Shown in pieces: positions 1 to 39,418 of a stretch of DNA of 39,418 nt. Made by a program: the position numbers and the translations under genes. The stretch spans positions 124,001 to 163,418 of the forward strand of contig NZ_MWQY01000012.1 of NCBI RefSeq assembly GCF_002087085.1, in the 5' to 3' direction. Positions within the stretch are counted from its first letter, which is position 1. The number at the start of each line of letters is the position of its first letter. The notes beneath the pieces were generated by a model. The model was not told the origin of the DNA. It saw nothing but the letters and a program-made list of their open reading frames with translations, and ran no database searches.

Positions 1-2
1 AC

Positions 3-482
3 AAGGGAAACCTGAACGGGGGAATAGTCAAAACCCGGCAGGGAGCGGAGGTCCAGAACCTGGGAAACCCGAACGGTGTAAAGACCCAGGTCTCCTTCGG
101 CCAGGATTATCTGGTAGCCGACCGCATTCAGGTGGAGGAGAAAGAGATTACCCAGACCCGGGACAAGGTAATAAAGCTGGATTCAATATTGAACCGGCTG
201 GAAAAGGCGGGGGAGACGGAAAAACTCCATCGGGCCCGGCAGGAAAAGCTGAAGTTTATCAAGCTTATTGAAAAGCGCAGCCTGCGTCTTTTTACCCTGC
301 GGGAAAAGTATGAAGAACACTACCCCTCCGAGGTGGTTGTGCGGGGCAGCCTGTATCCGGGGGTGGTGTTCGAGAGCCACGGCCGCTATTACGAGGTGGA
401 CAAAGCCGAATCCGGGGTCGTGGTTTTCTTCGATTCCAGGGTGGGCAAGATCCAGAAAAAGCCGATCAGTAAAGAGGAGTAG
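3..482 (+). CDS. FapA/DUF342 family protein, C-terminal part (5'-truncated by window edge)
   Basis: Frame is open from base 3 (KGNLNGGIVKTRQGAEVQNLGNPNGVKTQVSFGQDY...), then a coiled coil and EVVVRGSLYPGVVF, as in DUF342 C-termini. The GTG at 132 is internal. Confidence 0.7.
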   Translation, partial: KGNLNGGIVKTRQGAEVQNLGNPNGVKTQVSFGQDYLVADRIQVEEKEITQTRDKVIKLDSILNRLEKAGETEKLHRARQEKLKFIKLIEKRSLRLFTLREKYEEHYPSEVVVRGSLYPGVVFESHGRYYEVDKAESGVVVFFDSRVGKIQKKPISKEE

Positions 483-486
483 GTTT

Positions 487-1431
487 ATGTCACTACCGCT
501 GGCCTATCTGCAGTTTCCCGACTGGATATCTCCGGTCATTTTACCCGGCCTGCCCTTTCGCTGGTACGGCCTCATGTATCTCCTTGCCTTCGGGACCGCC
601 TACCTCCTGGTGCGGTATCAGGTTCGAAGGGAGGAGCCGAAACTCTCCACTGATATTGTGGCGGACCTCTTTTTCTGGATAATCCTCGGCCTGCTTCTGG
701 GTGGACGCCTGGTTTCTACCCTGATTTATGATACTTCCGGTATCTACTGGGTCAAACCATGGCTGATTTTCTGGCCCTTCGATGAATCCATGCGCTTTGT
801 GGGGCTTCAGGGGATGTCCTACCATGGCGGCCTGCTGGGCGGAACCATCGGAGGAGTCCTTTTTTGCCGTCGCAGGGGGCTCTCTCCCTGGCTCTGGGCA
901 GACAGGATTGCCCTGGCTGTCCCCCTGGGGTATACCTTCGGACGTCTGGGCAACTTCATCAACGCCGAGCTCTACGGCCGTGTTACCAGCGCCCCCTGGG
1001 GGATGGTCTTTCCCGGGGCCCCGGAATTTCCCCTCTCCGTCGACTGGGTGGCCGCCATGAGCCGCGAACTGGGTCTGGCAGCGGAGGGAGGCGTAAATCT
1101 GCCCCGGCACCCGAGCCAGCTGTACGAGGCTTTCGGTGAGGGGGTCCTTCTCTGGCTCTTTCTCTGGTTCATCATCCGGAAGCGAAAGAGTTTTAACGGA
1201 TTTATAATGGGGTGGTATCTGATAGGGTACGGGGCTGTCCGCTTTGTAATTGAATACTTCAGGCAGCCCGACAGCAACCTGGGCTTTATAGTCGAACTGG
1301 GTTCTCCCCATTCCATCTATCAGACCGGAAGTTTCCTGAATTTCACCATGGGACAGCTCCTGTGCACTCTGATGATTCTTGCCGGGGCAGGGGTCCTGAT
1401 TTTCGCCGGACATCGCTCCCGGAAATCCTGA
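487..1431 (+). CDS. lgt: Prolipoprotein diacylglyceryl transferase
   Basis: Motifs RWYGLMY, GGRL, GMSYHGG, GRLGNFINAELYGR, RHPSQLYEA and RFVIEYFRQPD. ATG at 487 follows AGAGGAG; the upstream extension of the ORF overlaps the previous gene. Confidence 0.97.
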   Translation: MSLPLAYLQFPDWISPVILPGLPFRWYGLMYLLAFGTAYLLVRYQVRREEPKLSTDIVADLFFWIILGLLLGGRLVSTLIYDTSGIYWVKPWLIFWPFDESMRFVGLQGMSYHGGLLGGTIGGVLFCRRRGLSPWLWADRIALAVPLGYTFGRLGNFINAELYGRVTSAPWGMVFPGAPEFPLSVDWVAAMSRELGLAAEGGVNLPRHPSQLYEAFGEGVLLWLFLWFIIRKRKSFNGFIMGWYLIGYGAVRFVIEYFRQPDSNLGFIVELGSPHSIYQTGSFLNFTMGQLLCTLMILAGAGVLIFAGHRSRKS

Positions 1432-1438
1432 TTCTTAT

Positions 1439-1474
1439 CGGGGATTCCCCGATGCCAGGATAGGGGAATCCCCG
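1439..1474. other. Perfect 12-bp inverted repeat (stem-loop) downstream of lgt
   Basis: CGGGGATTCCCC(1439-1450)...GGGGAATCCCCG(1463-1474). No following U-tract on either strand, so a terminator role is uncertain. Confidence 0.5.
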
Positions 1475-1569
1475 AAAAACAGTCTCAAGAATCCCTGATT
1501 GCGGGTTCGTGCTTTCCGCGTGATTATTGATCTGAGATCAGACCAATTTGGTTGCGCAGGAGCATGATC

Positions 1570-2538
1570 ATGATGAATACGGCACAGGTTTCCCGGATTG
1601 AGAATGATGACTATTATGGCATCGACAGCGATCCCCTGGCCCTCTATCTGCGGCAGATTGCCGGATACCGCCTTCTCAGTAAGGCTGAAGAACTCAAGCT
1701 CGGGAAGGACATCGTGGAGCTTCGAGGACAGATAAAAAGCCTGGATAATGATCTGAGCCGCGGTACTATTGATTCTGCGGATTATCGTGCCCTTCGGAAT
1801 TCCCTTGAGGCTGAGCTTGGGCTTCTGAAAAACCGCATGATAACATCTAACCTGCGGCTTGTGGTCTCCATCGCGAAGAGGTATCAGCACCGGGGTTTGA
1901 GCCTGCTGGACCTTATCGACGAAGGCAATATCGGTCTCATCGAGGCGGTTGAACGCTTTGATTATACCAGGGGCTGCAAATTCTCCACCTACGGCACGTG
2001 GTGGATTCAACAGGCGATCATAAAGGCGGTAGCCGATAAAGGCCGGACCATCAGGATTCCGGTCCATGTTCTGAACTCCATCAGAAAGTGTTTTTCCGTC
2101 TCCAAGTATCTGACCCAGGAACTGGGGCGTGACCCGCAGCTTCAGGAACTCGCCGATTATATGGATGTTCCCGAGGAAAAGGTCAAGCAGTTCATGGAAT
2201 ACACCGTTGATACCGCCTCGCTGGATACCACCGTGGATGACGACAACGCCACGAGTCTCTCCGACCTGGTTCGGGGCGACGAGTATGCCGAGCCCTTCGA
2301 GTCGGTATTTTCCAATTCCCTGCGGGATATTCTCGACCGGGTGCTGGACCAGTTGAGTTCCAGGGAACGAAGGATCCTCGAGCTGCGTTTCGGTCTTGGC
2401 AGTCAGGCGCCCCTGACTCTGGAGGAAATCGGAAGCCGTATGGGAATTACCCGGGAGAGGGTACGGCAGATTCAGAACAAGGCAATCGAAACCCTGGGGA
2501 CCTTTTCCGCTATACAGGAGCTGCGGGAAGTTTTGTAA
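1570..2538 (+). CDS. RNA polymerase sigma-70 family factor (RpoD/RpoS-like, no region 1.1)
   Basis: Region 1.2 DPLALYLRQI, region 2 NLRLVVSIAKRY...DLIDEGNIGLIEAVERFD...KFSTYGTWWIQQAI, RTIRIPVH, region 4 TLEEIG..GITRERVRQIQ. AGGAG lies 7 nt before ATG 1570 (1564 and 1573 are alternatives). Confidence 0.95.
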   Translation: MMNTAQVSRIENDDYYGIDSDPLALYLRQIAGYRLLSKAEELKLGKDIVELRGQIKSLDNDLSRGTIDSADYRALRNSLEAELGLLKNRMITSNLRLVVSIAKRYQHRGLSLLDLIDEGNIGLIEAVERFDYTRGCKFSTYGTWWIQQAIIKAVADKGRTIRIPVHVLNSIRKCFSVSKYLTQELGRDPQLQELADYMDVPEEKVKQFMEYTVDTASLDTTVDDDNATSLSDLVRGDEYAEPFESVFSNSLRDILDRVLDQLSSRERRILELRFGLGSQAPLTLEEIGSRMGITRERVRQIQNKAIETLGTFSAIQELREVL

Positions 2539-2747
2539 AGGGCTGGAGAAATTCGACAAGTCTTCGTTTTTTTGTCAAATCCCTTTGAAATTTTCCGTTA
2601 AATAGACAACACTTACTAAAGGGATACTCTGAAAACACCACATATCAAGATATAGAGGTGTTTTTGGAACCACCCTGGGAACGGACCAGTTGTGGCCCGG
2701 TAAATCCTAAAGCTCCCCCGTGAGCGTAAACGGAGTATGTCCTGCTT

Positions 2748-3113
2748 ATGGCAAAGAAGATATTGATCGTGGACGATTCCAAAGCGATTCGTCAGAGCAT
2801 ACGGTTTGTCCTTGAACAGAATGAGTATCAGGTCCTGGATGCAGAGGACGGGCTTGACGCCCTGGAAAAACTGGAAAACGGAACAGTGGATCTGATCATT
2901 ACCGATGTGAACATGCCCAACATGAATGGCATTGAACTCATCCAGGAGGTCCGCGGAAAGGACGCCTTTAAATTCGTTCCGATTATGGTTTTGACCACCG
3001 AGTCCCAGTATTCGGTTATGGAAAAGGGAAAAGCCGCCGGGGCTACCGGCTGGATCGTAAAGCCCTTCAGCACGGACAAACTGCTCGCAGCCGTACGAAA
3101 GGTTGTGGGGTAA
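2748..3113 (+). CDS. cheY: Single-domain response regulator, CheY
   Basis: ILIVDDS, DLIITDVNMPNMNG, LTTES and AGATGWIVKPF; lies near cheW and an MCP. Confidence 0.9.
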   Translation: MAKKILIVDDSKAIRQSIRFVLEQNEYQVLDAEDGLDALEKLENGTVDLIITDVNMPNMNGIELIQEVRGKDAFKFVPIMVLTTESQYSVMEKGKAAGATGWIVKPFSTDKLLAAVRKVVG

Positions 3114-3184
3114 AATCAAGAGTATCCATATGTCCCGATTTCGGCTATATTTTTTTTTAACACATATATACAGAGGTTGGAGAT

Positions 3185-3700
3185 ATGCCGAGATACCGTC
3201 GTCACGGTTTTGAAGAATTTGGCCCCCGCTTCCGCCAGCGGGGACTTCGAATGACCATACCCCGCCAGGTTATTCTGGAAGCTCTGGATGACTTTGATGG
3301 CTTTGCCAGTGCGGAAGACATCTTCATGCGGGTTCACAAGGATCATCCCGGGGTCGGACTTGCCACAATCTACCGGACCCTGATTCTTTTGACTGAGATG
3401 GGCCTGGTGAGCAAGATCGATCCCGGTGATGGGAAGTTTCGCTACGAACTCAGGGAGCAGAAGAAGGAGACCAAACATCAGCATCTTCTTATCTGTTCCC
3501 GCTGTTACCGGGTCATCCGCTATTCGGATTTTTCCGATGAAGAGCGGGACACCCTCCATTCAATAGAAGCCCGGCTGGAGAAGGCCCATGATTTTACCAT
3601 ACAGCGCCATTCCGTACATTACTATGGCATCTGTCCCAGCTGCCGGGAGCGGGAACGACCGGATAACAGTACCGACACTGGCATGGATAAATTGGAATAA
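3185..3700 (+). CDS. fur: Fur family transcriptional regulator
   Basis: GLRMTIPRQVIL, SAEDIF, VGLATIYRTL, HQHLLICSRC and YYGICPSC (two CxxC). GGAG RBS. Metal specificity (Fur/Zur/PerR) cannot be resolved. Confidence 0.9.
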   Translation: MPRYRRHGFEEFGPRFRQRGLRMTIPRQVILEALDDFDGFASAEDIFMRVHKDHPGVGLATIYRTLILLTEMGLVSKIDPGDGKFRYELREQKKETKHQHLLICSRCYRVIRYSDFSDEERDTLHSIEARLEKAHDFTIQRHSVHYYGICPSCRERERPDNSTDTGMDKLE

Positions 3701-3783
3701 TTTAATAAAATATTTGCATAGACTGTTCTCTATATAATATACTTTGGTGAGTCTTATGCATTGGATAAAGAGGGGAGGAGATC

Positions 3784-4317
3784 GTGGCAGAAGAGAAGTA
3801 CAGGCAAATCGATGACGACGACATGTTCCTCGTGGATGACGAGGACGAGCAGTATCAGGAAAACAAGTACCTTCTGTTCAATATCGGCAAGGAAATTTAC
3901 GGCATAAACATTATGGTTGTTACGGATATCATCGAACTTCAGAAGATCACCGAGGTTCCTGATATGCCGGACTATATAAAAGGTGTGATCAATCTTCGGG
4001 GCAAGGTGATTCCGGTCATGGATCTGCGGCTGCGTTTCGGGATGGAGCCCAGGGCGTATGACGACCGGACCTGCATTATAATTGTTCACGTCGAGAATAC
4101 CTCCATCGGGTTTATTGTGGATACCGTTTCCGAGGTAAAGGATATCCGCGAGAGCGACATAGACCCGCCGCCGAGTTTCAAGAAACATGCTGCCCGGGAC
4201 CGGTATATATCGGGACTTGGAAAGGTAGACGAAGAGGTGCGGATCCTTCTGGATGTTAAAAAGATTCTGGAACAGGATGAGGATCTTAAGCTCGAGTCCA
4301 TTGGCAGCGAAAAATAA
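3784..4317 (+). CDS. cheW: Chemotaxis coupling protein CheW
   Basis: ITEVPDMPDYIKGVINLRGKVIPVMDLRLRFG and GFIVDTVSEV; GTG start after GGAGGAG. Confidence 0.95.
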   Translation: MAEEKYRQIDDDDMFLVDDEDEQYQENKYLLFNIGKEIYGINIMVVTDIIELQKITEVPDMPDYIKGVINLRGKVIPVMDLRLRFGMEPRAYDDRTCIIIVHVENTSIGFIVDTVSEVKDIRESDIDPPPSFKKHAARDRYISGLGKVDEEVRILLDVKKILEQDEDLKLESIGSEK

Positions 4318-4338
4318 GAGAAGGGAGAACTCCAGCAA

Positions 4339-6576
4339 ATGTTTAAGAACATGAAGATGGCCATGAAGATGACAGTGGGATTCGGCAGTATCATTCTGCT
4401 CATCGCTGTCGCGCTTACCATTATTCTTATGAACGTAAAGACCATCCAGACCGATTCGGCGGCCCTTAATCGGGAGTACGTACCTGAGGTCAGAATTGCC
4501 AATGACGTGGAGCGAAACACCCTCCTGTACATGTATGCCATGCGGGGATACGGATTTACCTTCCAGGACAGCTACTGGAAAGAGGCCGCCGAAGCACAGC
4601 GTGCTGTGTTTAAAGCCCTGGATGAGGCTGAAATCCTGGCAGAAGAGTCTGTGTACCTCAGGAAGTTATCCGCCGGTGTGACGACAGCAAAAACCCGGCT
4701 CGGGGAGTACCGGGACCTGGCAGAGGAGACCAACAGGGTTATTTCCGGCGTTACCGGTGAGCGCACTGTTCTTGACGAGGCTGCCGCGGAATTCATGGGG
4801 CACTGTGAGGACTTTCTTATGGGGCAGAGTTCCAAGCTCAGCCGGGAAATTGCCGCCGGAGCAGGTTCCGGTGCTCTGAACGAGCGCTACCGTAAAATAT
4901 CTTTGATTAACAATATTATTGAATTGGGCAATGCCATCAGGATCTCCAACTTCCGGGGGCAGTTGTATATCGATCCAGCAATAATCAATGGAGGGGTGGC
5001 CAATTTCAATACAATGGACTCCCTGCTGTCGGAAATCCGAGAAATAACCGTGGAACCCCAGGAACTGCAGGATCTGGATGATATAAAAGTGGCGGCGGAT
5101 ACCTACAAAGGGGGGATGCAGAATATTCTCGCCAGCTATAAACGGCTGGCAGAGCTGAACGAGGGCCGTATTGCAGCGGGAAATGATGCCCTTACTGCGG
5201 CTCAGGATACTGCCCGGGCAGGACTCGAGGGTACGGCGGAGCGTACCGATCGGGCACTCTCTCTGGTAAATCTTACCTTCACCATTGTAGTGGCGGGCAT
5301 AATACTTGTAATCCTGATTTCCGTAGTCATCGCCCTTGCTCTGACCCGCATGATTACCAGGGCCCTTTCTCAGGGTGTGGCCTTTGCCGGTAAGATCGCC
5401 CAGGGAGATCTGGATGCTCAGCTCGATGTATACCAGCGGGACGAAATAGGTAAGCTTGCGGACGCCCTGCGGGATATGCTCAAGTCCCTGCAGTACAAGG
5501 CCGAGATGATCGAGTACTTCGCCGCAGGAGACTTCAGCCGCAAGGTGGAGCTTGCCAGCCAGAAAGACGGCCTGGGAAGGTCCCTCGAAACAATGCGGAA
5601 CTCCCTGAACGACCTGCTGGGGCAGGTCAATGTAGCCATTGATCAGGTAACCTCCGGAAGCGAGCAGGTTTCCCAGGCAAGTCAGTCCCTTTCCCAGGGC
5701 GCGACCGAACAGGCCAGCTCCCTGGAGGAAATTTCCTCTTCGGTAAACGAGGTAAACGGACAGTCCCAGCAGAATGCGAAGAATGCGCTGGAGGCGAATG
5801 CTCTGGCCAAACAGGCTACCGAAAACGCCGAAAACGGAAACAGCCAGATGAAGGGGCTGATTACCGCCATGGATGAGATCAACGCCTCTTCCGACGAGAT
5901 CAAGAAGATCGTCAAGATCATCGATGACATCGCTTTCCAGATCAACCTGCTGGCACTGAACGCCAATGTAGAGGCAGCCCGGGCTGGTAAATACGGCCGA
6001 GGATTCGCCGTTGTTGCCGAGGAGGTTCGAAACCTTGCCGCCAGGGCTGCCGAGGCTGTCAAGGAGACGACCGTCTCTGTGGACAAGACGGTGGAGAGCA
6101 TCGAGAGCGGCAACCACGCGGCTGAAGCCACCGCATCTCAGCTGGAGGAGATTGTCGGCGGCGTCGGCAAGGTCGCCACCTTCCTTGAAGAGATTGCCCA
6201 GGCAAGCCGCGAACAGGCTCAGGCTGTCAGCCAGGTAACCGAGGGACTGGACCAGATCGACCAGGTAACCCAGGCCAATACCGCCTCCGCCGAGGAGAGC
6301 GCTTCCGCCGCGGAAGAGCTGGCCTCCCAGGCTCAGCATCTGCAGCAGATGATAGCCCAGTTCACCCTGGAGGCCCGCACAGTGCGTCAGCTGGAGGCTC
6401 CCAAGGCTCAAACCTATCATGGTAGCGGAGGGAGATCTTCCCACAAGCCGGTATCCAGGCAGAGCGCAGCAAAGCGAAATTACAACGACAGCTACGAGGT
6501 CGAGGAGACGGGAATTAAACCGGTGGATCCATCGGAGGTTATTAAACTCGACGATGACGATTTCGATCGTTTTTAG
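4339..6576 (+). CDS. Methyl-accepting chemotaxis protein (2 TM, large helical periplasmic sensor, tandem HAMP, C-terminal pentapeptide)
   Basis: Two TM helices flank about 280 aa of helical sensor; two HAMP-like segments; hairpin tip [34 protein letters not shown]; ends DFDRF. Confidence 0.97.
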
Positions 6577-6585
6577 ATGTTATAT

Positions 6586-6611
6586 GCGGCCCCCTTTTTC
6601 AAGGGGGCTGT
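6586..6611 (+). terminator. Stem-loop after MCP, probable terminator
   Basis: GCGGCCCCCTT-TTTC-AAGGGGGCTGT, 10 nt after the stop codon; weak U-tract. Confidence 0.5.
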
Positions 6612-6738
6612 AGTCATTTAAGAATTTCAGGTTCTAAAAAATCATATCTTTTTGCCGACAGAGCCGGATGACTGCTGTTGATACCAAATAACTGTCTATA
6701 ATACAGACACTTATTATTTCTGTTGAATCCTGATAAAT

Positions 6739-6754
6739 TGGCATGTATATTGCA
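6739..6754 (+). promoter_or_regulatory. Sigma-54 (-24/-12) promoter candidate
   Basis: TGGCATGTATATTGCA has GG-N10-GC spacing and matches TGGCAC-N5-TTGCW with one mismatch; 23 nt upstream of ATG 6778. Confidence 0.65.
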
Positions 6755-6777
6755 GAGTTAACATAGAGTTATAGTAT

Positions 6778-7422
6778 ATGAATAATTTACAGCAGAGTGG
6801 CATCCTGTCATTACCATTAGACTATTTTCCATCCATACCCGTTCCTGTCCGTACGGAAGTTCTGCGGAAAAGTATTCACATGCTTGTGGCTCTGGTACCC
6901 TTCGCTGCTTCCCTGAATCAGGGTATTACCCTGGCCCTGCTTGCCGCGGGAACGATTGTTTATACATACGCGGAACTGCTGCGCTGCATGGGCGTTCGGG
7001 TCGTATTGATCTCCCGCCTGACCGCCATGGCTTCCCGGGAACGTGACCTGGGCAGGTTTGTTCTGGGTCCGGTGACCCTGGGAATCGGCACCATGCTGGC
7101 CCTGCTTCTGTACCCGGCTCCCGCTGCGAGTATTGCGATATTTGCCCTTGCCTTTGGTGACGGCCTTGCCAGTCTGGTGGGAAAACTTTTCGGAAGGATC
7201 CGGATTCCCCATACCGGCGGCAAGACAATTACCGGGAGTGCAGCCTGTTTCGCCGCGATATTCCTCTCCGCCCGGGTTGTCGGAGCGAGTGCAGAGACGG
7301 CTCTGGCTGTCGCCTTCGTATCCACCCTGGTGGAAATGCTGCCTCTCAAGGACCTGGACAATATCCTGCTGCCCCTGACTGCCGGCACGACGGCCGCACT
7401 GTTTGCCTACATGCAGATCTGA
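6778..7422 (+). CDS. CTP-dependent diacylglycerol/polyprenol (phytol/dolichol) kinase family membrane protein (SEC59/DGK1/VTE5-like)
   Basis: RKSIH, LAFGDGLASLVGKLFG, GKTITGS and DLDNILLP; hydrophobic. Confidence 0.85.
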   Translation: MNNLQQSGILSLPLDYFPSIPVPVRTEVLRKSIHMLVALVPFAASLNQGITLALLAAGTIVYTYAELLRCMGVRVVLISRLTAMASRERDLGRFVLGPVTLGIGTMLALLLYPAPAASIAIFALAFGDGLASLVGKLFGRIRIPHTGGKTITGSAACFAAIFLSARVVGASAETALAVAFVSTLVEMLPLKDLDNILLPLTAGTTAALFAYMQI

Positions 7423-7423
7423 T

Positions 7424-8227
7424 TCATATCCACAGATATATCTCATGGGTTCTGCGGGAAAACAGGTTTATACCGACGATTATACCGGCGGCTGCGACTA
7501 TGCGAAGCCACAGGACTTCACTCCCAAGGGCAAGATCGTATCCGAAGAGAACAATGCTTCCTCCCAGACCGAGCCACAGGAAATCCCGGCTGTTATTGCG
7601 GATCCATGCAACGAGGAAATTGATTACCGCCAGAATGCGCAGGGTAATCATCACTATGCTGACATCGCCAATGGTGACAAGGTCAAGGCCTGTATCCGTT
7701 TGCAGGGATGCTTCCGCAACCGGCAAAAGGGACGAGAGGGTAAAGGCTGTGAGCAGAGAAATCCCATAGGCTATGGAAACCTTCTGGTACTGCATCCCGT
7801 TGGCGAACAGACCGGCTGTAAAGAGACTGAAAATCCCGAAAAAACGAGCCATATATAGAAGCCGGATTACCAGTTGATACAGGTAAACGGGGACCTGCAG
7901 TTCCCGCAGTGCCGGAGGAAAAACCCTGGCCCCTTCAATTCCCATGGACAGCAGAAAAAGTATGAAGAAAAATATTTCCGGTGATGCTGTCTTGCGAAAA
8001 CGTTTATACAGAACAAGGCTGGATATGAGGGATGTCAGCTGCAGAATGAACAGAAAAATCAGATCCGCGTTATAGACCGAAGCCAGTGTACCAAGAAACT
8101 CCCGAATCTCCGTCACCCCTGCCGGAAAGGGTACCAGAAGGGAAAGGCTCAGGCAGAAACCGGCGAGGAGCAGCAGGTTGAACCCGGCTCCGAGAAGAAT
8201 AATTGCGTTTCGCAGACTTAAGGTCAT
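7424..8227 (-). CDS. Hypothetical multi-pass membrane protein
   Basis: About 8 hydrophobic segments; FRKTASPEIFFF. Start at ATG 8227 (MTLSLRNAII) is preferred over the longer ORF. Confidence 0.75.
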   Translation of the reverse strand: MTLSLRNAIILLGAGFNLLLLAGFCLSLSLLVPFPAGVTEIREFLGTLASVYNADLIFLFILQLTSLISSLVLYKRFRKTASPEIFFFILFLLSMGIEGARVFPPALRELQVPVYLYQLVIRLLYMARFFGIFSLFTAGLFANGMQYQKVSIAYGISLLTAFTLSSLLPVAEASLQTDTGLDLVTIGDVSIVMITLRILAVINFLVAWIRNNSRDFLWLGLGGSIVLFGYDLALGSEVLWLRIVAAAGIIVGINLFSRRTHEIYLWI

Positions 8228-8335
8228 ACCCCTATTGTGACGAAAAACAGGCAGCTGATCAATCGAAACCCTGCTATGCTTATTGCTCAACTTTTTTGGA
8301 ATTTGTTCGATATTTGTAGTATGGAGGCACAAGGT

Positions 8336-9028
8336 ATGTTTAAAAGAGGTTGTATTCTGTTGCTACTGCTTGTCGGGCTGGTTGTCCCGAGCCTGGCAGG
8401 TGACGTGGCGACCTATGTCAATCTTGGGTTTTCTGTAAATTCCCGCTATTTTCTCTTCGGCTACTACGGAATTGACGATAAAACCTCAAATCCTTATGCC
8501 AATATGTATCTGGTGGATGTGCATGCCAACGAATTTGTGCCGGAAGGCCGCATGCGGGGCATCTATCCGGTGGAGGTTTCCGCAGGACAGGATGGTTCCG
8601 GTGCTCTGTATACCCTGTTTGCGGACAACGTGGAGACCATCAAGGAGTATGGTATAGATCATCTCCGTTCCGGCAGGATTGTCTATCTGCTGATTAACGG
8701 AGCGGAACCGAAATCCCATCTTGAGTTCCGGGATTTTGAGCGCAACAGCAGTGTAAGCGTGGACCTGGTTCAGAAGAGTGAGGGGTCAGGAAAAACGGTA
8801 CGCTCCGCCTTTCATTTAAACCTTAAGCTGAAAGACGCGAATGGAAAAACCCGCGACTATGTTGTCGGGCTTCCGGATTATTACAGATCCGGGGTAAAGC
8901 GCTACAGAATAAAACAGGTCTGCTATTCTCCCGATGAAAGCTCCCTTGTATTCATCCTCGAAAAAGAGGAGCTCGACGGCGAGGGCTCCGATATCCGCTA
9001 TATGGTGGAAACCGTCAAGATCCGCTGA
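8336..9028 (+). CDS. Secreted protein, DUF2259-like
   Basis: Signal peptide, then GDVATYVNLGFSVNSRYFLFGYYG...YLVDVHANEFV, recalled as a DUF2259 pattern. GGAGG upstream of ATG 8336. Confidence 0.75.
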   Translation: MFKRGCILLLLLVGLVVPSLAGDVATYVNLGFSVNSRYFLFGYYGIDDKTSNPYANMYLVDVHANEFVPEGRMRGIYPVEVSAGQDGSGALYTLFADNVETIKEYGIDHLRSGRIVYLLINGAEPKSHLEFRDFERNSSVSVDLVQKSEGSGKTVRSAFHLNLKLKDANGKTRDYVVGLPDYYRSGVKRYRIKQVCYSPDESSLVFILEKEELDGEGSDIRYMVETVKIR

Positions 9029-9097
9029 TCCTGTGGTTAGCATTAACGGATGAAAAGCCTGACTATCGGTGGTATATTGTTTTCGGGGTCTCCATCT

Positions 9098-9772
9098 ATG
9101 AAAAACAGTACACTGCTGATACTGCCGGTTGTTCTCTTCTCCCTGGTTCTGGCCGCTCCGTGTGAAGCTCTCGATCTGGCTGCTTTCGATGTACATTCCG
9201 GGCTTCTCTGGATGATAGACGAACCTGCCGACGATGAGACCACCGGTGCTCCTGATCCCCTGCTGACCCCCATCGGGGCCGCCCTGAGTTATCCCCTGAA
9301 CGAGCGCCTGAGCTTTGACCCGGGAATTTATGTTTTCGGCTTGAATTACGGATTCCAGGAATGGGACCGCCCGCGGCCTGCCCAGATAGAGCACCGGGAG
9401 ATGTATGTGGTCTCCCTCCTGCTTAATCCCGCCTTTGTGTTCACCTTTCCCTGGACAGAACGCATCAGCTGGGGCACGGTGCTTTCTCCAAGCCTGCTTC
9501 TACGTATTCCAACGCTTACCGCCGAGGGCGAAGAGGCTGCTCACAGCGACATGCTGAGCTATTTTATGGGTGCCGGAAGGTTTATCTTTCCCGAGGCGGG
9601 CTTATTCCTCGATATCGGGGTAAACGAAAAGATTTCCTTCAGGCCGGGATTGCGCTTTTTCCTGCCGGTTTTTCATCTCTGGGACGGGGATCCCCTGGCC
9701 GATCAGAGTCTGATCTATTTTGATGCGGCCCTGCGTTTTCGACTCTCCTCCGGCGGGGACTCCGGCTCCTGA
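9098..9772 (+). CDS. Hypothetical exported protein, possibly an outer-membrane beta-barrel
   Basis: Signal peptide MKNSTLLILPVVLFSLVLAAPCEA; amphipathic beta-strand-like segments (ISFRPGLRFFLP, IYFDAALRFRL). Confidence 0.65.
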   Translation: MKNSTLLILPVVLFSLVLAAPCEALDLAAFDVHSGLLWMIDEPADDETTGAPDPLLTPIGAALSYPLNERLSFDPGIYVFGLNYGFQEWDRPRPAQIEHREMYVVSLLLNPAFVFTFPWTERISWGTVLSPSLLLRIPTLTAEGEEAAHSDMLSYFMGAGRFIFPEAGLFLDIGVNEKISFRPGLRFFLPVFHLWDGDPLADQSLIYFDAALRFRLSSGGDSGS

Positions 9773-9785
9773 ACCCTTCAGAACC

Positions 9786-11012
9786 CTAAACGTAATCCTT
9801 CAGAAAGATCTCATGGTGCTGATCTTCGTGTCTGGCCGCCAGAAGTCCGGCAAAGGCGGCTGTGGCCGTATCCAGAACCACGCCGTAGCTGATCAGAAGG
9901 GGCAGAACTGGTCGCAGGATCAGGTATCCTTCTTCGATACCTCTGCCATACCATGAGCAGAGGAGGGCAAGACCGATAAAAACGGCGCTCCCCGGGAAGG
10001 GGCCGGTCAGGAAGGAAACCAGAAAGGAGAAAAGCATTACCCAGAGGACTGCAGAGACGGTAAGTCCCAGGGATGAGTAGGATTTAAGAATCACGATAAA
10101 GGCAATACCGGTAACCATGGCGCTTCCTGCCTTGCCGAACATGGCGTAGAGAGGAAACAGCGCGGAACCGACCCTCCTGGAAACTCCCAGGTTTTCCCGG
10201 CCGTGGTGAATCAGACTCATAAGGGTAAAATAGGCGTCCCCGGAGACCGCTGCCGCAGCAAGGGGGGTGATAATCCCGTAGAGCCACTTGTAGGGGTTCT
10301 CCCTGCCTCCCAGAAAGTAGAGGAGCAGAGGAAAGACTCCGAAGAGAATGAATACCCCGTTGATTGAAAGCAGCAGCAGCAGCTGACCAAAAAGCTCGAA
10401 CTGGGGAATCCGGTTCACGGTGAAAACCATGTTCGCCGTCAGGGCGATCATTCCAAGACCCAGGATTTCCACGATGAATTTGTTTCCGTGATAGAGGATC
10501 CGCGAGAAGGCGTCAAAAAGCTGCACCACCGGGCGGCTTATGGAGCGATCAAAGGTGAAATTCATTCCCAGAAAGAGGGCAAAAACATAGATGGGAAGAA
10601 GAAAGCTCCCGGCGCCGGTGAATACCGTAAAGATATTCCGGGGAAAGATGGATTTGAGAATTTCTCCCACTCCCGGGACGGAGAAGGGCGACTCCTGCTC
10701 AATGATAATAGGTATGCGGTCCGGAGCGAGGAGTACCACGGAAGCTGTGCCGATCAGTACCAGCAGAAATGTTGCAGCCAGACCATACAGAACTCCCCGG
10801 CCGAGAACACGCAGGGTCATGTTTTCCTTGCGCAGTTCAAATATTCCCACGGCTAAAGAGAAAAAGACCAGGGGAAACAATACGTAATAGCCAATATTAA
10901 TAACCAGTTCCGCTGCATACTGGAAGAACTCAGCGGCCCCGTCTTCCGGCAGATATCCCCCCAGAAATGCTCCGATGACAAGCCCCAGGAGAACCTTAAT
11001 CCATATCTTCAT
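9786..11012 (-). CDS. Dicarboxylate/amino acid:cation symporter (DAACS) family protein
   Basis: MKIWIKVLLGLVIG, PLVFFSLAVGI, IFPRNIF and LDTATAA; 408 aa with many TM helices. Confidence 0.85.
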   Translation of the reverse strand: MKIWIKVLLGLVIGAFLGGYLPEDGAAEFFQYAAELVINIGYYVLFPLVFFSLAVGIFELRKENMTLRVLGRGVLYGLAATFLLVLIGTASVVLLAPDRIPIIIEQESPFSVPGVGEILKSIFPRNIFTVFTGAGSFLLPIYVFALFLGMNFTFDRSISRPVVQLFDAFSRILYHGNKFIVEILGLGMIALTANMVFTVNRIPQFELFGQLLLLLSINGVFILFGVFPLLLYFLGGRENPYKWLYGIITPLAAAAVSGDAYFTLMSLIHHGRENLGVSRRVGSALFPLYAMFGKAGSAMVTGIAFIVILKSYSSLGLTVSAVLWVMLFSFLVSFLTGPFPGSAVFIGLALLCSWYGRGIEEGYLILRPVLPLLISYGVVLDTATAAFAGLLAARHEDQHHEIFLKDYV

Positions 11013-11060
11013 GTGCCTCGACCTTAGCCTATAGTATGTATTACCGTCAATGCGGTTGTA

Positions 11061-11708
11061 TCAGCGGGAAAAATGGGAGAAAATTCCTCCCCGTTCTCCG
11101 GGACGCATCCATTTTCCCCAGCGTTTATCATCGTTGGCCCTGAGAATTTCCGTTACCTCCCGGTAAAAATCCTCGGCATTCTCCCGGTGGTCCTCGAAGC
11201 CCCGGATCCGGATCCTGCTCTCTCCGTAGACCTGGAAGAGGGCGCTGCCCATCTGCCGGAAGGCCCCCTCCATGGCTGACTCGAGGGACGGCCGCACCGA
11301 AGAGGGATAACCTGCAAGAAGCAGGGTAAGGTCTCCCCGGGAATGGGTATCGAAGTGGTTCAGGATCTCCTTGCAGATAAAAAGCCCTCCCCGCAGGGCT
11401 GTGTCTATGGAGATGTCGATAATTGTGCCTGGAACCTGGTGCAGGGGCCGGGACTCTTCGCCGTGTTCGTACAGAAGATAGGCTTCGTCGATTACGGCAG
11501 CCTCATTCTCGATGGTCAGCATTGTATTCCTGGCGGAGATGGGAGACCGGGGATTCCAGGCCAGGTGCCGGTAGCCTTCAATCTCATCGGCGTTTTCTTC
11601 CAGTGTCGGAGAGGCCAGAAAGAGAGTGTCGCCCCGGTCCAGAAAAAAATCCAGCAGCACGGAGGGGAACGGATTGCGTCGTGAGATCAGAAGCGTCGTC
11701 TTTCCCAT
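11061..11708 (-). CDS. Hypothetical protein, degenerate SDR/Rossmann-like fold
   Basis: KTTLLIS N-terminal strand, WNPRSPISAR and IRIRGF; no GxxxGxG or YxxxK. Starts 19 nt after the GH13 stop. Confidence 0.6.
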   Translation of the reverse strand: MGKTTLLISRRNPFPSVLLDFFLDRGDTLFLASPTLEENADEIEGYRHLAWNPRSPISARNTMLTIENEAAVIDEAYLLYEHGEESRPLHQVPGTIIDISIDTALRGGLFICKEILNHFDTHSRGDLTLLLAGYPSSVRPSLESAMEGAFRQMGSALFQVYGESRIRIRGFEDHRENAEDFYREVTEILRANDDKRWGKWMRPGERGGIFSHFSR

Positions 11709-11727
11709 AGCTTAGGATACTATCCCC

Positions 11728-14700
11728 TCAAGGGTGGTCTTTCAAGGAGGAATCACCCATTTTTTTCTCCTCCCCCTCCTCCCTGTTCAGGAGATCGATC
11801 AGCCGTGTGAGCCTGAAGGATGAGCGTTCCTCACACTCGAGCCAGGTATGCAGGGTGTTGAAGAGCGAGTCGATCCGGGGATGGGCCTTGGCCCCCGGTT
11901 TTTCGGTCAGCTGTACGACGGCAATGCAGAAGAACCACCAGAGCATATCCTCGAAGCGATCCTTGTTGAACCAGAGAATGTTGTTGTAACGGTTAACCAG
12001 CAGAAAATCCTGTATCTCCTGTTCATGAAGAAGTTCCGCCAGGTAGCGGTTGCCATCCCGGTCCCGAACACTGAGGTGCCAGTTCTGGTAGGAGGTAAGC
12101 AGCTTGACAAGGCTCACGGCATAATCCGCCTTGGGCCAGCTCAAACCGGCATGGCTGAAGATATCCCTCAAGGGGGTCCCAAGATGCCAGTCGTCGATGA
12201 GGGAACGGGAAACCCCGGGGTTCGAGGTCTCACCGAAGGCCCCGCTCAAACCGTGGGTAAGACACCAGGCGGCGAATACCGATGGAGCTTCGGGGCGCAT
12301 CTCGAGGCCCCGCTGAAGGTAGCCCCTGAAACCTGCCAGCTCTTCCTCGATGTCTCCCCGGGAGGAGAGATCGAAGGTCGCGATCTGCAGTACCGCCCGG
12401 GCGGCGGAGGGCATGACGTTCCGGGGCGGGTGTTTCTTATCCGATGCCGTGCTGAGAAAACTGCGGTAATCCTCCGCCCAGGAGGCAAGAAAGCCGGTTT
12501 CCGGTTTTTTCTGGTTGAACATGGCCTCCTGAAAGACGGCGATAATCTCCGGGCGCAGGGTTCTGGCCAGTTCCTGATGCAGGGGTTTCATGTGCATGAG
12601 CCGGATTTCCCGGTCTATTCCGGAGCAGCCTGAACCCTTCAGCTTCTCGGCTATACTGCGGTAGCTTCCATCGGGATCATCGGCAACGATACGCATATCG
12701 AGATAGACCTGGCAGCCGTAACCCGGAAGCACGGCGTCAAGACCCCGGCGGGCCAGATCACGACAGTTCCGTATAAACTCCAGGTCCGTGGCATGCTGAC
12801 GCATGATGAGCCAGCGCCGGGGGTTGTCCGGTACTCCCAGGGCCTCTCCAAGGCTGCGCCTGTGCAGCTCTCCGTCCCGTTCCTTGTCCCGGTAGGGAAC
12901 GGAGGTCCGGATGCTTCCGGCGGCACTCTCCAGGCTGTTGTTGTAGAGCACCAGGGCAACTTCGTCGCCTGAGCGGTTGGTATAGGCAAAGACGTTCTGG
13001 TTGACTCCGCTGGGCCCGATAAAGTCGAAAAGGGTGAACTCTTCGGATTCAGCGAACAGGGCCCGCCGTTTGAGGAGGGGAAAAATCTCCTGTTCGTGGC
13101 GTTCAATCAGCTCCTGATTCGGGCTTTCATCCTTGTAGGCACGGCTGTACTCCATGCCGTACTTTTCGCTGAAGCCCTCGATCTGGCCGTGGCCGAACAT
13201 GGGGAGACCCGGCATGGTGACCAGCAGGGTGCAGATACCGAAATATTTGTCGCCGCTGCCGTACTGGGCCAGGGCGGTTTCCTCGTCGGGATTGTTCATG
13301 AAGTTGACGAAGCGCTTGAGAATTTCCCGGTCGAACTCCAGGGTGTTCTTCAGGGTGCTGCGGTATTTATCGTTTTCCTCGTTTTTGAGCATGTTCATGA
13401 ATGCGGAGTTGTACACCCGGTGCATGCCCAGGCTGCGCACGAAATACCCCTCCATCATCCAGAAGGCCTCCGCCAGCAGCAGAGTTCCCGGTACCTCCCG
13501 GGCGACCCGGTCCACAACTTCCCGCCAGAACTCCTCCGGAATGGCCCGTTCAAAATCGGCCTGAGAGAGGGCATGCTCCGCCCGGGACGGGATAGATCCT
13601 CCTTCGCCTGGTTCCGGGAACCAGAGCCGGCGTATATGCTGTCTGGCCAGGGTCATGGCCGCATCAAAGCGGATTATGGGGAAATTCCCGGCTACCTTGA
13701 GAATAGTCTGCACCACCGCTTCCCGGACCCCGGGATTCAGGTAGTTGAGCTGGGCTGTGTCGTTCCAGGGCATGTGGGTGCCGTCGTTTCCATGGTAGAT
13801 ATAGCGAACCCGGCCTGTGGAATCCTCCACGTGTTTGAAGACCACCGCAGCATCGCTGTGATCGAAGTAGTGGTCCTCCAGACAGGTTGTGTACCCTTCA
13901 CGGGATGCGAGGTTCTCCCCGGAGAAGCTGTAGGAGGGATAGGGTGATACCGGTACCTGGAGGTAGTACTCCGGGTGTTCATAGATCCAGTCAGCGTCTA
14001 TACCGGTATGGTTGGGAACCATGTCGCTGGCAAGGCGAAGGCCGAACCTGGCTGCCTTTATGCGCAGCGCCTCCAGGGCTTTTTCTCCTCCCAGTTCGGG
14101 ACTTATGCGGTACGCTTTCAGGGAGTAGGCGGAGGCCTCGGCCTGGGTATTGCCGAAGAGGTGCTTGATCCGTTTGGAGGCTCCGCTGCGTTCCCAGATA
14201 CCGATAAGCCAGAGGGCGGTAAAGCCCCGCTCCGCAAGAAGGGAAAGCTCCTGATCGGGGATGTCGTCCAGGTGTGTGTAGTTCCTGCCGTATTTGACGG
14301 AGAGCTGGTGCAGCCAGACCAGGGTGTTTTTGGCTATCATCACCACCATGGGCATCCAGGCCTGGTCGGGACTGAAGCCCTCGAAGTCTCCCTCTGAATA
14401 GGAGTAGGGGTGCTGTTCCCCCGGTCCGCCGCCGAACCAGGGTCGCTCCTCCTCCGCCAGAAAGTCGAGGCTGCTCAAAAGGGGAATGGTCAGCTCGCTG
14501 ACAAGGTCGCTCCAGTTCTCCCGGATGTAGATGAGCTGTTCCCGCACCGAACGGGGATGGAGAGTCAGGGGACGGCGCAGCATCTGCAGCAGGGATTCTC
14601 CGGATTCAGCCTGGGCGGGAGGAATGAACAGGGTATCCGCTGCATTTATCAGGCCGGCGTAGGCGCTGTTCCGGGTAAGTTGAGTGTCATCGATGAGTTC

Positions 14701-15132
14701 CCGAACCCTCTCCGCCGCGGGATTCTCGTTGCTCAGACGCAGAAGGATCAGGTCCGCCAACAGTTCATGGGTCTCCCGGGGACCGTCGGGCTCGGCGGGA
14801 AACTCCCTGTTCACCAGCTCCGTCAGTTCCCGGAGCTGCCGTTCATCTCCGGAATCCGGAAGGATCCTCCGGATACCCTTTTCCGAAAGGGTATCTCCCT
14901 CTCCGGCCTGTTTTCTTAGGATAAGCCGGTAGATTTTCTCCAGCATTCCCAGTCCGTAAAGCTCTCCGGCTCTGAGTATTTTTTCCGGATCGATTTCGTC
15001 TCCCCGGGAGGAGTTTACCAGGTGGCAGATGGAGCGGACGGCGTGAAAACTCGAAAGATCCGGCCGCCCTGCGGAGTCCAGGAGGGGACTCCCCAGTTTA
15101 TAGGTCTTGCGGGATTGCTTGTTGATTATCAT
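11728..15132 (-). CDS. Large alpha-amylase family (GH13) protein
   Basis: LWLIGIWERS, ASDMVPNHTG, WNDTAQLNY, IIRFDAAM (nucleophile Asp), LLAEAFW (acid/base Glu) and FMNNPDE. AGGAG upstream. Confidence 0.9.
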   Translation of the reverse strand: MIINKQSRKTYKLGSPLLDSAGRPDLSSFHAVRSICHLVNSSRGDEIDPEKILRAGELYGLGMLEKIYRLILRKQAGEGDTLSEKGIRRILPDSGDERQLRELTELVNREFPAEPDGPRETHELLADLILLRLSNENPAAERVRELIDDTQLTRNSAYAGLINAADTLFIPPAQAESGESLLQMLRRPLTLHPRSVREQLIYIRENWSDLVSELTIPLLSSLDFLAEEERPWFGGGPGEQHPYSYSEGDFEGFSPDQAWMPMVVMIAKNTLVWLHQLSVKYGRNYTHLDDIPDQELSLLAERGFTALWLIGIWERSGASKRIKHLFGNTQAEASAYSLKAYRISPELGGEKALEALRIKAARFGLRLASDMVPNHTGIDADWIYEHPEYYLQVPVSPYPSYSFSGENLASREGYTTCLEDHYFDHSDAAVVFKHVEDSTGRVRYIYHGNDGTHMPWNDTAQLNYLNPGVREAVVQTILKVAGNFPIIRFDAAMTLARQHIRRLWFPEPGEGGSIPSRAEHALSQADFERAIPEEFWREVVDRVAREVPGTLLLAEAFWMMEGYFVRSLGMHRVYNSAFMNMLKNEENDKYRSTLKNTLEFDREILKRFVNFMNNPDEETALAQYGSGDKYFGICTLLVTMPGLPMFGHGQIEGFSEKYGMEYSRAYKDESPNQELIERHEQEIFPLLKRRALFAESEEFTLFDFIGPSGVNQNVFAYTNRSGDEVALVLYNNSLESAAGSIRTSVPYRDKERDGELHRRSLGEALGVPDNPRRWLIMRQHATDLEFIRNCRDLARRGLDAVLPGYGCQVYLDMRIVADDPDGSYRSIAEKLKGSGCSGIDREIRLMHMKPLHQELARTLRPEIIAVFQEAMFNQKKPETGFLASWAEDYRSFLSTASDKKHPPRNVMPSAARAVLQIATFDLSSRGDIEEELAGFRGYLQRGLEMRPEAPSVFAAWCLTHGLSGAFGETSNPGVSRSLIDDWHLGTPLRDIFSHAGLSWPKADYAVSLVKLLTSYQNWHLSVRDRDGNRYLAELLHEQEIQDFLLVNRYNNILWFNKDRFEDMLWWFFCIAVVQLTEKPGAKAHPRIDSLFNTLHTWLECEERSSFRLTRLIDLLNREEGEEKKMGDSSLKDHP

Positions 15133-18100
15133 GATAACTTGGTACTCCTGGGCTCCGTTTTTCCAGCTCTCGTGCGTTTATTATCAGCATCTGCAGCCTG
15201 TTCTCCACGTTGGCAAGACTGGTATCCGGATCAAAGTCGAGGGAGAGAACCTGAATGTGGGGGAGCTTCTTTTTTACCGATTTGATTATTCCCCGGCCGG
15301 TAATGTGGTTCGGCAGACAGCCGAAGGGCTGGATTATAACGAAGGAGTTGACCCCCCGCATACTCTGATCGATTATGTCAGCCGGAATCAGCCAGCCCTT
15401 CCCCGAGTTGAAGACCGGGTCTACGAGACCGTCGATGTGCACTGCAAGATCATCGTACCTTTCCCTGGTTTCAAAGAAGCGAAAGCTCCGGTTGATCCCT
15501 TCCATAAGGCTGATACCCCAGTCTATCAGATTGTCAGTGGCGATGGATTCCAGGGCTTCGAGAAAAGGAAAGCGCACGTGAAAGCGGCGCATGGACTGCC
15601 GAACCGTGGAGGCGTCCTTCTTGAATACGTCGATCATGGGGGGCATGACTACCTCCATGCCGTTTTTCTCCAGGTACTCCTCGATGTGGGCGTTGGAAAC
15701 GGGGTGGTAGTTGATAAGGATCTCTCCGATGACAAATACCCTGGGCTTCCGCTCCCCCTCCACAAGGGGAATGCGGTTAAAGGCCGTCACAGCCGACCGG
15801 TACTCCTCCAGGGCGGCCCTGGTTCCCCGTTCAAAGCCCTGTTGGACACGTTCCAGCCAGTACCTGTGGGTCCTGTCGGTTTCGCCGGAATTCTGTTCAT
15901 AGGGTCGAAGGCGCCGGGCCATGCCGTCCAGGCTGTCACCGATAAGGATGGCCCAGAGCATGCGGTACTGGAAGCTAATGCCGAGTTTGAGTCCCGGGTG
16001 TATCCCCTTTTTATCCTTTCCGGTGGTTATAATGGGTACCTGCGGGTACCCGGCGTCGTCCAGGGCTTTCCGTGCCACCGTCGCGTACTGGGCCAGTCGA
16101 CAGTCGCATTCGAAATGGGCCAGGCCCAGGGCGAAATCGTCGGGACGACCCGAGGCCTCGATATGGGCCAGGGCTTCTCCGATATTCAACTGGGCGGGAA
16201 AACACATATCGTTGTGGACATATTTTTTTCCCAGTTCCACTGCCCGCTCGCCGGCAAGTTCCATGGGGATGGCTCTGTATCCTTCTCTGCGGAGTACCGC
16301 GGCGGTGAGCCGGGTAAAGGTGGGGGAGAGGTTGGGAACCAGGATCGTTTTTTCGCTCCGATGTCCCCTGGTGTACTTGGCTGGAAAGGGGTCCGGAAGC
16401 TTGTGTGTGGCCGTATTTTTTCCTGTCCGCACCCGTTTTGCCCGGACCGTTTCGACAAAGGATTTGATCCGGATGTTCAGGGGGCCTGGTACATCGCTTT
16501 CGTCCAGTTTCAGCACCAGGGGATCCTTGTTCCCTCCCGCCTTCATGATACGTATGATCTCGTCGGAGATAACCGCGTCATGCCCGCAGCCGAAACTGAC
16601 GATCTGAACCAGTTCCAGGGCGGGATGTTCCGCGGCAATCAGGGCGGCTTCGAACATGCGCACGTGAAAATTGATTGCCGTCTCACCCCGTACCCCCGAA
16701 AGATCCACCTCGTTGAAGCCGGGCAGGCTGTCCACGGTGAGGACGGGGATTCCGTGGCGGGTGAAAAAGCGGGAGAGGTCGTGGTTGACCAGAAAATCGT
16801 TATGGTAGGGTCTTCCCGCCAGTACCACGGCGAAATCCCCTTTTTCTTCGCTGCTGCGGATAATCTCCCTGCCTTCGTTCTGCAGGGTCTGCCTGAACTC
16901 GCCCTGGGCCCTGTCTGCTTCGGCAATGGCCTGCTTGAGCACCTGTCGCGGGATGTTGTAGGTGGAGGCAAAGTAGTCCGCCAGCTGCCTGTCCCGGGAC
17001 CGGAGGTCGTACCAGTGGAAGGCCGGGGTATCCATGGGGATTCCGTGGAGGATGGCCGGTTCGTGGCTCTCCTTGAGGATCAGGGGATAGCCCTGGACCA
17101 CGGAACAGAGGTAGTTGGAGACGGCGCTTTTGTTTTCCGACTCCATCCGCAGCATCATGGGCATGAAGATGCGGTCCACCCCTTTTTCAATCAGGTCCAT
17201 CAGGTGGCCGTGGGCTACCTTGCCGGGAAAACAGGCGGTATCCGAGGGAACATAGCGCAGTCCCGCTTCATAGAGTTTACGGGTGCTCTCCCGGGAAATT
17301 TGCACCTTGAAACCCAGGGAACTGAATAGGCTCCGCCAGAAGGGCATGCTGTGCCAGAACTCCAGAACCCGTGGAAGGCCGATGGTATAATTCTTGGGAG
17401 GGCTGAGCTCCCGGGTTTTGTAATCAGCAAAAAGGAGCTCCCGCCTTCTGCGCATCATGTCTGGAACGGTGTCCAGTTTTTGACTGGCGGCCTTGAGTTT
17501 TTCCCTGACTCCGGGATCTTTTACGTCCCCGATTATCTGTCCCCGTTCGCAGCGGTTTCCGGTTATAAACCTCGATCCGTCAGCAAAGCTGACCAGGGTC
17601 CGGCTGCAGTTATTGGAACAGAAGGGGCAGATGTGCCCCGGTTCCTTGGTAAAGGAGAAGTTGGCAAGGCCCTCCTGTCCGATAAATCTGCTTTTTCCGG
17701 AAAGATTCTGCTTCTTTGTCAGCAGGGCAATACCGATGGCACCCATCTCTCCGGGGAAAGGGGCCCGGGTTATCCGCTTGCCCGAGTACTGCTCAAAGGC
17801 CCGCAGAACCGCGTCGTTCTTGAAGGTCCCGCCCTGAACCACCACCGAGTCTCCCAGGGCGTCCAGGTTTGATACCCGGATGACCTTGGTAAAAACGTTC
17901 TCGATAATCGACTTGCAGAGACCCGCCATAATATCCTCCGGGGTCTTGCCGTTCTTCTGTTCCGTGATTATCGAGGAGTTCATGAATATTGTGCAGCGGG
18001 AGCCGAGTTTGGCAGGGGCGGAGGAGGAAAAGGCCTTTTCCGCGATCTCCTCCACCGGGATCTCCAGGGAGTTGGCATAGGTTTCCACGAAGGAGCCGCA

Positions 18101-19504
18101 GCCGGCGGAACAGGCCTCATTGAGGACGATGCCGGTGACGATTCCGCCGGTGAGGGAGATTGCCTTCATGTCCTGGCCGCCGATGTCGAGAATGAAACTC
18201 GCCTCCGGCTGGTAGTGGAGGGCGGCTTCTGCATGGGCCACGGTTTCCACGGTGTGATAATCCGCCTTGAAGGCGGCGGCGAAGAGCCCTTCTCCGTAGC
18301 CGGTGCTGCCGGCGCCGAGGACCCTGAGCTTGACTCCCTGGGCTTCAAAGTGACGATAGCAGTCAAGCAATCCCTGCTGTACTACCGTCAGGGGATCTCC
18401 GTTATTGCCGGAATAGAAGCGGTAGACCACCTCTTCCTCTTCGTTCAGAAGGACGAACTTCGAGGTTGTGGATCCTGCATCTATACCCAGATATACGGAA
18501 AGCTCCGTTCCCGCGGGATGGGCTGGGCTTCTGAAGGCTGTGAGAGGATATCTCCGGTGGAATTTTTCCTTCTCTTCAGGGGAGGAGAAGAAGGGAACCG
18601 CCTCGAAATCCCGTTTGTCGGCGTATTCTCCCTGGGGACGGGCCAGAGCCTTCATGGCCTCGATCTCCTGGTAGCGGTTTTCATCATCTCCGAACATGAT
18701 TCCCACCGAGAGGGCGGTGCCGTAGGCTACAATCACCTCCGGCCGCTCCGGCAGAATGATCTCGTGCTCCTTGAGTCCGAGACGTTCGGCAAAAACCCGG
18801 ATCAGCACCGGATTAAAGGTCAGGGGACCGCCCTCGAATATAACGGGCGGGACGATCTCCATACCCTGGGCGAGACCGCCGATGGTCTGTTTGGCAATGG
18901 CGTGAAAGGTTGAGAGGGCGATGTCCTCTTTGGATACCCCCTGGTTCAAAAGGGGCTGAATATCGGTCTTGGCAAATACCCCGCAGCGCCCGGAAATGGG
19001 GTAAACCGTCTTTCCCCGTTCGGCGTAACTGTTGAATTCCGTGGAGGTAATCTTTAACAGGGAGGCGACTTCGTCAATAAAGGCTCCGGTACCGCCGGCA
19101 CAGGAGCCGTTCATGCGCATGTCCGAGGCCATCAGCCTGCCGGTGTTCTCGTCGTGGTGGAAAAAAACGACCTTCGCGTCCTGTCCGCCCAGTTCAATGG
19201 CGACCCTGGTCCGGGGAAAGAATTCCCGTATGGCCAGGGAGTTGGCCACCACCTCCTGAATGTAGTGTCCGTTTACGGCCTTGGCGATGATCCGCCCGCC
19301 GGATCCGCAGACGGCCACGTTGAAATCGGCTCCAGGAAAGAGCGCATGGGCTTCTGCCAGCAGTTCCCTGGCGCAGGCAGCCTGCTTGGCCCCGTGACGA
19401 CGGTATACGGCGTGGAGAAGTTCTTTTGTTTCAGGGTCGACAAGGGCAATTTTAAGGGTAGTGGATCCGACATCAAGTCCGGCCCAAATTTGAGAACGGG
19501 ACAT
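15098..19504 (-). CDS. Fused 2-hydroxyacyl-CoA dehydratase activase-like protein (2x BadF/BcrA ATPase + DUF2229 + HGD-D-like); PlsAR/Ger-like
   Basis: GLDVGSTTLK..ELGGQDAK..NGSCAGGTG..SGRCGVF; GIDAGSTTSK..DIGGQDMK..NEACSAGCG..GSRCTIF; CPFCSNNC; SDTACFPGKVAHGH; SFGCGHD; NDMCFPA; QPFGCLPNH. Start ATG 19504 (1468 aa). Confidence 0.9.
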   Translation of the reverse strand: MSRSQIWAGLDVGSTTLKIALVDPETKELLHAVYRRHGAKQAACARELLAEAHALFPGADFNVAVCGSGGRIIAKAVNGHYIQEVVANSLAIREFFPRTRVAIELGGQDAKVVFFHHDENTGRLMASDMRMNGSCAGGTGAFIDEVASLLKITSTEFNSYAERGKTVYPISGRCGVFAKTDIQPLLNQGVSKEDIALSTFHAIAKQTIGGLAQGMEIVPPVIFEGGPLTFNPVLIRVFAERLGLKEHEIILPERPEVIVAYGTALSVGIMFGDDENRYQEIEAMKALARPQGEYADKRDFEAVPFFSSPEEKEKFHRRYPLTAFRSPAHPAGTELSVYLGIDAGSTTSKFVLLNEEEEVVYRFYSGNNGDPLTVVQQGLLDCYRHFEAQGVKLRVLGAGSTGYGEGLFAAAFKADYHTVETVAHAEAALHYQPEASFILDIGGQDMKAISLTGGIVTGIVLNEACSAGCGSFVETYANSLEIPVEEIAEKAFSSSAPAKLGSRCTIFMNSSIITEQKNGKTPEDIMAGLCKSIIENVFTKVIRVSNLDALGDSVVVQGGTFKNDAVLRAFEQYSGKRITRAPFPGEMGAIGIALLTKKQNLSGKSRFIGQEGLANFSFTKEPGHICPFCSNNCSRTLVSFADGSRFITGNRCERGQIIGDVKDPGVREKLKAASQKLDTVPDMMRRRRELLFADYKTRELSPPKNYTIGLPRVLEFWHSMPFWRSLFSSLGFKVQISRESTRKLYEAGLRYVPSDTACFPGKVAHGHLMDLIEKGVDRIFMPMMLRMESENKSAVSNYLCSVVQGYPLILKESHEPAILHGIPMDTPAFHWYDLRSRDRQLADYFASTYNIPRQVLKQAIAEADRAQGEFRQTLQNEGREIIRSSEEKGDFAVVLAGRPYHNDFLVNHDLSRFFTRHGIPVLTVDSLPGFNEVDLSGVRGETAINFHVRMFEAALIAAEHPALELVQIVSFGCGHDAVISDEIIRIMKAGGNKDPLVLKLDESDVPGPLNIRIKSFVETVRAKRVRTGKNTATHKLPDPFPAKYTRGHRSEKTILVPNLSPTFTRLTAAVLRREGYRAIPMELAGERAVELGKKYVHNDMCFPAQLNIGEALAHIEASGRPDDFALGLAHFECDCRLAQYATVARKALDDAGYPQVPIITTGKDKKGIHPGLKLGISFQYRMLWAILIGDSLDGMARRLRPYEQNSGETDRTHRYWLERVQQGFERGTRAALEEYRSAVTAFNRIPLVEGERKPRVFVIGEILINYHPVSNAHIEEYLEKNGMEVVMPPMIDVFKKDASTVRQSMRRFHVRFPFLEALESIATDNLIDWGISLMEGINRSFRFFETRERYDDLAVHIDGLVDPVFNSGKGWLIPADIIDQSMRGVNSFVIIQPFGCLPNHITGRGIIKSVKKKLPHIQVLSLDFDPDTSLANVENRLQMLIINARELEKRSPGVPSYHDNQQAIPQDL

Positions 19505-19618
19505 TGTTTTTCCTCTTGCCTGCCGATGATAGTAATTATTCCGGTTTTTGTCGAGCAGTCGGGTCTGATTCCGCGGTAATGCAGGATTCTCCGGCAACGT
19601 TTTCCGGAATAAAAAGTA

Positions 19619-19637
19619 TGGCAGATTCTATCTGTCA
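19619..19637. promoter_or_regulatory. Imperfect palindrome, putative operator upstream of the activase-like gene
   Basis: TGGCAGAT-TCT-ATCTGTCA (7 of 8 arm positions pair), overlapping a weak minus-strand TAGACT-N16-CATACT promoter. Confidence 0.4.
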
Positions 19638-19683
19638 GTCTATTATGCAGAGGGTCAGACGTGAGAATACTAATGAAAAAATT

Positions 19684-19738
19684 TGTAACATAAATGTAAT
19701 ACAGGCTTCAGATTTGCTTCATAAATATTCCTTAGATT
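19684..19738 (+). promoter_or_regulatory. OmpR-family (CopR-like) direct-repeat sites plus -10 element for the SHOCT gene
   Basis: TGTAA at 19684 and 19695 and GCTTCA at 19705 and 19716, each pair 11 bp apart. TAGATT at 19733-19738 is a -10 candidate with no good -35. Confidence 0.55.
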
Positions 19739-19798
19739 GTACTTGAACACCGGGAGGAAGAATCCCGGATGAAAGATGTGTTCTGGAGGATAGTAAGT

Positions 19799-20329
19799 AT
19801 GAAACGCTACTTTTTTGTTTTTTTTGCCGTGTTTATTCTTGTTTCCGTAGCCGTCTGGGGCGATTCTGATACCCATGATCAGAGCATTGCGGATGTGGAG
19901 TCTGAAATCAGGGACGTCCTGGGACTGACCATGACCGAAAACATAAATCCGGAAAAGGTTCCTGACAACCTGATGCTCGAACTTGGTGACGCTGTAATGG
20001 CCAGTCATGTCGGCAGTGGAGCGCAGCACGAATGGATGGACCGGATGATGGGCGGAGAAGGCTCCGATTCGCTGGACTCTGCACACCGGTGGATGGCTTT
20101 CCAGTATCTTACCGGCGGCTATGGTGCTTCTGGTATGGGGGGTTACGGTATGATGGGAGGCGGCATGATGGGCGGCGGCATAGGCCGCGGCTGGGGCCTG
20201 ATGAGCAATTCGGGGGTAGAGAATTATTCCAACCCCTACAATTCGCCCGAGGACATCCTCAAGCGGCGCTATGCCGCCGGAGAGATTACCCGGGAACAGT
20301 ATCAGCAGATGCTCAAGGATCTGCAATAA
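19799..20329 (+). CDS. Exported Met/His/Gly-rich protein with C-terminal SHOCT domain
   Basis: GGAGGA RBS; signal peptide MKRYFFVFFAVFILVSVAVWG; HEWMDRMMGGEGS; GMMGGGMMGG; SHOCT PEDILKRRYAAGEITREQYQQMLKDL. Confidence 0.85.
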   Translation: MKRYFFVFFAVFILVSVAVWGDSDTHDQSIADVESEIRDVLGLTMTENINPEKVPDNLMLELGDAVMASHVGSGAQHEWMDRMMGGEGSDSLDSAHRWMAFQYLTGGYGASGMGGYGMMGGGMMGGGIGRGWGLMSNSGVENYSNPYNSPEDILKRRYAAGEITREQYQQMLKDLQ

Positions 20330-20339
20330 TGCCCCTCCT

Positions 20340-20382
20340 GCCGGGGGTAACGCGCATCAGCCACGTAACCCCCGGCTTTTTT
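20340..20382 (+). terminator. Rho-independent terminator after the SHOCT gene
   Basis: GCCGGGGGT...ACCCCCGGC stem followed by TTTTTT. Confidence 0.7.
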
Positions 20383-20401
20383 CATTACCGGAGCACCCTG
20401 T

Positions 20402-21022
20402 ATGAAATCCGATCAGGAACGTATACAACGCCGATATGACCGCATAGCGCCCCTGTACGATCTGCTTGAGCGCCCCATGGAAGCCAGTTTTGTGGCATGG
20501 AGAGTGCAGCTTCTGACCAAGGCTGCCGGCCGTGTTCTGGAAGTCGGCGTCGGCACCGGCAAGAATCTTCCCTATTATCCGCCCGATGTATCGGTAACGG
20601 GAATCGATTTCAGCCGCGAAATGATTGAACGAGCCCGGTCCCGGGTGGAGAGTCAGGGTCTGGATAACGTGACCCTCATTGAAATGAACGCGGAAGAGCT
20701 TTCCTTTGAGGATAACAGCTTTGACACAATAGTCAGTACCTGTGTTTTCTGCTCGGTGCCGCTACCGGTAAACGGGCTGCGGGAGTTGCAGAGAGTCTGC
20801 AGGCCCGACGGGAGAGTCCTCATGCTCGAGCATGTCAGGAGTGAGGGACCTGTTATGGGTCCCCTTATGGATTTCCTGAACCCCCTTCCCCTCTATCTGT
20901 ATGGAGCCAACATAAACCGCCGGACTGTGGATAATCTGCTGCAGGCCGGTTTTCAGCACATAGAGGTAACAAACCTGTGGCGCGATATCGTCAAACAGAT
21001 AATTGCCCGTCCGGGCGCATGA
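20402..21022 (+). CDS. Class I SAM-dependent methyltransferase
   Basis: RYDRIAPLYD, VLEVGVGTGKNL, GIDFSREM, FEDNSFDTIV, CVFCSVP and LMLEHVRS. Confidence 0.92.
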   Translation: MKSDQERIQRRYDRIAPLYDLLERPMEASFVAWRVQLLTKAAGRVLEVGVGTGKNLPYYPPDVSVTGIDFSREMIERARSRVESQGLDNVTLIEMNAEELSFEDNSFDTIVSTCVFCSVPLPVNGLRELQRVCRPDGRVLMLEHVRSEGPVMGPLMDFLNPLPLYLYGANINRRTVDNLLQAGFQHIEVTNLWRDIVKQIIARPGA

Positions 21023-21059
21023 GTTCTTCGTACCCCGGTGCGGAAGGATATACGATACT

Positions 21060-22985
21060 ATGAATGACAACCTACTGAAGCAACCACAACGTTATGTTCT
21101 TGCAGGTACCGACATTGCAGGCGGGCCTTCCGTGGCCGGCATTCTTGTTTCCGGCGTTTCCGGACCTGAAGGCTTCTCGAAGGAAAAAAAGTTTACATCG
21201 ACTACATCCGGTGCAGAAGAAGAGAAGTATAGCATTGAGACGGAAATTGCCCTGCTTGGGGATGAAGTTCGTTCCATGGCGGAAATACTGAACCGGGAAG
21301 GTTTCGAGTCGGAGTCGAAAATACTCGATACGCATGTTCTGATGCTTGAGGACGAAGGAATAAAGTCCAGACTCATGCACCGAATTGAGGAGTACGGAGA
21401 GTCTGCAGAGGAAGCGGTGGTCTGTGTATTCGGAGAAATGAAAGATCGCCTGCTGGAATCGGATAATGCCCTGATACGTGAACGATCCGCTGATGTTGAG
21501 GATCTGATGCAGCGTCTTAAGTCTCGATTATCCGGAATTGAGCAAATCCGGGAATTGCCCGTCCCGGTAAGAAACGCCTCCCTGGTGCTTGTTTTTCCAG
21601 AACTCTTTGTATCGAATGTTGTGGAGGCTCGAAACGCCGGTGTTGCGGCGATTATCGTTGAGTCCGGAACAGGATTTTCCCACGCTGCCATCATGGCGAA
21701 AGCATTCGGGATACCCGTACTTAGAGTCAATGGTATTGAAAAGCTGTATGAAGCGATGGGCGCAATAGTCGTGGTGGATGTGGAAAACGGTCGACTGGTG
21801 ATACATGCCGACGAAGACGACATTTCGTCAGCTGCACTGGCATCCGCAACTGCGACGGATGAAGCATATATCGACTCGCCCCTGAATATATGGCTCAATC
21901 TTGTTGATACGGATTCACATCCCCCGGAATCGTTACATGGCGATACTATAGCGGGAATCGGGCTCTTTCGGAGTGAGTCTCTGCTTACCGAGCGATTGTC
22001 AGGATTCCCCAGCGAAGAAGAACAGTACGCAGTCTATCTACAGCTCTGCAGACGGTGGAAGCGTTATCCCGTTACTATCCGCATGTTTGATATCGGTGGC
22101 GACAAGACCGTACCGTATTTTTCACTGGGACCACAGGATAATCCTTTTCTGGGACTGCGGGCCCACCGACTGTATCGCTTTCATCCGGAGCTTTTCATGA
22201 ATCAGGTCCGGGCAATTCTTCGAGCCGGTATTGAGTGTTCTGATCTTCGTATTCTTTTCCCGATGATAGAAACAGTTGAGGAGCTCAAATATCTGCAGGA
22301 ACTGCTGGCGTCTGCGATGGAAGAAATGAAGCAACAGGGAACGGCGTATCGTCATGACGTTAAACAGGGAGTATTGATTGAAGTTCCTTCCGCTGTATGG
22401 ATTCTGAAAGATCTACTGGAACGGCTGGATTTCATCAGCGTCGGTACCAATGATCTGTTGCAGTACCATTTTGCAGTTGATCGCGGTAATATTAATGTGA
22501 GTAATTACTACCAACCCGAGCATCCGTCAGCTCTTCGGATGCTGAAATATATTGCTGACGCTGCATCGGAATCCGGGAAGCAGATTACTCTCTGTGGAGA
22601 GATTGCAGCGGATCCGTATCTTGTTCCTGTACTTTACGGTATGGGGTTCAGGGATCTCAGTGTCGACTTCCATGCCGTTAATTCTGTCCGGCTTTCCGTG
22701 CCTGAAGGTTCAAGCGACGGGTTGGAGAATATTGCCGCCCGTTGTGTGTCCGCATCCTCAATCGAGGAGGTACACGCGATCTTGGACGAATCGGGAGGTT
22801 CTGATCGCTTGAAGCCTCTCGACCACAGTAATCGGGGGACAGGATTCATTGATCCTGTTTGTGGAATGGTAGTCCACAGGCAGGAAAATCTATACTCGTT
22901 TACTACGGACAGGGAGACGTACTTTTTTTGTTCGCCGGAATGTTTAGAGCAGTTTTCCCGTAAACCTGAAAGGTATATACGCTAA
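21060..22985 (+). CDS. ptsP: PEP-protein phosphotransferase (PTS Enzyme I, PtsI-like) fused to a C-terminal YHS domain
   Basis: IRERSADVED; phospho-His motif GTGFSHAAIMAKAFGIP; GIGLFRSE, IRMFDIGGDK, NPFLGLRA, IEVPSA, SVGTNDLLQY..AVDR and LCGEIA; C-terminus DPVCGM..YFFCSPECLEQF..PERY. ATG 21060 (641 aa). Confidence 0.92.
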   Translation: MNDNLLKQPQRYVLAGTDIAGGPSVAGILVSGVSGPEGFSKEKKFTSTTSGAEEEKYSIETEIALLGDEVRSMAEILNREGFESESKILDTHVLMLEDEGIKSRLMHRIEEYGESAEEAVVCVFGEMKDRLLESDNALIRERSADVEDLMQRLKSRLSGIEQIRELPVPVRNASLVLVFPELFVSNVVEARNAGVAAIIVESGTGFSHAAIMAKAFGIPVLRVNGIEKLYEAMGAIVVVDVENGRLVIHADEDDISSAALASATATDEAYIDSPLNIWLNLVDTDSHPPESLHGDTIAGIGLFRSESLLTERLSGFPSEEEQYAVYLQLCRRWKRYPVTIRMFDIGGDKTVPYFSLGPQDNPFLGLRAHRLYRFHPELFMNQVRAILRAGIECSDLRILFPMIETVEELKYLQELLASAMEEMKQQGTAYRHDVKQGVLIEVPSAVWILKDLLERLDFISVGTNDLLQYHFAVDRGNINVSNYYQPEHPSALRMLKYIADAASESGKQITLCGEIAADPYLVPVLYGMGFRDLSVDFHAVNSVRLSVPEGSSDGLENIAARCVSASSIEEVHAILDESGGSDRLKPLDHSNRGTGFIDPVCGMVVHRQENLYSFTTDRETYFFCSPECLEQFSRKPERYIR

Positions 22986-23054
22986 TTCATGCAAGAAATC
23001 GACCTTGAGGATTTGCTTTCTCCGGATGAACGATGACGAGTTGTTCCGGACTCA

Positions 23055-24176
23055 TCAGGAATCTGAATCTATGGGAAGGGTTAAGGTAAAGGTGCTGCCG
23101 AAGCCGGGCCCCCGGCTGTCTGCGGTAATAGTGCCGCCGTGGGCGCGGGCCAGGTGGATCGCGATGGTCAATCCGATTCCGCTGCCTCCGTGGGCCCGGG
23201 CCCGGGAAGAATCGACCCGGTAGAAGCGGTCGAAGAGATGCGGCAGATGTTCCGGCGCAATTCCTATGCCGGTATCCTGGATTGAGAACCGGAGATGAGA
23301 GTTGAGGAGGCTGCATTTGAGCCGTACAACTCCACCCTGGTTTGTGTATTGCAGCGCGTTGCCGAGCAGGTTGATCAGGATCTGCAGTACCCGTTCACTG
23401 TCCATCCTGATATGTGGCAGGTTGTGGGATACTTCCACGACAAGCTGCACGCCTTTGTCTTCAAACTGGGATTCCAGCCGGGATACGGTACGACGTATGA
23501 GCTCCGCCGGATTGGTCTGCTCGAGATCTAGCTGAATAATCCCCGCTTCCGCCTTCGAGAGCTGGCTCAGTTCCTCGGTCAGGCGCTGCAGCCGGGATGT
23601 TTCTCGCTGGACATCGAGGAAGGTTTCGGTATCCGGAGAAAGCACCCCGTCGATAAGCCCCTCCATCATGCTGCGGATTCCCGTCAGGGGTGTCTTGAGC
23701 TCATGGGCGAGGTTCCCGATCAGCTCCGTACGTCGGCGCTCGGTTCCTTCCAGGATTTCCGCCATCTGGTTAAAACTCAGGGCCAGTTCGCCCAGCTCGT
23801 CATTCCATTTGGTCTGTATCCTGTCGCTGTAATTGCCGTCCGCTATGCGTTTGCTTGCTTCCATCAGGGACCGGATGGGGCTGACGATCCTCCAGGCAAT
23901 GAAACTGCTTGCCAGTACCGCGGCAACAGAGGCTACAACCCCGGAAATGAGAAGAATCTCATTGCTTGCCGCCAGAAAATTTCTGCGCAGGTCCTCCGCC
24001 ATTGCATTATCCGGTCCCAGAAGGATCCGCATGTGTTCCATGTGGTGCAGAAACGCGTTGGGCGCCTGAATCCGGGATGTAACTACCAGAACCAGGCTGC
24101 CGACAACAACGATCAGAATGTGCGAAAGGAAGAGCTTCCAGCCCAGCAGGTGAGGTACGGGTTTCCTGATTTTCAT
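23055..24176 (-). CDS. HAMP sensor histidine kinase (BaeS/CopS-like)
   Basis: 2 TM with a short FLHHMEHM loop, HAMP (DELGELALSFNQMA), H-box AHELKTPL, N-box QILINLLGNALQY, DTGIGI and GGSGIGL. Confidence 0.95.
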   Translation of the reverse strand: MKIRKPVPHLLGWKLFLSHILIVVVGSLVLVVTSRIQAPNAFLHHMEHMRILLGPDNAMAEDLRRNFLAASNEILLISGVVASVAAVLASSFIAWRIVSPIRSLMEASKRIADGNYSDRIQTKWNDELGELALSFNQMAEILEGTERRRTELIGNLAHELKTPLTGIRSMMEGLIDGVLSPDTETFLDVQRETSRLQRLTEELSQLSKAEAGIIQLDLEQTNPAELIRRTVSRLESQFEDKGVQLVVEVSHNLPHIRMDSERVLQILINLLGNALQYTNQGGVVRLKCSLLNSHLRFSIQDTGIGIAPEHLPHLFDRFYRVDSSRARAHGGSGIGLTIAIHLARAHGGTITADSRGPGFGSTFTLTLPIDSDS

Positions 24177-24883
24177 GCGTTTGCCGCCTCAAAACGGTAT
24201 CCGGCGCTGCGCACCGTCACGACAATGCCGGCGGAGGCCGGATTATCCTCTATTTTCTGCCGCAGGCGCCGGATGTGAACATCCACAACACGCTCATCGA
24301 TGTAATAGTCGTCCTTCCACACATGCTCGATGAGCTGGTCCCGGCTGAGCACTCTGTCGTGGTTGGTTGCCAGGACATGCAGCAGATCGAATTCGATCGG
24401 TGTCAGCTGCAGCAGCCGGTCGTCCTTCCATACTTTTCGCCCCGCCGGATCGATGGTAATCCGGGAGAACCGGATTGACCGGTCCCCCTCGCTGGTCGAA
24501 TGCCGTTCACGGCGCTGGAGTACCGTTACCCGGGCTGCCACTTCCCGTGGACTGAAGGGTTTGACAACATAATCATCGGCACCCATCCGCAGTCCGAGGA
24601 GCCGGTCCGTTTCGTCTCCCCGGGCGCTCAGCATCAGAACCATGACGGAAGATTCCTGCCGTATGCGGCGGAGCACCTCTATGCCGTCGATCCCGGGGAG
24701 CATGACATCCAGAATTATTACCGAGGGCGTGAACCTGCGCATTGCAGGAAGAACCTCGTTGCCGTGGGAAACTTCCTCTACCTCATACCCCTCGTTTTCC
24801 AGGTACGCCCGCAGGGATTTCCTGATTGCCGACTCGTCGTCGACAACCAGTACCCGCTTTTCCGTCTTCATAGCGTTACTCAT
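24173..24883 (-). CDS. OmpR-family response regulator (CopR-like)
   Basis: VLVVDDE, LDVMLPGIDG, GADDYVVKPF, LTPIEFDLL, VVDVHIRRLRQK and TVRSAGY. 4-bp overlap with the kinase; alternative start at 24871. Confidence 0.95.
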   Translation of the reverse strand: MSNAMKTEKRVLVVDDESAIRKSLRAYLENEGYEVEEVSHGNEVLPAMRRFTPSVIILDVMLPGIDGIEVLRRIRQESSVMVLMLSARGDETDRLLGLRMGADDYVVKPFSPREVAARVTVLQRRERHSTSEGDRSIRFSRITIDPAGRKVWKDDRLLQLTPIEFDLLHVLATNHDRVLSRDQLIEHVWKDDYYIDERVVDVHIRRLRQKIEDNPASAGIVVTVRSAGYRFEAANA

Positions 24884-24933
24884 CCCCGCTCAGGAGAAAT
24901 TGACTCCGTCTACCGGCCGCCGGGTGCGAAACT

Positions 24934-26955
24934 TCACGCGGTGGCCTCCTCCAGCTCCTCTTTTTTGACCCGCAGGAGCCGGGCGTTGATAGCGACGATA
25001 ACCGTGGAGAGGGACATGAGGATCGCGCCGACTTCGGGAGAGAGCACGATGCCTGCGTTGTAGAGAACACCTGCTGCCAGAGGAATAGCCACGACGTTGT
25101 ACCCGGTTGCCCAGATCAGGTTCTGCACCATTTTTTGATAGGTTGCTCTACCGAAAAGGATCAGGGCGGTAATGTCCAAGGGATTGGAATTGACAAGAAT
25201 AATGTCCGCCGTGGAAGCCGCGACATCCGTTCCCGAGCCGACCGCAATACCCACTTGGGCCTGTGCCAACGCTGGTGAGTCGTTAACGCCGTCGCCGGTC
25301 ATGGCGACGTATTCTCCCTTTTTCTGCAGTTCCTTTATCTTCTCCTGTTTCTGGTCCGGCAGAACCTCCGCAAAGAAGCCGTCCATTCCCAGTTCCTCTG
25401 CAACTGCCTTCGCTGTAGCAGTGTTATCTCCAGTAAGCATCCAGCACTTTATGCCCCGTTTCTGCAGGGCCTGCACCGCTTTGTAGGATTCGGGACGGAT
25501 GGTATCGGAAAGGGCCAGAGATCCCGCAATGGTGTTGTCCACAAGAACGAACACCCTGGTAACCCCCCCTTTGGCTTCCGCACCTTCCGGAATCGCAAGA
25601 TTCTGCTCCTTCAGGTATCCGGGGCTGACTACCTCTATCTGCTTTCCGGAAACGATACCGGAGACCCCTTTTCCCTTGATGGCTTCGAAATTATCCGCCG
25701 ACTCAGGCTTGATCCCCATGGTCGTGGCTTTCTGAACAATTCCCTTGCCGATAGGGTGCTCGGAATGCCCTTCCAGGCTGGCGGCGAAGGAGACAATCTG
25801 CTCTTCGGTGTAACTGTCGCTGTGAACGTTGACGGCGGTTACTTCGAAGGTCCCGTTGGTCAGGGTTCCGGTTTTGTCGAATACCAGGGTGCTTATTCTG
25901 CGGGCGTTTTCGAAGGCTGTCCGGTTGCGTATCAGAAGACCATTCTGGGCAGATTTCGAGGTGGAAACGGAGACAACAAGAGGAATCGCCAGGCCGAGGG
26001 CATGGGGGCAGGTAATGATCATGACCGTGGCCATGCGTGCGATTGAGAACTGCAAATCCATTCCGGCGATAAGCCAGGCGGCAAGGGTAACGGCCCCCAC
26101 GCTTATGGCGACAATGGTAAGCCAGAAGGCCGCCCGGTCGGAGAGGGCCTGGGTTTTGGATTTTGCTGCCTGGGCCTCGCGTACCATGTTGATGACCTTG
26201 GAAAGGTACGAATCCTCGCCGGCGCCTTCGACCCGAAGCTCCAGAGATCCGTCGCCGTTGATCGAACCGCCGATCAGGGTGTCGCCGGTCTGCTTTTTGA
26301 CGGGCCTGGATTCCCCGGTCAGCATCGATTCGTCGATGTAGCTTTCGCCCCTGACGACCTCGCCGTCGGAGGGAATCTTTTCTCCTGGTTTGATCAGCAG
26401 CACGTCCCCTTTTTGGATTTCTGATAAAGGAACGTCTTCCGTTTCGTCGCCTTTTTTACGGTGAGCTTCGCTCGGCATGAGCTGTGCCAGTTTTTCCAGG
26501 GAGGACGAGGCGCTCAGGACCGATGCCATCTCGATCCAGTGTCCCGCCAGCATGATTGCTATCAGGGTTGCAAGTTCCCAGTAAAAAGGCGACCCTTGCA
26601 GGCCGAAGGTCACCGCCGCGCTGTAGACGTAGGCGACTGAAATAGCCAACCCGATAAGAGTCATCATGCCGGGATTTTTCGCCTTTAATTCGCTGATCAG
26701 ACCTGAGAGGAATGGACGTCCTCCATAGAAGAAGATAACCGTTGCCAGTGTGAAAACTACGTAGTCCGACCCTGCGAACCCGAAGGAAAATCCCAGCAGC
26801 TGTTGAATAAGTTTCGAAAGGGCCAGGATCGGGACGGTAAGAACAAGGGTAACATAGAAGCGCCTCCTGAAGTCCCGTATCATCATGCGGTGGTGTTCGT
26901 TGTGGTCGTGATGACTCTGGTGTTCATGATGTTCGTGATGGTCGGTTGTGGCCAT
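24934..26955 (-). CDS. copB: Copper-translocating P1B-3 type ATPase
   Basis: His-rich N-terminus DHHEHHEHQSHHDHNEHH, TGES, CPHALGLA, DKTGT, SEHP, GDGVND, YN and MSLST. GGAGG RBS. Confidence 0.95.
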   Translation of the reverse strand: MATTDHHEHHEHQSHHDHNEHHRMMIRDFRRRFYVTLVLTVPILALSKLIQQLLGFSFGFAGSDYVVFTLATVIFFYGGRPFLSGLISELKAKNPGMMTLIGLAISVAYVYSAAVTFGLQGSPFYWELATLIAIMLAGHWIEMASVLSASSSLEKLAQLMPSEAHRKKGDETEDVPLSEIQKGDVLLIKPGEKIPSDGEVVRGESYIDESMLTGESRPVKKQTGDTLIGGSINGDGSLELRVEGAGEDSYLSKVINMVREAQAAKSKTQALSDRAAFWLTIVAISVGAVTLAAWLIAGMDLQFSIARMATVMIITCPHALGLAIPLVVSVSTSKSAQNGLLIRNRTAFENARRISTLVFDKTGTLTNGTFEVTAVNVHSDSYTEEQIVSFAASLEGHSEHPIGKGIVQKATTMGIKPESADNFEAIKGKGVSGIVSGKQIEVVSPGYLKEQNLAIPEGAEAKGGVTRVFVLVDNTIAGSLALSDTIRPESYKAVQALQKRGIKCWMLTGDNTATAKAVAEELGMDGFFAEVLPDQKQEKIKELQKKGEYVAMTGDGVNDSPALAQAQVGIAVGSGTDVAASTADIILVNSNPLDITALILFGRATYQKMVQNLIWATGYNVVAIPLAAGVLYNAGIVLSPEVGAILMSLSTVIVAINARLLRVKKEELEEATA

Positions 26956-27151
26956 AAAAATCCTCCGTGTTTTGCGCAGCGGGAATCCCCGGAACGGTTA
27001 CATATAAACGCATATCCGACGGAAAAGAACAGACCTGCAAGAATGAGCCGCATGCTCTGCCCGGCAGAGACTCCGCTTCAAAGGTAAAAATCTCTGGCGT
27101 AAAGATCTAACGAATCCGTTACGTCGATGATTTTATGATCATTCTTATAAG

Positions 27152-27180
27152 AATATACTATACCCCCCCGGGGTATTCAA
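27152..27180 (-). promoter_or_regulatory. Sigma-70 promoter for copB with a CsoR-type operator in the spacer
   Basis: Minus strand reads TTGAAT-N17-TATATT; plus strand 27160-27176 is ATACCCCCCCGGGGTAT (ATAC-C tract/G tract-GTAT). Confidence 0.8.
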
Positions 27181-27327
27181 GAAAAATCATTATCCACCAT
27201 AATATGGTAATACGCGCTCTTGACGTGTATATTTTTTCCCCCCATGATTTACATGAAGGCAAGATTAGATTCAAAACTGGCACCGGGAGGGCTTTTCCTG
27301 CATGTCGGTTCCTGTCGGGGGGATAAT

Positions 27328-27612
27328 ATGAGCGATTCGCAGAAGAAAACCAAACTGATGGAAGTCTCAGTCTGCATAGGAACGAATTGTGCGTTCCGCG
27401 GTGCATCGCAGCTCATGGAAGCCCTTGTTGCAGATAAAGAAATCCGTGAAAAATGTACCATTCATGAGATTTCGTGCCAGAACGATATGTGTGATCATTC
27501 CCGCAGATCTCCGGTGGTTCGGATAGATGGTGACTATTTTCTGGAGGCACGCCCGGAAGTAATCCTCGACGAAGTCCATCGGCGTATCGCGATGAAAAAG
27601 ATTAAGGCCTGA
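27328..27612 (+). CDS. Thioredoxin-like [2Fe-2S] ferredoxin (NuoE/HfsA-like small protein)
   Basis: VSVCIGTNCAFRGA...SCQNDMC...SPVVRIDG; ATG 27328 after GGGGGA; 3 nt before the hydrogenase gene. Confidence 0.85.
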   Translation: MSDSQKKTKLMEVSVCIGTNCAFRGASQLMEALVADKEIREKCTIHEISCQNDMCDHSRRSPVVRIDGDYFLEARPEVILDEVHRRIAMKKIKA

Positions 27613-27615
27613 AGC

Positions 27616-29151
27616 ATGAAAGAGATTGGTGTAAAGCGTGTTTTCGAGCGAATGCGGGGGATCTATACACCCGTTACGGATTTACGCCGTCGCCTGCTTA
27701 TGGAAATCGCCGGATTTGTTCTGGAAGGGAAAGAACCTGCTGCAATCGAAGAAATCCCTTTCAAAGTTATCGAAATGGGTAAACCGACCTATCGCTGCTG
27801 CTCCTACCGGGAGCTGTCTATAATCCGGCAGCGAATACGGCTGGCATTCGGGTTGGCGCTGATTGAAGAGCGGGATAACATCCCAGTTTCGCGGGGAATC
27901 GAAAAAGCCTTCACCGATAGGAAAGTGATCGATGCCCCGTTGGTGCATGTTATTCGTGCCGCTTGTGAAAAATGTCCTGAAGACGTGGTTCTTGTTACCG
28001 ATAAATGCCAGGCCTGCATGGCCCATCCCTGTTCCATTGTCTGCCCCCGGAACGCCATCTCGTTCCCGGAAAGTAAGGCCGTTATCGATCAGGAAAAGTG
28101 CATTAAATGTATGAAATGTGTTCAGGTCTGCCCCTATGCGGCAATCACGAGGATGGTGCGTCCCTGCGCCGAAGCCTGCGGTGTGGATGCGATTGATTCC
28201 GACGACGAAGGTTTTGCCCGGATAAATCATGCAACCTGCGTCAGCTGCGGGTTGTGCATTGTCTCCTGTCCTTTTGCCGCAATAGCGGAAAAATCGGAGA
28301 TTGTTCAGGTGGTTATCAGTCTGCTCCGTAAAAGCAGTCAAAGTAAATTGTATGCCATTGTTGCGCCTTCTTTTCCTGGACAGTTCGGAAGCAAGGTTTC
28401 TCCCGAGATGATTTTCGCAGGGATCAGCAAGCTTGGATTCGACAAGATTATGGAAGTCGCCTACGGTGCGGATTGCGACACGATTCTGCTTGCAGACAGG
28501 TACCGAAAAAAGCAGAGCGGGTTTCTGGGGACCTCTTGCTGCCCTTCGTGGGTCAAGGCGGCACGGGCATATTATCCGGACCTGGCGGAGAATATTGCAG
28601 ACAGTTACACCCCAATGGTGGAAACTGCAAAAAAGATCAAGGAACGGGATGCGGATGCAAAGGTTATTTTTATCGGACCCTGTATCGCCAAAAAAGATGA
28701 AGCCATGAGCGAAGAAGTTGCCGGATACGTTGATCATGTCCTGACCTTCGAGGAACTGGCGGCTTTGTTTGTGACTTTCAGTATCGATTTGCTTTCCCTT
28801 GCGAGGGAGATGCCCGTGGATGATGCCAGTGTCCTGGGCCGGGGATATGCGAATGCAGGAGGTGTCGGCGAAGCTATTATCCGTACAGCTGAAAAAAGCC
28901 ATGGGATAACCGATATTCAGTTTGAACGAGCCGATACCCTGCAGGAATGCAGGGCGATGCTGGAAAGAATCAAGCGCGGAGAGAGAAGCCCGGACCTCAT
29001 AGAGGGAATGGCGTGTCCCGGCGGATGTGTCGGCGGTCCGGGGACGCTGTCATCTCTAAAGCAGGCGGCGCGGCAGGTTACCAGGTTTGCCGAATCCGCA
29101 TCCTTTCATTTTCCCCTTTGTGATGAGGAACCTTCAGTCGGTAATCCGTAA
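27616..29151 (+). CDS. Monomeric [FeFe]-hydrogenase, group B-like, with N-terminal 4Fe-4S domains
   Basis: H-cluster motifs TSCCPSW, GPCIAKKDE and EGMACPGGCVGGPG; RCCSYRE; CQACMAHPCSIVCP, CIKCMKCVQVCP and CVSCGLCIVSCP. Confidence 0.92.
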   Translation: MKEIGVKRVFERMRGIYTPVTDLRRRLLMEIAGFVLEGKEPAAIEEIPFKVIEMGKPTYRCCSYRELSIIRQRIRLAFGLALIEERDNIPVSRGIEKAFTDRKVIDAPLVHVIRAACEKCPEDVVLVTDKCQACMAHPCSIVCPRNAISFPESKAVIDQEKCIKCMKCVQVCPYAAITRMVRPCAEACGVDAIDSDDEGFARINHATCVSCGLCIVSCPFAAIAEKSEIVQVVISLLRKSSQSKLYAIVAPSFPGQFGSKVSPEMIFAGISKLGFDKIMEVAYGADCDTILLADRYRKKQSGFLGTSCCPSWVKAARAYYPDLAENIADSYTPMVETAKKIKERDADAKVIFIGPCIAKKDEAMSEEVAGYVDHVLTFEELAALFVTFSIDLLSLAREMPVDDASVLGRGYANAGGVGEAIIRTAEKSHGITDIQFERADTLQECRAMLERIKRGERSPDLIEGMACPGGCVGGPGTLSSLKQAARQVTRFAESASFHFPLCDEEPSVGNP

Positions 29152-29199
29152 TCCGTCCAGGAAGAGAATTCCAGTATACTATTCGGAGGGAAACCTTGC

Positions 29200-29643
29200 A
29201 TGCCGGGCAGCGAAGATGAGATTATAAACCAGATTGTTTCGGACCTGAACTCCCTGGCCCGCCTGGCTGCTCTGGAGAATGCCTGGGAGACCCGCGGAAT
29301 CGCTGCCATGATGGCGGAGCTGTATCGGTACCGCAGAAGAAGCGAGGGCGAGCCGGTGGAACTGTCGGCGGAATTGCGGGCGGTGGAGCTGTGTCTGAGG
29401 CTGGTCAAGCCCCGGTATGGTGTCGACTGTTCCTGGGACTTCCTTACCTCGGGGGTCGAATCAATCCTGGTTCCCCGGGGAGAACTTCTGCGTCATGTGG
29501 AGGAACAGGTCGCCTGCCGTACAGGCAGAGAAGAGGGTTTCTGGATCCGGATAGAAGCGATTCCGGAGGAAAAGAGCTGCTCAATTCTTGTCAGTGACGG
29601 CCCCGGTCCGGGAGAGCCGGTCCAAATGAGCTACCCCCTGTGA
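29200..29643 (+). CDS. Short degenerate LytS/YesM-type histidine-kinase-like protein (no H-box His, no TM)
   Basis: LNSLARLAALE..AELYRY..VELSAEL..CLRLVKPRYG aligns by eye with the kinase core of the next gene. GGAGG RBS. Confidence 0.7.
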   Translation: MPGSEDEIINQIVSDLNSLARLAALENAWETRGIAAMMAELYRYRRRSEGEPVELSAELRAVELCLRLVKPRYGVDCSWDFLTSGVESILVPRGELLRHVEEQVACRTGREEGFWIRIEAIPEEKSCSILVSDGPGPGEPVQMSYPL

Positions 29644-29650
29644 GGCTCCC

Positions 29651-31162
29651 ATGAAAAATCCTTTCAGCTTTCGCTGGCCCTGGCGGGCCCTGAACATCCG
29701 GAACAAAATGCTTTCCTTTTATGTGGCCATGATATTGATGATCCTCGTCATAAACCTGAGCGTCAGCCTTACCGCTTTCCGCTATATAAAGGTTTTCGAT
29801 GAGAAGCTTTCAGTCTATTACGATATCCAGGAGTACCGCCTGGCCTGGGTGAGCAGCCACGAATCCTTTTTCCGCTATCTCAGGGATCGGGCGCAGGGGC
29901 AGCAGGAACTCTATTTTTCCTCCATTCCTACCCTGTGGCAGTTCTTTCACCAGATGAAGCTGAAGGCGAACACGGGGCTGCAGGCGGAGTTTCAGCTGAC
30001 GGCAATCGAACGGGGAATGACGGAGTTTTTTCGACGTGCCGGGTATGCGATCCGTATGCTGGACAGCGGTGACAGCAATTACTACCGTGCCTATGTGGAT
30101 GCCCGGAGGGTTTATGATTATGTTTCCGGTTACACGGAAATCCTGCTCAATATCAACCTCAATGCCGGAAGCCAGACCTATGCCGTACTTGCCGCCCGGG
30201 CCAATAATGTGCGGATTCTCTCCTTTATTTCCACAGCCGTGGTGGGTGGGGCCTTCTTTCTTTTCGCGGTACTCTTTTCCAACTCAATATCCCGTCCCAT
30301 ACACCGCCTGGCGGAACTCTCCTCCCGGATCGCCGGTGGGGACCTGGAGGTCGAGATTCTTCCCGTGGAGCGTGCGGACGAAGTGGGTACCCTCTTTTCC
30401 TCCTTCAACGCCATGAGCCGGAGTATCAGGCAGATGGTGGAGGGCCTTAAGGAGAAGGCGGATCTGGAACGGCGGCTTCACGAAGAAGAGATCTCCATGG
30501 AGAGGATGCAGCGTTCCCTGCAGGAGGCGCGTTTTATGGGGCTCCAGTCCCAGATCAATCCCCATTTTCTCTTTAACGCCTTGAATACCATCTCCAGGAC
30601 GGCCATGTTTGAAGGGGCCGAGGGGACCAGCGGACTTATAAAGTCTCTGGCGACCCTTTTCCGCTACCATCTGCGGGACCCCCGCAAACGGATCAGTCTG
30701 GCGGAAGAACTTACCATACTGCGGGAGTACCTTTCGATTCAGCAGTACCGCTACGGAGATCGGCTGCGCTACAGTATTGAGTCCTCCGTTCGTACGGAAG
30801 AAATCTATGTTCCTGCGTTTACTCTCCAGCCGCTGGTTGAGAATGCCGTGAAACACGGTATTGAACCCCGGGAGGAGGGAGGTGAAATCTTTGTTGAAGT
30901 ACAACGTCGCAGGAAAAGAATAGAGATACAGGTCCGGGATACGGGATGCGGCATGGACAGTGAAGAAACCGAGGGAATGATCCACGCGTCCCGCGAAAGA
31001 GACGGGGCGGGCATCGGTATTTCCAATGTCAGGGAACGGCTCGCGTTGTTCTACGGCGGTCGCGAGGATTTTCTGGTTACCAGCGAGAAAGGGGTCGGCA
31101 CCACGGTCACCATAAGCATACCGGCGGATAAAAAGGGAGGCGAGGGATGTATACCCTTCTGA
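29651..31162 (+). CDS. YesM/LytS-type sensor histidine kinase
   Basis: 2 TM, HAMP, LQSQINPHFLFNALN, LQPLVENAVKHG, DTGCGM and GIGISNVRERL. Confidence 0.95.
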   Translation: MKNPFSFRWPWRALNIRNKMLSFYVAMILMILVINLSVSLTAFRYIKVFDEKLSVYYDIQEYRLAWVSSHESFFRYLRDRAQGQQELYFSSIPTLWQFFHQMKLKANTGLQAEFQLTAIERGMTEFFRRAGYAIRMLDSGDSNYYRAYVDARRVYDYVSGYTEILLNINLNAGSQTYAVLAARANNVRILSFISTAVVGGAFFLFAVLFSNSISRPIHRLAELSSRIAGGDLEVEILPVERADEVGTLFSSFNAMSRSIRQMVEGLKEKADLERRLHEEEISMERMQRSLQEARFMGLQSQINPHFLFNALNTISRTAMFEGAEGTSGLIKSLATLFRYHLRDPRKRISLAEELTILREYLSIQQYRYGDRLRYSIESSVRTEEIYVPAFTLQPLVENAVKHGIEPREEGGEIFVEVQRRRKRIEIQVRDTGCGMDSEETEGMIHASRERDGAGIGISNVRERLALFYGGREDFLVTSEKGVGTTVTISIPADKKGGEGCIPF

Positions 31163-32673
31163 TAGCTGACGATGAGAGGCTGGAGCGGGAAGCCCTGAAG
31201 TACATTATTCGCCGGGGTACTGCGGAGATCGGAAACATTATCGAAGCTGTAAACGGCAGGGAAGCCATTGAAATTGCAGAAAAGGAAAAGCCGGATATCG
31301 CCTTTCTGGATATAAAGATGCCGGGGATCAACGGCGTTGAGGCGGCACGGCGGCTGAAGGAACTGCTGCCGGCATGCAAAATCGTATTCTTGACCGCCTT
31401 TGATACTTTCGATTATGCCCGGGAGGCCCTGCGTCTGGGGGCTGAGGATTTTCTGGTCAAACCGGTGGAGGATGAACGGGTTCTGGAACTGCTGACTCTT
31501 CTGGCCCGCCGACTCCGGGAGGAGGACCAGGAAAAAAAGAAGCTGGACCGGACTCTGGAAGCCCTGCAAGGCATGATACGGGCCCGAGAAATCGAGCTGT
31601 CCGCACAGCTGGCAACGGGTTTCCTTGATACCCGCAAGCTTGCTGATTTTATCACCCTGCTGGGAATAGAATCTCCGAGGATGGAAATCGCCGTTCTCAA
31701 GGTTGATCTTAAGAGCTACCCCATGCGGGTGGACCGGGAAAAGCACTCGGAGGTCCTGCTCTCCCGCTGCGAACAGCTTCTCCGCAGGGAGGCGGAAAAG
31801 GCGGGAATCCACTGTATTCCCGGCAGGCTGGACAGCGAGATTCTGATGCTGCTGGTCGGCGGAACAGAGGCGGAGACCTTCTTTTCTCCGGAGATTGTGG
31901 AGGATCTGGAACGCTCCGTACAGGAGCAGGTATCCCTGCGGGGGACCCTTACAATCGAGGAAGGAATCAGGGATTTCAGTGATCTTGAACGCCGGCTTGC
32001 CCGGGCTGTGGCTGCCGATGGAGGAAGGACAGGAATCTCGAGCCTCAATATCAAGGAGACCCTGCTGCAGAATATCGAAAGGGGGGAAGAGTCCAATCTG
32101 AACCAGGCCGTGGGTATGGTCTTTCGATGGATGGACTCCCTGCCGGAGAAGGATACGGCCCTGGACAAACTGGATGAGATCCTGGCGGTCCTGAGGCACG
32201 ACCTGTCCCGTCGTTTTCCCAGCCTGGAGCTGCCTTCCTGTGCCCGGGTATCTTTGCGGGAGACCACAGATGAGGAGAGGGAGGCCGTTTTACGGGAGAT
32301 GCTGCGCTGCCTGAGGGACGGGGTGCGACGTCAGGCTGAAATCGGGCACCCGGCGGTACGCTTTGCCATTGATGTCATGAGGCAGAGGTTCCGGGAGGAG
32401 CTTTCGGTGGAGACCATCGCCGGGGAGGCAGGACACTCGCCTTCCCATCTTTCCCGGCTTTTTCGGCAGGAGCTGGGAACGAGTATCCTGGATTTTCTGA
32501 CCCGTCTCAGAATAGACGAAGCCAGGAGACTGCTCCTCAGTGATGTCAGTATGAACATCGGACAGATCGCTGAAGCAGCAGGATACCGAGACCCGAACTA
32601 TTTTTCCCGGGTCTTCCGCCGGGAAACGGGAGTGAGTCCCAGGGAATACCGTTTGTCCGGGAAAAGCGGATAA
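31147..32673 (+). CDS. YesN-type response regulator (REC + AraC HTH)
   Basis: LLIADDE, LDIKMPGING, FLVKP; SPSHLSRLFRQELG and GYRDPNYFSRVFRRETGVSPREYR. GAGGG before ATG; overlaps the kinase end. Confidence 0.95.
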   Translation: MYTLLIADDERLEREALKYIIRRGTAEIGNIIEAVNGREAIEIAEKEKPDIAFLDIKMPGINGVEAARRLKELLPACKIVFLTAFDTFDYAREALRLGAEDFLVKPVEDERVLELLTLLARRLREEDQEKKKLDRTLEALQGMIRAREIELSAQLATGFLDTRKLADFITLLGIESPRMEIAVLKVDLKSYPMRVDREKHSEVLLSRCEQLLRREAEKAGIHCIPGRLDSEILMLLVGGTEAETFFSPEIVEDLERSVQEQVSLRGTLTIEEGIRDFSDLERRLARAVAADGGRTGISSLNIKETLLQNIERGEESNLNQAVGMVFRWMDSLPEKDTALDKLDEILAVLRHDLSRRFPSLELPSCARVSLRETTDEEREAVLREMLRCLRDGVRRQAEIGHPAVRFAIDVMRQRFREELSVETIAGEAGHSPSHLSRLFRQELGTSILDFLTRLRIDEARRLLLSDVSMNIGQIAEAAGYRDPNYFSRVFRRETGVSPREYRLSGKSG

Positions 32674-32847
32674 TTATGGCAGAATTGTCCGATAAAGATT
32701 GTATAATCCAGATTCTGGATTTCTTGACAGAACGAACAGAGGTATTCACGGAATCGAAATGTCCTTGAATAAGATGATTGTCTTTACCCCGGATTCTCAT
32801 GGTCCTCCTATAATAAAATCATAAACCCATTTTTTCAGGAGGTAACC

Positions 32848-33858
32848 ATGAAAAAGAATCTGGTTTTAGTTCTGATCGTACTCTTGACCGCAGCCGGGAC
32901 CCTGTTTGCCGGCGGAGGACAGGAAGGTTCTGGAGGGGCTGCGGAAGCCCAGAAACCCATTGTACTGCGTCTGGCAGAAACCCACGCAGCGGATTATCCC
33001 ACAACCAAAGGGGATTTCTACTTTGCGGACCTGGTAAAGGAACGCACCAACGGACGAATTACCATCGAGGTCTATCCGTCATCCCAGCTTGGAGAGGAAA
33101 AACCGGTAATCGAACAGGTTCAGTTCGGGGCTATCGATTTTACCCGGGTCAGCATTTCTCCCTTGTCGGCATTCTCACCCAACTTCGATGCCCTGCAGAT
33201 GCCCTATCTGTACCGGAACGCAGAGCACATGTGGAAGGTCCTGAAGAGCGATATCGGCAAAGAGTTCCTGGAGAGCCTTGAGCCCGCCAACTTTGTCGGC
33301 CTTGGATGGTTTGAATCCGGCGCCCGCAGCTTCTACAACTCCAAACGGGAGGTAAAGACTCCCGCAGATCTTAAGGGGATGAAGATCCGGGTCCAGCAGG
33401 CGGACATCATGGTGAATATGGTTAACGCCCTGGGTGCCGTTGCCACCCCCATGCCCTTCGGCGAGGTATACTCCGGACTTCAGACCGGTGTAATCGACGG
33501 AGCCGAAAACAACTGGCCCAGCTACTATTCCACCAGCCATTATGAGGTGGCGAAGTACTATACCCTGGACGCCCATACCCGGGTTCCGGAGATTATCATT
33601 GCCAGCAAGATCAGCATGGACAAGCTCTCCGCGGAGGATCAGGAGATCATTCGGGAGGCAGCCTGGGATTCCATGGATTACCAGCGCCAGCAGTGGGCGG
33701 ACTATGTAAAGGTCGCGGAAGAGAAGATCCGCGCCGCCGGTAATGTTATTACCGAGATCAAGGACAACTCTGCCTGGCAGGCAGCTATGCAGCCCATGTA
33801 CAATGCCCTGAGCCCCGAGCTGCAGGAAGTCGTCAAGAAGATCCGGGCAGTCAAATAA
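32848..33858 (+). CDS. dctP: TRAP transporter substrate-binding protein
   Basis: Signal peptide (..LFAGG), YPSSQLGEE, DLKGMKIRV and EVYSGLQTGVIDGAENN; AGGAGG RBS. Confidence 0.95.
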   Translation: MKKNLVLVLIVLLTAAGTLFAGGGQEGSGGAAEAQKPIVLRLAETHAADYPTTKGDFYFADLVKERTNGRITIEVYPSSQLGEEKPVIEQVQFGAIDFTRVSISPLSAFSPNFDALQMPYLYRNAEHMWKVLKSDIGKEFLESLEPANFVGLGWFESGARSFYNSKREVKTPADLKGMKIRVQQADIMVNMVNALGAVATPMPFGEVYSGLQTGVIDGAENNWPSYYSTSHYEVAKYYTLDAHTRVPEIIIASKISMDKLSAEDQEIIREAAWDSMDYQRQQWADYVKVAEEKIRAAGNVITEIKDNSAWQAAMQPMYNALSPELQEVVKKIRAVK

Positions 33859-33883
33859 GGCTCCCAGGAACAGTGAACGGAAC

Positions 33884-33927
33884 ATCTTCGTCCCGCCTCT
33901 TGAATGGGGGTGGGGCGAAGATTTTTT
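33884..33927 (+). terminator. Intercistronic stem-loop after dctP (partial terminator or mRNA stabiliser)
   Basis: ATCTTCGTCCCGCCTCT-TGAAT-GGGGGTGGGGCGAAGAT, a 17-bp stem with G-U pairs, followed by a T run. Confidence 0.65.
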
Positions 33928-33981
33928 CTCCTTTCCGTTCTGTCTTCCGGGAGCAGAGTTTTACGATTTTCAGGAGGAAAA

Positions 33982-34530
33982 ATGCTGCAAGGTATAGTGA
34001 GGTTTTTTAACCTTCTTCACATACTTCTGGTGGTATTCGCCAAGATTCTGCTGGTGGTAATGGTATTGACGATCTTTGCCAATGTTGTACTGCGCTACGG
34101 TTTCAGCTCCGGTCTGCAGTGGTCGGAGGAACTCGGGCTTCTGATGGCGGTCTGGTTCAGCTTTATCGCCATGGTGCTGGGGGTCAAGCAGAATCTTCAT
34201 ATTCATATAACCCTGCTCCCGGAAAACAAGCTTCCACCTCTGGTGGATATGATTCTGAGGAAGATCAACGATTGTGTAATCATCTTTGTCGGTTTTATTT
34301 TTCTGCGCTGGGGGATTCCCTTGGTTGCCTTTACGATGCGCTCCATACTGCCGGCATCCCATGTTCCCGCAGGCTGGCTCTATATAATAATGCCGGTATG
34401 CGCGGTTTTTCTGATGTACGAAGGTCTGACGGATCTTCTGGGTATCGATACGGACGATAAGGCGGTGGACGGTTATCTGCTTGGGACCGTCTCCCTGGGC
34501 AGGATACTGAAGGGGGGCAAAAATGGGTGA
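33982..34530 (+). CDS. dctQ: TRAP transporter small permease
   Basis: NVVLRY, WSEEL and HIHI; 4 TM; AGGAGG before ATG 33982. Confidence 0.93.
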   Translation: MLQGIVRFFNLLHILLVVFAKILLVVMVLTIFANVVLRYGFSSGLQWSEELGLLMAVWFSFIAMVLGVKQNLHIHITLLPENKLPPLVDMILRKINDCVIIFVGFIFLRWGIPLVAFTMRSILPASHVPAGWLYIIMPVCAVFLMYEGLTDLLGIDTDDKAVDGYLLGTVSLGRILKGGKNG

Positions 34531-35833
34531 TACCAGTGTTGCCATCGGCCTCCTGCTGGGAATCTTCGGTGTTCTCCTGGTTCTCCGGGTTTCGATTACC
34601 TTTACCCTTGCCTGTGCCTCCATTGTTACCGCCCTATATCTGAATATTCCCCTGATGGCTATAATCCAGCGCATGGTTCAGGGGGTTAACTCCTTTTCCC
34701 TGCTGGCGATTCCCTTCTTTATTCTGGCAGGAGAGATCATGGGGCAGGGGGGTATCTCCCGCAGACTGATCCAGTTTTCCAACCTGCTGATAGGCCGCCT
34801 CAGGGGCGGACTGGCCCAGGTAAACGTACTGGCGAGCATGTTTTTCGGGGGGATTTCCGGCTCCGCTGTGGCGGATGTCTCGTCCATCGGAACGATCATG
34901 ATTCCCATGATGAAGCAGAAGGGCTATGATGCCGACTATTCCACGGCGGTTACTGTAACCAGCGCCTGCCAGGGAATCATTATTCCCCCCAGTCACAACA
35001 TGATTATCTACAGCCTTGCCGCAGGGGGGGTCTCCATCGGAAGGCTCTTTCTGGGAGGCTTCATTCCCGGTGTACTCCTGGGTGTCGCCCTGATGATCAT
35101 AAGCTGGATTATTGCGGTTAAACGGAATTATCCCAAGGAGGAGAGATACTCCCTGAAAGAGGCCCTGATAATTACCAAGGACGCCCTCCTCGGGCTCCTG
35201 ACGGCGGTAATCATCATAGGAGGGGTAATCAGCGGGGTATTCACCGCCACCGAATCAGCGGCCATAGCGGTTGTATACGCCTTTATTATTACCTTCTTTG
35301 TCTATAAGGAGATCAAGCTTTCTGAGTTCAAGCGGATACTCTACTCATCCCTGAAGACCCTGGCCATGGTCATGAGCCTCATTGCCGCAGCCAGCGCCTT
35401 CGGTTACCTGATGGCTTACCTTAAGATCCCTGCAAAGGCAACGGAGGCTCTTCTGGGAATAACCCAGAACAAGGTTGCCCTGCTCCTGCTGATCAACCTG
35501 CTGCTGCTCCTGTTGGGGATGATCATGGATATGGCCCCGCTGATCCTGATAACAACCCCGATACTGTATCCCGTTGTGGTGGGTGCCCTGGGGATGAATC
35601 CGGTACACTTCGGGATCATGCTGATGCTGAACCTGGGAATCGGTCTCTGTACGCCGCCAGTTGGTTCCGCCCTCTTCGTCGGCTGTGCCGTGGGCCGGGT
35701 CTCCATGGAAGAGGCCACCAAAGCGATGCTGCCCTTCTATATTATGATGATTATCGTTCTGTTGATGGTCACCTTCCTGCCGGACCTGGTCATGCTGGTC
35801 CCCAATGTGCTGATGCCCATGACGGCGGGGTAA
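34523..35833 (+). CDS. dctM: TRAP transporter large permease
   Basis: LLAIPFFILAG, GGISGSAVAD, IIPPS, FTATESA and TPPVG. Confidence 0.96.
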   Translation: MGDTSVAIGLLLGIFGVLLVLRVSITFTLACASIVTALYLNIPLMAIIQRMVQGVNSFSLLAIPFFILAGEIMGQGGISRRLIQFSNLLIGRLRGGLAQVNVLASMFFGGISGSAVADVSSIGTIMIPMMKQKGYDADYSTAVTVTSACQGIIIPPSHNMIIYSLAAGGVSIGRLFLGGFIPGVLLGVALMIISWIIAVKRNYPKEERYSLKEALIITKDALLGLLTAVIIIGGVISGVFTATESAAIAVVYAFIITFFVYKEIKLSEFKRILYSSLKTLAMVMSLIAAASAFGYLMAYLKIPAKATEALLGITQNKVALLLLINLLLLLLGMIMDMAPLILITTPILYPVVVGALGMNPVHFGIMLMLNLGIGLCTPPVGSALFVGCAVGRVSMEEATKAMLPFYIMMIIVLLMVTFLPDLVMLVPNVLMPMTAG

Positions 35834-35856
35834 AAACCTGCAGATACTTTCAGCAT

Positions 35857-35889
35857 AACCCCGGTCAGCAGACGGCCGGGGTTTTTTTT
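35857..35889 (+). terminator. Rho-independent terminator after dctM, between convergent genes
   Basis: AACCCCGGTC-AGCAGAC-GGCCGGGGTT followed by a T run. Confidence 0.8.
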
Positions 35890-37840
35890 ATCCCTGGAGG
35901 AGAGGCGCCACCACAGGAATTTTCAGCTTGAAAACAGTACCTTCTCCCTCGGTACTTTCGCAGTTCAGGGTTCCCCCCAGGATGTTCCGGGCGCTGTTGT
36001 AGGCGATATTCAGTCCCAGCCCTGTTCCTCCCCGGCCCAGGCGGGTGGTAAAAAAAGGATCAAAAATCTTTTTCCGAATCTCTGCAGGAATACCCTTTCC
36101 GTTGTCCTGAACTGAGATTTGCACCATGGGAATTTCTTCTCCGGGGGGTTCGGAAATCCTTCCTGCTTTGATCCAGATGCTGCCACTGTCGTCGTCATCC
36201 CAGGCGTGGGCCAGTGCGTTGGTGATCAGGTTTGTTAGTATCTGTCCCAGAGAGCCGGGATAACTGTCCATCTCGACCTCCTGTTCCAGATCTGTTTCCA
36301 TCCTGTGTCTGCTGTGCCTGATCATCGGATTCATGGTCAGAAGTACATCGTGAATCATGGTATCCAGAAAAAATTTTCTGCGTACAGAACTTGTCTGATC
36401 ACTGGCCACATGCTTGAAACTGTTAATAAGCTCCGCAGCCCTGGAAACATTACGTTCGGCGATATCGAGTCCCTCGTCGCAGTAACGGAGAAAACGTTCC
36501 AGGGTGGAGCGCCTAAGCCCTGACGACACCTCCCTCCCAAGTTCGTGTGTCTCTGCCTTAAGGCTTGAGATTGACATGATTGCATTCCCGATGGGGGTAT
36601 TCAATTCATGGGCCACACCGGCAACGAGTCGACCCAGGGCCGCCTGTTTCTCGGTCTGGATCAGTATTTCCTGCATCCGGTTCATATTCTCCAGGGTTTC
36701 CTGCAATTCCCGGTTGCTGTTTTCCAGGGCCCGGGTTCTCTCCTGTACCCGGTCTTCCAGTTTCTGGTTCAGGCGTATCAGGGATTTTTCCCGGTCGAAA
36801 ATCTTGTCAGCCATTATTTTCTGGCTTTCAGAAAGCTCATGGAATTCCCGGATCATCCAGTCTTTCTGGGGCGTGTAATGGTGTCCTTCGGCGATTTTCT
36901 GGGACTGCTGCATCAGGTGCATTACCTGGGTATTCAGCCGGTATGACCAGAGGGGAGACAAAAGGAGTGCTAAAACGAGGTACGAGATCGAAAGAAAGAT
37001 TATATCTATAAGGGTGTTCCTGATATACCTGTTGTCGAGGCCCGCCGGTATAAGGTTCATAAAAATCCATCCCAGCTTTTCTGAAATGTCCGCAGCGGGA
37101 TAATAGTTTTTTCCGTTTACTGTAACGGTAACAGGAAGCTGTTGACTGTCGAGAGCCTGCTGAATCGCTCTGTTCCCCAGCACATTTGTAATTCCGGTAC
37201 TGAATTCGTTGTCTGTATCGACGATCAGTTCACCACGTTTATCAACCACCCACAGGCGCACGGAGCTCTCTGCCGCGATCTCTACCGTTGACAGCAGGGC
37301 TTCCAGAGAGATTTCGGCTATGGCAGTATGGTTTTCCATCCGTATGCCCACTCCCACAGAAGTGTCGCCGGATAAAACGGAGATGAACTTGTCGCTCCAC
37401 ACTGATTGATTTGAGTTCTGCAGAGCTGAATAGAGAGAACTGTAGGAGAAGTCGATTCCGATGAAATCCTCGTGCAGAGGGTTTCGATGATCCTTTGCAT
37501 GTACAGCATAGGTCTGTCCGTTTCCGTCCAGAAAATAGATGACCCGGATGCTTTCATGCTGCGGCAGTACGGCCTGCAGCAGATCGGCGAAGTCTTCGGT
37601 ATCCATTCTCAGACTGGCCTGAGTCAGGATTCCGATGCTCTCTTCTATCCCGGCCAGCAGTCCCTCGGTTCGCCTGACCAGTATTTTGGATTCCTGTCTG
37701 GCTCTCTCCATATTTTCCGCCGCGAAGGTGGACTGTCGCAGCAGAAAAATTATAGTTCCGGAAATCAGAAGGGTTATTATGGAGGAAGAAATAATCAGCC
37801 AGAAGATGAACCAGCGAAAGGTGTAGGGACGGATTTTCAT
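35888..37840 (-). CDS. Cache-domain sensor histidine kinase
   Basis: 2 TM around a dCache-like region, coiled coil, AGVAHELNTPIG, QILTNLITNA, DNGKGI and FDPFFTTRLGRGGTGLGL. Confidence 0.93.
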   Translation of the reverse strand: MKIRPYTFRWFIFWLIISSSIITLLISGTIIFLLRQSTFAAENMERARQESKILVRRTEGLLAGIEESIGILTQASLRMDTEDFADLLQAVLPQHESIRVIYFLDGNGQTYAVHAKDHRNPLHEDFIGIDFSYSSLYSALQNSNQSVWSDKFISVLSGDTSVGVGIRMENHTAIAEISLEALLSTVEIAAESSVRLWVVDKRGELIVDTDNEFSTGITNVLGNRAIQQALDSQQLPVTVTVNGKNYYPAADISEKLGWIFMNLIPAGLDNRYIRNTLIDIIFLSISYLVLALLLSPLWSYRLNTQVMHLMQQSQKIAEGHHYTPQKDWMIREFHELSESQKIMADKIFDREKSLIRLNQKLEDRVQERTRALENSNRELQETLENMNRMQEILIQTEKQAALGRLVAGVAHELNTPIGNAIMSISSLKAETHELGREVSSGLRRSTLERFLRYCDEGLDIAERNVSRAAELINSFKHVASDQTSSVRRKFFLDTMIHDVLLTMNPMIRHSRHRMETDLEQEVEMDSYPGSLGQILTNLITNALAHAWDDDDSGSIWIKAGRISEPPGEEIPMVQISVQDNGKGIPAEIRKKIFDPFFTTRLGRGGTGLGLNIAYNSARNILGGTLNCESTEGEGTVFKLKIPVVAPLLQG

Positions 37841-38985
37841 AAGGGGGATTTCTCGAATTTCTGGTTTCGGATAATAACGAAGGAAGAGTCCCTGCGGGTA
37901 TCACCGTATTCATTAATTATGAACTCCTGCTGAAGCCCCTGGTAGGGACTGTTCCGCAGTATTGCCTCTTTCAGTGATTCACCCTGTCTGCGATTTTTTT
38001 CCGCTACCAGAATGACCTGGACGGTTTCGTAGGCTATAACGCCGGAGAAGTTTGGTTCTATCTTGAATCTTTTACGATACTCGTCGATAAAGCGAAGAAA
38101 TCTCTCCTGGGTGCCGAACTTGTCGAAGATCTGGAGGACCTCGACTCCCTCAACGGCTTTTCCTCCCAGTTCTATAAGCTGCTGGGTCCCCGCCCACTCC
38201 ACGGCAATTATCGGGGTACTGATATCCACTTTACGTATCTGCTGAGCGAGCCTGGCGACATCAACCGAATTGGCTACAAGAAGGACGGCTTCCGGTTCCG
38301 GTGCCAGCAATTCTTCTACAAGATCGTTATAGCCGGTCAGGACCAGAGAATTAAAGGATGATTGTGCTTTAATTTCTCCCCCCAGGCGGGAGTAGGCCTT
38401 CTCGAATTCAGCGACCCAGTTCTGCGAAAAGGAGAAATTCTGGAGATCAAAGGCAATGGTAGTAGTGGAATAGTCCCGCCTGCGGACCATGAAATCGGCA
38501 TAATCCTCCGCGTTCTCCGTTGTACTGGAACAGAGACGAAAAAGATTGTCATCTTTTCCGACCAGTTGCAAAGCCGAGGAGGTGGGGGTAAATACCAGCA
38601 TCCCTGCGTGTTCGGTAACAGTCATTACCGCTTCGGTCATGGTGGTGCTGAAAGCCCCGATAATGGCTTCCACCCGCTGATTCACCAGGTCCTGGGCTGC
38701 GGTTATAGCCATTATCCGGTTATGACCGTCATCCCGTATCAGGAGGTCTATGTGGCGGCCCTTTACGCCGCCCATACGGTTGGCTTCTTCCACGGCCAGG
38801 AGAGCCCCGTTACGGCCTGCCTCGCCGGAATCGGCGTTACCTCCGGAAAGTCCGCTTATGAGGCCGAGTTTGTAGGCCTCCCCGGTACATGACTGAAGAA
38901 GAAGGCCGACGAGAAGCATCATGGGCATGAGAAATAGTAATCTGTGAATGGCTGAACCCACTGCTGCCTGAGGTTCTCTTTTCAT
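37837..38985 (-). CDS. Branched-chain amino acid ABC-type (LivJ-like) substrate-binding lipoprotein
   Basis: Lipobox LLQSC, LSGGNADSG, GGVKGRHIDLLIRDD and NLFRL. 4-bp overlap with the kinase. The true start may be downstream (e.g. 38928). Confidence 0.88.
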   Translation of the reverse strand: MKREPQAAVGSAIHRLLFLMPMMLLVGLLLQSCTGEAYKLGLISGLSGGNADSGEAGRNGALLAVEEANRMGGVKGRHIDLLIRDDGHNRIMAITAAQDLVNQRVEAIIGAFSTTMTEAVMTVTEHAGMLVFTPTSSALQLVGKDDNLFRLCSSTTENAEDYADFMVRRRDYSTTTIAFDLQNFSFSQNWVAEFEKAYSRLGGEIKAQSSFNSLVLTGYNDLVEELLAPEPEAVLLVANSVDVARLAQQIRKVDISTPIIAVEWAGTQQLIELGGKAVEGVEVLQIFDKFGTQERFLRFIDEYRKRFKIEPNFSGVIAYETVQVILVAEKNRRQGESLKEAILRNSPYQGLQQEFIINEYGDTRRDSSFVIIRNQKFEKSPL

Positions 38986-39107
38986 GAAATACAGACCTCT
39001 TTACACGTTAACCAACGTGTTCTTAGTTTTTATGGTAGTCTGTCGCCGGCAAGGAAGCAAATTTTTCGGGAGAAAGAAGGTTTAGTGTTCCTGACCGTGG
39101 GGATATC

Positions 39108-39416
39108 TTACGCCCATGAATAGGCGGGAAGGTATTCTGCCATCTGTTTCATGGGTGTACTGATTCCTCGAAGCCAGATTACGATATCGCTGCTTGAGAG
39201 CCATCTGCTCCTTGAGAAAAAACGGCGCCGGGTAAATACAGTCTTCATCTCAGATGCGATAGGTTGAGCTGGAATACCTGCCCACTCTGCATGGGTCTTT
39301 CTGCTCTCCTCTCTCTTCCCGATCCGATACGGCTTGATGTAATTGTGATACAGCCGATAGACTGCAAGCCGCTCCATGCAGTTGTTCGCGTTCCGGGCGA
39401 ACTGAACCGTCTCCCG
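39108..39416 (-). mobile_element. 3' end of a probable transposase (IS1-like DDE C-terminus), truncated by the window edge
   Basis: Frame is open to the window end: RETVQFARNANNCMERLAVYRLYHNYIKPYR...THAEWAGI resembles the R-x-T-x-x-F...HN-x-x-(K/R)P...TPA..AG tail of IS1-like transposases. Confidence 0.5.
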
Positions 39417-39418
39417 GG

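Follow-up and report, generated by a model that had tools for sequence, protein, structure and literature searches.

The copper locus analyzed here raises the question of why a complete Enzyme I of the phosphoenolpyruvate (PEP)-dependent phosphotransferase system (PTS), carrying a C-terminal YHS domain (hereafter Enzyme I-YHS), is encoded among copper-resistance genes, and what it may do there. The window, i.e. the whole stretch of DNA analyzed, comprises 39,418 nucleotides of genome G000. In line with the first-pass annotation of this DNA, which had described six genes in two units, all six genes between positions 19799 and 26955 proved real and intact by ORF, Pfam and NCBIfam checks (Table 1). 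The new part of the locus is Enzyme I-YHS. The hairpin at 20340–20382, between the SHOCT and methyltransferase genes, was missing from the earlier annotation.

Table 1. Features of the copper locus (positions in the window).
Feature	Position	Strand	Details and basis
SHOCT protein	19799–20329	+	176 aa; alternative start 19769; Pfam SHOCT, E 5e-8
Class I SAM-dependent methyltransferase	20402–21022	+	Pfam Methyltransf_11, E 4e-23
Enzyme I-YHS	21060–22985	+	641 aa; TIGR01417 and PF04945 above cut-offs
CopS-like HAMP-HisKA-HATPase sensor kinase	23055–24176	-	Pfam; homologue alignment
OmpR/PhoB-family response regulator, CopR-like	24173–24883	-	Pfam
CopB-type P1B ATPase	24934–26955	-	TIGR01511; CPH, YN, MSxS motifs
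Four 11-bp-phased KTMAY repeats plus TAGATT; predicted response-regulator-activated promoter	19685–19738	+	Genome uniqueness; cross-genome geometry
Intrinsic-terminator-like 13-bp hairpin plus T6	20340–20382	+	Folding vs. shuffles
Predicted sigma-70-type promoter with CsoR-type operator in spacer	27152–27180	-	Pattern match
Accessory segment, approximate extent	19570–29195		Comparison with congeners G002, G004 and G001

The accessory segment also holds a 2Fe-2S gene and an [FeFe] hydrogenase gene beside the copper genes. In the congeners G002 and G004, the genes flanking the segment are joined by approximately 210 bp instead, while only a frameshifted copB was found at this position in the congener G001. 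Horizontal acquisition of the copper-resistance segment is the best explanation; no target-site duplication beyond 7 bp was detected at its ends.

The pump displays the motifs CPH, YN and MSLS and 10 His in its first 30 residues, which we take to be the P1B-3 (CopB) motif set (CPH, YN, MSxS and a His-rich N-terminus), and scored 618 bits against TIGR01511 (cut-off 397). In the kinase, a short loop lies between two membrane helices. Of the copper-ligand signatures proposed initially, those of the ATPase (CPH, His-rich), the YHS cysteines and the Met/His-rich SHOCT protein held, but the kinase loop HHMEHM did not as a whole: H45 is kept in 95% and M49 in 89% of 80 homologues, and the rest is not conserved. 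Cut-offs of the heavy-metal CusRS/PcoRS families were missed (TIGR01386, 180.7 < 292.55; TIGR01387, 173.9 < 279.2), and the regulator is 52–72% identical to regulators beside kinase orthologues associated with SHOCT/copB or a repeat array.

A pump, CopRS and a separate CsoR have already been described in Corynebacterium glutamicum (PMC3140484), where, as in the present locus, an OmpR-type pair is linked to a CopB ATPase and a cytoplasmic CsoR and an extracytoplasmic sensor occur in one cell. Identity to the cop region of the Corynebacterium plasmid pLEW279b, near-identical to that of C. glutamicum, was 39% for the kinase, 42% for the regulator and 46% for CopB; the 39–42% of kinase and regulator is matched by other OmpR-family pairs of G000. 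The linkage to copB and the box geometry would suit the corynebacterial CopRS type, defined by a short-loop kinase and an OmpR regulator linked to copB with an 11-bp-phased box, to which the pair may belong. Nevertheless, the C. glutamicum box consists of 11-bp-phased TTCA/TGAA half-sites, whereas the four repeats here have GTMA and TTCA half-sites; its targets are a multicopper oxidase and a thioredoxin, as against the SHOCT protein, methyltransferase and Enzyme I-YHS predicted here; and, unlike in C. glutamicum, the CsoR operator sits over copB-regulator-kinase. Pump and regulators form a module that resembles CopRS and is of a kind already known.

Upstream of copB, the operator ATACCCCCCCGGGGTAT at 27160–27176 matched once in the window and not in 100 shuffles. 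This TAC-N9-GTA element sits in the spacer of the promoter TTGAAT-17-TATATT on the minus strand. The combined promoter-plus-operator pattern, written after both sites had been seen, has two matches in the genome (4.2 Mb), one at this site and one ahead of csoR-copZ-copA (G000:C2:89133). The CsoR-type operator noticed earlier at copB is confirmed and matches the promoter of the genome's own csoR-copZ-copA operon. The csoR gene thus lies elsewhere (C2), not in the copper locus, and its product has Cys34/His59/Cys63, presumably the Cu(I) fingerprint of CsoR. On this sequence evidence, copB is likely under CsoR control. A promoter/terminator scan was overall at chance level, and inverted repeats in the copB leader folded no better than shuffles. 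The operator fits the published CsoR consensus (PMC3902906); the CsoR-controlled copZA of Streptomyces lividans (PMC3902906) likewise has TAC-N9-GTA with G/C tracts inside the promoter, although the predicted CsoR unit here, unlike copZA, includes a two-component pair.

Upstream of the SHOCT gene, the repeats GTAAC, GTAAT, TTCAG and TTCAT start at 19685, 19696, 19707 and 19718 (span 19685–19722) in 11-bp phase, and the -10-like hexamer TAGATT (19733–19738) follows 10 nt past the last repeat. The four-repeat pattern gave one match in the window and none in 100 shuffles, and together with the -10 box it is a single occurrence in the genome; patterns of just two repeats did not discriminate, with 15 and 22 matches in the genome and no enrichment. 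Array and -10 box, the former already seen in the first-pass annotation, are found again ahead of SHOCT in five further genomes carrying the same kinase, and the geometry was the same at seven aligned sites from five other genomes. In G288, which alone among the other genomes combines the kinase with Enzyme I-YHS, the array lies directly before Enzyme I-YHS, 76 bp upstream. Chance-like matches were found in G316, outside any island, and in the controls (one each), and no array was found near Enzyme I-YHS in metagenome loci. As judged from these patterns, the phased repeats very probably constitute the response-regulator box. Both predicted elements of the two-tier cascade suggested earlier are present, but a general system of this kind is not supported: outside this window no layering of CsoR over a two-component pair was observed, and elsewhere the kinase–regulator pair is apparently under its own promoter.

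The SHOCT protein is predicted to be exported or membrane-anchored and has its SHOCT domain at the C-terminus; of its 176 residues, 15 are Met and 4 are His. Its homologues share the start Met and a conserved H-x-x-MD-x-MMGGEGS block, its gene adjoins copB and the kinase gene in four other genomes, and an ESM Atlas search returned sub-0.8 matches only. The methyltransferase met no NCBIfam cut-off among the models listed; copies 68–71% identical follow SHOCT in G288 and G307. The hairpin between the two genes folds at -27.2 kcal/mol (z -2.96; 1/200 shuffles as stable), while at its place G307 shows just a short gap, and the hairpin of G288 lacks a T run. Transcription past the hairpin, into the methyltransferase gene and that of Enzyme I-YHS, may be limited, and Enzyme I-YHS may then be weakly expressed here, which counts against an accessory role in the copper response.

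This terminator-like element would also suit a reading in which Enzyme I-YHS is island cargo without a copper role in this genome, as would its GC content (0.493 vs. 0.54–0.58 in neighbours) and the departure of this copy from the family consensus at several sites. Further, G307 has the same module with Enzyme I-YHS missing. The copB/SHOCT/kinase/regulator module occurs in four genomes without detected Enzyme I-YHS; that the copper module is found without it in most carriers, which makes Enzyme I-YHS dispensable, counts against the accessory role as well. However, its frame and its catalytic and YHS residues are intact, and copper-type cis-elements lie directly upstream in 4/4 other same-class genomes, which makes a mere passenger highly improbable. 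With G000, where the repeat array reaches Enzyme I-YHS via SHOCT, such elements precede it in 5/5 same-class genomes having the gene, as CsoR-type sites in G298 (-109), G316 (-201) and G399 (two imperfect sites). Response-regulator boxes occur where the kinase is present (2/2 genomes), CsoR-type sites where it was not found (3/3). G426 gave no CsoR-pattern match, and in the metagenome loci CsoR patterns matched intergenic sites in three only, none directly upstream of Enzyme I-YHS.

Enzyme I-YHS itself is a full PTS Enzyme I (His208, Cys512 and PEP site intact) followed by a YHS/TRASH domain. Its helical domain at the N-terminus, the swivelling His domain and the PEP-binding TIM barrel (PF05524, PF00391, PF02896) follow one another in the usual order and all scored above cut-off, as did the whole protein against TIGR01417 (360.6 bits, cut-off 341.7), and the predicted fold gave a Foldseek TM of 0.91 (of target) to the C-domain 6VBJ. 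Catalytic residues were assigned by alignment to E. coli Enzyme I; H208, R304, R341, K349, R367, E441, N464, D465 and C512 are at 100% (60/60 aligned homologues). The YHS domain scored 36.7 bits against PF04945 (cut-off 30.3) with its Asp/Cys-x-x-Cys ... Cys-x3-Cys ligands present; D598, C601, C624 and C628 are invariant in the 60 aligned homologues, and the YHS motif occurs in 116 of the 120 best homologues.

Domain set, phospho-His, catalytic Cys, PEP-site residues and fold are thus common with PtsI (PDB 2HWG, 2WQD). Enzyme I-Ntr (GAF-EI) is an accessory Enzyme I fused to a small ligand-binding domain, and Enzyme I-YHS resembles this regulatory paralogue in bearing a small domain. Unlike either, it has a C-terminal YHS domain, an AHRxYRxHPE loop specific to its family, a copper-island site and copper-type cis-elements, and neither HPr nor Enzyme II is linked to it; Enzyme I-YHS forms a separate clade (support 1.0, YHS columns excluded) and falls below the PtsI/PtsP equivalog cut-offs (NF008382, 276.7 vs. 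824; NF008283, 317.5 vs. 583). Enzyme I-YHS is a distinct clade, catalytically intact by its residues and patchy across phyla: at least 2/401, at least 0/167 and at least 1/351 genomes of three phylum samples carry it, these being lower bounds with strict thresholds and three candidates scored per genome in two samples. A plasmid search yielded no family member among the best 15 of 526 records, all about 30–34% identical. In the literature searched, Enzyme I-YHS was not found; according to the first-pass annotation, no described copper locus with such a component is known.

A YHS-domain class IIIc adenylyl cyclase of Mycobacterium phlei is switched on by copper (PMC4626032). Both proteins carry a C-terminal YHS domain with Asp and three Cys on a signalling enzyme, but Enzyme I-YHS has another catalytic domain and output and a longer linker, whose approximately 20 residues were modelled with low confidence, and copper activation, measured for the cyclase (PMC4626032), would hold for Enzyme I-YHS by analogy. 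The small YHS domain of Enzyme I-YHS is probably copper-binding. Predicted docking of YHS on the Enzyme I C-domain dimer scored 0.52 (best control 0.00); the runs shared at least 91% of contacts, and the pLDDT of the partner was 76 or higher. The docking mark was reached by 116/157 solved and 2/215 mismatched pairs, and scores reaching it yet not above 0.60 came from only 18/157 solved pairs and both mismatched pairs; the model lends weak support to such docking.

The neighbourhood of Enzyme I-YHS was compared with that of 79 ordinary Enzyme I loci, which are housekeeping and from other taxa; they stem from a genome-collection scan with the family alignment (80 loci, one of them Enzyme I-YHS). 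Of 49 metagenome motif matches six were dropped: L107, L126, L136 and L138 lacked Enzyme I, L100 had an ordinary-like Enzyme I, and L103 was frameshifted and under threshold. A copper-type P1B ATPase adjoins Enzyme I-YHS in 12/30 independent locus groups vs. 0/79 controls, any core metal gene in 17/30 vs. 2/79, and a methyltransferase in 8/30 vs. 0/79. The two-component pair does not regularly adjoin Enzyme I-YHS, any kinase match being found in 3/30 vs. 6/79. Enzyme I-YHS without metal genes, which would have spoken against the first-pass reading, was the exception: island genes were absent from only 2 (L113, L013) of the 22 groups of at least 8 kb. Several neighbour queries were derived from the test loci themselves, and the counts leave out one query ('c6_2TM') that had no match even to itself.

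In these contexts, we propose that Enzyme I-YHS is a copper-induced, YHS-gated accessory Enzyme I that would phosphorylate the HPr of the host, a model for which, with metal binding, activity and acceptor inferred, we put the chances at about even. The segment would have two sensing layers, with the accessory Enzyme I as one output. From the sequence elements, cytoplasmic Cu(I) would free the copB promoter from trans-encoded CsoR, with the regulator and kinase genes co-transcribed behind copB in this genome, and outside copper would be sensed by the His/Met loop of the kinase. The phosphorylated regulator would bind the four phased repeats and presumably activate SHOCT, partial read-through past the hairpin reaching the methyltransferase and Enzyme I-YHS genes. 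Enzyme I-YHS would autophosphorylate on His208 from PEP, with metal at the Asp/Cys3 YHS site as an allosteric switch, as copper is in the YHS cyclase, and would hand the phosphate to ordinary HPr. Copper stress might thereby shift the HPr phosphorylation state and carbon/energy metabolism, e.g., reserve mobilisation for ATP-driven export.

Transfer to HPr is favoured by the canonical Enzyme I and HPr found elsewhere in G000, a host with three HPr proteins, and in 5/5 other genomes checked (HPr in 6/6), and by the retained helical HPr-binding domain. Against it count the lack of an HPr gene near any of the 30 groups (ordinary Enzyme I, 36/79) and positions 134 and 138, in what we presume to be the HPr-contact loop: Ser in 92% at 134, mostly Leu/Ile/Met in ordinary Enzyme I, and Leu/Val/Ile at 138, Tyr/Phe in 72% of ordinary Enzyme I. 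The same observations fit a dedicated phosphorelay to an island-encoded or other non-HPr acceptor controlling copper export or envelope modification, for which recurrent uncharacterised neighbours (ICMT-like, 10/30; spermidine-synthase-like membrane protein, 8/30; DUF5676, 6/30; P-II-like, 4/30) might be candidates. No neighbour family exceeds 12/30 groups, however, and none of these four lies within the window (the first three gave no tblastn match above 50 bits in G000), which leaves no obligate partner in sight; in the helical domain, D98, A119, R142 and D145 also follow the pattern of Enzyme I. We consider such a relay quite unlikely.

Enzyme I-YHS could instead be a copper-tolerant stand-in, induced when the canonical enzyme is poisoned by Cu(I), with YHS as a sacrificial metal trap rather than a switch. 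In favour of this, canonical Enzyme I is always present too, the same islands encode another housekeeping-type enzyme with a YHS fusion in 6/30 groups (a protein like thioredoxin reductase), and gene-level induction is already given by CsoR or the regulator. Family-specific invariant residues on surface loops of the PEP-binding domain (S355, G357, H369, R373, H375, W447, N479) suggest a conserved added interaction, though, and in the sole tested YHS enzyme the domain activates (PMC4626032), which renders a stand-in unlikely. Regulation in the other direction or by another signal (inhibition by metal, or a signal from Ag(I), a different soft metal or the oxidation of thiols) would be in line with Cd binding by YHS/TRASH sites in L24e (PMC4626032), neighbouring MerT, cation-diffusion and thioredoxin-family genes, and two further family-specific conserved cysteines, 555 and 562 (555 is Leu here). 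Yet the adjoining pumps are copper-type, multicopper oxidases occur in 5/30 groups, and G000 CsoR has Cys34/His59/Cys63; we deem this very unlikely.

If the accessory Enzyme I model is true, a conserved clade of Enzyme I that carries a metal-binding domain, under copper-type regulators swapped between lineages, would link metal stress directly to PTS signalling. The comparison also defines a candidate regulator-box promoter for a CopRS-like system (four phased repeats, 10 nt and a -10 box) and points to a possible arrangement in which CsoR is layered over a two-component system. Known inputs of Enzyme I are carbon and nitrogen metabolites; the gene arrangement suggests that copper stress may be wired directly into carbon-metabolism signalling. 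More tentatively, at somewhat less than even chances, Enzyme I-YHS would be a mobile metal-gated PTS entry point turning copper stress, in any host, into a PEP-derived phosphohistidine signal. With the YHS-tagged cyclase and reductase, it would then make up a copper regulon, as yet undescribed, that acts post-translationally on central carbon metabolism, or else it would feed an acceptor outside the known PTS.

Gene calls and domain profiles recovered all six genes described in the first-pass annotation, in the orientations claimed, and the named homologues point to a spirochaete as the probable host. The genes lie in an accessory segment (approximately 19570-29195), which also carries genes for a 2Fe-2S protein and an [FeFe] hydrogenase. 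This segment is absent from the same site in the congeners G002 and G004, where the flanking genes are joined; the congener G001 holds a frameshifted copB alone there, and Enzyme I-YHS was not found in any of five congeners.

Features of the copper locus and its surroundings (positions within the window)
Feature	Position	Strand	Basis
Alpha-amylase-family protein gene	11728-15132	-	
CoA-enzyme-activase fusion protein gene	15101-19503	-	
Repeat array	19685-19722		Pattern search
SHOCT protein gene	19799-20329	+	Gene calls, domain profiles
Methyltransferase gene	20402-21022	+	Gene calls, domain profiles
Enzyme I-YHS gene	21060-22985	+	Gene calls, domain profiles
Kinase gene	24176-23055	-	Gene calls, domain profiles
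Regulator gene	24883-24173	-	Gene calls, domain profiles
CopB-type ATPase gene	26955-24934	-	Gene calls, domain profiles
CsoR-type operator	27160-27176		Consensus, promoter match
12-mer TATGGTAATACG	27204-27215		
Promoter-like site of 2Fe-2S/hydrogenase genes	27220-27248		
2Fe-2S and [FeFe] hydrogenase genes	27328-29151	+	Hydrogenase above TIGR04105 cut-off

The 2Fe-2S and monomeric hydrogenase genes are divergent from the copB promoter, and their promoter-like site begins 44 bp from the CsoR operator. At the segment flank, the genes for a 1,468-aa CoA-enzyme-activase fusion and then a 1,134-aa alpha-amylase-family protein are both kept in congeners. Elsewhere in the source genome are a second copB that lacks both operator and kinase (G000:C65:170974-172878; 76% identity) and a separate cluster (G000:C34:175740-187500) in which DUF302 and a small SHOCT gene accompany a two-component pair.

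The CsoR-type operator proposed before copB was borne out. The sequence ATACCCCCCCGGGGTAT has the form TAC-N9-GTA, agrees with the streptomycete consensus as excerpted from PMC3902906 and sits within the spacer of the minus-strand promoter directed at copB. A single csoR is encoded in the genome, as first gene of csoR-copZ-copA (contig C2), whose promoter has the TTGA-TACCC...GGGTATAGTATATT layout in common with that of copB; the combined promoter and operator pattern, composed after both sites had been viewed, matched these two promoters only in 4.2 Mb. Since the 50 bp between copB and the regulator start hold no hairpin seen by eye, the two are likely co-transcribed. The 12-mer TATGGTAATACG occurs near the CsoR operator in two genomes (the window and L146:8814-8825), 28 bp from it in the window and overlapping its right end in G298. 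Pieces of copB flank csoR and an apolipoprotein N-acyltransferase-like gene at locus L145 (G288:C14:176045-178626), with two CsoR palindromes between csoR and copB.

The 11-bp-phased direct repeats before the SHOCT gene likewise held up, recurring beside island genes in related genomes. A four-repeat pattern built from three sites (the window, and the SHOCT and heavy-metal-domain-like genes of G288) then matched the G307 SHOCT promoter and, in G288, a site 76 bp upstream of Enzyme I-YHS; G171 and G026 matched once the third repeat was loosened, and the G234 array has one spacing 1 base short. Whole-genome searches gave one match in G000, three in G288, one each in G307 and G171 and two in G026, every one adjoining island genes, none in G001, G004, G298 or G399, and one unrelated, AT-rich match in G316, while the reversed pattern gave none in 10/10 genomes. 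In 8/8 aligned sites, exactly 10 nt separate the last repeat from a downstream TAnnnT hexamer, and array and hexamer together have the layout of a putative regulator box in place of the -35 element, an arrangement known for PhoB. The Corynebacterium CopR site excerpted from PMC3140484 shares its TTCA 11-bp phasing with the last two repeats.

Of 400 further genomes of the class, six carry close kinase orthologues, adjoining copB and a SHOCT gene in four; in G288 the kinase lies 19 kb from both, within the same island, and in G354 neither is beside it, on a 6-kb contig. The G307 locus (copB, SHOCT, methyltransferase and convergent kinase-regulator) is that of the window without Enzyme I-YHS. Within the HHMEHM kinase loop, previously read as copper ligands, H45 and M49 are conserved and the remaining residues are not. 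Five plasmid relatives were examined: two are beside copper ATPases, one beside other island genes and two in other contexts.

The kinase was not found in three genomes of the class that have Enzyme I-YHS, and in each of them (3/3) CsoR-type sites stand directly upstream of Enzyme I-YHS: at -109 in G298, with no copper pump within 9 kb; at -201 in G316, common to a divergent copA; and as two imperfect sites, read by eye, in G399. All three encode CsoR. G288 does have the kinase, and there the repeat array takes the place of the CsoR-type site. This exchange of regulators is the strongest evidence for Enzyme I-YHS itself belonging to the copper response. Outside the host class, neither repeat arrays nor CsoR-type sites were found directly before Enzyme I-YHS.

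Neighbourhoods were compared across 48 loci (43 metagenomic, L013 and four genomes), forming 30 groups at 85% identity, with neighbour genes chosen by a simple scorer and a Pfam scan of 146 + 18 representatives from 315 clusters and later loci; the 79 controls were housekeeping Enzyme I loci from other taxa, and the comparison is a contrast rather than a statistical test. With window proteins as queries, the predicted co-occurrence held for the P1B ATPase (12/30 groups) and SHOCT-186 (5/30), as also for the methyltransferase (8/30), each against 0/79 controls, but not for the kinase (3/30 vs. 6/79) or regulator (2/30 vs. 6/79). Queries drawn from the test loci themselves, self-matches counted, found solo YHS in 12 of the 30 groups, ICMT-like in 10 (one control), spermidine-synthase-like in 8, YHS-reductase and DUF5676 in 6 each and multicopper oxidase in 5. 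Any island gene occurred in 22/30 groups vs. 3/79 controls and in 20 of the 22 loci of at least 8 kb; the exceptions were L113 (downstream of enolase, upstream of an antiporter) and the frameshifted L013. HPr was near Enzyme I-YHS in 0/30 groups vs. 36/79 controls.

At L113 and L161 (G1260:C36), where copper-island genes are missing, the gene for enolase, the PEP-forming enzyme, stands immediately before Enzyme I-YHS or overlaps it. Thioredoxin-reductase-like proteins with an N-terminal YHS occur in L094, L097, L101, L105, L109 and L112, often in the Enzyme I-YHS operon. A membrane protein of approximately 800 aa, one domain of which resembles spermidine synthase, is encoded near Enzyme I-YHS in L094, L098, L105, L112, L117, L118, L140, L146 and L148; in G298 it directly follows Enzyme I-YHS, downstream of the CsoR site.

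The best 120 homologues, the query itself excepted, showed 36-49% identity, and 116 carry the YHS motif; the other four look truncated or frameshifted. Their source names cover spirochaetes, delta-proteobacteria, planctomycetes, Gemmatimonadota, Zixibacteria and Rhodothermia. No catalytic residue and none of the four YHS ligands varies across 60 aligned members. Analyzed with 46 ordinary Enzyme I sequences (FastTree; 570 columns, YHS columns excluded), these members fall into a single clade (branch 0.65, support 1.0). The predicted structure (pLDDT 86) matches Enzyme I structures. The distribution is rare and patchy: at least 5/401 host-class genomes, and at least 2/401, 0/167 and 1/351 in three other phyla. 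Frameshifts in Enzyme I-YHS (L013, 9707-11801; L103) and in the G001 copB (L149:1285-3224) reflect either decay or assembly error.

An intact enzyme, metal-type ligands, a copper-island context and two kinds of copper-type cis-element are seen at the sequence level; copper induction, metal gating and an acceptor for Enzyme I-YHS are inferred. Because canonical Enzyme I and HPr are encoded elsewhere in 6/6 genomes checked, Enzyme I-YHS is accessory, with host HPr as the simplest acceptor of its phosphate. An Asp/Cys3 YHS domain can turn an enzyme on with copper, as described for the M. phlei cyclase (excerpt of PMC4626032), and control and phosphorylation of glycogen phosphorylase are described for E. 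coli HPr (excerpt of PMC13324651); such control via HPr may be one output. Predicted docking of YHS on the C-domain dimer (0.52 vs. 0.00 for the best control, without a defined interface) lends weak support. The hairpin and T6 after SHOCT, the changed residues 134 and 138, the absence of a linked acceptor and the dispensability of Enzyme I-YHS count against the proposed mechanism.

In the literature searched (mostly open-access main texts), no paper was found joining a YHS domain with PTS Enzyme I, or PEP and copper, and by title or abstract start none of those listed for PTS Enzyme I, HPr and copper resistance together concerned Enzyme I-YHS. Automated annotations label some members Enzyme I/YHS, and the architecture is thus already in databases. 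The first-pass observation is confirmed and its interpretation supported in part. The pump and regulators belong to known kinds, and the two-tier order of copB-regulator-kinase and SHOCT/methyltransferase/Enzyme I-YHS is local; the real finding is a clade of Enzyme I-YHS under exchangeable copper regulators.

Follow-up and report, generated by a model that had tools for sequence, protein, structure and literature searches.

The window, that is, the whole stretch of 39,418 nt that was analysed, encodes a PTS Enzyme I (EI) paralogue with a YHS/TRASH domain at its C-terminus, hereafter EI-YHS. On balance, this protein is best explained as an accessory and catalytically competent EI in which the YHS domain would serve as a metal input module, the metal most likely being copper, and we infer that its activity may be copper-gated. 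The gene and its parts were located as follows.

21060..22985, + strand: EI-YHS gene, 641 aa, encoding a PTS Enzyme I paralogue that ends in a YHS/TRASH domain (ORF and translation, four Pfam domains, TIGR01417, AF2)
21201..21485, + strand: HPr-binding alpha-helical subdomain of EIN, residues 48-142 (PEP-utilisers_N, PF05524; 42.3 bits against a Pfam cut-off of 24.4)
21681..21683, + strand: codon of the phospho-acceptor His208 (SHAAI), matched in the alignment to the active-site His in E. coli
21927..22700, + strand: PEP-binding TIM-barrel EIC, residues 290-547, including Cys512, Arg304, Arg341, Glu441, and Asp465 (PEP-utilizers_C, PF02896; 268.5 bits against a Pfam cut-off of 22.8)
22800..22847, + strand: flexible connector, about residues 581-596, of fixed length and unconserved sequence
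22848..22982, + strand: YHS/TRASH domain with the putative ligand set D598, C601, C624, and C628, plus M603 (PF04945)

The reading frame was unbroken on the + strand from either TTG 21003 or ATG 21060 to 22985. Of the two start codons, the ATG at 21060 is favoured, since GGAAGGA lies 11 nt upstream, the gap from the stop codon of the preceding methyltransferase gene is 37 nt, and the resulting N-terminus matches those of homologues. The first-pass annotation had described a single continuous ORF fusing EI to YHS, and this was confirmed, as all three EI domains, including PEP-utilizers (PF00391; residues 176-244; 36.5 bits against a cut-off of 23.1), and the YHS domain exceeded the Pfam gathering cut-offs. 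The motifs named there (SHAAI, GLFRSE, RMFDIGGDK, LGLRA, IEVP, GTND, DR, CGE, and DPVCGM...YFFCSPEC...F..PERY) were all found in the translation, and the YHS domain, placed at about 22845-22982, corresponded to a Pfam match at residues 597-640 (22848-22979; 36.8 bits against a cut-off of 30.3). A genome-wide search gave 41.8 bits for this domain, which was the only YHS match in the whole genome. The NCBIfam model TIGR01417 (PTS_I_fam) was passed narrowly (360.8 against a cut-off of 341.7) over profile positions 26-565, and the AF2 model of EI-YHS showed a pLDDT of 85.4 and a pTM of 0.75.

When EI-YHS was aligned with the E. coli enzyme (2hwg, E=2e-69), His208, Arg304, Arg341, Glu441, Asp465, Arg475, and Cys512 fell on the catalytic residues of the latter (H189, R296, R332, E431, D455, R465, and C502 in E. 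coli numbering). The active-site His was kept in 71 of 73 fused EIs, and the EIC catalytic residues were kept in 72-73 of the 73. Judged by these residues, the EI part of EI-YHS looks catalytically competent, in agreement with the catalytic motifs recognised in the first-pass annotation. The mean identity of the HPr-binding subdomain was 0.35 within the fusion family and 0.30 within ordinary EI, indicating a constraint comparable to that on ordinary EI; between the fused and ordinary groups it was 0.24.

The putative ligand pattern of the YHS domain, D598-x2-C601-x22-C624-x3-C628, was present in 73/73 fused EIs, and this invariance holds across sequences merely ~35-55% identical. In EI-YHS the first Cys begins the motif CGM, the Met of which is M603, and a Met after the first Cys occurred in 68 of 104 sequences; the last Cys was replaced by His, likewise a metal ligand, in three loci. 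When modelled alone by AF2, the domain showed a pLDDT of 88.4. The top Foldseek matches of this model were all ToMO hydroxylase YHS or eL24 (TM 0.55-0.68, none with E<=0.001), and sequence-profile matches in the PDB had E values of 0.004-0.009. The connector had a pLDDT <50 at residues 584-594 of the AF2 model and showed a mean identity of 0.11 in the fusion family. The distance from CGE...D to DPxC was 74-87 aa in 104/104 sequences, 98 of which fell within 76-80 aa. The prediction of a complex between the EI core (1-583) and the YHS domain (595-641) was neutral with regard to docking (score 0.04, mark 0.32).

The ligand pattern of YHS domains is given as (D/C)-x2-C-x19-22-C-x3-C in the part of PMC4626032 used here. 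The same part of that source describes a class IIIc adenylyl cyclase of M. phlei, of which the YHS-bearing form only is activated by 1-10 uM Cu2+. The ligands of this cyclase (D178, C181, C204, and C208; PMC4626032, same part) have the spacing D-x2-C-x22-C-x3-C, identical to that of EI-YHS, and in both proteins a C-terminal YHS domain is attached to a dimer-dependent signalling enzyme. The linker of the cyclase comprises 8-11 residues (PMC4626032, same part), whereas EI-YHS has an unconserved connector of ~16 residues after the EIC tail; moreover, the catalytic domain of the cyclase is unlike EI, and copper switching, known for the cyclase, is a prediction for EI-YHS. The motif DPVCGM...YxFCS..C is also common to the N-terminal YHS domain of copper P-type ATPases, including ATPases that adjoin the fusion gene in loci L101, L117, and L129. 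Unlike in EI-YHS, the domain sits there on the transporter itself, and in the portion of PMC4626032 consulted, copper binding by ATPase YHS domains is stated to be without experimental demonstration.

The fusion was found to recur. A C-x17-24-C-x3-C tail was present in 116 of the 120 best homologues, and 36 clusters at 50% identity spanned the EIC end and YHS among the best 150 representatives. The metagenome pattern matches, sampled as the C-x-M-V subset only (40 of 104 sequences), were fusions in 39 of 39 cases; five of these loci were checked by tblastn, two of which end at contig edges and three of which carry the Cys-to-His variant. The homologues and metagenome loci rule out the singleton fusion considered in the first-pass annotation. 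In a tree built on EI-core columns alone (FastTree, local support only), one branch with a support of 100 parted the 73 fused EIs from 71 ordinary EIs, and by this phylogeny the fused EIs are a distinct subfamily of single origin. The fusion occurred in 4 of 1,403 genomes that were sampled across four phyla, and no EI-YHS orthologue was found in 40 relatives of the present genome. Source labels of the homologues include an 'Alkalispirochaeta sp.' MAG and a 'Deltaproteobacteria bacterium' MAG. The architecture of EI plus YHS is already catalogued, as database labels read 'PTS system EI component/YHS domain-containing protein'; the fusion was absent from the openly accessible literature that was searched.

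Gene neighbours were compared by tblastn, within the covered flanks, between 30 non-redundant fusion groups and 80 control loci of ordinary EI, the latter obtained from a contig scan with generic EI motifs (0/80 with a YHS tail). With queries drawn from the fusion loci, which biases the comparison in favour of the fusion set, a P-type ATPase core was detected near EI in 10/30 fusion groups versus 1/80 controls (counts length-filtered, as a query with YHS and HMA domains otherwise inflates them), an additional YHS-domain neighbour in 9/30 versus 0/80, a multicopper oxidase in 4/30 versus 0/80, and CsoR in 4/30 versus 1/80. At least one of these four was present in 15/30 fusion groups versus 2/80 controls. 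A class I methyltransferase of the Methyltransf_11 family (9/30 versus 2/80) and a SHOCT protein (10/30 versus 0/80) were likewise found near the fusion. The neighbour ATPases that were inspected were all copper types (8/8), comprising five CPH/His-rich proteins and three CPC proteins with YHS, HMA, or HMBD domains, and the DPVCGM motif is common to the YHS domains of the neighbouring Cu-ATPases. By tblastn, none of the recurrent neighbours appeared in 11 of the 30 fusion groups, 8 of which span <6 kb; in one neighbour-less group (L096/L105/L106), Pfam nonetheless gave YHS, SHOCT, and DUF5676. No metal neighbours were found in 20 kb around the Cys-to-His variant clade (L109, the G1427 locus).

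The putative copper-stress set comprises multicopper oxidase, small YHS proteins, CopA/CopB ATPases, SHOCT, DUF5676, and methyltransferases of the PEMT/ICMT type and of class I. Uncharacterised among these are SHOCT, DUF5676, and both kinds of methyltransferase, and two further uncharacterised products recur in the clusters, namely a spermine-synthase-like membrane protein of ~800 aa and YHS-fused disulfide reductases. The metal link proposed in the first-pass annotation is borne out to the extent that the fusion family recurs in copper-homeostasis clusters and that its Asp/Cys3 ligands are those of a copper-activating YHS domain.

If the YHS domain is a metal input module, metal at Asp598, Cys601, Cys624, and Cys628 would change EI activity. 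The YHS domain is attached to the dimerisation domain by a flexible tether of fixed length, and the likely route would be an action of metal-bound YHS on the EIC dimer or on the domain motions needed for autophosphorylation. According to the part of PMC5537066 used here, EI autophosphorylation requires the dimer. EI-YHS would then shift the phosphorylation state of the cellular HPr/NPr pool, and copper stress would thus enter PTS-based regulation, analogous to the way in which GAF makes EI-Ntr a nitrogen-status input.

Alternatively, the YHS domain may have a structural role as a zinc ribbon, or may be a docking module for other proteins; a constitutively active EI would then be anchored to a component of the metal cluster (a Cu-ATPase, small YHS protein, or metallochaperone), and phosphotransfer would be localised without gating. 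This explanation is unlikely, although it retains some weight. The nearest relatives in sequence and fold are eL24, zf-MYM, and the tail of a hydroxylase alpha-subunit, all of which serve structure or interaction, one homologue (P0112) also matches the zf-FCS family PF06467, and further YHS proteins adjoin the fusion in 9/30 groups. In addition, YHS/TRASH relatives are described in the cited part of PMC4626032 as holding structural Zn or Cd, or no metal, the toluene-4-monooxygenase YHS being metal-free. However, the first ligand of EI-YHS is Asp and not Cys, the Met after the first Cys in 68/104 sequences is as in the YHS domain of Cu-ATPases, and the present genome is without a second YHS protein as partner. 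Furthermore, the sole tested enzyme-fused YHS domain, as far as this part of PMC4626032 goes, is regulatory.

Two known forms of EI were compared with EI-YHS. Canonical PtsI (TIGR01417; E. coli EI, 2hwg) has the three-domain body and catalytic residues in common with it, whereas EI-YHS is ~30-34% identical, belongs to a separate clade, bears the extra tethered YHS domain, and accompanied a canonical EI in every genome tested. Four EIs and 3-4 HPr matches were detected in the present genome (G000), and the carrier genomes G278, G746, and G459 each encode one HPr and a canonical EI that scored 615-634 bits. Canonical ptsI and HPr were thus retained in 4/4 carrier genomes tested, which settles the presence of a separate housekeeping ptsI, a point raised in the earlier annotation. 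EI-Ntr (PtsP) is likewise an EI paralogue with a small added sensory domain that feeds regulation instead of sugar uptake. The GAF domain of EI-Ntr, which is N-terminal, senses nitrogen status, whereas the presumed sensor of EI-YHS is C-terminal, after the dimerisation domain, with YHS in place of GAF. No Pfam match to GAF was obtained in EI-YHS, and the PtsP model NF008283 scored 317.5 against a cut-off of 583, over profile positions 196-729 only. A separate EI ORF of 766 aa in the present genome may be its PtsP.

The usual linkage to ptsH was missing in the fusion loci, as HPr was adjacent in 0/30 fusion groups versus 48/80 ordinary-EI loci. Consistent with the earlier statement that the window is without HPr or EII, a Pfam search of its long ORFs for further PTS components (HPr/EII) returned no PTS family, and every genomic match to HPr or PTS_EIIA_2 lay on another contig. 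A copper-gene neighbourhood without ptsH suggests that phosphotransferase signalling may be linked to copper stress. The missing linkage would also be expected if EI-YHS bypasses HPr and passes the PEP phosphate to a non-canonical acceptor from the metal cluster, or if it is the PEP-driven part of a metal-detoxification pathway with the adjacent methyltransferases, an explanation that we consider rather improbable. The identity of only 0.24 between the HPr-binding subdomains of fused and ordinary EI agrees with such a bypass, as do the co-directional methyltransferase <200 nt upstream in 6 of the 18 groups with sufficient upstream sequence and the DUF5676 gene closely downstream of the fusion gene in 3 groups. 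Against it, the HPr-binding subdomain is present and conserved, and HPr is encoded in all four carrier genomes tested. Moreover, even the commonest neighbour family was present in less than half of the 30 fusion groups, so that there is no constant candidate acceptor.

In the present genome, the fusion gene lies within an insertion together with the following features.

19569..29228, no strand: genome-specific insertion of ~9.7 kb with lower GC, without a counterpart at the same position of G004 and G002
19769..20329, + strand: SHOCT-domain protein (PF09851, 32.9 bits) that begins with a hydrophobic segment and contains a stretch rich in Gly and Met
20402..21022, + strand: class I SAM methyltransferase (Methyltransf_11, Pfam 82.2 bits), ending 37 nt upstream of EI-YHS
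23055..24176, - strand: sensor histidine kinase (HAMP, HisKA, HATPase_c; Pfam), with HHMEHM in a short outer loop
24173..24883, - strand: OmpR-family response regulator (Pfam Response_reg and Trans_reg_C)
24934..26955, - strand: copper P-type ATPase, CopB-like, with a CPH motif and a His-rich N-terminus (TIGR01511, 618.2 against 397)

In the same-genus genomes G004 and G002, the sequences corresponding to about 19568 and about 29229 of the window are joined within about 100 bp. The GC content was 0.48-0.51 at 21-23 kb, versus 0.56-0.59 in the left flank. These results show that EI-YHS reached this genome on a 9.7-kb copper island. The methyltransferase gene at 20402..21022 is probably co-transcribed with EI-YHS. 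The CopB-like ATPase has 10 His within its first 90 residues. The histidine kinase scored below the cut-off for heavy-metal sensor kinases (TIGR01386, 180.7 against 292.55), and the response regulator was likewise below its heavy-metal family cut-off. Also on the island are an ORF of 130 aa and a gene resembling Fe-hydrogenase. A search of the island boundaries revealed neither direct repeats in the flanks nor a tRNA or integrase gene. Promoter-like and terminator-like sites were no more frequent than expected by chance, and the search for an operator common to both island promoters gave 0 matches at 12/14 or better. A repeat, TGTAAC-N5-TGTAAT, lies at 19684-19700 and is a candidate binding site for the island's response regulator.

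The location on an insertion, the sparse distribution of the family (4/1,403 sampled genomes), and the one clade without metal neighbours would also fit a redundant EI paralogue of the ordinary kind, whose tail is incidental and whose copper neighbours reflect hitch-hiking on mobile islands without functional coupling. Such an origin is improbable to a high degree, as the ligands are invariant in 73/73 fused EIs at ~35-55% identity, the connector length is fixed, and the contrast with the 80 control loci is strong. The gene order also varies among the loci, and the copper link is therefore not one island copied.

A stop codon or frameshift before the YHS domain, which the first-pass annotation had named as evidence against the fusion, was looked for in independent contigs. 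None was seen, and the gene was unbroken: a 4,548-nt contig from an independent sequencing run covered 20300-23100 with 118 substitutions and a sole indel at 20376 (intergenic), and a contig from a further run bridged 22729-22890, thereby spanning the EIC/YHS junction. No RNA run was among the listed sequencing runs that contain the locus, and none of the runs contained half or more of the stretch. An assembly or annotation artefact, in which a sequencing error merged two genes, has a negligible probability and was rejected as already refuted by the independent contig, with no indel inside the gene, and by the homologues, the identical in-frame fusion being present in 116/120 best homologues, 39 metagenome loci, and four other genomes.

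The PTS is the textbook system that couples the metabolic state of bacteria to regulation, and EI is known in housekeeping and nitrogen-sensing forms. As a more tentative proposal, somewhat less probable than the metal input module itself, the fused EIs might constitute a third sensory EI class beside PtsI and the GAF-bearing PtsP, namely a copper-switched PEP:protein phosphotransferase within a mobile, conserved copper-stress gene set. Its tethered Asp/Cys3 metal site would control the EI dimer and set the phosphorylation of HPr or of a cluster-encoded acceptor, and copper stress would reprogram carbon and ion regulation via the PTS. EI-YHS offers a handle on the function of uncharacterised copper-cluster genes. 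If the reading is true, EI-YHS would be a second enzyme context for the proposed copper-sensor role of the YHS domain, and a metal-sensing EI would add copper stress as a new input to the PTS phosphorelay.

EI-YHS, a PTS Enzyme I (EI) with a C-terminal YHS domain, is encoded by a single unbroken ORF that begins at 21003 (TTG) or 21060 (ATG) and ends at 22985 on the + strand. ATG 21060 was taken as the start codon, since GGAAGGA lies 11 nt upstream and the preceding methyltransferase gene ends at 21022, which gives a 641-aa product.

Domains of EI-YHS above Pfam gathering cut-offs (residues)
48-142, PEP-utilisers_N
176-244, PEP-utilizers
290-547, PEP-utilizers_C
597-640, YHS (36.8 vs a cut-off of 30.3 bits)

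The protein narrowly passed NCBIfam model TIGR01417 (360.8 vs 341.7) and failed the model for PtsP, the GAF-containing EI-Ntr (317.5 vs 583); a domain search of the 641-aa product found no GAF domain. Alignment to E. coli EI (2hwg; E=2e-69) matched the phospho-His, catalytic Cys and PEP/Mg ligands to their counterparts, with the codon for phospho-His208 at 21681-21683 (+), and every EI and YHS motif named in the first-pass annotation was found in the translation. In an AlphaFold2 model built with 51 family members as input, the EI body was confident (pLDDT 85.4, pTM 0.75) and the terminal module (600-640) well folded (pLDDT 81-95), with a disordered connector at 584-594 (pLDDT <50). One contig of an independent public run covered 20300-23100 at ~96% identity, its sole indel (20376) falling outside the EI-YHS gene, and a contig of another public run bridged the junction between YHS and EIC, the PEP-binding/dimerisation C-terminal domain. 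The unbroken ORF, the Pfam domains and the indel-free gene in the independent contig confirmed the proposed fusion, and its origin as an assembly or annotation artefact is hardly conceivable.

Among 5.8 billion clustered proteins, identity to the 120 best homologues peaked at only 46-49%, and 116 of them have the motif C-x17-24-C-x3-C within their last 75 residues; in the other four (P0062, P0064, P0096, P0116) the C-termini are unrelated, apparently through truncation or a frameshift. When 1.84 billion representatives were searched exhaustively with the last 200 residues as the query, 38 proteins reached E<=1e-30. Of the best 150 matches, 36 extended over both the end of EIC and the YHS ligands, and lower-ranking matches, ending at about query residue 136, were ordinary EIs. 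A DNA pattern joining the EI 'CGE...D' and YHS 'DPxCxMV' motifs at the observed spacing, which samples only the C-x-M-V subset (40/104 sequences), matched 39 metagenome loci, all 39 of which encode EI joined to a YHS-type tail. The fusion, which could have been a singleton, thus proved to be a family.

The distance from CGE...D to DPxC was 74-87 residues in all 104 sequences where it could be measured (76-80 in 98), and mean identity over the ~16 connector residues was only 0.11; YHS hangs from the dimerisation domain by a fixed-length tether. A FastTree analysis restricted to EI-core columns (reference residues 10-580), so that YHS was left out, parted 73 fused from 71 ordinary EIs, including three other EIs of the window's genome, by one branch with a local support of 100, and is consistent with a single origin of the fusion. 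Catalytic EI residues were retained in 71-73 of the 73 fused proteins, and D598, C601, C624 and C628 in all 73. The HPr-binding subdomain was conserved to a similar degree in the fused clade (0.35) and in ordinary EI (0.30).

The isolated YHS domain was modelled with a pLDDT of 88.4. Its profile matched solved structures of eL24, zf-MYM5 and the tail of the phenol-hydroxylase alpha-subunit (E 0.004-0.009), and its model lay nearest to eL24 and the YHS of toluene/o-xylene monooxygenase hydroxylase; fold matches had TM 0.55-0.68 and ~2 A over 43 columns, none at E<=0.001. It is possible but unlikely that the domain serves to localise the enzyme, as a structural zinc or docking module. The one experimental study of an enzyme-fused YHS found in the literature searched describes a class IIIc adenylyl cyclase that has a C-terminal YHS and works as a dimer (PMC4626032). 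In that study, 1-10 uM Cu2+ stimulated the enzyme sixfold with Mn2+ and turned it from inactive to active with Mg2+, and the catalytic domain alone showed no copper stimulation (PMC4626032). The ligands proposed there (D178, C181, C204, C208; PMC4626032) have exactly the same spacing as D598, C601, C624 and C628. In the fused EIs, the last Cys ligand is replaced by His in three loci, and in 68 of 104 sequences the first Cys is followed by Met, which the YHS domains of neighbouring Cu-ATPases also have at this place; both features would fit a metal site. The His-bearing sub-clade consists of L109 (= L135, on contig C36 of genome G1427), L115 and L130, with the site ...YYFCSRIHMLRF..., and no metal neighbour was recognisable within 20 kb of these loci. 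The G1427 gene is flanked by HEAT-repeat and dynamin-like GTPase genes plus unknowns.

In the same-genus genomes G004 (82-87% identity) and G002 (77-82%), the sequences matching ~19568 and ~29229 are joined within ~100 bp, and the ~9.7 kb at 19569-29228, an inserted copper island, is therefore specific to the window's genome. The GC content drops to 0.48-0.51 at 21-23 kb, vs 0.56-0.59 in the left flank. No flanking repeats, tRNA or integrase were found at the boundaries (19569, 29228).

Genes of the island
19769-20329, +, SHOCT protein with an N-terminal hydrophobic segment and a Gly/Met-rich stretch (GGYGMMGGGMMGGG-like)
20402-21022, +, Methyltransf_11 enzyme
21060-22985, +, EI-YHS
23055-24176, -, histidine kinase with an HHMEHM outer loop, convergent with EI-YHS
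24173-24883, -, OmpR-type regulator
24934-26955, -, copper P-type ATPase with a CPH motif and His-rich N-terminus (TIGR01511, 618 bits)
27220-29151, +, 130-aa ORF, then an Fe-hydrogenase-like protein, at the right end

Apart from the YHS of EI-YHS, the 4.2-Mb genome has no YHS match. The HHMEHM motif of the kinase lies within just ~45 residues between two predicted membrane segments and is possibly a periplasmic metal-binding motif; the kinase did not reach the cut-offs of heavy-metal sensor families. About 70 nt upstream of the SHOCT gene there is a direct repeat, TGTAAC-N5-TGTAAT (19684-19700), whose 11-bp period is characteristic of OmpR-family sites; nothing else in the window matches it, and any chance estimate is biased because the pattern was chosen after it was sighted. 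The search revealed no comparable box upstream of the ATPase operon. The 130-aa ORF is Cys-rich with no Pfam match, and the 511-aa Fe-only-hydrogenase-like protein carries Fe_hyd_lg_C and 4Fe-4S domains. The island is abutted by a 1,499-aa ORF (15098-19597, -), conserved in same-genus genomes, with two acyl-CoA dehydratase activase (BcrAD/BadFG-like) modules (TIGR00241, 265 bits, two stretches); in genome G001, an ATPase homologue (72% DNA identity) directly follows the activase gene in place of the island.

The window, 39 metagenome loci and 4 loci from other genomes were collapsed at >90% identity into 30 groups, and 245 ORFs within 6 kb were annotated with Pfam. Recurrent neighbours were copper-type P-type ATPases, multicopper oxidases, CsoR repressors and HMA proteins; stand-alone YHS proteins and YHS fused to pyridine-nucleotide disulfide oxidoreductases; PEMT/ICMT-type membrane methyltransferases and Methyltransf_11; and SHOCT, DUF5676, an ~800-aa spermine-synthase-like protein, rhodanese and P-II. 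HPr and EII were absent from these ORFs. The groups were compared with 80 ordinary-EI loci by length-filtered tblastn, with queries drawn from the fusion loci and controls from a different collection; in an earlier 26-group comparison the fusion loci were the shorter (median 9.6 kb vs 21.3 kb).

Neighbours at fusion loci (of 30 groups) and ordinary-EI loci (of 80)
HPr: 0; 48
P-type ATPase core: 10; 1
PEMT/ICMT: 11; 0
SHOCT: 10; 0
Extra YHS domain: 9; 0
Methyltransf_11: 9; 2
~800-aa spermine-synthase-like protein: 7; 0
DUF5676: 6; 0
Multicopper oxidase: 4; 0
CsoR: 4; 1
Any of ATPase, oxidase, YHS, CsoR: 15; 2

Of the 22 groups for which 6 kb or more of sequence was available, a core metal gene was present in 15 and at least one member of the recurrent set in 19. 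None of the set was detected by tblastn in 11 of the 30 groups, 8 of which span <6 kb; one of the 11 (L096/L105/L106) had YHS, SHOCT and DUF5676 by Pfam. All eight ATPases inspected were copper types, five with CPH and a His-rich N-terminus and three with CPC and YHS, HMA or HMBD domains; P1B-1 and P1B-3 ATPases are described as copper pumps in the abstract of PMC5552934. Because gene order varies among the loci, they are not copies of a single island.

A co-directional methyltransferase lies <200 nt upstream of EI-YHS in 6 of the 18 groups with enough upstream sequence. In L094, L097, L104, L113 and L118 (e.g. L097:3900-9398), a tight string runs from a PEMT/ICMT-type membrane methyltransferase through EI-YHS and DUF5676 (2 TM) to the ~800-aa protein with a spermine-synthase-like domain, and the methyltransferase/EI-YHS gaps of ~3-25 nt suggest an operon. 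That EI-YHS serves a non-HPr acceptor or a pathway role with adjacent methyltransferases is quite improbable. The clusters also contain another, uncharacterised enzyme-YHS fusion, an N-terminal YHS on a thioredoxin-reductase-like disulfide oxidoreductase (L094:530-1591, L099:5432-6505, L104:4948-5991). In genomes G746 and G459, EI-YHS adjoins a DUF1858-DUF438-hemerythrin-PAS_10 gene (L133:2700-4439, L134:12627-14204), whose product is possibly an O2, NO or metal sensor.

The fusion is sparsely distributed. A search of 40 relatives, 5 of them genomes of the same genus, turned up no orthologue; the best matches in these relatives (27-35% identity) stop near residue 575. Of 1,403 genomes sampled from four phyla, 4 carry the fusion, spread over three of the phyla: 1/400 other genomes of the window's own phylum (G278), 2/401 in the phylum of a Desulfobacteraceae MAG (G746, G459; a third match covers EIC only), 0/301 in that of an Anaerolineae MAG and 1/301 in that of a Planctomycetota MAG (G1427).

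A check for a separate housekeeping ptsI found a canonical EI in the window's genome and in G278, G746 and G459, so that EI-YHS is always an extra EI in these carriers. In the window's genome, four EI matches exceed the TIGR01417 cut-off, namely EI-YHS, one on contig C1 (634.6 bits), one on C65 adjoining HPr and EIIA genes, and one within a 766-aa ORF on C16; there are also 3-4 HPr and 10 PTS_EIIA_2 matches. The other three each have one canonical EI (615-634 bits) and a single HPr, whose gene adjoins that of the canonical EI in G746 and G459; in these three, EI-YHS would therefore need to share the one HPr with the canonical EI or use another acceptor. It is very unlikely that YHS is an incidental tail on a redundant EI paralogue.

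In summary, EI-YHS is an intact accessory EI of a distinct lineage with an invariant Asp/Cys3 site, which recurs in copper-gene neighbourhoods without ptsH and was acquired here on a copper island. EI autophosphorylation occurs in the dimer, as stated in the abstract of PMC5537066. We lean, with moderate confidence, towards a metal-responsive EI-YHS, in which binding of a metal (probably copper) to the tethered YHS would alter the activity of the EI dimer and hence the phosphorylation state of the HPr pool or another acceptor. The GAF domain of EI-Ntr offers an analogy for such an input. The literature searched (subscription journals and InterPro lay outside its scope) contained no paper combining YHS or TRASH with PTS or Enzyme I; sequence databases already contain the architecture, some source labels reading 'PTS system EI component/YHS domain-containing protein'. 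What is new, if not categorically so, is a C-terminal metal-type input domain on Enzyme I together with its genomic association, through which copper stress may enter PTS regulation.
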